64,000 bases of DNA from Massalongia carnosa (taxonomy: Eukaryota): the NCBI GenBank assembly GCA_965645245.1, contig OZ287085.1, positions 124,001 through 188,000 on the forward strand, in the 5' to 3' direction. This document shows, in pieces, positions 1 through 64,000 of this stretch. The position numbers and the translations under genes are program-made. Numbering within the stretch: position 1 is the stretch's first letter; each line of letters starts with the position of its first letter. The notes below the pieces were generated by a model that was given only the letters and a program-made list of their open reading frames with translations, searched no databases and was not told the origin of the DNA.

Positions 1-1
1 C

Positions 2-187
2 CGGATAGCGAAAGAGGTTCCGAGTAATGGGGTAAACCAACGACCTGCGTTGTGGAAACGACTCATTGGATACCTATGGGTGATTGTATGGATGGTGTGG
101 TCGATGCCCGTGTGGACGTATCCCGTGTCGCAGCGGAACAAGGGGGAAGGGGTTTTGCCGTTCGGGTTTTTGCGGCACTTTATTTAA
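2..187 (+). CDS. 3' end of a membrane-bound O-acyltransferase (MBOAT_2 / wax synthase / Tri7-like acetyltransferase); gene starts upstream of the window
   Basis: Not in the ORF track. Frame from nt 2 reads RIAKEVPSNGVNQRPALWKRLIGYLWVIVWMVWSMPVWTYPVSQRNKGEGVLPFGFLRHFI* (TAA 185-187). The W-x-R-x-IGY-x-WV-xx-W...P-x-W-x-YP pattern is typical of the C-terminus of fungal cluster MBOAT acetyltransferases. Confidence 0.7.
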   Translation, partial: RIAKEVPSNGVNQRPALWKRLIGYLWVIVWMVWSMPVWTYPVSQRNKGEGVLPFGFLRHFI

Positions 188-707
188 GCCTGTTGACTGG
201 CGAGACTTGGTGGGACAGAAGGGGCGCGGATGGAGCGAGAACGTGGCGTAGGAGGACGTGCTCCACAATGTGATGACTGATGAGGGAGGGGAGGAGGGGG
301 AGAGGGCCAGGATCGCTCGATTTCGAGACACCCCTCGGTCGCGAAAAAGAAACTTATTTTTACTCATTGATCCTACTTTGGACATTTTGATCAAATTCCC
401 AATCATCTTGATGTCTTGATTTAACCAAGGCGGCGGGGGAGGAGGAAGACACTCGTCGTGTTCGAAAGTGTACCAAGTCTAATACGGTCAATGGGCTCAA
501 GGATATAAATTGCGACATGCAGCTGGTATCAAATGTTCGAATTTCGATCGATTCAAACCAAAATAATCACAGTTTAACTATATACGTTTTGGATTTTCAT
601 CACATATCATAAGACAAGCAAAGAAGAAAAAGTAGCCAAAAAAAGGAAGAAGGGGGGAAGAGGGTGTATTCCATGACAACCTCGTTGAACCCGTTTCGCC
701 TTTCGCG

Positions 708-2347
708 CTAGGACTCGAATAACTTGAAGCCTCCAGGCACGGCCCTCTGAAATAGGGCATGCGGATCATACTTCCGGCTCACGTTCCTCAACCTGTCCCG
801 ACCATCGTCCCCGTACCCGGCAAACGGCTGCTGAAACCGGGCGGCGTAGTTCGCATACTTGAACGGATGGAACACCCCGCGGGCCTTGGCGCGCGCGTCG
901 ATGGCGTCGAGGAGACGTTGCGCGTGTCGCCCGATCCGGCTATCGGACAGGGGAGACGTCCACGTGATGGAGACGAGGAGGATGACAAGGGTCCGCTCGT
1001 TTGCGGCCAGGCCGAGGGAGTTCCCGCCTTGGGCGCGGGATTTCTCTGTCATGGGCACGACCAAAGGTTCCAGCAGGGCCGAGGCTACGAGACCCGGGGT
1101 GGAGGCGATGTCGGCAGTGAATGTTTTCCAGAGCTCAAGGACGGAGAGGAGAAAGGACAGGTTGTTTTGGAAGGTGGTGGTGTAGAACATGTTTCTATCC
1201 CGAGGTCCGTCAGTTGTGACGATTTCGAAGTTGGGTGGGGGGAGCAAACGAGGCCTTACCGGGCACCTAGGGCCTTAGCTGCACCTACATCCAGGGTGAA
1301 TTCTGTGTGATTTGCGAATCTCATGTTGTTGCCTAGTTGCGGCTTAATTTCCGTAAAAGAGCGGTAGACGGCTGGGTTAGATTCTGGCTTGGTGTACGTC
1401 AGGGAGTTGAGCACGTAGTGTTTGCCGGCTGTGAATCCATGAACTTGAAACATGGAGGCAAACTCATCATAATTTGTTGCGGTTCCGAAGTCGTGAAATG
1501 CTACAAGCTGTTTGGGTGCCGTGGAGTGATCGTAAGTGATCGTACCGCCCCAAAATTTACCCTGAGGGAAAGTCTTCAGGTCGAAGCGGGTCACAATTCC
1601 AAAGTTGTTGGTTCCTCCACGCAACGCTATCCATAGGTCTCGGTTTTCTTTGGCGTTGGCGTTGACGATCTGGCCATTGGGAAGGACGACTTCAAAGTTT
1701 TTGACATTGTCACAGACAAAACCTTTTCGTGGGGAAAGAAAAGATATTCCTCCTTCTCGGAAGAATGAGTCTTTAGCGAGAATACCGACGAAGTCAAAGA
1801 GTTTTGCCTACCTCCTATTATGAGGCCTCCAACTCCAACAGTGAAGACTCGACCCCCAGCGACAGTCAGGTTCATAGCATCGAGCTCGAGATAAACATCG
1901 CCCCAACGAGACCCAGGCCCAACAAAAGCAACGGTTCTATCTAGACTGACCTCGACTTGCCTCATGGAGCTTAAATCAATCGTCACCCCTTCATTGATAT
2001 TGGCACTGCCGACGGCTGGGTTCTGCCCACCTCCCCGGACTGCGAATTTGCACTCGATTTGGTCGCTCAAATCAAGAGACGATAGGACCTTGACAGCAGC
2101 AGAAACTTGGTCGGCATTTTTGGGCTTGAAAATGCAAGCCGGGGAGAGGCTCGCTTCTTGCTGGGCATAGTAAGATGCTAGCGATTGCATGTAGGGTAGG
2201 TCGGTTGGATAAGACAGTTCCTCTCCTAGGCTCCGTGACAACGCGGTACACTGGGAGCTTCAGAATCAGCTTCTATTCGGAATTACTGTAATGTGATCAT
2301 TTGCACACTGCTCTGATATCAGCTGATATCACAGGAATCTCCGTCAT
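708..2347 (-). CDS. FAD-linked oxidoreductase (berberine-bridge/VAO-like, FAD_binding_4 + BBE), multi-exon; start codon uncertain
   Basis: Motifs SPACIFKP, KFAVRGGG(Q), GVTIDLS, GGRV..VGVGG, RGGTNNFGIVTRFDL and C-terminal YANYA...KYDP..LFQ..VPGGFKL. Introns at about 1755-1810, 1196-1260 and 2252-2308 join the ORF-track pieces. Confidence 0.9.
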
Positions 2348-3837
2348 GACGACGTGAAAAGGAGACGAGATGCCAATTTCACATCGATATGGACAGCGAT
2401 ATACAGATTTTTCTTATCGCAACGAGTCGAGGATTTATCAAGTTACTTCTCACTAACGCTATCACGATAGATATGACAGTGAGCATAAGTGCAACGTACG
2501 CATGATGATTGATTTCTATCGGCAATGTGGTGAGCAACCGTGGATGATGCCACTGTGACTGCATAGACTGCAATTTTCAAAACGAGTGAGGTCATTTCTA
2601 TGCGATCCAAGCAGTTGTGAGAAAAATCAAAGATACCAGCGGTGGCGTTGAAGCTCGATAGCTATAGAGTGACCTTCATCTTGCAAGGCCCCTCTCATCA
2701 TGACCACATGTGTCCAGGCCTTATTTATCCACAAAGTATCGTGATACTCCGCCTCAACACTCCAAAGTCGTGGAAGCATGAAAGCGGTGCAGTAGCTTTT
2801 GCATGTGAGTTCCTAATGAGTTAGACTAACTAGAGAGTCAGATACCTTGCTATCCCAATAAGACCTACAGCACACGAGGCTAGTATCAATGATCGCCGAT
2901 TCACCAGGCTATGCTTGCTTTACTTGCAGATACTGGCTGTTATCATGTCTGCTAACGATGTTTAAAATAGGAGGGATGGATGGAGAATGATGGACCCAAT
3001 GCACAGAAAATAGGTGGCAGATTGCCAGAAGTCTCTGGATAGTACAGAACTTCTATGAATGAAATAATTCAGATTATTGCGACTGATCTCTAAGCTATGC
3101 GTAGGAGTGATGTTATATACACATGATCACAGAACATTCGAGATTCTCCTCGAACGTCTATAGACCTGAATTTCTAAGCATCGAAGATACCAGAAATTCT
3201 CAGATGTAACTATTCCCATATCAGTAAAATACGCGAGGGCATTCGCATACTACGTCAGATATGATCTAGCTGGCTTGGCATTTGCAACAAACGATATGCG
3301 GGTGTAAGTTCGGCTGACAGTTTATGAATCCTGCGATAACATACCTGTGGTAATGTGGCACAATCATCAATCACTCATTCGGCAGGAGAAGTATGCGCTG
3401 CATGTCAGCTCTTAGAACAACTCTTCGTGTGATCATCTCCTTGTATGTACGCCGCATTATGTGTTTGTTGTGTCGTAAAGAGTGTTCATCAGACGTCTTG
3501 TCCTTGATTTGTTGTATTGTACGCTTGGCCAACAACCATACAAATGCCGTATGAGGGCGCGATAAATGCGTTTCGTTTGTCTTTTCTACGTTCATAACTT
3601 GCAGGATCATTTTTGTTTGGAAATGTCGTAGTTAGATCCCAGTTTTCATTCTCGTCAAACGATCAATGTACTCGAGCCCAAACCATCATACGGAGTAGTA
3701 TTCGTGTATATGCATGAAGATACTTTGTTCCTTAACCCCGTATCGCCAATGCAACACATCGCCAATGCAACACTCTCAGCCGGTTCATACTATCTCCATC
3801 ACGCCACTGAACGTAGGACGAACTTATTTCCATACAT

Positions 3838-5280
3838 TTAACCACGGCGATGACCATCCGAAATGATATCCGACGACTGTTCTACTCGTACCGACTTTTG
3901 GATGCCGTCGTATTCCAGTTCGGTTTTGGACGGAACTCCCTTGATTTCCGTTGTCGTCTGACTCCTTCCAAAATCGTCTAATCCCACATAGCCGTTGCCG
4001 TACAATCGTCGTGAAGAGGAGCCGGCCTCGGCTGAAAGTGGGTAAGATTTCTGACTTTCAGAACCCTGAGAGCTATGCGAGGACCTGCTCTTCCCAATCG
4101 ACCAGAGCCGGGAGCGAAGAGAAGCCAGAGCAGAAAATTGTGCCATGTGTAGTTTGGAAAATGTGGTCATTGCAGGCATTGAACTGCAAATAATGGATAT
4201 ACTCGATTCCACCAATCTGTACGCATTAGTCTAAGATGGTTGAAGGGGATGACTTCGCTCATGCGTACGCGCAAATCGGGACAATGGCCGAGGACCATGA
4301 TAGATCAGAGGACCGATACATGCGGATACGATAAACGAGACCCACGATACTCGCGATGATAGCACTATTCACAATCAGACATCAATCCAGTCACCAAATC
4401 CGCTCTAGGCTCACAGTGTTCCAGTCATAACGATAGCAAGTACTCCAACCTTTTTTTTCAACGGCAGATTCAATTTCCAGATGGGCCGCATTGGTAAGAT
4501 GAGCAGGAAAATATCAAGGATCACGTTGGAAGGGCCTTGAACCAATCCATACGCCAAAGACCTTTCGCACTTGACCTGTACGCGCCAGGGTTGTCCGATG
4601 CCAGGCGCACACAGAGCTGCATCGATCGGAATCATGATAAGCTGTGTGGCTCCGCAAAAAATCAAACCACCATAGATGTTATATCGCATGTATTTGTTGT
4701 GGGAGAATACCCGGTAATAGAGTAGCAACAATGAGCTTTTGCTTGCAAAGATCGTTGGTCCCAGAATCATTTCCTGGGCGAAGATGACCTATCGAAGTCT
4801 GGGATTGGGAACCATTTCGATCAAAGATGGATGAAGGTTACCTTGACTGTCGAAGGGTTCAGCTGGCCAACGGAAATATCCCATCCATGGCGAGCTAACG
4901 GCCGTACTGGAAAGGCTATGAGCAAAAACCGTCGAGTCCCTGAGAAGTATGTTACATACAGTATAACAAGCAAAAGATAAGACCAAAGGTTAGAATTGTT
5001 GCAATAATGGCACAAACTGTAAGAGTTCAACATCGTGATACATCACCACCAAACCCTGTCATCCACACATACTGCCATCCCATGATAACTTGTGACCAGC
5101 ACGTAAGTTGGAGTAGACTCGGACTCCCACGAAGAAGACTTCAATGAATATCAGAAGGGAGCAAATGGCGTCAACAACAGGGGCCAGGGTCGGTGGATCA
5201 ATTAGATTCGAAATCTGACCCTGGGGCGGAGCGAAGATTGGAATGGTGTTCAAGTCTGTACCTGGAGGTATGGCATTCAT
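3838..5280 (-). CDS. PTH11/SAT4-like rhodopsin-domain integral membrane protein (no CFEM domain), multi-exon
   Basis: N-terminus MNAIPPGTDL..PPQGQISNLIDPPTL and motifs HGWD, K.SLLLLY.RVF, D..LLILPM..IW.L.L..KKK.G, ESS.SIICSSMP. Hydrophobic helices are separated by GT-AG introns. Confidence 0.85.
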
Positions 5281-6353
5281 ATTGATAATCAGGGAGACAC
5301 CAGCGAACAAAGCTTTGGAACGCGAGAGGATGTTTGTGTATGAGACTGAAATGTATCTCCTATCAAGGGAGCGAAAAGACAATGGAAACAAGGAGGTGAA
5401 GTGGCAACCAAAGAGCCAGAGGCTGATGGTCTCTTATCGAATTCCATGACGCGGATATTGCGCGCTGCGTTTGTAAGTCGGATTCGTATCAGGCGAAGAA
5501 ACGGTGCGCCTACCACATGGCAGCGGCAGTCTTGTGGAACGTAGAGGTAGCCATTAGTCACGTAGAAGTATGCCAAGCTAAGCTGCAGTTCAATCCATCG
5601 GTGAGTCAGAGCGGAAGGATTAAAAGGAAATGCATGTCATCCGATGAGGAACCAATCAACGCCATGTCGCATGCGTGGATGATCCTTCAGTGGGTGGAAG
5701 GCACTTTCCCATTTAAGGCAAAGGTAGCACGGAGAGTTGCAGGAGGCTGTGACACAATAACTCTCGACGCCGACGAACTCATTATCTTTCCCAAATGCCT
5801 GGGGCTCACGCCATTCGACAGTGAAACTTCGGCTCGTTCTTCGTCTATTCATATACCGATTTCAGCCTGCAGTTCATTCACTGTGCTGTGTGCCTTTACC
5901 GCATTTTCGCTTTACGCCCCATGAGTCCTTTGCAGCAGCATGTCTCAGGTGGTGGATCGCGGTGATGTGGGCTATGAGATTCTGTGGGCCACAATTCACT
6001 GTTCGTTAGTTGTACTCGAAAGACGCAACAAGCACCTCAAATCCTTGCGACAATTCGCCATTCACGTTCAACCATTGCTCAACAAGTATCAGAGAGTCAG
6101 GCAGATAGAGTGCCGTCGGGGTATGGAAAGTAAAATTGAGAAAGCGCAGTCAGCTCGGCCAACTGACACGGCAGATAACCGCTGAAATAGAACGGAGGAT
6201 TAGATTGAATGCGTAAGGGATATATGTGATTCTTAAAATCGACTACATCAAAGGCAGGAAGATGACGGAACAGGAGTCCATGCCTGCACTACAGATCTTC
6301 ATTTTATATTCATCAACGCTCCGCAGAGTTTTACGGCGATAATTGGGATCAGT

Positions 6354-8169
6354 ATGTTGATAACTCTTCTTGATAAACTATCCAGTATCGATTACCTGGC
6401 CGACCCACGCGACTATCCCGCAAGATCAATCTGCATCATATGCATCGCGGCTTTACTATTTTGGCGGATCTGGCGTTTTACTTTTCTTGTCACTTTGTAT
6501 CCTAATGACCCACAGCAGCTTCCGTACTGGATTCCATGTGAGTCCGCAGCGTCTAGAATCGATCCGTGGCTAATTGATGCATCGAAGTTTTTGGTAAACA
6601 TCCCCGAAGGTCATATTTGGTTAGACAATCTAACATCAATCGTGGCGTGTTTCCAGGTCATATTGTGCCGTTTCTTCGAGATTCCGAATCGCTAATTACA
6701 TATGGAAGGTATCTCTTAAAATGGTTCATACCCTCTGTGTTATCCAGCTAATTCATTCAAGAAACTACTTTGACAACAACCGTCAACCTTTTGCAATCAC
6801 CGTGGCAGGCACCATATTTTACATTATCACAAATCCCGAGGATGTTACTAAAGTCTATCTTAATTCTTCTACATTATCGTTTGATGTTTTCCTTAAGAAC
6901 ATGATGAAATCCTTCGGATCATCATCATCGGCGATAGAGAAGCTATTTGGAGCCCCTTGTCCTGAATCCGTGGGTTATCATTCATGCAAGAACCTCGCTC
7001 AGCTTGCCCACGATTTTCAAGTGTACCAGACCCAAGGAGAAAATATGATGATTTTGTGCGCTCAGATCAAAAAGTCATTTGAGAGAAATCTGCTGCTAAA
7101 CGACGATTTTTGCGCATCTCCGTATTGGTTGAAGTGTATCGAAGGAGACGTTGATATTTCGCTGAAAAAATTTACTGCCAAAATGTTCATCGATGCTGGC
7201 CAGCTCGCGTATTTTGGACGCAGCCTGTTCGATCTTGATCCTAGCCTTCCATTGACCTTGATGAAACTTGACGATCTTAGCTGGCAGCTGTTTTATCAAT
7301 ATCCTTCCTTTCTTTGCCGCGAGATGAACGCTGCAAAAGATAAGATCCTTCTTTCGCTGCAGAAATTCTTTGAAATGCCTATCGAGAAGAGATCAGATCA
7401 AGCTTGGTTCACTCAAAAGTTGGAGAAGGAGTATAGAATACTGGGTTTCAATGATAAAGAGATTGCGGCTCAGATGACATTTGTATACTGGGGGCAAGTT
7501 TCAAACTTTCGAGAGAGACTATCTAAGTTAAGGCTAACTTCTTCAAGAATCAACACCAACGTGTCCAAAGTGTGCTTTTGGATGATCGCGCACATGATTT
7601 TCACCCCAGACCTAGTTGAGATAATTCGTCACGAGACAGAGGCAGCAATAGTTGATGGAGTGCTCGACCATGATAGGCTTCATAATTCCTGTCCACGATT
7701 AAATGGTGTTTGGCTTGAGGCATTACGGCTTTCGGCGGCTTCTTCCACCCTGCGTTTTATCACCGAAGACACTACAATCGGCGGAAAAGTCCTCAGACGG
7801 GGCAACACGGTCATGATCTCGGCTCGACAACTCCATTTCAACCGCGCAGTATTCGGAAATGATGCGTCTCAGTTTGATTCGACTCGGTTTCTCAGCAAAA
7901 CTATCCTACAACGTAGCTCAAGCTTCCGACCTTTTGGTGGTGGTGTGACGTTATGCCCAGGACGATTCTTGGCCAAAGAAATGATTGTAATGTTCATCGC
8001 AATATTTCTACACCGATTTAATATCGATCTTGCCATGCCACAACGCTTTCCAAAGCTTGAAGAACGCAAACCGGCGATTGGAATTATAACGGGCGACGAT
8101 GATTTGCTACTGAGATTGAGATCACGGAACAATTCGCAGCCGTTGGATAACCATCCAGGAATCAATTAA
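6354..8169 (+). CDS. Cytochrome P450, CYP7/CYP8-like fungal group, multi-exon
   Basis: N-terminal TM anchor and LPYWIP, EALR (ExxR), FDSTRF (PERF-like), heme motif PFGGGVTLCPGR. Two introns near 6540-6760 and an in-frame GC-AG intron at 7494-7547. Confidence 0.92.
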
Positions 8170-8885
8170 TCGGTGTAGCTTTCATTGCTGGCGATTGGCG
8201 TCCCAGGGGATAGTAGTTTTGCCTGTCCTGTTGGTTGATGGGCCATCCACTAGCATAGATGCATTGCTGCATTCTACGGCAGTCGCTGAAAACTTTCACA
8301 GAGTAAAAAGTATTGGACGTCTTTTTGATCCAGTGTTTATCCTGGTGATCTCATGTGTAAAGAAGGTATGCGAGTGTTTACGTTCTAAAAGTAGTGTAAT
8401 AGATTACTCCAATTGCGGCGTTGCAAGATATCTTTCTATGCATAGTGTAGCTACTTGAAGGAGCGGTCTGCAAAGTCAAGAGATGCATTGATTTGCCTTT
8501 TAACTTTTGTCTTTGCCGCAACGACGGTGAATATGCTTTCCGAGCTATACGATTTTCTCCAATGACAAGAGAGAAGCACCCCGGCGGAACATGATGGTGA
8601 TTTTTCCACAACCCATGGAGTATTGCCCACGAGCATTCCTAAAGTAACTCTCAATGCACGCCCGAGTCAATCGCCTGATGACTGATGCGTCTCGAGGCAA
8701 ACGGAGTAAGCAGAGATTAACATGGAATCCGGTTCAATCCTCTACTAGGTGTGTTTTATTCAAATACATTTAAGATAAGCGTTGAATCCTTATGGTTTAC
8801 ATGACGAACTTATAAGTTGTTGTATTATTTCTTCTGTCCAAACTTTGTCTCGCAGTCTCGAAAGTACATATTGGAAGCCGGAGTC

Positions 8886-10995
8886 ATGTTACAAATCATG
8901 TTTTTCGACAACGAAATTCTAGACTTAGTTATCGTTTGTGTGATTCTCGTCATAATCTCGATTTGGTGTGAGGCATTAGTGTCCAGTAGATTTGTATGAC
9001 AATCTCTGTTACATTTGTAGAAACGATCAAATCCTTAACACATTGATAGAGAGTGACACCGCAGGGTTTTGCGGAATACATAAAAAACAAGGTTTTAGGT
9101 TTGACCTTTCTCTTTCGTGGTACATCTATAATCGACGACGGATACAGAAAAGTATGTTTCGTCCGTGGCCAAATATCTTTTGAGGATATGTATTGACAAT
9201 GAAAAAGGCAAAAGGGAAACCATTCACAATTCAAACATTAGGAAATCAGCTTATTTTGGTGACATCCGAGAGGCATATCAAGGAGTTAGATCGGGCGCCT
9301 CCTGATCAGCTCTCCCTACACGCGTTTGCCAAGGAGGTGACACTTATGTCGATGATTAAGTCATGGTTCAATACTAAATGCGTCTCAGGCTCTACACCCA
9401 AAATATATCATAGGCTTTCAATGGCCAGATCAAAGAAATATTGAAGGTGTCCCATTTGTTCGTGCTGTAAAATCTGCCACGACTGAACTTCCCGCCCTTT
9501 TTCCTTCGTTGTGTGAATTGATTACGGAAGAGATGGAGCGTGCAATCTCGCTATCCAAGAATATTGGTGGTGCGGACTATATTTCACACTCTCCAGGAAC
9601 TTCTCAATTTAGGGAGGCTAATTCCGAGCAGGTTATCAGTATATCAAACTTCTAGCAGTAATCGAGAAAATCGTTGCAAGAGCGAATTGTCTTTTTCTCT
9701 TTGAAAATGAGCTTTGTACGTACTTCGATGTCCACAATTGCCTATCGCTAACCCCATCAGCTCGAAACCGACACTTTGTTGAGGCTACTATCGAGTATCA
9801 ACGAAATGGTCTTTTAACAGCGGAAATCCTCGGGATGATTCCAAGCTTTCTTGTCCCGTAAGAACAAACCCTTCCTCTTCAAGCTAAACCTACAACTTTC
9901 CAATAGCCTGACTGCGAGAATTCTTTCCGGACGTCTCAAGTCCCGAGAGACGGTGTTTAACTATCTTGGTCCCTTGATTCAGCAACGACTTGAATCTAAG
10001 CTCTTTGATAAAAACAAATCGCAGAGGGAAAAACCAGTACAACAATACCCTTACCTATGATGCTTTGCGAGACTAACTCTATGTAGGTAGATTTCTTGCA
10101 ATGTCTCATCGAGACATCACCAAAGCAAAATCCCTGGACAGTCGAGAGAACGATTCATGAGATTATCACAGTGTGGCTTCCTACCATCCTTACCATGTCA
10201 ATCGTGAGGCCACCTCCCACTATTATGACCTTCTACTCTCCCCACTTATCATGTCATGACTTAGATTACGACGCAAGCCATCCAAGATCTTTGCATCAAT
10301 CAAGAATATATTGAAATCCTTCGACAAGAACAGGAAAAGATGCTCGACAAAGAATCCGTTACATGTTTCGATGCGCTGCCTATGCTTGATAGCTTTGTGA
10401 AAGAATCCGCTCGGATTAATTGCTTTGAGGCCGGTAATGATTTCAGCTCTCGATGATTACAACGTGTATGGAGACTCTAACCTTCTTTCAGTCTCTGGAC
10501 GCCGAAAAGCAATTCGTCCATTCACGTTCAGTGGCGGTGTCAATGTTGCGAAAGGCAATTGGGTCTCTGTTCCTCAAAGAGCAATATCACACGACCCGCG
10601 CTATTACCTTGAACCGATGGAGTTCAATGGAATGCGGTTCCTAGACGGCAATAACGGAAACCCTTCTAGATTCGCGGACTCCAGCAACAAGTGGCACTTT
10701 TGGGGTTGCGGTAAATTGTTGTGGTCAGTTTCGTGATTTTGATTCTAATGACTCTGATCCAAAATATTGTAAAATGCTGTAGTGCTAACTGAAGTCTTTG
10801 TTCACTCTCAGCCCCGGTAGGCAATACGCTTCACTCGTAATCAAGTTAATCCTCGCAACAATTGTGCAGAAGTACGATTTCAAGCTCAAGGATAAAAAAG
10901 CACAACTATCGATGACTTGGCGCTCCGCTACAATTCCGTTGTCTAGCACTGTCTTACTCATGAAGCCACGCGAAAGGATTCCGGTGGTATCGTGA
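8886..10995 (+). CDS. Cytochrome P450, ent-kaurene-oxidase-like intron-rich fungal group
   Basis: ELDRAPPDQLSL, LDSFVKESAR (ExxR), RKAIRPFTFSGG..V.KGNWV, HDPRYY.EP.EFNG.RF. The heme motif FWGCGKLLC|PGR is split by an intron (tg|gtcagt...cag|c). Many short introns; exact exon structure not fully resolved. Confidence 0.85.
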
Positions 10996-11165
10996 CTCGT
11001 GTCTCGATAAGCATGCTAGAAGCCTTAGCAGCCTTTTTCGGGTTATTCTGTTACTGTTCCCGTTCATGATATGAATTACTACGTAGAATTACACATAAAT
11101 CCTGATTAAAATTTTCCGGGTAAATTTGTTTGATTCTATCAATTCTGATGTGAATTCAACTGTTA

Positions 11166-12197
11166 CAGCGCCGCCCACTAAGCCTGATTTTTTTTACTAA
11201 GCCTGATTACTCAGCGGTGCTTGTGATTGTGGGTTTGCACGTACTTCCCCTGGGCCAGGCCAAGGAAGGTTCTGAGCCCATGGGAGGGCCCCTGAAAAAA
11301 AAACTGGCAACGTGTAAGCGAGCTTACCCCAATAAAATTTACCTCTTTTTATCAACATTTCACCTTTACATTGCGATAACCAGTCAATTGAAAGCTATTT
11401 ACATCAAATTAATGACCAGTCATGGCCCCCTCAGCTGAGATGACGTCCTTTAGCCGTTGAGGCATTGATCGTACTCTCTCATTAATAAACTCTTGACTGA
11501 ATGTCGCCCAGCCCTCACAAATAAATGCTTTTAAGCTCGCTTCGTCCCAATGAGAATACTTTTTAATATGCTGCTTTGTGGGCTGCCAGCTGTTTTCAAT
11601 AGGAGCCAAATCAGGTGAAGAAGAGCAGTTGAAATAATGCTCTAAACGATGATCCTCCTTCCATTTCTTGACTGGGTTTCTCGTCCTGCCTGTGCCATGC
11701 CCGGAATCACCATCTTCTTCGAGCACAAAATCATCCCCTCGCTCTAGCCACGGCTTGACAACGGGCTCAAGTATTGAGTTAATGTATACTTGATGCGTCA
11801 TCTTGCCATTGCTGTTGCCCGGCACTTCGTAGAATATAATATCCGACTTGAAGTTGAAGCCTACAGCCGCTCAACAATGCAGTCTCTTTCGATCTTTCTC
11901 CGCTGCGCATCACGATGTTGTATACAATCCCATCTATAGCGTGTGCCTGGCTGACGTATGATGTGTAACTTGCCCTCGCGCCCGTAGGAGAAATGAACTT
12001 CGTCACTAAATCGTACTCGATACCAATTTTCTGGTTTAGGATATTTGGCTAGCATTATATGAGCGTATTCCACCCGTTTTTGCATACGAGGGTCGGCCAG
12101 CCATCCTTTGACGCAGGCTAGACATTTCTCGTAATTCAATGCAGCACGTAGCACGTTATGCATTGTACGATCCACAACATCTGCTCCAACTTCCATC
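11166..12197 (-). mobile_element. Tc1/mariner DNA transposon, 5'-truncated, disrupted transposase
   Basis: TA at 11164-11165 followed by terminus CAGCGCCGCCCACTAAGCCTGA. Transposase pieces (11861-12196, 11409-11825) carry [12 protein letters not shown] and SPDLAPIE. The second TIR is absent; the element is cut at the MULE TIR. Confidence 0.85.
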
Positions 12198-15100
12198 GAG
12201 AAGACTCGGGACAGTCCCCCCCCACCGTCCCCCCAGCGAAAATCATTGCAAATTAGGACTAGCTACAAGCCACCTCCCCATACTAATTACAGTCCCGTGC
12301 CAAAAGTCTGCGGCCCAACCCGTGATTCTCGTGATTTCGCGTTTTCAACTCATCAACCCCCCATCTTCCACCTCATCATTTCACCATGCTTCGTGCTTCT
12401 TTGACCCCCATAAGTGGTAATCGGCCTCGTAACACTGAATTGACGCCATATCAACGTGGTATGATTGTTGGGGCCCAGGCGTTGGGGCACACACCGACCG
12501 AGATTGGGAAGACTCTTAATTTCACTAAATCGACCGTGCAGAGCACCATTCAGAAGCACTCAATTCGCAACGACGGCGTGTCTAAATCACGTTCTGGACG
12601 GCCTGAAGTGCTGTCAGAACGCGATCGACGTTATATCATCAAGCATGCACGAATCAATCCACGAATCACTTATGCACAAATCAAACTAGAAGTGCGGCTC
12701 GGCTGCAGTCGTACGACCATTTATCGGGCACTCAAACTGTATGGTTTAACCAACTGGGTGGCTAAAAAACGACCTTTATTGACGCCTGAGGTGGCCAAGA
12801 AACGATTGGATTGGTGCTTGCTGCGGCGTGAGTGGACTTTTGAGCAGTGGTCAAGAGTTATATGGTCAGATGAGTGCTCGGTGGAAAAGGGGTCAGGAAA
12901 ACAGCGTCAGTGGGTGTTCAGATTGCCGAAAGAAAAATGGAATAAAGAGATGATACAACCTGTCCCCAAAGGCAAAGGAGTCAGTGTCATGGTCTGGGCA
13001 GCTTTTTGGGGAGATGACAGGTCAGATCTTTACAAATTGGCTCGTGATTTTGCTGCGAAGAAGATGGGGTACTCGGCGAACTCATATATGGAATTATTGA
13101 ACGATAATCTGCTTGGAATTTGGTAACCGGGCCTCATTTTCATGCAGGATAACGCACCTATACATAAGGCTAAAAAGGTGATGGAATGGTTCAATGAGAA
13201 CGGCATAGAGGTCATCGATTGGCCCCCCTATTCACCTGAATTAAATCCTATCGAGCACGTTTGGTATGTGCTCAAAAAGCTCGTCTATCAAGTCAACCCG
13301 AACATAGATTTGGTGATAGGCAGTGATGAAACAGTTCGTGAGGTACTTTGGAAAGCGTTAGAAGAAGCCTGGACGTTGATAGATGTGAAAATGATGAGGA
13401 CGTTAATAGAGAGCATGAATAGGAGGATAAAAGCGTGTATAGCGTCGGAAGGATGGTATACTAAATATTAAAAATCATTTTTTGGGGGAATTCTTGTTTA
13501 GTATGTATGTAATCATTATGTAAAGTTTCAAGACATTTCAGCAATCGTGACGTGGTTGATTGTTGATTGAATAGAATGATTGAAATGTTGGTGGGGTGCG
13601 GGGCCGCAGACTTTTGGCCTAGTACTGTATGTGCACGTTCACCGTCTCTCCGCAAGCTTCCTCTAGCTGATTTAGCTTAGCCCCGCATTCTGAAAAATCC
13701 TCATCTATTCATAATACTACTATTACTACTACTCCTACCACTCATTGCGATGATCTCAATTCCGAAAATGCATCACTCAATTGTGAAATATTATCCTTTC
13801 TAGGCTTCATAGTCTTAGCAACCTTTCTTGCAGCTGCGTTTTTCCTCTCCTCAGCCCTTGCTTGTTTGGCCGCTTGGTCGGCCCTCTGCTGAGACTCCAA
13901 ATCCAACTGAGCCTTCGATTTTTTGGCTACCACACCCCGTGACCCTCGTGTTGTTGTTGCAGACGATGTGGATGGTAGCTGGCTAGCGCGGATGTTTTTT
14001 TAACTGAGGCTATAAAGGGAAGGAGCTTTTGGAGAGGGAACCGTTTGGGAAAGAGCCTTTTGGCTATGTTTCGCCAGCACTTTATCAATATCTTCAAATG
14101 AATCGGAAGAAGATGCCGGGGATGGAGGGATAAAATCATCGTTCTCATTCAGAGAGAGTGGAGGATCGGGGGTAGGCTGAGTTGCTATATATTGCAGGTC
14201 ATCGTCGTCAGATACGATGATAGAATTTCCGGAATCTATACCGAATATTAGCCGCGCTACATTGATCGATTTGCTGATATCGTGGGTTTTTTATCATCAA
14301 TCATACCCTTGTCTTCACCGCCTGCCCGCAATTCATCCTCATGCCTTCTTCTCCTCCCTTCTTCAATCGAGTCCTTACGTTTAGCACGTCGCTGCTTAGC
14401 TTCATCTGCCTCAGCTGCCTCACGGCCAGTGTAAGCCCGCCAGCGACTCCCACTCTTTTTATACATGAGGTTGTCCTTCGGTCGGATTTCGTCGGGGAAA
14501 GTTGTAGGGATAAGTGGCCTCGCCAGCTACTTATCCTGCCATTTTTTATTGAAAATAGCAGTGAATTTGGCGAATTCACGAGCGTATCCCTCCCTTCTAT
14601 GCACATTTTCTATTGATTTATGAAAATCAATAGATTGATGTGCGGCCGCATGCAGCAAATCAACACCCCCGCGACGAAATCTATCCCCAGTATTATTGTC
14701 AACTGCCTTCTCGATCTCCTCTTCCGGCTCAGATTCTTGTCTTTGTTGAGCATTCCCCCCCTCATCCGCCTCCTCATCCTGCTCTTCTGTGGTCTTCCTG
14801 TGAGCTACTCTCCGAAACATCTCCGCGAAATTTATGGTGGGGTCGAAAACCATGCTCCACGAGACCACAAAAGGCGGGCCATCGAAAAACCAGCGGGGAA
14901 GAATGAGGGAGATAGGTATGGGGATAACATCAATGACGCAACGATACAACCAGCATCTGCACGGAAGACCGTATCGTGGAGGCAAATCACAATCATACAT
15001 ACAATCCTCACCGGTTGGTTCGATTAATGCAGTCCCTTCAACTCCAAAAGAAACCTGTTGATTGAAATCTTCGGCTAAAAGTTTAGCTGCATCCAACTCA

Positions 15101-16952
15101 CTAGATATGAGGTCAATAGCATGATGAGTTATTAAACCTATAAGGTCTTTAAACGCACTTCTATCCATTAGCCGGGGATTGTTGATTCGTTGATGATTGG
15201 TTGATATTTCGTAGTCAACCTGAACCCTTTGCACTGTTTCGCATATTTTCCGCACCGAGTCCTTAATAGGTGTATGCCTATTTGGCACATTCTTTACCAA
15301 CGGATGCAAACCTTCCACCCTTTGTGTGCTATGTGCACCTAAATGAGGGAACTTTCTGGTGTATGCGGAAACAAACTGACACTCCTGACGTTGATAATAG
15401 CTAGTAAAATACTCCTGGAATAGGAGTGAGTTAGCCCTTATTACCGTTTTTTGATGGCTTCATACCTTTTCTGAAGCATGAAGCTTCAATATCAACGCGT
15501 TTCTCTTCTCATCCAGCTGTTCAACGGTAGGAGTTTTGATCCACTCCCATATCAATTCATGCAGCTCTTTCCGTACTTCTAAAGGGTATGAACCCGCCCT
15601 GATCAGGCGTTTCTTGATTGTCTCCGCTGCGTGCCACGTGCATAATTGCAACACACAATCAGGGTCGTTTTCGTGTATTGATTGGGCGACTTGCCATGCA
15701 ACGGTCATTGCTGCATCCGGGTTTATTTCCTTAGCCCGTTTTTTATGCATCGCTGCAGTCAATCCAGCGGCGAAGTCTCCGAGGATGACCCTAGGACCAG
15801 GACATGTATCATGAAAAAAGAGATCTTTCATACAATCAAATAGAAAAGTAAAGCACTCAGCGGATTCAGAAGTTATATAACAATAGGCCGCGGGGAAAGT
15901 CTGATTTGTGCTGGTGATGCCAACCAACACCGATAGAGGTAAGTTCAACTGATTTGTATTGAACGTAGCATCCGTTTCTATCAAAAATCCACTGACGAAT
16001 CGTCTAGTCAGTCGGATCTGTTCAGCGTTACAGAAAAAGAAATGTTCAACAACACGTCTTCGGGGAGTATTGTTTTCAACGAGATATTTCTCCAAAGTCC
16101 GTACATGAAACCCTTCTTCTTCTAGAAATCCAAGTGCATAGGTCAACTCTTCTTCAGGTGTATTTTTGCCCTGGGATCGAGCCAGGTTGTAATAGTCCTT
16201 CTTCGAAAGGCGCAGGCCAGTCATTCCCAAAACGCGAGATGCTTGACCGTATCTAGTTGATGCATCACGGAGACTTTTTGCTTGATCTAGGGCAGTTGCT
16301 CGATCGAGGTCTTAGCTACAATGCTCTTTGAAACCGAAGGAGTCTGTAGCCATCTCGTGATTGTGATCAGGATTGGTGATGATTAATCTCCACGATTCGT
16401 CTTTATTTTGCTTCAGTCTTAGTCGATATTTGCACTTGTTGAACGAGACCTTCGTGTTTTTTCGTACGCGGTCCTTCTCCTCTAGCTTTCTAGTGTTTCT
16501 TTCTCTTTTGTAATGACGGGTGCAATCTAGTATAACGAGATGATTCTTCTTATCATTAGTCTCTGTGACCAATGCAAAGCCTTGAGTAAAGGCATAATTC
16601 TGAAGGCGGGTTTTTCCCTCCTCCCAGGAGATAAAGATTTCACTCTCACTCGGGAGGAAGACGATGAGACGACGGTAAACTCGCTATAGCACTTTGCAAA
16701 CGTGCATCCAGGGACGTTGATGTGAGGGCCATAGCAAAGAAAAAGATAAGGGAGAGAAGAAGTGCGGTCTACCTATCATAGTGATAAATTTATACAGAGG
16801 GATGGCTGCCTATACCTATAATATTATTAATAGAGACGGTGAACGAGGTATATGCACCTAATTATTTAGTATGGGGAGGTGGCTTGTAGCTAGTCCTAAT
16901 TTGGAATGATTTTCGCTGGGGGTACGGTGGGGGGACTGTCCCGAGTCTTCTC
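12198..16952 (-). mobile_element. Mutator-like element (MULE) with ~110-120 bp TIRs, degenerate transposase
   Basis: Left TIR GAGAAGACTCGGGACAGTCCCCCC...CATACTAATTA (12198-12289) continues after a Tc1 insertion as TGTGCACGTTCACCGTCTCT (13630-13650). It matches the reverse complement of 16832-16952. Internal ORFs carry MULE motifs DATFNTN..NLPL..LVGI, ILGDFAAGL, QLCTWH and a SWIM-like C..YGLPCRC. Confidence 0.9.
12290..13627 (+). mobile_element. Tc1 (DD34E) DNA transposon, full length, inserted in the MULE left TIR; transposase has one premature stop
   Basis: TA TSD (12288-12289 / 13628-13629) and imperfect 27-bp TIRs CAGTcccgtGCCAAAAGTCTGCGGCCC. ORF 12386-13471 has HTH, WSDE, QDNA and SPELNPIE (34 residues between D and E), with an in-frame TAA at 13124-13126. 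Confidence 0.95.
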
Positions 16953-18118
16953 GATGTTGATGGTAGTGAGATTTGATTCAATAAGCCTGCTTTCATTAGC
17001 CAAGCAGTTAGTATCTTCAGAGTTCTTGATGATTTGGTCAGCTGCTGATAGTCGCTCGTGCCGGCCGCGCGAAACAGCTGTTCTCTATTGTCAATAAGTC
17101 TGCAGAACGTGTTTACATGTTCTGAAGTTTGTCTGTGCCAGCCACATGGGTAGGCCGGTGAGGTGACGGAGGGCACCCGTCGCTTGTAGAGGAAGTCAGC
17201 TAACCCGATCTTGCCAGTGCGGATTTGTGTTGTTAGAGCGCTTTCTGCCTTTTCTAGCTGCGTGTGTATTTTCAGCCGTTTTTTGCTCAGTGGTACTGAT
17301 TATGCTATAGAGGGTTCGATGACGCGATTTTGATATGCGTATCACGAGTCGTTCCAGACCTTCATTTGTCGTGCTTTGATTGTTTGCATCTGCCTGTGTC
17401 GGGCCGTTGCCGCAACGGTAGCTTCGCGGTGCCACGCCGGGTAGACTTCGAACCATGGTGGGTGTGCCTTTGGTGGTTGAACTATTTTTGGGTCAATTAG
17501 TAGGCTTTTGAAGTCGTTTGCCAGCCTTGCCTTGAAGTTTGTCAGCTATTTTGTTGCAAGCGGAGGAGATGATCTTCAATTGGCCTCCGGCTCGGAGCCG
17601 GTACCTTGCCTGTGCTTGTAGCATGTCGAGATGCGTGTCTATGGGCGCTATGAATGTCTCTGCTTCTAGTACTGAGATAGGAGTGGCTTTAAAGGCACCG
17701 GCTATGGTGCGAAGGCAATTGTTGTCACGGTTTTACTCGACACTACTTCGCTACCAGACTATCGACCTAGCTACTTCGGATCTAACTCTCGAGCTCGAGT
17801 TTAGGCTGACACAAGCGGAACAAGCCGCGCTTGAGTCGGTTGAGGACTAGTGGCCGCTGGACTATATAGAGGCGAGATTTGTCTTTCGATTGTTCTTTTC
17901 TTCTTCATCTTGATTGTTTTCGTTTCCAGTGTCCCTATAGACTAGTTCTAGGTAGACCATAACGTTACAATCAAGATCACTTACCTTTGCTATCCTACGT
18001 GAGGGATATAAAAGAACTCACCTGAACCAAGAAGACCCCGAACCGAACTGTACCAGAACTCAAACGACGAACCGAAACGAAACCAGAAGAACCAGAAGAA
18101 CCAGAGACCGCCACTGCG

Positions 18119-19450
18119 TTGGCAACGAACCGAACCGAACTGAACCGAACCCAGAAAACGAACCTAGAAGAACCGAAGGAAGCCTCCCCTACAGTGATGG
18201 CGCGACCCCCGATAATCGAAGATGACCTCCCAACTAGAGAAGAGTCCATCATTCCAGAAACCCGAGAAACTGACGACGAACTAGAAGTAGCCGAACCTAT
18301 GATGATCGAAAACCTTAGACAATTGAAGGCATGGATGAAGCATGACCCACAAGCGGTATCCGTCATGTTTCAGGGCCTGAAGACCACCTACCTCGACAAT
18401 CTCATCCGCCATGGTAACGCGGTCGAAAAGATGGAACGCTTTCGAGATAGGATAAACCAGCTAGAGGGAATTGTGGATTACCAGAAGGAGGAACTCAGGG
18501 AGGCACGGCGCCAGGCCACCGAGGCACCAACTCGTGAACCAACTCGAGAACCATCACGCCCTCGCTCTCCTTCTCACACACCCAGCACCCAAGCGACCGA
18601 CAGAACGGACAAGAAGAAGTCCATGAAACTCCCTGACCCACCCATCTTTACCGATGGAAAAGAGATCTCCATTGACCATTGGCTGACGAAGATGCGGAGC
18701 AAACTAGCGGCCAATGATGACCACATGCCAACAGAAGTCCTAAAGAAGGCATTAGTGGAGAACCGAGTTGGTGGCGAAGCTATGGGTCACCTCGAACCTC
18801 GACTTCGGAAAGGTGCCATCAGACCCTTCACGACGGCCGAGGAAATGTTCGACCAATTAGAACGCATATACGGCGACTCTAACCGAAAGCGGACCGCTAT
18901 GAACAACTTCCGGACACTCAAGCAAGGAAGCAAGGACTTCAACACTTTTTGGGCCGAATTCCAACGTCTAGCAGCTGAATTGGACCATAACGAGGAAACG
19001 CTAATCGGGGAATTGAAGTACAAGCTCTCTTGGGAAATGAGCAGACAATTGGCCACCGGTGACCAGGAACCAACCGATCTATACGAATTTGGGCAGAAGT
19101 GTCAACGCCTTTATCAGAGCCTCAAGGAGTCGGACCGTAGTAAAGCCAGCATGAAACGTTTCGCCGAGAAACGTGCTAGCTTGGCTCAGAGCACCCCGAG
19201 CACCTCCGCCACGAGGACAACCACAACGGCCACCACCAAGACCTACGTGCTGCCCCGCCCGACCCCCAACCCCTCTACACCAAGGACCACTTACTACATG
19301 TCGGACGAGGAAAAGGAGCGACTGACAAGGGAAGGTCGTTGTTTCTTTTGCAAAGAGACGGGACATTTATCCAGGGACTGCGAAAAGAAGAAGAATCGGC
19401 CAGCGAGAATTCAGGAAATCGCTGAGGAAGTCGATTCGGGAAAAGAATGA
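18119..19450 (+). CDS. gag: Gag of Gypsy A (CCHC zinc knuckle); true ATG probably 18197
   Basis: KLPDPPIFTDG, retrotransposon gag core and CFFCKETGHLSRDC. Ends at slippery site G GGA AAA before TGA. Confidence 0.9.
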   Translation: MATNRTELNRTQKTNLEEPKEASPTVMARPPIIEDDLPTREESIIPETRETDDELEVAEPMMIENLRQLKAWMKHDPQAVSVMFQGLKTTYLDNLIRHGNAVEKMERFRDRINQLEGIVDYQKEELREARRQATEAPTREPTREPSRPRSPSHTPSTQATDRTDKKKSMKLPDPPIFTDGKEISIDHWLTKMRSKLAANDDHMPTEVLKKALVENRVGGEAMGHLEPRLRKGAIRPFTTAEEMFDQLERIYGDSNRKRTAMNNFRTLKQGSKDFNTFWAEFQRLAAELDHNEETLIGELKYKLSWEMSRQLATGDQEPTDLYEFGQKCQRLYQSLKESDRSKASMKRFAEKRASLAQSTPSTSATRTTTTATTKTYVLPRPTPNPSTPRTTYYMSDEEKERLTREGRCFFCKETGHLSRDCEKKKNRPARIQEIAEEVDSGKE

Positions 19451-22400
19451 CCTCCAACAAAGGCGCGGATGGAGGTGAACCTTTGTTGATTTCATCTAGC
19501 TGTTTACCAGGTGATTTGTTTACGGATGAATCTCTAGTCATACAATGTAGGCTAGGTAACAGCGAAGAAATAAAAGTAATGGGACTGTTGGACACGGGTG
19601 CAATAGGACACGCTTTTATTGATGAAACGACTGCGCGTGAAGTTTGCGAAAAGCTTTCAGATTTCCCCTCAGAGACTAACACGACCGAAACCAGTGAAAG
19701 GGTTCGATGGTAAAAGAGGCAAAGATATTACCCATGCCATCTATCCTACCCTGACCGTGCAAGACCATATGGAAACGGTCGCACCCCTGTTGATCACCAA
19801 GCTCGGACAACACAAGATGATTCTCGGAAAACCATGGATGAGGAAGCACGGGGTGATCATAGACATGGCTACCGACCAGATAGTCTTTTGGTCCGGACAC
19901 TGCACGTATCCGGGTATATCGAAGCCATCACCAGAAAAGAAGATAACGAAGACGACAAAAGAACCCGCTGAACCGAAGAAGGTCGTGAAAATCCTGACCA
20001 GAACGAATCAAAACGAACCTGGAAAAGTCAGGCCAGAACCGGCAATTTCAACCAAGACGACGTCGGACAAGGGACCATCAGACTCCGGAACCAAGGTTCA
20101 ACCGACCATCGAGGAAAAGCCGCTAGAGATGGCGATGATAGGGGCTGCTGCATACCGATTATTGTCCAAACAAAAGGGCGTCGAGTTATTTTCCATATCA
20201 TTGAAAGACATCGAGTATCAGCTGAATAAAGAAGACCGTCCCCCTACTGATCCAAAGACCGTAGTTCCCCCGGATTACCATGAATTTCTAGATGTCTTCT
20301 CGAAGGATGCATCCGACACGCTAGCACCTCACCGTTCCTATGATCATCGAATTATTCTGGAAGGCGGAAAAGACCACGGACATAGCCCTCTCAGAAGCAT
20401 GTCCCAAAAAGAACTGGAATTCGTCAAGAAATACCTGGAAGACAGCCTTCGAAAAGGGTTCATTGAGGCTAGTCACGAAGCCTGTTCATCCCCAATCCTT
20501 TTGGCCAGAAGGCCCAATGGAGGACTTCGCTTTTGTGTCGATTATAGAAGGCTAAATCAGCTGTCAAAGAAAGACCGCTACCCAATTCCGTTGATTGAAG
20601 AAACACTGGCCCAGCTGAAGGAAGCTAAGATCTTTTCAAAAATCGACATCCGACAGGCGTTCCACAAGCTCCGAATGGCCATGGAGTCCGAAGACCTGAC
20701 CACATTCAACTCCCATTTTGGTGCCTATAAATACAAGGTATTACCGTTTGGACTTTCCGGAGGACTGTCGACCTGGCAGCACTTCATCAATGATGTGTTG
20801 TTTGACTACCTGGATAAATTCTGCACGGCTTACTTAGATGACATCCTAATATATAGCAAAAATCTGAAAGAACATCGAGAACACGTGCGGACCGTTTTGA
20901 CTAAGCTCAGAGAGGCTGGACTTCAGGCTGACATAGACAAATGTGAATTCCATGTGACGGAAACGAAATATCTGGGACTGATCATAGGAGTTGATGGCAT
21001 TCGTATGGACCCGGCCAAGATCAAGGCTATTCAGGAATGGGAGACTCCCACCTGCCTACGTGAGGTTCGGTCGTTTATTGGCTTTTGCAACTTCTATCGT
21101 CGGTTTATCAGGGGTTTTTCAAAATTTGCCAAACCATTGAACGCCCTGACAAAGAAAGAAAGGATATTCGAATGGACTCCAGCATGTGAAAAGGCTTTCA
21201 GGACGCTACAGAAACGGATCGGTGAGACCCTAATCCTAATACATTTCGACCGGAACAAGCAGTGCTACTTGGAAATGGACTCCTCGGACCATGTTAATGG
21301 AGGTGTGTTGTCCCAGATAGGAGACGACGGAGAACTACACCCGGTAGCCTTCTTTTCGAAAAACATGAGTCCAGCGGAATGCAAGTACGAAATCTATGAC
21401 AAGGAACTGCTAGCAATCATTCGATGCTTTGAACAATGGAAGCCGGAACTCGAAAGCACGGATTTACCAGTGAAAATCTTTACCGACCACCGTAGCCTGG
21501 AGTATTTTATGACCACGAAGAAACTGACTAGACGGCAAGCCCGATGGGCGGAGTTCCTTTCGGAGTTCAATTTCGTCATCACCTACCGGCCTGGAAAGAA
21601 AAATGAAAAAGTGGACCCGTTGACCCGAAGGCCAAACGATAAACCCCAGGACGATGATGATGAAAGGCAACAACACCAACTGCAGACGTTACTACCCCCG
21701 GAAAGACTGGAACTTCAACCCATTGAAGAAGCGACGGAACCAGAAGAAATGACGCCGAACGATGAACCCGACCCCGAACTCCCGACACTCGATGAAAGAA
21801 TCAAACAGGAAAACCTCGAAGACGAACTCTGCACCCGGATTCGGAACGCGATAAAGGAAGAAAGCACTGATGACGACTCCCTACCGGACATAGAGAACTG
21901 TACCGAGAAGAACGGACTGCTATACAAACGAAAGCGCTTATGGGTGCCAGACAAGAAAGAAACCATCCTAGAGGTTATTCGGCAAATTCACGACCAAGTG
22001 GCGGTAGGACACCCCGGAATGGCCAGAACGGTGAATATAATCGGCCGGAACTACTATTGGCCAGGCATGAACAAGGACATACGTCGCTATGTGCGAAATT
22101 GCCATGTGTGTCGACGAGCCAAGGCCCCACGGGACAAGTATAATGGACTGCTGAAACCGCTACCCATACCGGAAAGACCATGGATGGACATCACCCTAGA
22201 CTATGTCACTGGCCTTCCGAAGAGCAATGGAAATGACGCCATACTGATGGTAGTGGACCGACTGTCCAAAGAAAGACACTATATCCCATGCACATGTGAT
22301 GAAGAAGGAACTACGTCCGAGGCCACAGCCAAACTCCTAGTGGACAACGTATGGCGCTATCATGGACTTCCAAGCAGTATAGTATCGGACCGGGGCCCTC

Positions 22401-23260
22401 AATTCACATCAACAGTTTGGAAAGCCTGGTGTAAAATCCTTGGAATCACAGCGAAATTGTCCACAGCCTACCATCCAGAAACAGACGGACAAAGTGAAAT
22501 CGCGAATCAGGAAATGAAACGTCACCTTCGGAGTTTCGTGAACTATAACCAGGACGACTGGGCGGACCTTCTTTCAATGGCGGAATTTGCCGCGAATAGC
22601 GCACCGTCGGCCACCACCGGACTGTCACCATTCATGGCCACAAAGGGTTATGAACCGAGGATGAGTTTCGACCCAACCGAACTGTCGTCAGAGTCAACAA
22701 GGGAAAGGCTAGCCAATGAAAAAGCCCGAGCGATTACCGAGGACATGAAGAAAATCTGGAGCTACGTCTAGCAAAATATGGGAAAGGCCAAGAGAGGCAA
22801 ATAACAGCAGCTGACCGACACCGAAGAGACGTGTCATATGAAGTAGGCGACATGGTATGATTGTCAACCAGAAATATCAAGACAGAACGAACGTCCAAGA
22901 AATTGGACCATAAGATGATCGGACCCTATCGAGTCAAGAAGTTAGTAGGGTCATCCTGTCAATTAGAACTGCCACCATCTATGAAAATTCACGATGTCTT
23001 CCAGCTTGCTTCGAAAGGCTTCAGACGACCCACTCCCAGGCCAGATAAACGAGCCACCGCCACCCATAGTCGTAGAAGGTAGCGAAGAATGGGAACTTGA
23101 TGACATTCTGGACTCCCGAAAGCGGTACCGAAAGGTGCAATACAAGGTCAAATGGAAGGGAATTGACGAGGACCTGACATGGTATGATGCCGGAGGGTTC
23201 GAAAATGCAAAAGAAGTGGTGCAGGACTTCCATCGACGAAACCCAAATAAACCGCGATAG
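19447..23260 (+). pseudogene. pol: Pol of Gypsy A (PR-RT-RH-IN-chromodomain), frameshifted
   Basis: Split over ORFs 19447-19713, 19619-22771, 22861-23082 and 22994-23260. Confidence 0.9.
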
Positions 23261-23822
23261 TCGCACTAACCACATCGGAAGCGGAGATAACGCGGACATT
23301 ATCGCGGTCAGGTGACTCGCGATCTAAAGCGGGTAGTGTCACGGTTTTACTCGACACTACTTCGGTACCAGACTATCGACCTAGCTACTTCGGATCTAAC
23401 TCTCGAGCTCGAGTTTAGGCTGACATAAGCGGAACAAGCCGCGGTTGAGTCGGTTGAGGACTAGTGGCCGCTGGACTATATAGAGGCGAGATTTGTCTTT
23501 CAATTTGTTCTTTCCTTCTCCATCTTGATTGTTTTCGTTTCCAGTGTCCCTATAGATTAGTTCTAGGTAGACCATAACAATTGTTTTGCATGACGAAGAG
23601 CTTGCTTGTTGACGTTTTTGACTTTTTGACTTCTTTGGGCATTTGCCATACGGTTAACCCATATGTCATGGCCGGACGCACCACGGCACTATAAACTTGC
23701 CTTGCCTTGGCGAAGGTGGCACCCCAGGTTGAGGTGGAAAATTTTGTCAATGCCAGGGATTGTTTGACCATTTTCTCTTGCGTTTTGCGAACGTGCGGTC
23801 CCTATTTCAATTTGGTGTCGAT

Positions 23823-24202
23823 TGTAACGGTTCAACCAGGATGTGGAATTGACTATCTACTGGGAAGCTATGCACTAGAAAATATCAAAGATACAGAAAG
23901 GAAACAAGCAAAGGGTGCCCTCTCTGAGAGTCTATATAGATAATCGCTTGGCCCGATCCAGCTGCTTGTGTCTTCATCAATAAGTGAACAGTTTGGTCAA
24001 ACAGTCTTTCTGTCCTTTGTCTCTTTCATCTATTTGTGTTTGCTTTAGAAGGTCGTTCCGATGCGTTCCTTTCAGTCCTTTCAGACCTCCGTTGATTGCC
24101 CCTATGATTGCTAAAGGGTTGAGTAACGGAAGCGGATAGTGCGCCGGCAGATGCCGTACTTTCCTTTGATTGGCCTTGGGTGGATGTGGTTGAACCGTGA
24201 CA
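23823..24202. mobile_element. Solo LTR (380 bp) inserted in the LINE
   Basis: TGTAACGGTTCAACCA...TGGTTGAACCGTGACA inverted termini and TCGAT TSD (23818-23822 / 24203-24207). Confidence 0.9.
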
Positions 24203-24981
24203 TCGATTTGTAGGCCCAATACTCTGATGTCCGTTTTTGGTTCAATTTCGGTGCTAGCAATATTGATGGATGTAGTCAGGTTGAATCTTTTGGGATTTCT
24301 GGATAAGTGTATGAGTTTGTACTTCGTCGGAGCGAATACGGACCCGTGCCGGGAAGCCTACGTCTCACATTGTCTGTGTATTGCCTCTAGAGATTTGCAG
24401 TTTTCCTCGGTGCTTTTTCCATATGCCAAAATATTTGCGTCGTCTACGAATCCTATGGCACTTATGTTTTTGCCTGGTCGATCACAAATTTCCAGTAGAT
24501 CTGCATTGTAAAATAGATAAAGAATGGATGACAGGGAAGAACCCCGCAGGATGCCCGTTCTTACCGCAAACCGCTCGGTGACTTTTCGACTTATTGCTAA
24601 AGTGGTGCTTCGATCGCTTAGAAAGCCGTTTAACCGGTCAGTGATCCATTTTGGAATTTTTCTTTTCAGTAGGTTATGCGTTAGTCGTTGATGTGATACC
24701 GTATCGAACACGCCGGCGACGTCTATGCTTAGCAGTGTGGCTACTTTGTCTTTTCCCTGTCCCCAAATCGTGTGAACCTGTTCAGTTAACAGTTCCAGTG
24801 CTGACTCTGTGGATCTGCCCTTCCTTGCTCCCATCTGTGTGTCGGGTAGGAGCCGGTGTATTTCCGATAGATAGGTTATTTCGATCCAATGATGGATTCC
24901 ATAACTTTACTGAGCGTGTTGAGCAGTGCAATTGGTCGGTGGGCTTTCGGCGTGGTATAGTCTCCTTTGCCTGGTTCTTTC

Positions 24982-26250
24982 TGTCACGGTGCGAGGTCTA
25001 GTAGGAATTCAGGTGGTGCAAACGTATTACTTGATTGTCTAGCTAGGTGGACAAGAGGTTCGACAAGGAGAAAAGAAACAGAAAATCAAACGTGGGCGAG
25101 TATAAGACGCTAGCGAACGAAACTAGTCCCAATCCAGCTGTTGATCCAATTTCCCCCAAGTCCCTGGCATGAAACTATCGCCATGACACTATTGACAACC
25201 GGAACACTTACCTTTGCCCTGACTGAACCGGATTAAGCTTAGTTCCTTTCGGATCGGCTAGCCGGCTAGTGCTTCGTTCAAGCAGCTAAGGTTGGTTCAA
25301 TGAACTAACTGGCAGGTGCCCAGTCACTCCATGACACTAGCTCCCATTTTAAGTCCGAGCTCCGCGAGGACCACCAGGCTTGGTAGGCCTCAATCGATGA
25401 AAGTCTTCCAATAGGTCTGGGCAATGGGTGACGTCCTTAGCTTCAGTCCAGTCGGGGGCGTCCCAACCAGTCCATTTGATCAGGTATTGTAATCGTCTTC
25501 GGAAGAAACGGGAGTCCAAAATTTCTCTGACTTCCCACTCTGTTTCACCTTCAACTTCGACCGGAGGAGAAGGAGCGGGTATGTGGCCGACGTGGGGTTG
25601 TTGAGAGACAGGTTCTAGAAGGGAGACATGGAACACAGGATGAACGTTCATAGAGGCGGGAAGGTCTAACTCGTATGCGTACTTGCTAACAACTTTCTTT
25701 ATGGTGAACCTTCCAAGCTTTTTCCAGTCCAGCTTTCGTGATGGCCGTTTGGTCTTTATATGTCTAGCGTCCAACCAGACCTCGTCACCGATCTGAAACA
25801 TGGGAGCCGGGGTCCTACTTGCATTAGTAGATGCTTCATAACGTGCTTGAGCTAGGCGCATTTCGTCGCCGAGGTGTTCACTGATACATTGCATTTTGGA
25901 GGCGAATTCATCAGTGCTAATGACATGTGCATTGGGAGAGTCGCGATGGACAGGTTCAAAACCAAGACGGTGGTGGAAACCATAGTTGGCAAGGAACGGG
26001 CTAACGGACGTTGTTTCGGAGTCGGAGTTATTACTAGCGAACTCAGCCATGGGCAGCCAGTCGGTCCAATCATCTTGTTGATAAGACACATAGCTTCTGA
26101 GGTATTGTTCCATGACTGCGTTATAACGTTCCGTTTGACCGTCAGTCTCCGGATGAAACGACGTGGATAGTCGACTATTGATCTTTAGTCTTTCGCATAG
26201 TGCTTTCCAAAAGTCAGCTATGAACTGGCCTCCTCGGTCCGACACAATGG
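24982..26250 (-). mobile_element. Gypsy chromovirus E, 3' fragment (integrase-chromodomain + 3' LTR)
   Basis: ORF 25349-26245 has SDRGGQF, HPETDGQTER, HPVFHVSLL and chromodomain EWEVREILDSR..LQYLIKW.G. PPT is followed by LTR 24982-25336, the same family as the solo LTR at 58767-59120. Confidence 0.92.
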
Positions 26251-26359
26251 AGTTTCATGTTGCTGCCTTGAAGCTTCGAAGGGTGAATTTCTTAGAAGAT
26301 TGAAGAACGAATCGATTGAGATTTGTTTGAGATAGTTGCGCAGCTAATCGAAGAGTCTA

Positions 26360-26431
26360 TGATAGAATGTTCCGGTGATAGAATGTTCCGGTGATAGAAT
26401 GTTCCGGTGATAGAATGTTCCGATGATAGAA
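26360..26431 (+). repeat. 16-bp tandem repeat (TGATAGAATGTTCCGG) x ~4.5, probably at the edge of a degenerate LTR
   Basis: Direct reading; no spacers, no TSD found. Confidence 0.85.
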
Positions 26432-27209
26432 GAGGCTCAATAATAAGATACAGAACGAGCGAAGCACTTGCTTTATATAGGATCCCTGTCCTCGAAGGGC
26501 AGTCTGCAAACCTAAGCTTTCTTTCCGTTTTCCGAGAATTTTCCGAAAGCCGGATATCTCAATATAGTCATCCCCTTCTGTGGTTACCCGCAGACAAATC
26601 GGGCTGGCTCGCTCGCTGTCTGTGATTGACCACACAATGCAGAAATCAATAAATTACATCAGACAAGATCCTAAAAATGGCTTCAATGATCTAGATCATT
26701 GCGTCAGCATGCTTCTTGACCAATTAACAACAAGATGGGTTGCGAGGGGCGGGGCGCTGCGGGGCAAATAATCGAGAATCGAGGAGCTCGGATACTATTT
26801 TCGCAAGCGGAAATTCAACGCGATGATCATCGACTCAACACGCCTTCAGAGAAGTATCGAGAACACGACTTCATACATAATGAATGAAGCCCCCATCGAA
26901 AAAAGCTTTCAAGCCACCAACCCCTTTGAAACGACGAAACCGATGTCCGAAATCATTCGAAAATAAACGTTTTCTGCTGCATGTGCGCAAGAAAACCCGT
27001 TCGATGTCTGCTTCGTTTGAGTAAGTAGGACTTGCTTGATGTCCGCTTGATTGGACCTTAACGTGACCGTTATATAGAAAATGAACACATAAAGGAAAGC
27101 GTAAAAACAATCTCGTTTCGACGAAAAAAACTCAGACGTCATAAGCATAGACACCAAGTCATAGCTTAAACCATCAAAAACGACTGTTATGTCTCATAAC
27201 GAAAACCCA

Positions 27210-27500
27210 TTAAGGCTTAACCACAACATACTCGACCGCGCCCTGTGCGACGACCGCCTTCAGCTCCTCACGCGCATGCTCTGGGGAAACCCCCTCCATG
27301 ACCAAGGCCAGCCGAAAGCCATTCTGCGGCCCATGCCGATCGGTCTGATAAACCACAAACAATAGCGCTTTGCTTGTTTTTCCATCCCGTACAAGCCCAC
27401 CTCGCCGGACCGCCAGCTCGATTCCCTCCCCATCCTCAGCGTTGGAAATCTCGTCCAGCGCGCCGGCGCAGGCGAGTTCCCTAAAGGAAGCACTCTCCAT
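27210..27500 (-). CDS. Hypothetical 96-aa acidic protein whose ATG overlaps the last 20 nt of the secreted-protein ORF
   Basis: MESASFRELACAGALDEISNAEDGEGIELAVRRGGLVRDGKTSKALLFVVYQTDRHGPQNGFRLALVMEGVSPEHAREELKAVVAQGAVEYVVVKP*. Codons rich in G at position 1 and G/C at position 3; GC content drops right after its TAA. Confidence 0.55.
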   Translation of the reverse strand: MESASFRELACAGALDEISNAEDGEGIELAVRRGGLVRDGKTSKALLFVVYQTDRHGPQNGFRLALVMEGVSPEHAREELKAVVAQGAVEYVVVKP

Positions 27501-27945
27501 TTTCGGCGTTGAGGCTCTTGACGGATCCTCCGGTGTAACAGGTCGCGACGTTGTCGACGACGCACAAATAGCTCTTTCCCGGGCAGTTGTGCGACGACTT
27601 GAACCCTTTGCTGTGGGCCGGATCGCACCCTTGGAATTTGGCCTTGGCCTTTTTGATCTTTGCGCAATTCCTGCACGACAGCGCCCCTTTTTTGGCTTTG
27701 GGGACAAGGAGCGATCGCTTCTTCACCTTGCACGCGATGGAGGTTTGATCCCCGTTCTGGTGGGTATCGCCGTTGCAGAGATTGGGGTCCTGATTGGCGG
27801 GGCAAGAACGGGCAGTGTTGCCGCGGTTGCTGAGTGAAAAGCGTGGAGTCTCTCGATGGTTGAGGGGGGGGAGGGAGAACGCAAGGCTTTGAAGACTGAA
27901 GAGAACGACGAGAGAGAGCAGGAAGAACGAGATCCTCGATTGCAT
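27481..27945 (-). CDS. Small secreted cysteine-rich cationic protein (154 aa, 10 Cys); effector/antimicrobial-like
   Basis: Signal-peptide-like MQSRISFFLLSLVVLFSLQSLAFS, 10 cysteines and a Lys-rich C-terminal half. Intronless GC-rich ORF in AT-richer flanks. Confidence 0.8.
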   Translation of the reverse strand: MQSRISFFLLSLVVLFSLQSLAFSLPPLNHRETPRFSLSNRGNTARSCPANQDPNLCNGDTHQNGDQTSIACKVKKRSLLVPKAKKGALSCRNCAKIKKAKAKFQGCDPAHSKGFKSSHNCPGKSYLCVVDNVATCYTGGSVKSLNAENGECFL

Positions 27946-28326
27946 GTTCTGTTTCTATTGTATCGCCGTTAGCGAAACCTCGTCTTTTAAACAACCGAGC
28001 TAGTTACATTAAAAAAGAGGGGAATTACTTAACCAGGGCTTTGATGAGAGATCCAAGGGTGAGCTTATGAAAGCTTGGTGTAAGGACTATGGGGGCCGCG
28101 GTAGGTTTGTTGGCGTTGTGGGATGTGACGTTGATAGAGTGGATGAGAACTAATACTTGCGCAGTGTACTCAACGAAGATGCTCTGTAAAAGAAAGAAAT
28201 TTGAGCATTCGTAGGCGATTATCGTATATTTGGGCCAGTTTAAATGCTTTATGCTGTGTAGAAATATGCTATGATGATTAGGATACTTATAGATAGATTC
28301 GTTCTGGTCTCTATTGAGAGTCATTT

Positions 28327-28841
28327 TGTCAGGGCATAGAAGGAATAAGGGCTAAGCTAACTAAGCGGGGCTTAGTTCTACGGCTAGGCTTAGTCATATG
28401 GAAAGCAGTTGGTCTGCGTTACGCGGCTGGTATCTACTGCCGAGAGTATAGTACGAGCGATCGAGATATACGACGATGATCGTACGATTAGTGAGCGGAT
28501 GGTACGATACAGTCAGCACAGTGTCCACGATACAGTCAGCACAGTGTCTACGATACAGTCAGCACAGTGTCCACGATGCAGTCAGCAGAGTGTTTAGCCG
28601 GCTTATCCGGTAGGAGTAATGGGCGGTCAAGATAGTAACAGTATCAAGGGCCCAGAGGGTCAAGGGCTTCGGTCCGGGTATATAAGGAGGCTGCTCGAGG
28701 GAGATGCAATCTTCAACGATTAGTCTTCCGCTTTACTTACATACTTCTTTTAGTATATTAGTATAGCAAATCATTAGTGTCTTCACATTGTCACATATCC
28801 CTAGGCCTGGTGTCTGATACTCGCCAGGTCTGACTCTTACA
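28327..28841. mobile_element. Solo LTR (515 bp) with internal 23-bp tandem repeat
   Basis: TGTCAG...TTACA termini, CATTT TSD (28322-28326 / 28842-28846), ACGATACAGTCAGCACAGTGTCC x4 at 28504-28593, TATATAA near 28679. Confidence 0.85.
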
Positions 28842-29323
28842 CATTTGCTGCATTTGAAAGAGGAAAGTACCATTTAATTATATTGAAGTAGGGATAGCTC
28901 ACTTTAAGGTTAAAGCTTCAATAAGATAGTGTACTCCGTAATACGAACGGTTTCATCATCAAAATCTCCGTTATCAATATCGTAGATGTTGAAACTTGAG
29001 ACGGTTGATTATTCTATAGAGGAGAAGAGCGGCTAATATACATTTAGCTGACTAAGCATAGAAACTTCCAGAATGAGGGCTTGCCTCAGTACCTCAGACG
29101 TGCCCGGCTAAGCTCCTTCGGGTTAGCCTTACAGAACGTTAAGCCCCTTCGGGTTAACAGGCTGACTACGCAGCACATAGTGGTAGTATGGCGTCTAGAA
29201 AGACCAGATGGTCTGCACCTTCCAAGGCTGGCACCTTCCTATTTTAGTTAGTTAGCTTAGACTAGTGCTGGTAAAACCTCGGGTCCATGGCTTTTTCTGG
29301 CGACCACGGTGCGATGCTGAGAG

Positions 29324-29442
29324 TGTTGGAATACTCGCTTAGCCCCATTAGTTCTAGCTCAGCCCTGCAGGCTGCCATGACTGCTATAAGCAGTCACCTC
29401 CGTAGTAATTTCAATATTATGCCGTCAACTGTTTATTTAACA
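29324..29442 (+). mobile_element. Solo LTR of the TRIM family found at 60429-61327
   Basis: Near-identical to the TRIM LTRs (TGTTGGAATACTCGC...TTTAACA); GAGAG TSD (29319-29323 / 29443-29447). Confidence 0.95.
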
Positions 29443-29597
29443 GAGAGAAGCCTTGATAGTAGACGTTGTATAGAGAAGTACCAGCGCAAGTATCCAGTCC
29501 CAAGTTGTCCGAGTTCCACCCAAACAGAGTCCCATTCATCCCCCATATTCACCTCAATTCCTCCAACCTCCTCATCCTTACCTGAAGAGAAGTCAAG

Positions 29598-30708
29598 GTG
29601 GCATACCCAGACTCACTATACGAAGAACTAGTCCGACACCTACTCTCACTCCCAGGAAATGCCCCATTCAGTCCACTTAGTCCTATCCACATCATGGCTA
29701 ATATTCCAGAACCCACCTTCAACTTTTGTGGCTGCTTCTCCGGAAAAGGTAACATCTCGGCAGCAAGATGGCTCAAGAAGCTGGAGTACGAACTCACCCC
29801 ACACCGGGTAGATGGCATGGTTCCTCCATCGAAACTCCTAGAATGCATCAACCTCCTACTCACCGACGAAGCTGCCGAGTGGGCAGAGACGAACCCAGAT
29901 GCCGCTCGTCTCCTTGGAGATGAAGAACCCACTGCCGAAACTGCCTTTGCCTTCCGGAATTTGTTTCAGGAAAGATTCCCTGCAAGATCCGTTGACTTAT
30001 CCACAGTCAGCTTTGACATAGAGCTCAGTGAGCTCAAACAGAGACCAGACGAGCCTATCTCCTCCTACTATAAGCGGTTTACAGCCCTTATGCTTCGTGT
30101 GGGAGCCAGGGATCATCCAGCGGCTGGCCTGGCTGTCCTTTCACTTCTGGAATCCGCCACCTTGGACGTGATCATGAAGGCGTTTGTCAAAGGTTTGTTT
30201 GATGACGAGGTTCGGAAAGACACGATCCATGGCCTCACCACCACAGGCCGGTCCCTCCGGGGGCTCTGCACGTTGGCTGAAGATGCCGACAGAGCCAAGA
30301 AGGAACTTCATAAGTTACTTGACGAGGAGCACAAGACCCGGGAGCTAGAGTTCTATCGAGACGTAGTTAGGCAGAATATGGCTCAGGAGAAAATAGAATT
30401 CCTTCTGGCTACATACCGGGCACAACCTGCTCCAAAGAAATGGGCTTTCGATAACCCATTCGAAAAGCCATCACTCACCCCACAAGTTGCCAAACCAGCA
30501 CCTTTAGGAGAGACGTCCGGAAACTCCACGCATCGGCCCAAGCCCAACAACCAGTCATATCACCCCCGACCATACTCAGGAAATGGAGACAGACGTTCCC
30601 AATTCCATAGACCCCAATCCAAGGATCTTCCGAGTAGATCCACCTCACTCAATAAATACATCAATGGGTCCCGGACATGGGGGACTGGAGATGGACCTTT
30701 GTGCGTCA
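29598..30708 (+). pseudogene. gag: Gypsy-type gag, truncated at the zinc knuckle (likely ATG 29694)
   Basis: FSGKGNISAARWLKKL, LLLTDEAAEW, LKQRPDEPISSYYKR and FVKGL. Breaks at GPLCV where unrelated LTR-like sequence begins. Confidence 0.75.
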
Positions 30709-30800
30709 TGTTGGATGTTAGATGATGAGGCCACCATCATCATGGGCATCCATCATGAGCCTCGGGAGGTGCCTTGCAAGGTGCCTAAACAAGCAGAGAT

Positions 30801-30928
30801 GGGAGACAAGGTCTGACCGTCAGGGGGACAAGGTCTGACCGTCAGGGGGACAAGGTCTGACCGTCAGGAGAACAAGGTCTGACCGCAAGGAGGACAAGGT
30901 CTGACCGTCAGGGGGACAAGGTCTGACC
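30801..30928 (+). repeat. 22-bp tandem repeat (GGGACAAGGTCTGACCGTCAGG) x ~6 within an LTR-like segment (~30709-37607) that hosts Gypsy B
   Basis: Direct reading. TG start at 30709, TATA at ~30956 and CA end at 37607 suggest an LTR, but no TSD was found. Confidence 0.75.
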
Positions 30929-31527
30929 TCCTAGATGTGACTGTTTTGTAACTGCTATATAAAGCAGACAAATAGCCCACATAGATAATTACCTTCAATG
31001 ACAATCATGTGTCATGAAATCGAACCAACCCGATCCAGAATCAATCCCGCAGATGAATCTGACTAAGCTCCCGTTCCTCTATTCAGCTTAGTCAGAATCT
31101 CATTAACTAAATCGAGTTTAGACCCCTCTCAACGGCTTCAGGTCAAAGCTGTACCATCACCATCAAAGCGTACCAACGACAGGAGAACCTCATCTCCACC
31201 TTTTATCGTCAAACACCTCGTCAAACCTTCGTGCCGTACGTCTCCTAATAGGGGGAGATGAACACTGATCGAATCTTCATGCAAAGGGGTTCGAGACAAA
31301 TATAAAAGGAAGGACAAGTTAATTAGATTGTTGACTCCTTGTCCGACGTCTTGTATAGCAATCCATCACCTAGCTATAGCCTTATTAATAAAGACATCTT
31401 GATCACCCAATCCAATTCCTAGGAACATTAGTTCAATCCCCTGCCCAGTCCTTGACATTACGTCGGACCTACATCGAAAGGTGCCTTTCATAGCACTAGC
31501 CCCTGTCCCCCCTCATATTCCACCATC

Positions 31528-32721
31528 ATGTCTTCGTCTTCAGAAGAGATGACCGTCCCCCAAAATCCTCTCATCGACGAGAACGTGAAGTTGTTTCAAA
31601 ACCAGTTCCAAACCAATCCTGAAGCATTCGTCGCGGAAATACGACGACTTCAAGACGAGGTGGCCCGGTTGCAGGCCGCCCCAGCTCCCGACCCCCCTAT
31701 ACCCACTCCAGCATCAACCTCGTCTCCCTCGTCCGTTCCGGCAATGGACCCTCAGATAGCTGCCCTCCTGCAGCTCCTTTTGACCCGGAATTCCGAGTCC
31801 AAAACCGATCTTCGTTCCGAAAAACTTCCCGACATCTCCGAGTACGATGGAGATGAAGCCAAGTTGGACTCCTGGGAACAGAGCCTGATTCAACGGATGC
31901 ACGTTAATCATGATCGATACTCCACCGATGCCTCCAAGATTGCATACGCGGAGAATCGGCTCACCATCGGGAAACGAGCTCACAACCTTATGAATGCGTA
32001 TCGAGTGGATGGCATTTGTAGACTCACCACCTTCTCCGAATGGCGTTCTGCTCTTCGCCTAGCCTGCGGCAACCCCTTCGAACAAGAGGATGCCCGTAAG
32101 TACCTTCGAGAAACCCTCAAGCAGGGCTCTCTGAGTTTCGAAGAGTACAACACTCTCTTCTCTCAGAAAAAAGACCGATCCAGAATGGAAGACGCTTCGT
32201 TGATTGATGCCATGAAGGCAAACATCAACTACTCCGTTCAAACAGCGGCCGTCCACTACCGAGTCCCCGGCACCAATCTGGAGCCAATCACCTTCGACGA
32301 GCACGTCGCAATGTGGTTAAGCACGGACCGGAAAATCCGTCAGATCCGTCATCTGGCACCCAAGGCCACGACTCCGGCCACATCAGCTCCCGCCAATCGA
32401 AGAAACGGCACCAACCTTCCTGCTGCCCCTTTCCCCCGCACTGTCGTCACGGGCACGGTCACCCCATTGATCCCAACCCCCGCCTTCCCCCCAGCTGGAG
32501 ACCCCATGGACCTAAGTCAGGCCATGGCGGCTGTCAAAGGTCAGTCGTTGAAAACCGAGGGAGTAAGGAAGATCTGCGAGAATTGGAACCTGTGCTTCTA
32601 TTGCAAATTGCAACACCTCGGGTCGGCCTCCGACTGTCCAAATAAGCCTACCAAACGCCTTCGCAACATGGAAGTCGTCTCGACCCTCACTCCCGAGACT
32701 GACGACTCGGGAAACGTCTAG
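31528..32721 (+). CDS. gag: Gag of Gypsy B
   Basis: SEKLPDISEYDG, LKQG..SFEEY, DPMDLS and atypical knuckle CFYCKLQHLGSASDC. Confidence 0.92.
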   Translation: MSSSSEEMTVPQNPLIDENVKLFQNQFQTNPEAFVAEIRRLQDEVARLQAAPAPDPPIPTPASTSSPSSVPAMDPQIAALLQLLLTRNSESKTDLRSEKLPDISEYDGDEAKLDSWEQSLIQRMHVNHDRYSTDASKIAYAENRLTIGKRAHNLMNAYRVDGICRLTTFSEWRSALRLACGNPFEQEDARKYLRETLKQGSLSFEEYNTLFSQKKDRSRMEDASLIDAMKANINYSVQTAAVHYRVPGTNLEPITFDEHVAMWLSTDRKIRQIRHLAPKATTPATSAPANRRNGTNLPAAPFPRTVVTGTVTPLIPTPAFPPAGDPMDLSQAMAAVKGQSLKTEGVRKICENWNLCFYCKLQHLGSASDCPNKPTKRLRNMEVVSTLTPETDDSGNV

Positions 32722-35700
32722 ACTCTGCGCATCGTCGCGCGCAGAGCCCTATTTTAATTTCTTCTTGTCTGTTAGCCAACTCGTTTTCTCCCCCCCTTCA
32801 ATCAAACACTCGTTTTTCCGCAGCCTCCGCTTTGGAGCTGTTTGAAACCGAAGAAGCGTTTCGAGATAGCCACCTAGTGGTATCATGTATCTTACGTTTA
32901 GGTAGATCTCGAATTCAAGCTCTCAATCTGATTGATTGTGGTGCATCTGGCTATGCATTCATTGACAAGAAGTTTGCGCAAACTCACCAAATCCCCCTTC
33001 ATCCCCTCAAATACGCCCGACGCCTTGAAGGCTTCGACGGTCAGCCGGCTCTGACTGGAAATATCACTCATGTGGCCGAGGTAATCATGGACTTAAACGG
33101 ACATGTAGAAAGATTATTCCTTTTCGTAACAGGACTGAAAACCTACCCCATCGTCCTGGGACACCCGTGGTTGCGACGACATCAAGCTCTCGCTGATTTC
33201 GAGTCCAACTCTCTCTCCCTGTCTTCCTCTTTCTGCCTGGCTCATTGTAGCCCTCATCCAGTCAAGGTGAAGGCCTACACGGGCGAGAAATTCCTATCTC
33301 CTGCGGAAAGTCAGGAAGTATGGGAATCGGAAAACTACTCGTCCAATAGTCAAATCCTGTCCGAAAAACCTGTCCTGTCCGATAAAACCACGCCGCGCGA
33401 TAGTAAGACAACTTCTCTCGAAAATCAGGACATCAGTCGTATCGAAAAAGCGATTGAACAGGGCGACTCACCGAAAATCCGATATCGAAGTCCCTCTTCG
33501 TATCGCACCTCCACTCAGCGACATGCTGCCCAGCAGAATCGCAATCCTCCTGTTTTGGACGTCTGTGAAATCGGCGCCCTCAACTTCAACTATCTCGGAC
33601 GAAAAAAGAGTCACGAGATGTTTGCTCTCTCCTTGAAAGAAATCGATCACTTTCTCGGCCTGACTCAACCTGAACCTAAGCCTGAACCCAAACCTGAATC
33701 TCGCCTTCGTCAAGAGACTGACTGGGCACACTCGAAACCAACCTACCAACCCAACCCCCGGTCCAGCCCTAGTGAAAAGAAATATCACTTAGCCCTGTTC
33801 CGTATGAACCAGGCTCTGACACAGTTATGTTCAGTGACCGAACCCGAACCTCAACCCTTGACACTGCAATCATCAGTGACCGCCGAAGAACTGAACGCTT
33901 ATCGTGAGCGAAAGAACGTCGACCCAGCCCCCCTTCTACCCAAACAGTATCACGACTTTCTGGATGTCTTCTCCAAAAAAGAATCGGACGTCCTGCCCGA
34001 ACACCGACCCTACGACCATGCCATAAAGCTAAAAGAAGGCTCTCCAATCCCGAATCAAGCTCTTTATGGCATGAGTCGAACCGAAATCGAAGAACTCCGA
34101 CGCTACCTTGATGAGAACCTGTCGAAAGGCTTCATCCGAGCTAGTAAATCCCCCGCTGCCTCCCCAGTCATGTTCGTAAAGAAGCCAGGAGGAGGACTTC
34201 GCTTCTGTGTCGACTATCGAGGCCTCAATGCCATCACGATTAAGAATCGGTATCCGCTTCCCCTGATCACCGAAACCCTGAATCGCCTGAGTCGGGCTAA
34301 GATATTCACCAAGCTGGACATTATTTCAGCGTTCAATCGGCTCCGCATCAAGGAAGGAGATGAAGAACTCACCGCATTCAGAACCCGTTTTGGCCTCTTC
34401 GAATCCCTAGTCCTACCATTCGGCCTCTGTAACGGCCCCGCCTCCTTTCAACACTTCATCAATGATACTCTTCGAGAGTATCTCGACGACTTTTGCACGG
34501 CCTATCTAGATGACATTCTCATCTACAGCGAAATTGAAAGCGAGCATGAAATCCACGTCAAACGTATCCTCATCAAGCTGAGAGAAGCCGGGCTGCAAGT
34601 AGACATCACCAAATGCAAATTTCATGTCACAGAAGTTGCCTATCTCGGACTAATCGTAACCACCGAGGGAATCAAAATGGACCCCGCTAAAATCGAAACA
34701 GTAACTCATTGGCCAATACCGATCAATATGAAAGATGTACAAAGCTTTCTGGGATTTGCTAACTTCTATAGACGATTCGTATACGGCTTTAGTAAGATAG
34801 CCGGCCCACTGACGAATCTAACCAAAAAGGAGGTCAGCTTTCAATGGACTGACAAATGTCAACAGGCATTCGAAACTCTAAAAAAAGCTTTCACCTCGGA
34901 ACTAATACTGATGCATTTCGATCCCGATCGTCCTATCATCGTGGAAACCGATGCTTCGGACTACGTCTCTGGTGGTATCCTTTCTCAGTATGACAACGAG
35001 AACGTGCTTCGCCCCATCGCATACTTCTCCAAGAAACACAACCCGGCCGAATGCAATTATGAGATCTATGACAAGGAACTCATGGCCATCGTCCGATGCT
35101 TCGAAGAATGGAGACCGGAATTGGAAGGTTCTGCTCACCCCATCAGCGTTATCTCAGATCATAAGAATTTGGAATACTTCGCTTCAACCAAACAACTCAG
35201 TCGTCGTCAAGCTCGCTGGTCCGAATTCTTATCCCGATTTGACTTTAAAATAGTCTATCGACCCGGAAAAGCTGGTGGAAAACCAGATGCACTGACTCGT
35301 CGCTCAGGAGACCTCCCTAAAGAGGGGGATGAAACTGATGAAAGACATAAACATCAGCATCAAACCATCCTGAAAACTCATAACCTGGACGACGAAGTGG
35401 CGAAAAGTTTCTTATCCACGATTATCCTAGCCCCCGCGTTCATCGAACAGGATCCCGAGTCCGTTGAACATGATCACGAGTTCATTGAACCTGAACCACA
35501 GCTGGATCAGCCTGCCGACCAAACCAATCCTGGCCAAGACCCGACCGACGTCCCAACTCAGCTGTTATGGGAACAAGCTCTGGAACAGGATCAATTCTCT
35601 CTGAAAGTTCTAGACATGCTTCGCAATAATGTCAGATATCATAACGGCATTCAGCTAGCCGAATGTGAAGATAAAGAAGGGATTCTTTATTTTCGAAACC

Positions 35701-37100
35701 GTCGATACGTCCCCAATTCGGATCGGCTCCGTCTCCGTCTCATTCAACAGGCACACGACAGCGTAGCAGGTGGCCATCCCGGTCGTTCCAAATGCTACGA
35801 ACTAATGAATCGATCATACTGGTGGCCCAGTATGCATCAAACCGTCAAACGATTCATTCGTAACTGTCACACCTGTAGACGATCCAAACCATCCCGCCAA
35901 CGATACCAAGGATGGCTACGCCCTCTGTCCCCACCCGAACGTCGATGGCGTGACGTTTCCATGGACTACGTAGGTCCGCTGCCTCCGAGCACCTTCATGG
36001 GTATAACCTATCGTTATATCCTCGTCTTCATCGATCGCCTTTCCAAGATGCGACATTTCGTCCCCACCACCTCCATGGAGGTAGAAGAGGCTGCTAATTC
36101 CTTCTACCAAAATGTATGGAAATTACACGGTCTTCCAGACGCCTTGATTTCGGATCGAGGCACCCAATTCACCTCCGATTTCTGGGACATCATGTGTAAA
36201 CGGCTTAGAATTGATGCTAGGCTATCAACCAGTTTTCATCCCGAGACAGATGGCCAAACCGAGAGGGCTAATGCAACCATGGAGCACTATCTTCGGGCAT
36301 ACGTCAATTACATGCAAGATGACTGGGCCCAGTACTTACCCGGTGCCGAATTCTCCAGCAATAACACCGACTCCTCCAGCATTCTCGCCTCTCCCTTCCT
36401 GGCTAATTATGGACAACACCCCAGGGTAGGATTCGAACCCGAAGGGCCCCTTCCGCAAGACCTGACCGCCCAGGGAATCGCTAACCTGATCGCCGCCAAT
36501 CGATTCGTAGACAAGATGCGAGACGTAGACACTCACCTACGAGAAGAGATGTTGATCGCGCAGGCCTCATACGAATCTTCCGCCAATGAGAACCGCCGTC
36601 CCTGTCCTCGTTATCTTGTAGGAGACATGGTATGGCTGAACACCCGAAATATCCAGACAGCCCGTCCGGCAGCCAAACTGGACGATCGAAATGTCGGTCC
36701 TTACCGAGTCTGTAAGGTGTTCGCCAACCCTCTTGTTGTTCAACTGGAACTCCCCGACACGGTTAAAATTCATCCGGTCTTTCATGTAAATCTGCTACAA
36801 CACGACGCAGACGACCCCCTCCCAGGACAAATTCCCGAGCTTCGCGACCCAATAATAGCCGAAGATGGACAGCGAGAATGGTATGTCAACAGCATTCTGA
36901 ACTCGAAACTGGACAGACGTTATCAACCTCCGCTTCTCAAGTATTTCGTCAACTGGGAAGGACATACCCCCACCTGGGAGCCATTTCACCTACTAACCAA
37001 CTGTCAACAAGCTCTGGACGAATTCCACGAAGCCTATCCTGGTGCATCCGGCCCACATCTCACCCCCTGTTCCATTCCTCGATGTCGCTGTCATGAATAA
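32709..37100 (+). CDS. pol: Pol of Gypsy B (PR-RT-RH-IN-chromodomain), reached by -1 frameshift
   Basis: LIDCGA, YLDD, ETDASD, H..GHPG..C..C, SDRG, chromodomain. The -1 frame is open from the G GGA AAC slippery site. Confidence 0.95.
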   Translation, partial: GKRLDSAHRRAQSPILISSCLLANSFSPPLQSNTRFSAASALELFETEEAFRDSHLVVSCILRLGRSRIQALNLIDCGASGYAFIDKKFAQTHQIPLHPLKYARRLEGFDGQPALTGNITHVAEVIMDLNGHVERLFLFVTGLKTYPIVLGHPWLRRHQALADFESNSLSLSSSFCLAHCSPHPVKVKAYTGEKFLSPAESQEVWESENYSSNSQILSEKPVLSDKTTPRDSKTTSLENQDISRIEKAIEQGDSPKIRYRSPSSYRTSTQRHAAQQNRNPPVLDVCEIGALNFNYLGRKKSHEMFALSLKEIDHFLGLTQPEPKPEPKPESRLRQETDWAHSKPTYQPNPRSSPSEKKYHLALFRMNQALTQLCSVTEPEPQPLTLQSSVTAEELNAYRERKNVDPAPLLPKQYHDFLDVFSKKESDVLPEHRPYDHAIKLKEGSPIPNQALYGMSRTEIEELRRYLDENLSKGFIRASKSPAASPVMFVKKPGGGLRFCVDYRGLNAITIKNRYPLPLITETLNRLSRAKIFTKLDIISAFNRLRIKEGDEELTAFRTRFGLFESLVLPFGLCNGPASFQHFINDTLREYLDDFCTAYLDDILIYSEIESEHEIHVKRILIKLREAGLQVDITKCKFHVTEVAYLGLIVTTEGIKMDPAKIETVTHWPIPINMKDVQSFLGFANFYRRFVYGFSKIAGPLTNLTKKEVSFQWTDKCQQAFETLKKAFTSELILMHFDPDRPIIVETDASDYVSGGILSQYDNENVLRPIAYFSKKHNPAECNYEIYDKELMAIVRCFEEWRPELEGSAHPISVISDHKNLEYFASTKQLSRRQARWSEFLSRFDFKIVYRPGKAGGKPDALTRRSGDLPKEGDETDERHKHQHQTILKTHNLDDEVAKSFLSTIILAPAFIEQDPESVEHDHEFIEPEPQLDQPADQTNPGQDPTDVPTQLLWEQALEQDQFSLKVLDMLRNNVRYHNGIQLAECEDKEGILYFRNRRYVPNSDRLRLRLIQQAHDSVAGGHPGRSKCYELMNRSYWWPSMHQTVKRFIRNCHTCRRSKPSRQRYQGWLRPLSPPERRWRDVSMDYVGPLPPSTFMGITYRYILVFIDRLSKMRHFVPTTSMEVEEAANSFYQNVWKLHGLPDALISDRGTQFTSDFWDIMCKRLRIDARLSTSFHPETDGQTERANATMEHYLRAYVNYMQDDWAQYLPGAEFSSNNTDSSSILASPFLANYGQHPRVGFEPEGPLPQDLTAQGIANLIAANRFVDKMRDVDTHLREEMLIAQASYESSANENRRPCPRYLVGDMVWLNTRNIQTARPAAKLDDRNVGPYRVCKVFANPLVVQLELPDTVKIHPVFHVNLLQHDADDPLPGQIPELRDPIIAEDGQREWYVNSILNSKLDRRYQPPLLKYFVNWEGHTPTWEPFHLLTNCQQALDEFHEAYPGASGPHLTPCSIPRCRCHE

Positions 37101-37639
37101 AACTGCTTCGCAGGAGCTCAGCTCTTGAAAGGGGAGCTACTGTCATGAAATCGAACCAACCCGATCCAGAATCAATCCCGCAGATGAATCTGACTAAGCT
37201 CCCGTTCCTCTATTCAGCTTAGTCAGAATCTCATTAACTAAATCGAGTTTAGACCCCTCTCAACGGCTTCAGGTCAAAGCTGTACCATCACCATCAAAGC
37301 GTACCAACGACAGGAGAACCTCATCTCCACCTTTTATCGTCAAACACCTCGTCAAACCTTCGTGCCGTACGTCTCCTAATAGGGGGAGATGAACACTGAT
37401 CGAATCTTCATGCAAAGGGGTTCGAGACAAATATAAAAGGAAGGACAAGTTAATTAGATTGTTGACTCCTTGTCCGACGTCTTGTATAGCAATCCATCAC
37501 CTAGCTATAGCCTTATTAATAAAGACATCTTGATCACCCAATCCAATTCCTAGGAACATTAGTTCAATCCCCTGCCCAGTCCTTGACATCATGCTACTAT
37601 ACCTACAAAGTGAATTTATATTTCATAGAATCAATCCGC

Positions 37640-37800
37640 GGGAGCGGCGAACCCCCGATGAAGCGGATACGCAGGAGTAGTTTTTCACCTTTGGGTTTTC
37701 TACTTAGTACATAGCATCTCCCGCATGGGCTGGCCTTCGGCCGGTGACACAACGGCGTAAGAATAATCAAATCAAATCAAATAATAATAATAATCAATAA
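37640..37800 (+). mobile_element. LINE/SINE-like 3' end fragment
   Basis: CCCGCATGGGCTGGCCTTCGGCCGGTG stem-loop followed by a (TCAAA)n/(TAA)n tail; a related copy lies at ~51995-52062. Confidence 0.6.
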
Positions 37801-38099
37801 TGAAATAGTTGATGTAGTCAAAGGCGTCGTGTTGATAAAATGGAAATAAAATTGCGAAAAGACGAACTTTGCTTTCCCCGACTAGAGGCGAACGCCTCAA
37901 GTCGGCACGAGGTAAGCGAGAGACTAGCCGACGATTATATAAATTTTTAGATTTATATAATTATATAATTATAATCATAGATTTATTCAATATTTAGTTT
38001 AGATCATATATTTTTTCATTTTAAATTTGCATTTTTCTTTGAACCTTTCAACATTTTCGTGAAATTAATTAACTTTGTCAAAGTGAGTTAACATAAGAA

Positions 38100-39560
38100 G
38101 GAAATACGAATGTTGTGAAGAATAGAAAGGAGAAAAGTCATATCAAATCATTATCTCATTAACGAGCATCATTGTAAGCTTAACTTCCTCATTTTTCAAC
38201 TCAGCGATATAGCTGGATTTCTCTCGGGTCGCGGATGTTGGACTTGAATAAACGGGTTGACTGTCTCAAGCTCAGGAATGCACGGAAGAACCGTATGCGA
38301 ACGTTCAGTCGATTGAGGAGAATGTGGGGCTTTCGAATCGTTGACTGCAGATGTCTTGTTCGAGGAACTCTAGTGGTTCATTCGTGGCTCGGCTTGTGTA
38401 GCTGTTGAAAGTATCTTCCATCTCACTGGAGATTTCGTGACAGTTTGAAGACTCCTCATCGTCGAGCGCTCCTCGGTTGCCGAAGATTGTAAACTCGCTT
38501 GAGGTTTCGGCCTCGTTGGTTCCATCTCTGCCGTTGCTAATTCTCCCATCACCGACTGATTCCATGCCGTTGGCCCACCGCCTGCTGTTGCAGCTGAAGA
38601 CAGAACGAATGCGGCATCTGTGCAAGCATTGTTTACTGAATAGCCGAAGGAATCCCTTGATCGCGTTTGAGAGTCCCGATCGTCTATGGCTTGAGAATGT
38701 AGATGAGACTGCTGTTGATTAGGCAGAGCCGATAGAAAAGCCGTGAGCGGGCCGTCAAGTTCCGCCCAATTCTCCGCTGCCATTACTTTCCCATCTGCGG
38801 TTGAGGACTTTCTCGGTGCGGGCATCTCTTCCGGACGTGGTGACCCCTATCCGCTGAGAGCTCCGCCACACTTGACAGTCCTGCGATTGAGTATTCCGCT
38901 GCCATTGGGTACTCCTCCGCCAACTCTAATTCCGCCACCAATCCATCCGCCACTGTTTGCCCCATTGTCGCAGCTTCCACCGCTGGATGGTCCACCGTCA
39001 TCGCTTCCGGCGCAGAAAGTTCCGCCTCCCACTCCTTCATCAGCTCATCGGCGGGTTGGGATGACTCTATATTTTGCGTTAGCTTCGTTACAGTCATATG
39101 AAAGGTAACCAGCAATCTTGATCTATCATCGTCCTGCATCTCACTGACAGTTTCATGTGTTTCCTGCAATCGCTGGCCGACTCAAAACGCTTGGGGCAGT
39201 GAGCGCACACGAAAGCAAAACGGGCTACGAGACAATTGCGGTGCAAGACGTCTGGAGATTAGTGCAGATGCTCACGAAACGCATCCTTGCGGGAATATCC
39301 GCGCGAGCAAACCGGACATTGAATGGGCTTCCTTGCTTTCGGTCTCTGGAGCCTGGTGTTTTCGGCTGTCACCACACGGTTGTGCCTTTGCTCCTGTTGA
39401 ATTTGCGAAACATCCACATCGTGATTCCATCGTCGTCCAGTTCAGGGCGTTCCGTCATCCGCGTGCGGGAGTCATCCTCATCTGACGCATCGGCTTTTCC
39501 ACGATTTCTTTTCGAAGACACGGGAAGATCTAACTTCAAGGATATGGAGGCCATGTAAGG
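38100..39560 (-). pseudogene. Decayed C2H2 zinc-finger protein gene
   Basis: A frame not shown in the ORF track reads KPIQCPVCSRGYSRKDAFREHLH*SPDVLH...FVCAHCPKRFESASDCRKHMKLSVRC (~39330-39135), with TAA at 39261-39259. Downstream frames are broken and increasingly AT-rich. Boundaries approximate. Confidence 0.65.
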
Positions 39561-40316
39561 GAGAAGAATACCGTTGAGAGTTCCAATTAACAGAACGCAA
39601 AGGAGAGTGGGTGGGCCGCGAGGAGACCCTACAGACACCGAATGGACTTTCCATCCGTGGTGGGTGAGATAGTCTCGGCAACATCTTGCGACCAGCAATC
39701 GATGGTGCAACTGCTTTGTTCTCTCAACCAGAAGCAGAGGAAGAAAAAGAACGAAGCTGCTTCACGTCTGCGGGGAGATTAGTCATCTCGGAATGGTGGC
39801 CGAACGGGGGTGCTGGAACCTCCGAGTGGAGGTACCTGTAAGACGACGTGCACGCAATATTGTGTGCTGTGGCGTAAATGCGCTTGACTTGAACGCGTTT
39901 TACGAATCGTCACATGTTTTTTGTATGACAAACCACTTCGTGGCTGTCATTATACCAATTTCATCAATGCCCACAGCCAAATTAGGTGATCTGTAGTTAG
40001 TGTGTCCCATGTGAAGCAAGGCCATTCGGAGAAGTTAGACCCTGACTCGGTTGGGGTTTAGTGTTTTGGCACGATTTCGTGATCTGTTGCACAATTATGA
40101 GTCAGCCATAAGTCAGCCATAGGCGGAAGTGCGGAATGACAAGCCGTGATCTATCTAATCTTATCTTGGCGATCTAGTGTGGTAGTCACAGCAACGTCTC
40201 TGACCAAGGGCAACCAAGAAGAGATGGGTTAGAAGAAGCATCGCGATACATGAAAAATATCGATTGCGGGTGCACATGTTTATTGACATAATTGACATTC
40301 CCTTGTAGCCTATAGC

Positions 40317-42500
40317 ATGGCTTTACGACGGGAGTCAGATTTTCAGCGACTGGAGGAACGTTTGAGGGAAGCGGAACGGCGCGTTCGTGCTACCACCTTT
40401 GACGAGTACGTAAAAGCCTGTCATGAACACATCTCGAAGCGCTTTTCCATTCAAACAACCGAGAGTCTGGCCACGACGGGCGCGCTCACCAGCGTGACGG
40501 GCAAGGTTTGTCCCGGCAAATTACGGCGTTGGGAGACCTTTTACGACGCGCAAGCATCGTGTCTGAGCCATGCGCGAAAACTCTTCCACGCGGATGACGG
40601 GCCTCGGGCACGGCGATTTGCCACGGTGCAGCATCTGAAAGAGCTGGGAGACGACCTCTGCCAGCGGAAATACGCCAGCGAATCGGATCTCGCAATTTAC
40701 GAGCGGCTCGCCGTGGAAGGGCCAACGGCGAAAATTATGGAACAGCTGAGCCAGCTGACCGAGCTCGATGGCCTGGTGTTTGATAACCATGCGAATTCAT
40801 TGAACGATCAAGGAGAAGAGGCGCTGGAGCGTGATGTGACGGAGGAGCTACAGAGCTTGGCAATTCAGGAGCATACAACCACGCACGAAGCGTCAGCTGT
40901 GCTGAAAGGTGGTCGACCGGATCAATATTGTATCTACAAGGCCGCTGGTAGCCACAAGTTGCTGTTGGTGGCCGAATACAAAGCCGCACACAAACTTTCC
41001 GTAGCAGACCTTCAACGACGACTACGTCCCATGGACCTCATTAGCGATGTTATTAACATCGCCAAGTGGGAGACCAAGCAGGACGAGTGTGATCATAAAG
41101 CGGACTGGCGCATCGGATCCGCGGTCACGCAAGCCTTCTCGTACATGATCGAGAATGGGCTGGAGTACAGCTACATCACGACCGGGGCGGCCCTCGTCTT
41201 CCTCTGGGTGCAGGCGAATGACCCAGCCACCGTGTATTACCACTTGGCCGTGCCGAGCGAGGACGTGGACCAGAATTGCTTTGATTGGCAACGCACGTCC
41301 ATCGCTCAAGTGCTTGGCCTATGCCTGATGGCCTTTCGGTCCAAGCAATCGACCGAGAGGGATCAAGCGTGGCGGGACAAGACAATCAATGAGCTGGACA
41401 TCTGGGAGAGAAATGTGGATCTGTCGAGCCAATCCGACGAAGACGAGAAAAAGACCGAAACTCCGTGTTCACTGTTCAAGGTCAAAGGCGGATTCAAGAT
41501 CATGAAAGACCCGGAACGCACTCCGATCAAGCTTCGGCTGAGACCAAGAGAACGCTGCGCACCAGCTTCGGTGGTCGATCCGAATCCTGACGAATCATCG
41601 TCGGATAACCCTTCGGAATCGGAGAGGCAGATGAAAGATCAAAGTAGGGATCACACGCAGCAGCCACGACATCAACCGAAGGAGCAAGATCAACTGCCAC
41701 GAAACGAGGACCACGGCCAAGGCAAACACCACACCCGACAGTATTGCACACAGAAATGCTTGCGAGGGATCCGTCACCACTCCGCGCTGGACGAGCTCTG
41801 CCCCAACGTGTCGCAGCATCGGAGAAAGGGTTGCCATCACACTGTCAGCCTGCAGCAGTTCACGGCGCGGGTGAAAGCGCAACTCAACCGGACCCTGGAT
41901 CGGGACTGCGAACCGCTCGGCCAACAGGGGGCCCGAGGCGCACTGTTCCGAATTCGATTGGCCTCGCACGGTTATGTCTTCGTGGCCAAAGGGACTATCC
42001 GCGCGTTTGTGCCCGACTTGCTACACGAAGGAAAGGTGTATCAACAATTGCAACACCTTCAAGGCCACGCCGTCCCGGTTCATCTGGGCAACATCGACCT
42101 CGCCAAACGCTACCGCCTCGACGTCGGGGTCCACATCGTGCACATGCTTCTCATGTCCTGGGGCGGGGAGACGGTCGGGGTTGATGACGAAACGGCACAC
42201 GACAGGCCCGGGTTTTCCGAGAAACTCCGCTGTACAGTGGCCGGGGTGGCGCGAGCGGGAATCGATCAGGCCGATCTGCGCATGCCGAACGTCCTGTGGA
42301 ACCGCGAACTCGATTGCCCGATGCTGATCGATTTCGAGCGCGCCGTGTTTCTGCGACACTCTCGGTCTCGATCGAAAGGGGGAAGGGCGGTATTGCGCGA
42401 GGTTTCGTTCAATGAGCAGGCGGTGGATGACGGCGGCGAAAAGAAGGGGAGGAAGAGGGTAAGAGGAGGAGGATGGGGAGGGGGAGTGGAAATGGAATGA
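40317..42500 (+). CDS. Spok-family (spore-killer-like) protein: coiled coil + PD-(D/E)xK nuclease + Cys cluster + kinase-like domain, 727 aa
   Basis: Motifs in Spok order: TTFDEYVKACH, GKVCPGKLRRW, RPD...EYKAAHK, TQAFSYMIENGLEYSY, TRQYCTQKCLRG..LDELCPNVSQH, GYVFVAKGT, HEGKVY..L.HLQG..VPVHLG, MLLMSWGG, ADLRMPNVLWN and IDFERA. Intact, intronless ORF. Confidence 0.88.
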   Translation: MALRRESDFQRLEERLREAERRVRATTFDEYVKACHEHISKRFSIQTTESLATTGALTSVTGKVCPGKLRRWETFYDAQASCLSHARKLFHADDGPRARRFATVQHLKELGDDLCQRKYASESDLAIYERLAVEGPTAKIMEQLSQLTELDGLVFDNHANSLNDQGEEALERDVTEELQSLAIQEHTTTHEASAVLKGGRPDQYCIYKAAGSHKLLLVAEYKAAHKLSVADLQRRLRPMDLISDVINIAKWETKQDECDHKADWRIGSAVTQAFSYMIENGLEYSYITTGAALVFLWVQANDPATVYYHLAVPSEDVDQNCFDWQRTSIAQVLGLCLMAFRSKQSTERDQAWRDKTINELDIWERNVDLSSQSDEDEKKTETPCSLFKVKGGFKIMKDPERTPIKLRLRPRERCAPASVVDPNPDESSSDNPSESERQMKDQSRDHTQQPRHQPKEQDQLPRNEDHGQGKHHTRQYCTQKCLRGIRHHSALDELCPNVSQHRRKGCHHTVSLQQFTARVKAQLNRTLDRDCEPLGQQGARGALFRIRLASHGYVFVAKGTIRAFVPDLLHEGKVYQQLQHLQGHAVPVHLGNIDLAKRYRLDVGVHIVHMLLMSWGGETVGVDDETAHDRPGFSEKLRCTVAGVARAGIDQADLRMPNVLWNRELDCPMLIDFERAVFLRHSRSRSKGGRAVLREVSFNEQAVDDGGEKKGRKRVRGGGWGGGVEME

Positions 42501-43827
42501 TTGAGGAAGGGGAAGGTAGGATCGAACTGTCGCAAAAGATTGGAAGAAGAATCTTGATGAGACTCGATATTGAGAAAGTCGATGAGATAGAAAAAAAAGA
42601 AAAAGAATAGATATTAATCGACTGTAAAAACAGAAATCAAGATAAAAAACTTTTTTTTGAAAAGATTTCGTGTATGAGAATTTTTTCAATTGGCGATTTT
42701 TTGGAAGTATACTGGTAATAATAATAAAGATTCAGATTTAAAGCCGAGTTTTATTTAATGATAAGTTTATTAATTAATTCGAGATTTGTGTTTTGAATAT
42801 CCCTTCGTCTGGCAATTTGTAAATAAGAAGGTAAACAACAGTTGAAAATCATTAAAACATCTACAATTTCTTTAGAATAATCATGAGAGGCATTGAGATA
42901 GAAGTTCCTGACTAATCAGACGCTTTCCCCCCTCAATTCTGAAAGAACAAGCCAAAAAGAATAAACCTAGCGTACAAAGTATAATTGACTCCATGCCCCC
43001 TCCGTAATCAAATTATTGTCCAATTTCGATCCCATTTCGAAAACCACAGCCGGACGAGACGTTGCGCTTGATAAATCAGACTCCTTTCAGTTTATTCTGC
43101 CTCTTCCTTAGCTTTGAAATGCTTGAAATCATTGCTAAAAACACCAATCTTAAAGCGAAAAAGAAGTATGCCCTAAACGACATCAAGAGACGTCAATGGC
43201 ATGACACCTCTTCTTCTGAAGTAGGAGCTTTTCTGGGAATTCTGTTATATATGGGGTATACATTGATGCCACGTCTTACTGACTATTGGAACACGTCTCC
43301 TAAATTTGCCATACATGACATGGTGATTCAAGCCATGAGTCTTCGAAGATGGGAGCAACTCAAGCGATTTTTGAAGATATCCAACCCCGACGAAGATGAG
43401 ATCATTGATACTCGAGGCCCTGATTTGTGGAAAAAGCTGGAACCATTGGCCACAGACTTTCGAAAAGCATCAAAGATGTAGCACGTCGACCTAGATAGAA
43501 ATCTAATAGGGACTATGTACGAAAACTAGTAAGATGAAGAAAGAAAGCTATGTACAGATCGCCGGTTAATAAACACTCATACCCGTGCTAAGCCTAATGC
43601 AGGTTTTCATCACCGTCGTTGAACTGCTCATACCACGCGTGTTAATAATATCGCTACAAGCAGTGCTAAATCCGTTTTCGGTTAGATAAGGTGAATAGCA
43701 CTACGTCATGTGTTGCCTGAGGTTAGAGCGTTGTAATCCGTGACATTACCCCCTTCTTTAGATCGCGAATCACCTGATCGCGATTAGCGCCGTTCTTGTC
43801 AGGTGACGTAATTCCCGTTGACTGTTG

Positions 43828-46800
43828 TCAACCTGGTGCGAAATTCCACCGTGGTTTGCTAGGATAGCGCAAATAGAAATCCTCCACTATCTCCTTAGCA
43901 TTTTCAAATCCATTAGCATCGTACCAATCTGGATCTTCCGGATGGTCCTTCCATTTGACTCGAAATTGCACCTTTCCTCTTCGCCTTCTGGCATCCAGCA
44001 CGTCATCAACTTCCCATTCTTCCTTACCTTCTATCACTACCGGAGGGGCTGGATCATTGATCTGCCCTGGTAATGGATCCACCGCGGCCTTTCTCAATAG
44101 ACTAGTGTGGAATACATTATGAATTTTCATCGATTCGGGCAGAGCTAGCCTGCACGATGACCCAATCATCTTGTCTATTCGGTACGGTCCGATCATCTTG
44201 TGGTCCAGTTTCTTCGAAGTTCTCTCGGTATGGATATTTTTCGTTGACAACCAAACCATGTCGCCCTCTTCATAGCTGACCTCCTTTCGATTCTGATTAG
44301 CCACCCTTTGCTGTCTATCCTGCGACTTCTTCATGTTTTCGTGAACGAACTCCCAGGTTTTCTTCATCCTTTCGGTGATATTTTGGGCACGTTCCTTAGC
44401 TAACCTTTCTCGAGTAGTATCTGCAGATAGATCAACCACATCGAAACTCATCCTTGGTTCATATCCCTTTGTGGCCATAAACGGTGTCAACTTGGTGGAG
44501 GCCGATTCGCAAGCATTGGCCGCAAACTCCGCCATCGGTAGTAGCATCACCCAATCATCCTGGAAATAGTTTACATAGCTGCGCAGGTGACGCTCCATTT
44601 CCTGATTGGCTATCTCGCTCTGGCCATCGGTTTCCGGATGAAATGCTGTGGAGAGTTTGGCCGTTATACCCAGTATTTTGCACATCGTTTTCCAGACCGC
44701 CGATACAAACTGCGGTCCCCGATCGGATACTATGCTACTGGGCAACCCATGGTATTTCCAGACGTTATTGATCAACAACTTCGCCGTTGCTTCGCTCGTG
44801 GTTCCATGTTCCTCGGTAGTGCATGGTATGTAATGCCTTTCCTTCGATAATCGATCTACCACCATAAGAATCGCATTGAATCCTTCGCCCGACAGTGGAA
44901 GGCCCGTTACGAAGTCTAGTGATATATCCTGCCATGGTTGTTCGGGTATAGATAATGGCCTCAACAAACCATTGTACTTATCTCTAGGTGCTTTCGCGCG
45001 TCTGCAAAAATGACAATTCCGTACATACCGTTTGATATCCGCTTCCATTTTGGGCCAGTAGTAATTCCGAGTTATCATCTCCAAGGTTCGAGCGACGCCA
45101 GGGTGCCCTACAGCTGGCTGATCATGAATCTGACGGATTACCTCCAGTTTCAATTCATCCTGTGCGGGCACCCATAGCTTATTCCGCTTGTATAGCAAGC
45201 CGTCCTTGACCTGACAGTCTTTTAACGCCGGCGAGTTTTCCGAGTCTGAATCAAGTCCAGTGCTTGCAGCACTCAATGCCTGACGCATATTATTGCAATC
45301 CTCATCTGTGACATTGCCCTGCCTTACCTTTTCTTCCAAGGTCTGAACAGTCTCTTCCGTTTCTGTCTCGATGGGCGCCAGTTCGATGCGATTGCGGGGC
45401 AACAGAGTCTGTAGCTGATGCTGTTGGCGTTCGTCCTTCTCATCCTTGGGCTTATCATTGGGTCTCCGGGTTAGAGCATCAGCCTTTTCATTATTTTTAC
45501 CCGTTTGATAAACGATGACGAAGTTGAACTCAGATAGGAATTCCGCCCATCTAGCCTGTCGACGGGTCAACTTTTTGGTAGTCATGAAAAATTCCAAACT
45601 CTTGTGATCGGTGAAGACCTTTATAGGTATTTCTGTGCCTTCCAATTCTGGTCTCCATTGTTCAAAGCATCGAATGATAGCTAACAGTTCTTTATCGTAG
45701 ATCTCGTAATTGCACTCGGCCGGGCTCATGTTCTTTGAGAAGAAGGCTACCGGATGCAACTCGTCATCCTCACCCATTTGGGACAGAATACCCCCACTGA
45801 CATAATCCGAAGAGTCTGTTTCTAACCAACACTGTAGTTTTGGATCGAAATGAGCAAGAACAGGTGCTTCCACCACTCGATCCTTCAGGTCCTGGAACCC
45901 CTGAGCGCAAGCTTCGGTCCATTCGAAGATTCTATCCTTCTTGGCCAGTGCATTTAATGGTCCAGCTAGTTTGGAAAAGCCTCGAATGAAGCGCCGATAG
46001 AAGTTGCAAAAACCTATAAATGATCGCACCTCGCGAAGACAGGTAGGAACGCTCCATTCCATGATAGCCTTTATCTTTTCCGGGTCCATCTTGATACCAT
46101 CCGTGCTGATGATCAGGCCCAAATACTTCGTTTCAGTGACGTGGAATTCACACTTATCCACATCGGCTTGAATGCCTGCCTCTCTTAACTTGGTGAGCAC
46201 TCCCCTTACATGCTGACGGTGTTGTTTCAGATTTCTGCTATAAATCAGAATGTCATCCAGATAGGCCGTACAAAATTTGTCTAAGTATTCAAAGAGGACA
46301 TCATTAATGAAGTGCTGCCACGAAGCCGGTCCTCCAGTCAATCCAAATGGTAACACCTTGTATTTATAGGCCCCAAACCGTGAGTTGAAGGTGGTGAGGT
46401 CCTCCGACGCAGCCTCCATCCGAAGTTTATGAAAGGCCTGACGAATATCTATTTTGGAGAATATTTTAGCCTCTTTCAACTGAGCCAACGTTTCCTCGAT
46501 CAAAGGTATTGGATAACGATCCTTTTTAGTGATCTGATTCAGCCTTCGGTAATCTACGCAGAACCGTAATCCACCACTAGGCTTTTTCGCTAACAGAATG
46601 GGCGATGAGCATGCGGCATGGCTTGCTTCGATAAAGCCTTTTCTGAGATTGTCTTCTAGATATTTCTTGACAAACTCCAGTTCTTTCTGGGACATGCTCC
46701 GAAGAGGACTATATCCATGATCTTTACCCCCTTCGAGCAGTATCTTGTGATCATGCAATCTATGAGGTGACAACGTATCAGAATCTATCTTCGAAAACAC

Positions 46801-47640
46801 GTCCAAAAACTCGTGATACTCCGGCGGCACTACCAACTTTGGATCAGTAGGAGGCCTCGACTCCTTATTCAACTGATCGTCTATGTCCTTCATCGAGATC
46901 GCATAGACTTTTACCGCCTTACAGTGAGTAAGGTATCGGTAGGAGTCTGCACCAATGATGGCTACATCAACCGGTTTAGATGGTTTCGGATCGATCCTCG
47001 GAACTTCCTTTGGGATTGGAGTAGCCTCCGGTTTATCTTCCATGATAGATCGACGCAATATCTTTCGGGGTGAGATCACTGTAGTCAACTCCTCATCCGT
47101 CGATTTTTTATCGATCGTTTCCAGTTTCCTAGGAGGTTCTATCAACTTAGGAGCACCCGGGTGGGTGCAGTGTCCAGGCCAGAACATGATTTTATCGCAA
47201 CTCATGTCCAGAATGACTCCATGCTTTCGCATCCATGGTTTTCCTAGTATCATTTTATGCTGCCCCAGCTGTGTAATCAACAGAGGCGAGATTGTTTCCC
47301 TATGATTCTGCACGGTGAGGGTAGGATAGATGGCGTGGGTGATAGGTTTACCCAAGCGGCCATCGAAACCTCTCACCGGCTTCGGTTTCGTCAATCGCTG
47401 CGGTGATAGTTGCAGTCGTTCACAAATCGTGCGCACCATCTTTTCATCAATAAAAGCATGTCCTGTAGCACCAGTGTCTAACAGAGTAACAAGCTCTATT
47501 TCTTCCTGGTTGCCTAGTTTACATGAAGTAACAAGAGGTTCATCGGTAAACAAATCACCAGGCAAATAAGAGGATGAGATCAAAAGAGGTTTATCATCGT
47601 CATCTCCACTCGCGTCTTCGAGGGAGATCAGTCTTTTTTT
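43828..47640 (-). CDS. pol: Pol of Gypsy C (PR-RT-RH-IN-chromodomain)
   Basis: LLDTGA, YLDD, ETDSSD, SDRGPQF and chromodomain EWEVDDVLD; 1251-aa ORF in the track. Confidence 0.95.
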   Translation of the reverse strand, partial: KKRLISLEDASGDDDDKPLLISSSYLPGDLFTDEPLVTSCKLGNQEEIELVTLLDTGATGHAFIDEKMVRTICERLQLSPQRLTKPKPVRGFDGRLGKPITHAIYPTLTVQNHRETISPLLITQLGQHKMILGKPWMRKHGVILDMSCDKIMFWPGHCTHPGAPKLIEPPRKLETIDKKSTDEELTTVISPRKILRRSIMEDKPEATPIPKEVPRIDPKPSKPVDVAIIGADSYRYLTHCKAVKVYAISMKDIDDQLNKESRPPTDPKLVVPPEYHEFLDVFSKIDSDTLSPHRLHDHKILLEGGKDHGYSPLRSMSQKELEFVKKYLEDNLRKGFIEASHAACSSPILLAKKPSGGLRFCVDYRRLNQITKKDRYPIPLIEETLAQLKEAKIFSKIDIRQAFHKLRMEAASEDLTTFNSRFGAYKYKVLPFGLTGGPASWQHFINDVLFEYLDKFCTAYLDDILIYSRNLKQHRQHVRGVLTKLREAGIQADVDKCEFHVTETKYLGLIISTDGIKMDPEKIKAIMEWSVPTCLREVRSFIGFCNFYRRFIRGFSKLAGPLNALAKKDRIFEWTEACAQGFQDLKDRVVEAPVLAHFDPKLQCWLETDSSDYVSGGILSQMGEDDELHPVAFFSKNMSPAECNYEIYDKELLAIIRCFEQWRPELEGTEIPIKVFTDHKSLEFFMTTKKLTRRQARWAEFLSEFNFVIVYQTGKNNEKADALTRRPNDKPKDEKDERQQHQLQTLLPRNRIELAPIETETEETVQTLEEKVRQGNVTDEDCNNMRQALSAASTGLDSDSENSPALKDCQVKDGLLYKRNKLWVPAQDELKLEVIRQIHDQPAVGHPGVARTLEMITRNYYWPKMEADIKRYVRNCHFCRRAKAPRDKYNGLLRPLSIPEQPWQDISLDFVTGLPLSGEGFNAILMVVDRLSKERHYIPCTTEEHGTTSEATAKLLINNVWKYHGLPSSIVSDRGPQFVSAVWKTMCKILGITAKLSTAFHPETDGQSEIANQEMERHLRSYVNYFQDDWVMLLPMAEFAANACESASTKLTPFMATKGYEPRMSFDVVDLSADTTRERLAKERAQNITERMKKTWEFVHENMKKSQDRQQRVANQNRKEVSYEEGDMVWLSTKNIHTERTSKKLDHKMIGPYRIDKMIGSSCRLALPESMKIHNVFHTSLLRKAAVDPLPGQINDPAPPVVIEGKEEWEVDDVLDARRRRGKVQFRVKWKDHPEDPDWYDANGFENAKEIVEDFYLRYPSKPRWNFAPG

Positions 47641-48908
47641 GACTTCGGCTCAACATCTAACTCGTTAATGATGGCTGTCATCTTTGATTTCTTTTTAGGA
47701 CAGTCCCTTGAGGGATGTCCGACCTCCTTGCAATTGAAGCACTTCCCTTCCCTGCTCAACCGCTCCCGTTCCGAGTCCGATAGATAGGATCCTACGGTCC
47801 AGGACGACAAGGTCGATGGCGATGAAGGGGCACGAGACTCGGTGCGAGCATTTGGTGCCACATAGGTTTTGCTTTCGGTGGTAGCGGTAGGGGTGTTCGC
47901 CGGGACCACTACGCTGGTTGGTTTTTTTCCTTCGGCAAAGCGTTCCATCCTAGCCTTGCTACGATCCACATCCTTCAGAGCCTGATACATGCGCTGGCAA
48001 CGCTGAGCGAACGCATATAGGTCGGTTGGTTCGTGATCGCCGGTGGCTAGCTGACGGCGCATATCTAGGTTGAGCTTGTGTTTCAACTCACCGATTAGGG
48101 TAGACTCATTGTGATCCAACTCGGCGGCCAAACGCTGAAACTCCGCCCAAAAGGTATTGAAGTCCTTTTGACCCTGTCGCAGAGAACGGAATAGGTTCAT
48201 GGCAGTCTGTTTGCGGTTCGGATCTCCATAAATTCGTTCCAAATGATCAAACATTTCCTCTGCAGTAAGAAAAGGTTTGATAGCATTTTTTCGGAGACGA
48301 GGTTCCAAATGGCCCATAGCCTCTCCGCCGACTCGGTTTTCCACATAGGCCTTTTTAAATAGCTCGGTAGGCATATGGTCTTCATTAGCTGCTAATTTGC
48401 TGCGCATTTTAGTCAACCAATGATCGATACTCGGTTCTTTTCCATCGATAAAAACCGGTGGGTCGGGAAGTTTCATCGACTTCCATAAAGATTCTTCGCT
48501 CTGATTGGATCGTGCAGGGGAGCCCTGCAGGTCATGTGGAGGTGGAAATGGTGGTGGTGCATTACTCCCTGCAGGTGCAGTAGCTGCTGTGGCCATCCGC
48601 CGAGCCTCTTCAAGTTCTTCCTTCTGGTATTCAATCATACCTGCTTGGCGATTGATTTTGATCTGACTATCTTCTAAACTAAGCACAAGCTTATTATGTT
48701 CCACCACGACCTCCTCATAGTCTGACTTCATGTCTCGTATTATAGCCAAGACTGTTTCGGCATCCTCCTGCACCCAGTGCCGAAGATGTTGTACTGTTTC
48801 TATCCTCCATGGTGAGTCAGCCCCGGGGCCTTCTTCACCGATGTCTATGGGCGGGATGAGAGACTCCCGTTGATAGTAGGTGGGTGTTTCGTTCGCGGAT
48901 CTAGCCAT
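47628..48908 (-). CDS. gag: Gag of Gypsy C
   Basis: KLPDPPVFIDG and CFNCKEVGHPSRDC; ends at slippery A AAA AAA. Confidence 0.93.
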   Translation of the reverse strand: MARSANETPTYYQRESLIPPIDIGEEGPGADSPWRIETVQHLRHWVQEDAETVLAIIRDMKSDYEEVVVEHNKLVLSLEDSQIKINRQAGMIEYQKEELEEARRMATAATAPAGSNAPPPFPPPHDLQGSPARSNQSEESLWKSMKLPDPPVFIDGKEPSIDHWLTKMRSKLAANEDHMPTELFKKAYVENRVGGEAMGHLEPRLRKNAIKPFLTAEEMFDHLERIYGDPNRKQTAMNLFRSLRQGQKDFNTFWAEFQRLAAELDHNESTLIGELKHKLNLDMRRQLATGDHEPTDLYAFAQRCQRMYQALKDVDRSKARMERFAEGKKPTSVVVPANTPTATTESKTYVAPNARTESRAPSSPSTLSSWTVGSYLSDSERERLSREGKCFNCKEVGHPSRDCPKKKSKMTAIINELDVEPKSKKD

Positions 48909-50835
48909 TTCTATCGCTCTTCCTTACTCAGCTCTGTTGAGTATAGTCCAGTTTCGTTCGTTTTCGGATTGTTATCGGATCTACTATCATATGCTGAGGA
49001 TAGTCCTAGGATTTCGGATCTGGTTCGTGTTTCGGGTGCTGACTGCCTGACGGACTGACATACAGTTGGGTGGATTGTTTTATATCCTCCACAAGGGATA
49101 GCAAGATTTAGAGTGATCTTACTAGTTGTGTAGCACGTCGACCTAGATAGAAATCTAATAGGGACTATGTACGAAAACTAGTAAGATGAAGAAAGAAAGC
49201 TATGTACAGATCGCCGGTTAATAAACACTCATACCCGTGCTAAGCCTAATGCAGGTTTTCATCACCGTCGTTGAACTGCTCATACCACGCGTGTTAATAA
49301 TATCGCTACAAGCAGTACTAAATCCGTTTTCGGTTAGATAAGGTGAATAGCACTACGTCATGTGTTGCCTGAGGTTAGAGCGTTGTAATCCGTGACAAAA
49401 GAAATACTGGATTCCTGGAAGTCATGTGTCAGTTGACGAGCAATTGATTTTATTCAGGGGTAGGAGCTGCCATACTATGCAGATAGCCACCAAGGCGGCT
49501 GGTGTAGGCTTTAAAATCTATAGTTTATGTCAGGAAAATTATCTTTTTGACTTCTTATTTACTTCTAAGGTGAGTAGAAGAGGCCTCAATTTGCATCGTA
49601 CTAATTGCAAGAAAGGTGTCCAAAATTAGTTAGTTAAAAACGCCTGGACAATTGAAATTTCCGACAACCAAATGGGATTTGTCTCCTTCCTCCCTAGTCG
49701 TCATTCAACTGGCTCGAAGTTTACCGTCTGATGAAGACTTGAAATACGTCATCTTTCTGGACAACTTCTTCACAAATACGAAGCTATTCAAAGCTCTGAA
49801 AACCATTGGAATTGGTGCCTGCGGGACGGCTAAATCAGGTTGCGGTTTTCCTGTTGATCTTCTACGTCTGAGGGTTGCAGCCACCAAGAACAAGGACTGG
49901 GGAAAGAAGGCATTGATGACGGTACCTGCAAATAAAAGTAAAAAATCAAATATTGATGACGGGGACATTCTGTGTATGGCATTGGTGGATTTAAACACCG
50001 TGCAATTCATGACCACGGTTTAAACAATTGAGGATTTGAATACTTCTTTCTACAAGAATTCCAATCGACGTCATGGAATTCCTGCAAATTCCAGAGTCAT
50101 CGTTGATGATGAAGAAGAAAAGCTTTCATTTCCCATGCCCATCGTGGAATATAACCAGCACATGGGCGGGTCAGATGGGAATGCATAGCAAAGAGCATAT
50201 TATTCACCTCAAAGATCTGATCGTCACTACTGGTGGTCAATTTTCTTCTTTCTTCTGGATGCAGCCGTTCTAAATGCCTTCAAATTGTGGCGAATTCTGT
50301 ATCCGAATTCAACACTCAGCCATTTGGACTTTCAAAAAGAAATAGTAAATGCCCTACTATCCAATCAAGCCGGTGCCCTACGGAAACGTCCGACAAATGT
50401 CATAGTTACTACTAATCAAGACGTTAATAAAGACGTCGAGTCAACTTGCAAATAGGAGAATTTGAATAAGAAGGACTTTTGTTTGGCCTGCAAAAGGCAA
50501 GTGCCAAGACTTAAACGACGCCGACCACTTGCGGAAATTGATGAAAAATGCACCAAAAGACGACGTGCAAGTCAGACCAGATGGCAATGTAAGAGCTGTG
50601 GACCATGTTGTAAAAAAAAGGCATGTTGGGAAATTTTACATAGCTCATGAGGGGTGATTGAGGTGTTGTACCCATTATCGTTGAAAAGGGAATATCTGAT
50701 AGGCCAGATTAAAGTTATTAGTCATTACCCGGAGACGGCGCGTGTAAAACTGAATATTACCTAAATGGCTGCCAAATTACCAGACGAAGGGATAAAGTTT
50801 TCGAGTTTTGTTTTTGATTATTCAATTTTATATGT

Positions 50836-51256
50836 GCCACCACAGAACGTAGCGAGGAACGCTGGGACTCTAAATGGAAGACGTACCAGAACCGTATTCC
50901 CCGCCTGACTGAGACACAGTTGGGATCTCTCAGTAGGACAAGACTAAAGATTCACAACAACCTGATGAAATCGGAAAGCGCGCTAACGACGCAAACCCGC
51001 ACCAAAAAAATAGGCTTGGCAAAAACTTCCTGTTCAATCGTCGGGTACCGGGTGTTATGGACCCGGCCTGCTCGTGCGGATAGCAGAAGCAGATAGCCAA
51101 ACACATCATTCTACATTGCCGGCTAATCGACTGCAGATACGAAGTGCTAAAACAAATAGAAACTGAAGAAGGGTAGTCGTGCGTGCTAATGGAAAGTGGT
51201 TCTCCGTGATGATAGATGGCGAACTGAGCAGTGAACACACACACACACACATACAA
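50836..51256 (+). mobile_element. LINE 3' fragment (ORF2 C-terminal zinc knuckle + AC-repeat tail)
   Basis: Degenerate frame ...GKNFLFNRRVPGVMDPACSCG*QKQIAKHIILHC, followed by (AC)n at 51235-51250. Confidence 0.7.
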
Positions 51257-51657
51257 ACGTCCGTATGGACCTACGACTGCTTAGACATGAAAAGAACTTA
51301 ACGACTGAACGATTGAACGACTAGTTGATGCACGAAATGAACGTGTGTCGATGACTACGTGACACGACGATGATAATGACAGCGTAGGTGATAGAAGATG
51401 ATGTCTGGAGATGATGAAGAAAACGCCAGCAAAAAACCCGTTTTATCCCTACACAGGCTTGCCATGTCACCTGACCATAGATGACACATGTCGCCCCACC
51501 ACAACACCAACGATTTTCGAACGATCATGAGCTCGTCAAAAATGTTGAAAAAACTACCCACATAGATAATAAAAGCAAATTCGCTAACCTAATTTTCACT
51601 AGCATCGAAACTGTTATACGAGTGATAAGTCTCATTTTATCAAGGATTTCACAGAAC

Positions 51658-51887
51658 TGTAACGATTCTACTCGGCACGACCTCGGCACTCGGCACCGCC
51701 TAGGGCGATCGTAGATGGAACACGTTCCCGCAGCTACTAGAAGATTTCATGACGACTATACCATATGTGTACTAGCGCGGTAGAGGATATATAGGAGTAT
51801 GTTCTAGTTGTCGATTGTCTTTTCTCTTCTTCATCTTTATATTCGTTTCTAGCGTCCCTATGACTTGTCTCTAGGTAGATAATAACA
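51658..51887 (+). mobile_element. Solo LTR (230 bp) related to Gypsy A LTRs
   Basis: TGTAACGATTCTACTCGGCAC...CTAGGTAGATAATAACA; flanks AGAAC/GGAAC (TSD with one mismatch). Confidence 0.8.
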
Positions 51888-51994
51888 GGAACATCGAGCG
51901 AAGAATGTTGTCCAGAAACGGAACACGTTTGTGATAATAGCGCAGTCTGCATAGTTTTTATCCTTTTAAAAGGGTTTCACTGTAAGAATAAGTA

Positions 51995-52062
51995 GATAGC
52001 CCGCATGGGCCGGCCTTCGGTCGGTGTCAGATCGGTTCAAGAATCAATCATTATTATTATCA
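51995..52062 (+). mobile_element. LINE/SINE-like 3' end
   Basis: CCCGCATGGGCCGGCCTTCGGTCGGTG stem-loop with AATC/TTA repeat tail; related to 37720-37800. Confidence 0.55.
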
Positions 52063-52579
52063 ATTTTATATATATAATATAATATAATTTTTATTGAATA
52101 TCCAATTCCTACCAGCACAATAAACACCTATCAGTACAATGAACATAGCACCTACGGCTGCCCTAGATGGGCAGATCATCTACGGAAACCGTAGATGCCG
52201 CATTAGGCTTATTCACAAGATAAGATAAGATCACCTCGCTTAGAAGGGGGTGTCCAGTAATGGGAAAAGATTGCAACCTAGCAACTCTTCATCCTTAAAA
52301 TCACGGTTATACTTACATTTGTTGAATGGCGGTTGCGATTATGGTTATAATGGCTTGTTGGGCTAACTGCGTGGATAGCGGGTAGTCTAATCTTCTCTAG
52401 GAAGGTTTTAGGTTTAGCGTGCTTTGCCCTTTGGTGAAAAGTCTGCTCTTTTCCTTTCAGATAGCTATATAGTCAATGCGATTACCTGCAACCAGAGTCT
52501 CCTTTTAACTGGTTATGAGCCCGGTCAGCAACAAGCTTCCGAACATCAGAAAAGGATATAGCTCTTCGCAAATCGCTAT

Positions 52580-52764
52580 CTCGGCAGCTCGACTACGATT
52601 CCTTTAGGTAGGAAGAATCAGCACCTCGGCAGCTCCTTACGATTCCTATGGTAGGATAAACCAGCACCTCGGCAGCTCCTTACGATTCCTATGGTAGGAT
52701 AAACCAGCACCTCGGCAGCTCCTTACGATTCCTGTGGCAGGATAAACCAGCACTCCCGGCAGCT
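52580..52764 (+). repeat. 43-bp tandem repeat x ~4.3 in the Copia 5' UTR
   Basis: CCAGCACCTCGGCAGCTCCTTACGATTCCTATGGTAGGATAAA; each unit has a small TCCTA-tgg-TAGGA hairpin. Confidence 0.9.
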
Positions 52765-52803
52765 TGATACGACGGATCCAACAAGCACAATCAAATATCA
52801 AAA

Positions 52804-55800
52804 ATGACAACAATCGCAGACGATCTAGCGAAAAGAAGACCCTTGCCCGTTCTGACAAGGGAGAACTATCAAAGATGGTTCGAGCTGGCCGAAATGCATT
52901 TCGAAGCGGAAGGCATCTTTCATACAATAAGCGAGCCACAGCCCAATTCCTCGTACCTTCAGCAGCGAATGGACAAATTAAGCCTTGATGGAAAAGGAAT
53001 AGATAAATCAGGCACACCCCTCACCCGGGAAACCCCAATTATCGATTCGGAAAGATGGAGAAAGGACAACGCTAAAGCATGCTATCTTATAACCATCTGC
53101 TTAAGCCAATTCGATCAAGAACGCGTAAGAGTGATGAAGACAGCGGCGGAAAAGTGGACCTCGCTGTTAAGCAAGTACAACAGCATCCTTCCCACTTCAG
53201 GAAGACATTACCTTCAAGAGCTGGTGTCATATAAAATGAAAGAGAACACCACCGTTCAGGAAGCATGGGGGGAACTTTTGTTGTTGAGAGACAAGGTCGT
53301 CATGGCCACACCCACACTTCGAGACGCATTTCCCACTCGGCAACTATTCCAATTACTCTTACAATCTCTCCCAGCCGAGTACGCGGTCATTAGGGACGGA
53401 ATTGATGCAATTGGGGGAGTAGATGCCGAAATTGGCATAAAAAGGTTGGAAGACAAAGAAATTCAGCTAACACAGGCGAAAGCAGATTTAGCCTTGCTCG
53501 CAAAGCAGAAAGAACAGCGAAGAGAGCAGCGACGGCCTCTCAACCCATCCAGAAGTCAAAGCACATTCAACAACTCCAGGCAGGAGCGATCCAGACGGCA
53601 CGAAAGGTCCTCAAGTGCAAAGAGAGAAACGAAAATCAAGGACAACTCGCAAAAGGGATGCTTAATCTGTGGAGAAGTCGGCCACTGGACCAAAGAGTGC
53701 GAATTCTTGGAAAGCACTCGCAGCCACGTCAGGAGCCTCGCGAAGAAGAAGAAAGAGGTCAATAAAGGCAAATCATCCGTCAAGCGCCATCGGAGCTATC
53801 TCGCTGGCGAGTCAGAAGAAGAGGACGAGAACGATAGCTTCTCATCAGGCGACAATGACGATGATCTAGATGATCTCGAGGAAACTGCGGCCCTCTCCAG
53901 AGAAGCAGTCTGTAAGATTCCCAGATCAAAATGGGTAGCTGACTCTGGCGCATCATCCCACATGACTGACAAGCTTCAGCTCTTTAGCGGACCTCTGACA
54001 AAGATTAGAGAAAGAAGAATAAAGGTCGGCGGGGGAGAATTGAGAGCATGTCATCGCGGTACGTGCGTGATCAAGGATGGGCACGGAAATCAGGGATTTC
54101 TTTCTTCTGTCCTTTATGTCCCCAAGCTAGGGGTTAATCTCTTGTCTGGAAGGCGGATGTGCGAGAAGGGCCTCATCGGAAGTTTCGATCAGCACGGGCT
54201 GAAGATGCATGACAAGCAAGGCAAGGAGATCATGGAGGCACGGCAGCGAGGGGGAGTATATATCGTCGAGAAAATAGCAAAGGATCTCGATGAATTCGCA
54301 TTAACCGCGTCCATGCATCATGACATTGCCTTTCCAAGCAAAGTTGATATTGCATCACTCTCGTCTTCATCAGAGGCGTTAAAGCCGCGCGGCGCGGGTT
54401 TAACATGTCCAACAACACATAACAATATGGAAATCGAGATTGAGTCAACACCCGCACTTAACCCAACCAAGACGGACAAACACTCTGAAACGTACAGGCT
54501 ATGGCATCGAAGATTCGCTCACCTAGGCCGAGAAAAGCTTCGTAACCTGCATAAGGTCACCACCCTAGAAAAGCCTATTCCGGTCAGCAAAGAAGAGGAT
54601 CACATTTGCGAGGTATGCGCGCTCACTAAGCTCACCAATAAAAGAGGCAAAGCGACCGAGCGAAAAACCTCACTTCTGGCTCTGGTCTCCATCGATATTT
54701 GCGGTCCTTTGCCTGCCTCTCGAGAAGGATACACATACTTTTTGGAAATTGTGGACAACTATTCTAGAAAGATATGGTCCATTCCACTCAAAAGGCGAGA
54801 CGAAGCACCAGGTGAATTGCGAAAATGGAGAATAAAAGTCGAATTACAAAGTGCACAAAGACTATTGGCTGTACGGAGTGACAATGCCACCGAGCTGAAG
54901 GCTACTCTTGATGAATGGTGCTCCTCAATCGGTATTATTCCGCAATACACCGTTCCTCATATGTCTATTCAGAACGGAGTCGCCGAGCGAGCAATTCGTA
55001 CCACCGAGAACTCGGTGCGAGCCATGATAAAGGATGCAGAACTCCCAATCGAATTCTGGAAGGAAGCCATGGAAACTGATGCATATCTTCGGAATCGCAC
55101 GGGATGCGGACCGATCATCGACGGCTATGCTAGCACACCGGAAGAAGCCTTCACGGGCGTCAAGCCATCCATTGATCACATTAGGGTATGGGGATGCAAA
55201 TGCTATTCGTACGTCGATCCCAAATCGCTACCCGCGGGGGACAGAAGAGACAAGTTCATGGACAGAGGCAGAATCGGAGTCTTTATGGGATATGTAGAAG
55301 AGACCACTAAACAGTATCGTCTCTGGGCACCCGACATGGGAAAAATCATCAGAAGCCATGTCGTAAAATTTGATGAAAATTTAAAAGGTGGCAGCGTTGA
55401 TTTAAACTTGCGGAAGCAGACACCCAACGTGCTACCAGAAAGACGGCCAGTAGGAAGACCACAAAAGACAAAAGAAACGAAAATCAGCGAACCCGCCAAA
55501 TTAGTAGAAAGATTTTCGCATGTGGAGGTTTCTAGTCAACAGAATCAAACTCATGACCAACCAAACCCGAAAGATGATGTCACTCAAAACGTACCACCAA
55601 TCCCAACTTCCGAAGAGTCGCCCATAGCGAATGATTCAATCCCAGCCGCAGCTGTGCCTAAGGCTAGCACTAGCATATTCTCTCATGTTGCAATCCCGAA
55701 GCGAAAGCGATCTGATGAAGACTCAGTTCCCGAAGAACCGGCTTTCAAAATACCGCGCGCTTTTCTAGCGCTGTTCGCCGACGATAATAACGAGGATGAA

Positions 55801-57472
55801 GATGGCTATCTCAAATTCGAATCTGCCCTATCGGCTGATGCTTCTTCATTTGAAAGAAACATACCCGAGCCTAAGTCTTACAAGGAAGCAGTAAATGATC
55901 CGGTGTGGGGGGAACTATGGAAAGAAGCAGTGAACACCGAGATCAAGGCGCTCATCGGTAATAAGACTTGGAAAGAAGTTGTTCCACCTCCCAAAACGAA
56001 CATCGTCACCTGCAAATGGGTGTTTAAAGTAAAAACCAACCTCGATGGCTCATTGGAGAAGTTTAAAGCAAGATTAGTCGCCCGTGGGTTTACTCAAAAA
56101 TACGGCATCGACTATGAGGACACTTTCGCCCCCACGGTAAGATCAGATACCCTACGTGCAGTGCTTGCCATAGTAGCGATGGAAAACCTGGAATGTCATC
56201 AAGTGGACGTGAATAACGCATTTACCCAATCAACCTTGAAAGATGTCATTTACATGACCGCACCGGAAGGAGTAAACGTTGCCCCTGGTAGAGTTCTTCA
56301 GATTCTGCAAAGTCTATACGGTTTAAAGCAGTCCGCCAGAGAATGGAATAGCCGCTGTACAAATGAGCTGACCAAACTAGGCTTCATTCAATGCTCATCT
56401 GACCCATGCCTATTCACTCATCCTAAAAAGGGAATCATCATATTCATGCACGTAGATGACCTGGTGATCGCCTCCAAAATGATGAAAGAGATCGATTGGT
56501 TCAAGAAAGAGTTCAATGCTGCCGTTAGCATCAAGGACCTAGGAGAAGTGTCGAAGGTTCTGGGCATACGAGTAACCAGAGATCGGAAAAATCGAACTCT
56601 TCGAATGGACCAGACGCATTATCTCAAAGATGTGATGGAGAGAACACATATGAGCGCTGACAAATATAGGCCTACCGAAATTCCAATGAACGGCTATGAT
56701 TCATTGCGACCGGCTGGAAAAGATGATAAGCGCATAGATCAAAGAGAATATCAGCAAATTGTTGGAAGCCTGATGTACGCGGCAATTCATACGCGGCCAG
56801 ATATAGCTTTTGCTCTTGGAAGGCTAAGCCAATATCTCAGTGATCCAGCTGCTCATCACGGTCATGCACTAAAGACGCTGCTTAGATACGTTCGGTCCAC
56901 CATTGACATCGGTATACTGTATGGGGCTGGGGGGAATCATGGCCAAGGCCTCATTGGGTATTCCGACTCAGACTACGCAGCTGATAGGCTCGAAAGAAAA
57001 TCGATCTTGGGATACGTGTACATGCTAGGGGGAGGGCCTATATCGTGGATGAGCAGAAAGCAAAAGTCGGTTGCTACGTCTACAACGGAGGCAGAATACA
57101 TGGCCTTATCAACTTGTGCTAAGGAGGGTTTATGGCTCGTTCAGCTGATGAAAGACATAGGCTTCGAGAAATATTTCAGTCATAACGTCAATATTCGTGA
57201 GAACTTGACGCATCAAGCTGACTCCCCGATGCGGTTAAAAGGAGATAATCAAGCCGCTATCCAACTGGCAAAAGATGCTCACATTCATGATAGATCTATA
57301 TCGACGTTGCCTATCATCACATTCGGGACCTGCACAAGCGAAATCGAATTCAGGTCGAGTACATACCCAGCGGAGAGATGATTGCCGACGGCCTAACCAA
57401 GCCTCTAAATAAGCCCATCTTCAATCGGTTCATTAGTCAATTGGGACTGCAAAAAATGGAAAGAGTAAGGTA
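52804..57472 (+). CDS. Copia gag-pol polyprotein (Gag-PR-IN-RT-RH), frameshifted in the last ~55 codons
   Basis: CLICGEVGHWTKEC, WVADSGAS, WHRRFAH..CEVC, RSDN, QNGVAER, KARLVARG, HVDD and YSDSDYA. After HIHDRS the RNase H tail (IDVAYHHIR...MIADGLTKPL) lies in another frame. Confidence 0.93.
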
Positions 57473-57988
57473 GTATCGCACCGCAGGGGGACTGTTGAAT
57501 GGCGGTTGCGATTATGGTTATAATGGCTTGTTGGGCTCACTGCGTGGATAGCGGGTAGTCTAATCTTCTCTAGGAAGGTTTTAGGTTTAGCGTGCTTTGC
57601 CCTTTGGTGAAAAGTCTGCTCTTTTCCTTTCAGATAGCTATATAGTCAATGCGATTACCTGCAACCAGAGTCTCCTTTTAACTATATTTATTATTACATA
57701 GCCATATAACCATAGAAATATATCTATTTCAACAATTTTTGTTAAATAATTTTTGAAATCTTAAATAAGAATTTTTTGATAATATTTAATAATAATAATA
57801 AGAAATAAATAATCAATATCTTTTAAGTCATTCTGATCGCAATATTAGAAGCAGAGACATTAATAACGTTTATAGACACGCATTTTGACATGTTACAGAA
57901 ACAGACTAGATATCGAGCTCGAGTCAAAGATCAATTAATTTTTCGCATCCTATATAATAATTGACAAATTTCGAATCAAGACAGATCG

Positions 57989-58500
57989 TGTTGAAATAGA
58001 TATATGACTATGGCTATATAGCTATGTAATAATAAAGGCATATATAACCGTGATGTTAAGGATGAAGAGTTGCTAGGCAGCAATCTTTTCCTATTACTGG
58101 TCACCCCCTTCTAAGCGAGGTGATCTTATCTTATCTTGGGACTAAGCCTAATGCGGCATCTACGGTTTCCGTAGATGATCTGTCAATCTAGGACATGTGA
58201 CGAGAAGGACTCAATGAGATAAGATCAGGTGGTACGAAGTCTTTGCTATATGTAGGCTATCGGATATTTACAAGACGTTCGACAAGGAAGAAAGAAAATC
58301 TCAACAGCGAAAGCAAAGATATAATCTTTCCGTTGATCTCGCTAACCATGCTGAGCCTAGCCCTCGCTTATCACTCAAGCCTTAGCGCCGTGACTCGATT
58401 CGGGTGCTAGCGAGGCAGTTCCGTGACAGGACAGCCGTAGGTGCTATGTTCATCGTACTGATATGTGTTCATTGTGCTAGTAGGAATTGGATATTCAACA
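57989..58500. mobile_element. Solo LTR, inverted sister of 52092-57734, carrying a nested solo LTR
   Basis: TGTTGAAATAG...GGATATTCAACA; GATCG TSD (57984-57988 / 58501-58505). Confidence 0.9.
58196..58428. mobile_element. Solo LTR (233 bp)
   Basis: TGTGACG...CCGTGACA; GGACA TSD (58191-58195 / 58429-58433). Confidence 0.9.
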
Positions 58501-58652
58501 GATCGAAAACAATTTCAAAAATTTATTTCAAAAGAATTGAAATACATTGGAATCGAAGATCTACTAATCAATTCAAAAATAATTCATTTATCAAAAACAA
58601 ATTCATTATGATTCGGAGTTTATTCGACGTTATATCGCGAAATTATCGTTCC

Positions 58653-59210
58653 AGTTAAAAGGAGACTCTGGTTGCAGGTAGTCGTATTTACTATATAGCT
58701 ATCTAAAAGGAAAAGAGCAGACTATTTACCAAAGGGCAAAGCAAGCTAAACCTAAAACCTTCTTAGTGTCATGGAGTGACTGGGAACCTGCCAGTTAGTT
58801 CATTGGATCAACTTTAGCTGCTTGAACGAAGCACTAGCCGGTTAGCCGATCCGAAAGGAACTAAGCTTAATCCGGTTCAGTCAGGGCAAAGGTAAGTGTT
58901 CCGACTATCAATAGTGTCATGGCGATAGTTTCATGCTAGGGACTTGGGGAAATTGGATCAACGGCTGGATTGGGACTAGTTCCGTTCGCCAGAGTCTTAT
59001 ACTCGCCCACTTTGGATTTTCTGTTTCTTTTCTCCTTGTCGAACGTCTTGTCCACCTAGCTAGACAATCAAGTAACACGTTTGCACCACCTGAATTCCTA
59101 CCTAACCTCGCACCGTGACACTTAGAGAAGATTAGACTACCCGCTATCCACGTTATGAGGCAGTGAGCCCAACAAGTCATTATAACCATAATCGCAACCG
59201 CCATTCAATA
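58653..59210 (-). mobile_element. Solo LTR of the Copia family, split by a Gypsy E solo LTR
   Basis: Reverse complement of the 191-bp Copia LTR with transition mutations; flanks GTTCC/GTTTC. Confidence 0.92.
58767..59120 (+). mobile_element. Solo LTR of the Gypsy E family
   Basis: Reverse complement of 24982-25336; CTTAG TSD (58762-58766 / 59121-59125). Confidence 0.95.
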
Positions 59211-59280
59211 GTTTCGACAACGACTTGACATAAATAAATGCAAGCAATTAGAGTATAATAAATAAAAATTTGAAATAACT

Positions 59281-60026
59281 TGTTATGATCTATCTAGAGA
59301 CTTATCATAGGCTACGCCGCACAACGAGTTAGGTTTTCGCCACAAAATTGCTTTTTCGCCACCGGTTTTTTCTTTGTAAACTCAACCCGGATACCAAAAA
59401 TCATAAGGTTCGCCACAAACGGGTTGGGTTTTCAGTAGAGAAACCCGACCCGTTGTGCGGCGTAGTCATAGGGACGCTAGAGGCGGATACAATAAAGATG
59501 AAGAAGGAAAAAGACAACTGTCAGGATAGCTTTCTACAAGACAGGAAGCGGTCGCAAACTTCTGCAGGGGGTGCGCGGGAAGACACCCATACGATAGTCT
59601 CAACTGGTCTAATCATGTAATAGTACTTAGTTTGACGAACGTGGCCTGATCAAGGTGGGGCTATAGGATAAAGAGCCCTTCGCCCACCTCTTTCGAGGGC
59701 CACTGATCAATCTATTGATTACACTCTATCTACTGCTATTCCATAGCGACTCCTATTCTATTGTCCTACTACTACTGTAGAGCCATATAGTCACACTGTT
59801 CGTACTTCGCCTCACAAAAAATGAACACGTGAACCTGCCTCTATATATCCACCATTGCGCTAGTACCCTTGTGGTATAGTCGCGATAAAATCTTCTCGTG
59901 ACTGCAAGAACAAAATCGAAGATGTGGGAACGAAATCGAAAGTTCTTGCGCATTTCATCTGCGGTTTGCTATAGGCTGTGCCGATTTTATCCGAGTACCG
60001 AGATTTTGCCGAGTAGAATCGTGACG
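59281..60026 (-). mobile_element. Solo LTR related to 51658-51887, interrupted by a MITE and another LTR-like insert (~59519-59816)
   Basis: Blocks TCATAGGGACGCTAG, TAAAGATGAAGAAG, CTATATATCC, TGGTATAGTCG and GCCGAGTAGAATCGT are colinear with the reverse complement of 51658-51887. Confidence 0.75.
59312..59465. mobile_element. MITE (~154 bp)
   Basis: TIR CTACGCCGCACAACG / CGTTGTGCGGCGTAG flanked by TCATAGG on both sides. Confidence 0.85.
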
Positions 60027-60244
60027 TGACTCGTGATGCGCATATCAGAGTCGCGTAATCGAATTCTTCATAACACAATCAATTTCACTAGACAAAAAAC
60101 GACTCAAAATACACACGTAATTAAAAAACAAAAACACTTTTATAAACACAAATTCAAATTGACAAAATCCGGTTAATTTAATTTTTTTTACAAGGGACGA
60201 ATATTTTTTGTCATTTCATCGATCTGCTCATTTGATTGTCACAC

Positions 60245-63200
60245 TGTCACGATTCTACACGGCACGACTTCGATTTCGCCTAGGGCAATTGTTTGTGTGT
60301 AAAACGGATGTTTGATTGAACTGAACTGAGCTCGTCTATATACTGCTACGCTAGCTCTAAACGAGTCATGACGACCGGTGACGAAAGCGCAATGCTTCAT
60401 TTGCTTGATAAGCTACTAAGTTAATGCTTGTTGGAATACTCGCTTAGCCCCATTAGTTCTAGCTCAGCCCTGCAGGCTGCCATGACTGCTATGTATAAAC
60501 AGTCACCTCCGTAGTAATTTCAACATTATGCCGTCAACTGTTTATTTAACAGGTTATGAGTCCCGGGTTTGCGCTTTGCGCCCCTCCGACGGCATCCTTC
60601 ATGCATAGACTACGTACTATCATGTCGTATCAAGAAGATGATGAGGTGAAAGTTCAGACGTGGAAAGCGTGAAAACGAAGCGGAAACGACATCGAAAGGG
60701 ATGAGAAACGAAGCGGAAACGAAGCGGAAACGTCATCGAAAGTGGTGTACGTACGAAACGTGCTGAGGAGGACATCTACAACGGGCGGTGCCTCGAAGAC
60801 TTCACATCTTGCATTACTGGTCAGATCAGCAAGGGGAGATAAAAGCCCTGCGATCAGGCCACCAACGTCAATGGTCTGCGGGAGAATGTCTCACAGAGAC
60901 ATCGAGAAAAGCCCTGCTCAGGCCATCAATAAAACACGTCCATAGTACTCTTCCCATCCACCCATACACTCACAAAAGCTACGTTTCGAGAGATGGTTAT
61001 GGGTTTAATGAGGCTACAAAGCAGGACAACAAAAGACATAAGAAAGAACTACGTGCTTAGGGAAAATGGAGTCAGAGGGAGCTAGATTCGTTCCGCAAGG
61101 GGAGCGAATCGGACACAGCTGGATGAATCACTTCGCAAGGGGAGTGATAAAAGCTGGATAGTTTCAATTTTGGAGGCGAAAGGGGAGCCACGCTCGAAGG
61201 GGAGTGTTGGAATACTCGCTTAGCCCCATTAGTTCTAGCTCAGCCCTGCAGGCTGCCATGACTGCTATGTATAAGCAGTCACCTCCGTAGTAATTTCAAC
61301 ATTATGCCGTCAACTGTTTATTTAACAATGCTAACTGCGATATCTCCTAATCGCTTTATCTCCGTGTGTACCTCAACGAGTGCCCCCCTTTGAAAAGATC
61401 GCCAGCGCCCTCGTTGGCCTAGTCGATATCATCGGGTGAATTATTGTTTATTGCTTTGAATGTTGGAATAGATGTGTGTTTTGCTAGGAATGTTGTCGGA
61501 GGCGTTGTGGTTTGAGCTGATGGCAGATTTTTACTTACTGCGGTCAGTTCAGCCGCTGTTGTGGGTGTACCTGTGCGTGCCATGTATGATGTTTTGGGCT
61601 TTATTAGAAGCCCTTTAGTTGCTACAACCCGCTGCTTTCTTTGTGTCTTTGATTGCTTTACCTCTGGATGAGTTGATTCGTATTCTTCTACCAGTGTTAA
61701 GCAGTCTCCTAAGGCTGCGATGCTTCTCCATTCATCGTACTCTGATCCGTACCCCAGCCATCGTACGAGGTATTGAGTTACTGTGGTCTTCCCATGTTTT
61801 CGGAGCCGTTTGGCTACCAACTTCTCCACTTCGTAGGATTTATTGTCAATTGTGTCGCCTAGCATCTCCACTGATTCTGGAGTGGGTCTATAACGATCAT
61901 ACGGGTCCTTTGTGGTGTCTGCAGGCTCAAGCTGGGCAATGGATACGACGGGATGTACCCTCCATTTAGGAGGTAGCTCCAGTTCGTACGCCAGGCGCCC
62001 TACCCTTTCCTTAATGAGAAAGGGTCCAGTTCGCTGATTGCTCATCTTCTTATTAGGTTTGCCCGGTAATTGATACCCATTGTGAAGGCGTAAATACGCA
62101 TAGTCCCATTCCTTCAATAACAAAGGCTTGTGTCTTGCATCGTAATAGATCTTGGCTTTTGCACTGGCAAAAGATGTGGCGTCTGCGGCCTCTTGTGCAT
62201 ACTCGAGTCATTTTTCGGCTATGTTTGGCTCTTTATCGGGAGCCAGTGTTGACAATATTTCTTTCACTTTGAATCCGTACCATTATTTCATTGGGAGATA
62301 GTCCTGTAGATGACGTGGGAGATTTTTTTAGACTTGCTTGTAAAGCTGGAAGCGCTTTCACTACATTTATATCGGGATTCTCGGTGATCAGGTATCGAAG
62401 CGCTATCTCCACGGTTTGATTTGTTCTTTCGGATTATCGTCCGTCTGTGGATGATATGCTGTACTTGTCAATAGACTGGTACCCAATCTTTTGAATAGGC
62501 CTTTCCAGAATTCTGAAAGAAATTTGGGGTCTCTATCCGAGATTATACCCTCTGGTATCCCCCAATCGGCTATCAACAGGCGCTCCAATACTAATTCGGC
62601 CCATTCGTCCGCGGAATGTGTTGATTTACCAGCGATAAGCGATTTTCTCCTGGTCGCTTTGTCTGAGATTGTGAGAACTACATCTAAGTCACCGGGGATT
62701 GCGAGTATGAAATCCATAGCAATTGTTCGGAATGGTATTGTTGAAGTAGAAATTGGCATCAATTCGCCGTATGGGGGATGTCTTTTGGTCTGATTTAGCT
62801 GACATGCAGGGCAGTGTTTAATGTAGAGATGAAGTTTGCGAGATAGTCTTGGCATGTAGATGCTCTCAACCAAACGGCGATAAGCTCTATGATGACCGGC
62901 GTGAAAGTTCTGATCGTGGGCCAGTTGAAATATTTCCTTTTCGCACTTTTGAGGAATGCACAGCCTGCTGCTGTTGCTGATGGCGTTACTGCCCTCGTTT
63001 TTGTGATATATGAGACCGTGTGCGAGCACGAAGTCCACGCCCGTTTTCACCGCATTATCAGCATCGGAATTGCTACTTTGTGTAGTTACTTCTTTCATCT
63101 TACGCTTCTCCAGACCCTCTAACATTCCCAATATTTTGCACCACAATTTGTCCTTGATATAACCCGTTGCGAGTTTTTTCTTGAACTCTGTGGATAGTGT

Positions 63201-64000
63201 TATCAAGGCTTGACTGTGGGCGTACACTCGATCGGATTCTGGGGATTCAACGGAGGTTTTATAGGATTCCAGATTAATTGTCTTTGGTGTGCTTCGGTTA
63301 GCGACGGGCAATCGGCTCAGTGCGTCTGTGACTATATGAGCTTTGCCGGGTTTATACCGTATGTGTAACCTGAACTGAGATAGATATGTGGATGCTTTGA
63401 CGAGATTGAGGTTGAGCTTGTCGATGCTACTTGTAGACAACTTGGTCTGTTTAGCAATTGCTGTATTTGCCGCATGATAGGTATAAATAGTAGTTGAATG
63501 TCTTGATCCTTGAATCATATGATGAATTCTCTTTACCATCCATACTAGCCCATTCATCTCTAACTCAGTGGGCCGGTATCCTGATTCGGCGGCCGAAAGA
63601 GTTTTGCTGAGAAACAGGATGGGGTCTACGTCTTGTCTTTTCGGAGGTAGTGCGGGTATTGATACTCCGTCATTAAATGATATACCATAACTCCTACTCC
63701 TTGCTTGGAGGTATCTACGTCGGCGTACAGTCTTCGTGTTGTTGAAAAATGTGTGAGCATGCTAGGATTGCTGAATGCTTCTTGTAATTGAGAGTAGGCG
63801 TCCAGCTCTGCATCGGATGGGTCTATGATAATGGTTCGAAGGCTATAGTTCTTCCTAGCTTTACCCTTTTTGGAAGGAGAGTCTCTAAGAAGCATGGTCT
63901 TCCGAATTTGCAACGGTTCCGCCTTTTGTGTGTAGTATGGTATATAATCGCGAAGCCATCCGGTGAATCCAAGATATCGCTCGAGATCTTTGAGCCTTTC
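60245..64000 (-). mobile_element. Degenerate Gypsy chromovirus D (RNase H-integrase-chromodomain + 3' LTR); runs off the window end
   Basis: ORFs 63626-63913, 62403-63557 (AHD..FHAG..C..C, SDRDPKF, YHPQTD) and 61419-62123 (GPF, HPVVSIAQLEP, chromodomain YEVEKLV..YLVRWLGYG). PPT AAAGGGGGG and putative LTR ~60245-61378 containing the TRIM. Confidence 0.88.
60429..61327 (+). mobile_element. TRIM (terminal-repeat retrotransposon in miniature), Copia-type PBS
   Basis: 123-bp LTRs 60429-60551 and 61205-61327, ATGCT TSD (60424-60428 / 61328-61332), PBS GGTTATGAGTCCC, PPT GAAGGGGAG, ~650-bp non-coding interior. Confidence 0.95.

What the first reader, a model, noticed from the sequence alone, without database searches (positions are those of the whole stretch)
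40317..42500. Intact Spok-like (spore-killer family) toxin-antidote gene stranded in a transposon nest
Seen: an unbroken 727-aa ORF among decayed TEs, with an N-terminal coiled coil, a PD..EYK nuclease motif, a YCTQxC..CPN cysteine cluster and a kinase-like C-terminus (KGT, HE, ADL..NVLW, IDFE). Established: this is the architecture of Podospora Spok meiotic drivers, where the nuclease kills and the kinase/Cys region confers resistance; homologues are widespread in ascomycetes and mostly untested. Inference: the catalytic Lys (EYK) and kinase Asp (QADL) are retained while neighbours have decayed, so this may be a functional driver or selfish toxin-antidote gene, possibly favouring retention of this accessory block and the adjacent metabolite cluster.
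Basis: partly seen in the sequence, partly recalled or inferred. Interest (0 to 1): 0.8.

Follow-up and report, generated by a model that had tools for sequence, protein, structure and literature searches.

The report
Intact fungal Spok-family spore-killer gene
This is an unbroken copy of a known and widespread fungal 'selfish' gene family (Spok), whose single protein carries both a DNA-cutting poison and its own antidote; it is an ordinary new member, probably from a lichen fungus, and whether this copy actually kills is untested.

Summary
The 727-aa ORF (40317-42500) is real and belongs to the Spok family. It carries Pfam SPOK2_N, aligns along its length to four curated reference FuSpoks (31.5-33.9% identity), keeps every catalytic residue, and models as a restriction-type nuclease plus kinase. 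It is identical in a second sample.

The 'intact among decayed TEs' argument fails. Both flanking Ty3 elements are young and full-length (LTRs 100% and 99.6% identical; at least 31 near-identical copies of the left one), and the region shows no RIP signal. Better evidence of selection: dN/dS 0.22 against its C16 paralogs, while a shared zinc-finger neighbour is broken at both loci.

The gene is not rare: 18 loci in this genome (9 open), and 1,634 clusters at 50% identity in public data. It lies outside the reference-FuSpok clade and has a very short coiled coil. A ~97%-identical allele in a lichen metagenome is frameshifted before the antidote domain.

Nothing supports protection of a metabolite cluster: the tailoring genes lie ~29 kb away and no backbone enzyme or Starship captain was found. 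Verdict: new member of a known family, about 50% an active toxin-antidote gene.

The parts
40317..42500 (+). Spok-family gene, 727 aa, single open frame
   Evidence: PF27653 SPOK2_N; 31.5-33.9% identity over about 690 columns to reference FuSpoks
40293..40308 (+). Probable 3' end (branch-like TGAC, pyrimidine run, TAG) of a 5'-UTR intron, as described for Podospora Spok genes; inferred, no RNA evidence
   Evidence: conserved in the three C16 paralogs aligned although the DNA upstream is not; Podospora intron: PMC6660238 section 16
40320..40385 (+). Short N-terminal helix / coiled coil (aa 2-23); 14 and 35 aa shorter than in the two intact C16 paralogs through loss or gain of 21-bp repeat units
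40389..41411 (+). Domain 1 plus PD-(D/E)XK nuclease (aa 25-365): D202, E220, K222 (40980-40982), Q272xxxY276; predicted killing part
   Evidence: model matches BpuSI Z 10.2 (rmsd 4.1, 155 aligned), DrdV Z 8.0, V. vulnificus HsdR 3h1t Z 7.6 (rmsd 3.6, 129 aligned)
41457..41732 (+). Disordered linker (aa 381-472)
   Evidence: pLDDT below 50; dN/dS about 0.41
41745..41840 (+). Cys/His cluster C477, C481, C495, H501, H508; predicted part of resistance
   Evidence: spacing variable across the family
41841..42356 (+). Kinase-like domain: K558, E571, catalytic D653 (42273-42275) in a QxD loop, N658, DFE; predicted resistance part
   Evidence: Rio2 best, E 5.7e-06; Z up to 12.3
38270..39554 (-). Head-to-head neighbour: broken gene with two C2H2 zinc-finger-like motifs (frameshift near 39400, stop at 39261-39259); 3' end approximate. 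A separately broken homologue lies about 9 kb upstream of the C16:310 kb paralog in the same orientation
   Evidence: Pfam zf-C2H2 E about 0.002, below the curated cut-off
31010..37588 (+). Young full-length Ty3/chromovirus retrotransposon (context)
   Evidence: LTR 449/449, TSD TCATG, open gag and pol, at least 31 full-length copies
42816..43476 (+). 5' part of a multi-copy piggyBac-like transposon, cut by the next element (context)
   Evidence: DDE_Tnp_1_7 E 4e-21; 39 further copies listed at 96-98%
43477..49397 (-). Young full-length Ty3 retrotransposon inserted in the piggyBac transposase (context)
   Evidence: LTRs 99.6%, TSD AAAGA, open gag and pol

Best explanation
The gene is a Spok-family selfish gene whose one protein is both poison and antidote. 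SHOWN HERE: architecture, catalytic residues, folds and long-term purifying selection. INFERRED FROM TESTED RELATIVES: the N-terminal restriction-type nuclease (D202/E220/K222) damages chromosomal DNA, and the Cys cluster plus kinase (D653) neutralises it in cells that keep making the protein. A spore or hyphal nucleus that inherits the protein but not the gene therefore dies, which favours the gene and whatever DNA is lost together with it. It has sat at this locus for a long time (dS about 0.88 from its closest paralogs); the retrotransposons around it arrived recently. It is one of several divergent Spok lineages in the genome, probably with separate specificities. Family membership is about 0.97; the confidence given is for present-day killing plus self-resistance.
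For: Full-length alignment to FOXG_17087, 12586, 14003 and 16420 (E 9e-94 to 9e-109), which PMC12693581 Suppl. Table 2 lists as reference Spoks. Only 4 of 97 invariant or near-invariant columns differ from consensus, none is a motif residue, and all 4 also differ in both C16 paralogs. Spacing matches SPOK3 as published: Lys to first Cys 255 vs 253, Cys to Asp 176 vs 174. The nuclease model hits the same HsdR structure reported for SPOK3. dN/dS is 0.22 overall, 0.16 in the nuclease, 0.21 in Cys+kinase and about 0.4 in linkers, while the neighbouring zinc-finger gene is broken at both paralogous loci. Killers with experimental support are spread widely over the family: FuSpok1/2 28%, FOXG_14774 26% and NECHADRAFT_82228 30% identical to SPOK3 by Foldseek, with coiled coils from 11 to 114 aa (activity). 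So neither the distance nor the short coil excludes activity. Family dynamics fit a selfish gene: four C16 copies at 92-99.5% nucleotide identity, two already broken, with variable coil repeats.
Against: No expression, toxicity or segregation data. Conserved active sites do not guarantee activity: 4 of 6 FuSpoks had no effect in yeast. The protein lies outside the clade of the four reference FuSpoks (that clade has 100% SH-aLRT), and no tested relative is known to be close. An allele about 97% identical in a lichen metagenome (run X5) lacks one base at codon 383, which ends the frame at codon 396. That would leave the nuclease without the antidote, a state that is toxic for SPOK3(1-490). The caveats: 54 difference rows were not shown, a second X5 contig has a 2-nt insertion at codon 230, and rescue by another copy is possible. 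Listed window-versus-X5 changes are 20 non-synonymous to 9 synonymous, close to neutral. dN/dS against C16 is pairwise and cannot be assigned to this branch.
Confidence: 0.5

Rival explanations
1. A spent driver. The gene was under selection for most of its history but is now silent or fixed and drifting; it is still open only because this genome has no RIP and little time has passed.
For: No RIP signal and intact young TEs all round. 9 of 18 loci in the genome are broken or partial. The X5 allele is frameshifted and has changes at conserved columns (Q479H where 119 of 120 have Q; D430V; Y207N). 20 non-synonymous to 9 synonymous listed differences.
Against: Polarised on the C16 paralog, the changes at conserved columns fall on the X5 side: 10 non-synonymous and 4 synonymous are X5-derived, against 6 and 4 window-derived, none of the 6 at a conserved column; the numbers are too small to separate the branches. 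The gene is identical in a second sample. Recent differences usually over-represent amino-acid changes (general knowledge).
Confidence: 0.22
2. Antidote-only or weak copy. The kinase protects against a related Spok circulating in the population or the genome, while the nuclease no longer kills efficiently.
For: Resistance-only alleles are described (Spok2 of strain A). Very short coiled coil. EYKAAHK in place of the consensus EYKPPHK and G235R near the active site.
Against: The nuclease is the most constrained part (dN/dS 0.16) and all its catalytic residues are present. The deviations are shared with the recently amplified C16 copies. The closest paralogs are only about 68% identical, while far more similar Podospora Spoks act independently.
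Confidence: 0.2
3. Domesticated cell-death or non-self-recognition effector that serves the fungus, like the NLR genes in the same region.
For: NACHT-WD40 and NB-ARC/TPR genes lie in the surrounding 258 kb. Purifying selection. Ankyrin-Spok-kinase fusions exist in other fungi, so the kinase module is reused.
Against: No conserved neighbourhood: 0 of 77 related metagenome loci carry the zinc-finger neighbour. Rapid birth and death of copies. No host function is described in the papers read; PMC12693581 considers it and finds it unlikely.
Confidence: 0.08

Closest known systems
Podospora SPOK1-4 (Vogan et al. 2019, PMC6660238; Urquhart and Gardiner, PMC9972908)
   Same: Domain order, PD-(D/E)XK and QxxxY motifs, Cys cluster, kinase Asp, motif spacing, HsdR-like nuclease fold, probable 5'-UTR intron, variable coil repeats.
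   Different: Coil about 22 aa against 35; QxD instead of HxD in the catalytic loop (shared by 27 of 127 homologues); H-x6-H against x7; no Starship captain nearby. Not aligned directly, because no named Podospora sequence came back from any search.
Fusarium FuSpoks, reference set of Sandell et al. 2025 (PMC12693581), the clade that includes F. poae copies
   Same: 31.5-33.9% identity over nearly the whole length; multi-copy, TE-flanked, with broken copies.
   Different: Separate branch of the family tree; coil much shorter than FuSpok1/2 (87 and 114 aa); on a 1.75-Mb contig not shown to be an accessory chromosome.
FOXG_14774 on Starship Arwing (bioRxiv 10.64898/2026.10.04.756499)
   Same: Same length (727 aa) and kinase Asp at nearly the same place (655 vs 653); the model for retention of linked DNA.
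   Different: That gene rides an intact Starship on a dispensable chromosome; no captain was found here. Not aligned directly.
Pfam PF27653 SPOK2_N family
   Same: Domain precomputed on this protein and on all 120 listed hits; best Atlas clusters carry it in 95-99% of members.
   Different: Family membership says nothing about killing. The held Pfam copy gave no hit on the protein, probably because it predates this model.

Membership tests
Spok | Homology over the whole length to curated Spok proteins (over 30% similarity in Sandell et al.) | tested here: met
   31.5-33.9% identity over 691-712 columns to 4 of 4 reference FuSpoks tested
Spok | Direct alignment to Podospora SPOK1-4 | not testable with these tools
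Spok | SPOK2_N domain (PF27653) | tested here: met
   precomputed on P0001, named
Spok | N-terminal coiled coil | tested here: inconclusive
   helix 2-23 in the model; second shortest N-terminus of 193, 8 of 280 are as short in the larger set; tested Spoks range from 11 to 114 aa; no coiled-coil predictor was run
Spok | PD-(D/E)XK nuclease with catalytic Lys and QxxxY | tested here: met
   D202, E220, K222, Q272, Y276; restriction-endonuclease folds at ranks 1, 3, 4 and 6, Z 7.2-10.2; Foldseek alone gave no hit at E 0.001
Spok | Cys/His cluster C-x3-C-x13-C-x5-H-x7-H | tested here: met
   C477, C481, C495, H501, H508; last spacing is 6, within the family's range of 4-16
Spok | Kinase-like domain with catalytic Asp | tested here: met
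   K558, E571, D653, N658, D672; kinase folds
Spok | Intron-free coding region with a 5'-UTR intron | tested here: inconclusive
   single open frame; conserved acceptor-like sequence before the ATG; no RNA run was listed
Active Spok driver | Toxic when the kinase is disabled, rescued by wild type; spore killing or biased retention | not testable with these tools
   needs bench work
Clade of the four reference FuSpoks | Falls inside that clade | tested here: not met
   18-row clade with 100% SH-aLRT excludes the window protein, which groups with its C16 paralogs and P0003 (60 rows chosen from 243, quick method)
Starship cargo | DUF3435 captain at the head of the element | tested here: inconclusive
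   no DUF3435 match on C19 before 1.48 Mb among 69 matches (60 candidates scored, a lower bound); one captain gave no tblastx hit in C19:1-258,000; a decayed or divergent captain is not excluded

The most novel reading that the evidence does not exclude
This is an active toxin-antidote gene from a branch of the Spok family with no tested member, in what is probably a lichen-forming fungus that carries several divergent Spok lineages, including a four-copy burst on C16. It works with a near-minimal coiled coil, and natural alleles exist that have lost only the antidote half and survive through rescue by another copy. That would extend Spok killing beyond Podospora and Fusarium and supply natural variants for asking what sets killer/antidote specificity.
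Probability: 0.35. Interest if true: 0.5.

Novelty: new member of a known kind. Interest (0 to 1): 0.27.

Why it matters
In the papers read, the tested Spok killers are all from Podospora and Fusarium, while the family has at least 1,634 clusters at 50% identity. Three literature searches and a text search of one lichen Starship preprint found no report of Spok genes in lichen fungi. A positive test here would show that killing is a family-wide property. The short-coil copy next to longer-coil paralogs is a ready-made comparison for the role of the coil. By itself the gene is one of thousands and changes nothing known.

Tried and rejected
1. Decay contrast with TEs: rejected.

2. Presence/absence among samples. 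Runs X6 and X7 held none of the words, but X6 also laid nothing on the multi-copy LTR, so the organism is probably not in that run. X4 matches the window letter for letter at depth 2-6 and looks like carry-over. Neither is evidence of polymorphism. X5 has no cover at 38008-39495 or at 42658-42843; a hole proves nothing.

3. Expression: no RNA holder listed.

4. Starship: no captain found nearby. The phage-integrase hit at C19:116 kb sits beside gag/RT frames and looks like a recombinase retroelement.

5. Self-mobile Spok cassette. The four C16 copies share a 3' boundary, but the flanks are other transposons or a segmental duplication and no terminal repeats or target duplications were seen by eye.

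6. Conserved partner gene: the zinc-finger neighbour is in 0 of 77 related loci.

7. Link to the tailoring genes: only a generic FAD-oxidase similarity in 3 of 77 loci. The scan for a backbone enzyme covered 137 of 149 non-TE frames of at least 130 aa, so genes with short exons could be missed. The own-genome DNA search with 1-11,200 returned only a repeat.

8. Lesion-order test (do broken copies lose the nuclease first?). Among copies with one visible lesion, 6 fall in the front half (L089, L104, L114, L143, C14, C16:362 kb) and 2 in the back half (L145, C18), plus the X5 allele; copies with several lesions or cut by a contig end were left out. Small, non-independent, inconclusive.

9. Finding tested Spoks by short motifs among 376 stored proteins: one F. 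poae N-terminus matched two proteins, three other motifs matched none.

10. The first metagenome scan with the single protein found nothing. 'breB', a database name of an Aspergillus hit, gave no paper. Earlier findings of this scan: nothing in 3 look-ups.

Full report
1. The observation. The window holds one unbroken frame of 727 codons at 40317-42500 (+). The Gln in QADL, where kinases usually have His, is a natural variant (27 of 127). A 2,822-nt contig of a second sample covers the gene without a difference. The coiled coil is short: one helix, residues 2-23, and 25 residues before the conserved TT motif against a median of 64 (193 of 234 proteins scored).

2. The neighbours are not decayed. 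The Ty3 element to the left has identical LTRs (449 of 449), a target duplication, open gag and pol, and at least 31 full-length copies at 98-100% identity among 39 matches listed. The Ty3 to the right has LTRs 99.6% alike and sits inside a piggyBac transposase. The copia further right has LTRs 99.5% alike. Dinucleotide ratios show no RIP over C19:1-258,000. An open frame is therefore not remarkable in this setting. The gene is old at this place and the transposons are recent arrivals.

3. Family. The protein carries PF27653, named SPOK2_N. A search with one Fusarium hit returned four proteins that Sandell et al. list as reference Spoks. The window's protein aligns to all four over 691-712 columns at 31.5-33.9% identity. 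The AlphaFold model (mean pLDDT 81.9) has two ordered halves joined by a disordered linker, 381-472. The C-terminal half matches kinases (Rio2 best in Foldseek; Z up to 12.3). The N-terminal half, folded alone, matches restriction endonucleases: BpuSI Z 10.2, DrdV 8.0, and V. vulnificus HsdR 7.6. That HsdR is the structure reported as best hit for SPOK3 (PMC6660238 section 17). Foldseek found nothing significant for this half, and a mitoribosomal protein ranked second. The aligned ranges start at residue 31 or 117, which suggests that 'domain 1', unassigned in that paper, forms part of the nuclease fold (inference). Motif spacing agrees with SPOK3's published numbering. A direct alignment to Podospora proteins could not be made.

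4. How common. A profile of 121 sequences finds 1,634 clusters (50% identity) at E 1e-30 or better. In this genome 28 matches merge into 18 loci by position (my count). Nine have open frames of 727 aa or more, one of which lacks the Cys cluster; nine are broken or partial. The nearest paralogs are four copies on C16, 73-77% identical to this gene in DNA and 92-99.5% to each other. Two are intact and differ in the number of 21-bp coil repeats, one is cut by an insertion, and one has stops. In a 60-row tree the gene groups with these and lies outside the clade of the reference FuSpoks. A run labelled lichen metagenome holds a close allele, and several named hits are lichen-associated genera (the genus ecology is recalled), so the host is probably a lichen-forming ascomycete.

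5. Evidence on function. For: dN/dS against the C16 copies is 0.22 (dS 0.88), lowest in the nuclease (0.16) and highest in the linkers (about 0.4). A head-to-head zinc-finger gene 762 bp upstream is broken here, and its homologue beside one C16 copy is broken at other places, while the Spok frames stayed open. Killers with experimental support are only 26-30% identical to SPOK3 by structure alignment and have coils of 11-114 residues. Against: 4 of 6 FuSpoks with conserved sites did nothing in yeast, although two of those four kill in filamentous hosts. In run X5 a contig 97% identical (24 differences in 937 nt, depth 40) lacks one base at codon 383, so the frame stops at 396, before the Cys cluster and kinase. 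Another X5 contig has a 2-nt insertion at codon 230. For SPOK3 the nuclease half alone is toxic, so this allele needs a dead nuclease, silence, rescue in trans, or a gene that is not toxic. Of 29 listed coding differences 20 change the protein. Polarised on C16, X5 carries 10 non-synonymous and 4 synonymous changes (including Q479H, D430V, Y207N), the window 6 and 4, and 5 are unpolarised. 54 rows of that table were not shown.

6. Mechanism. From tested relatives: the nuclease damages DNA (PMC9972908), the Cys cluster and kinase give resistance, and cells or spores that keep the protein but lose the gene die. In Fusarium this stabilises a dispensable chromosome (preprint). I give 0.5 that this copy works so today, 0.22 that it is a spent driver, 0.2 antidote-only or weak, and 0.08 a host function.

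7. The accessory-block and cluster idea. The first 258 kb of the 1.75-Mb contig is TE-dense with NLR-type genes, which looks like a fast-evolving region, but nothing shows it to be dispensable. No Starship captain was found near it. The FAD oxidase, rhodopsin-domain gene and two P450s lie about 29 kb away behind many insertions, with no backbone enzyme seen. The idea is possible by analogy and unsupported here.

8. Papers. PMC6660238: abstract, sections 16-19, 22, 41, passages, list of supplements only. PMC12693581: abstract, sections 5 and 14 in full, supplement file 2 parts 1 and 30 and search hits; its alignment rows were cut, which blocked the Podospora comparison. bioRxiv 10.64898/2026.10.04.756499: abstract, sections 7 and 11; its supplements were not seen. 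PMC9972908: abstract and discussion. PMC9156397 and PMC13535494: passages (the 'spok' hits in the latter are a place name). 10.1101/2025.11.25.690456: term search only, no hit. Grognet et al. 2014 is known only through these papers.

9. Verdict. A real, intact, probably lichen-fungal member of the known Spok family, with a history of purifying selection and an untested function. New member of a known kind; interest 0.27.

Noticed in passing
L111:5572-6753, L112, L113, L088:1989-3143, L095:3890-5044, L109:9219-10400: Open frames of 383-392 aa that join ankyrin repeats to a Spok-type Cys cluster and kinase (up to 52% identical to the window's C-terminal half), with no nuclease. In L088, L095 and L109 they lie 1-2 kb downstream of another Spok gene, which is broken in L095 and L109 and cut by the contig end in L088. 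Candidate antidote-only suppressors or a reused signalling module.
   Followed up: partly
L039:1-4860 (G000:C19:1-4860): The contig begins with a 1,620-aa open frame at about 60% G+C with bacterial Ig-like, CHB_HEX_C and malectin domains: probably bacterial sequence joined to the fungal contig, or a transfer.
   Followed up: no
G000:C16:310 kb, 362 kb, 508 kb, 859 kb (L003, L005/L007, L002, L004/L009): Recent four-copy burst of a sister Spok. Two copies share a 7-kb segmental duplication with a Ty3; three have what looks like the end of a Tc1/pogo-type element just upstream (by eye); the coil differs by whole 21-bp repeats.
   Followed up: partly
window 38270-39554 (-) and G000:C16:321.8-322.9 kb: Broken two-finger C2H2 gene head-to-head with Spok at both paralogous loci, the only two copies found in the genome; one low-depth contig of run X4 has an extra base at the window's frameshift.
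   Followed up: partly
L018/L020 (G000:C19:1,430 kb): An open 753-aa Spok paralog that has lost the Cys cluster needed for resistance in SPOK3, while near-identical complete copies exist on C1 and C5: a possible killer rescued in trans.
   Followed up: no
window 27481-27945 (-): 154-aa Cys-rich protein with a signal-peptide-like start and no Pfam hit, between retroelements.
   Followed up: no
G000, many contigs: 69 DUF3435 exon matches on 16 contigs, some as near-identical sets (C11, C13, C19; two on C7): the genome carries many Starship captains.
   Followed up: no
L047-L048 (G000:C19:81-92 kb): Phosphoketolase and formate/nitrite transporter fragments among NLR-type genes and transposons.
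   Followed up: no
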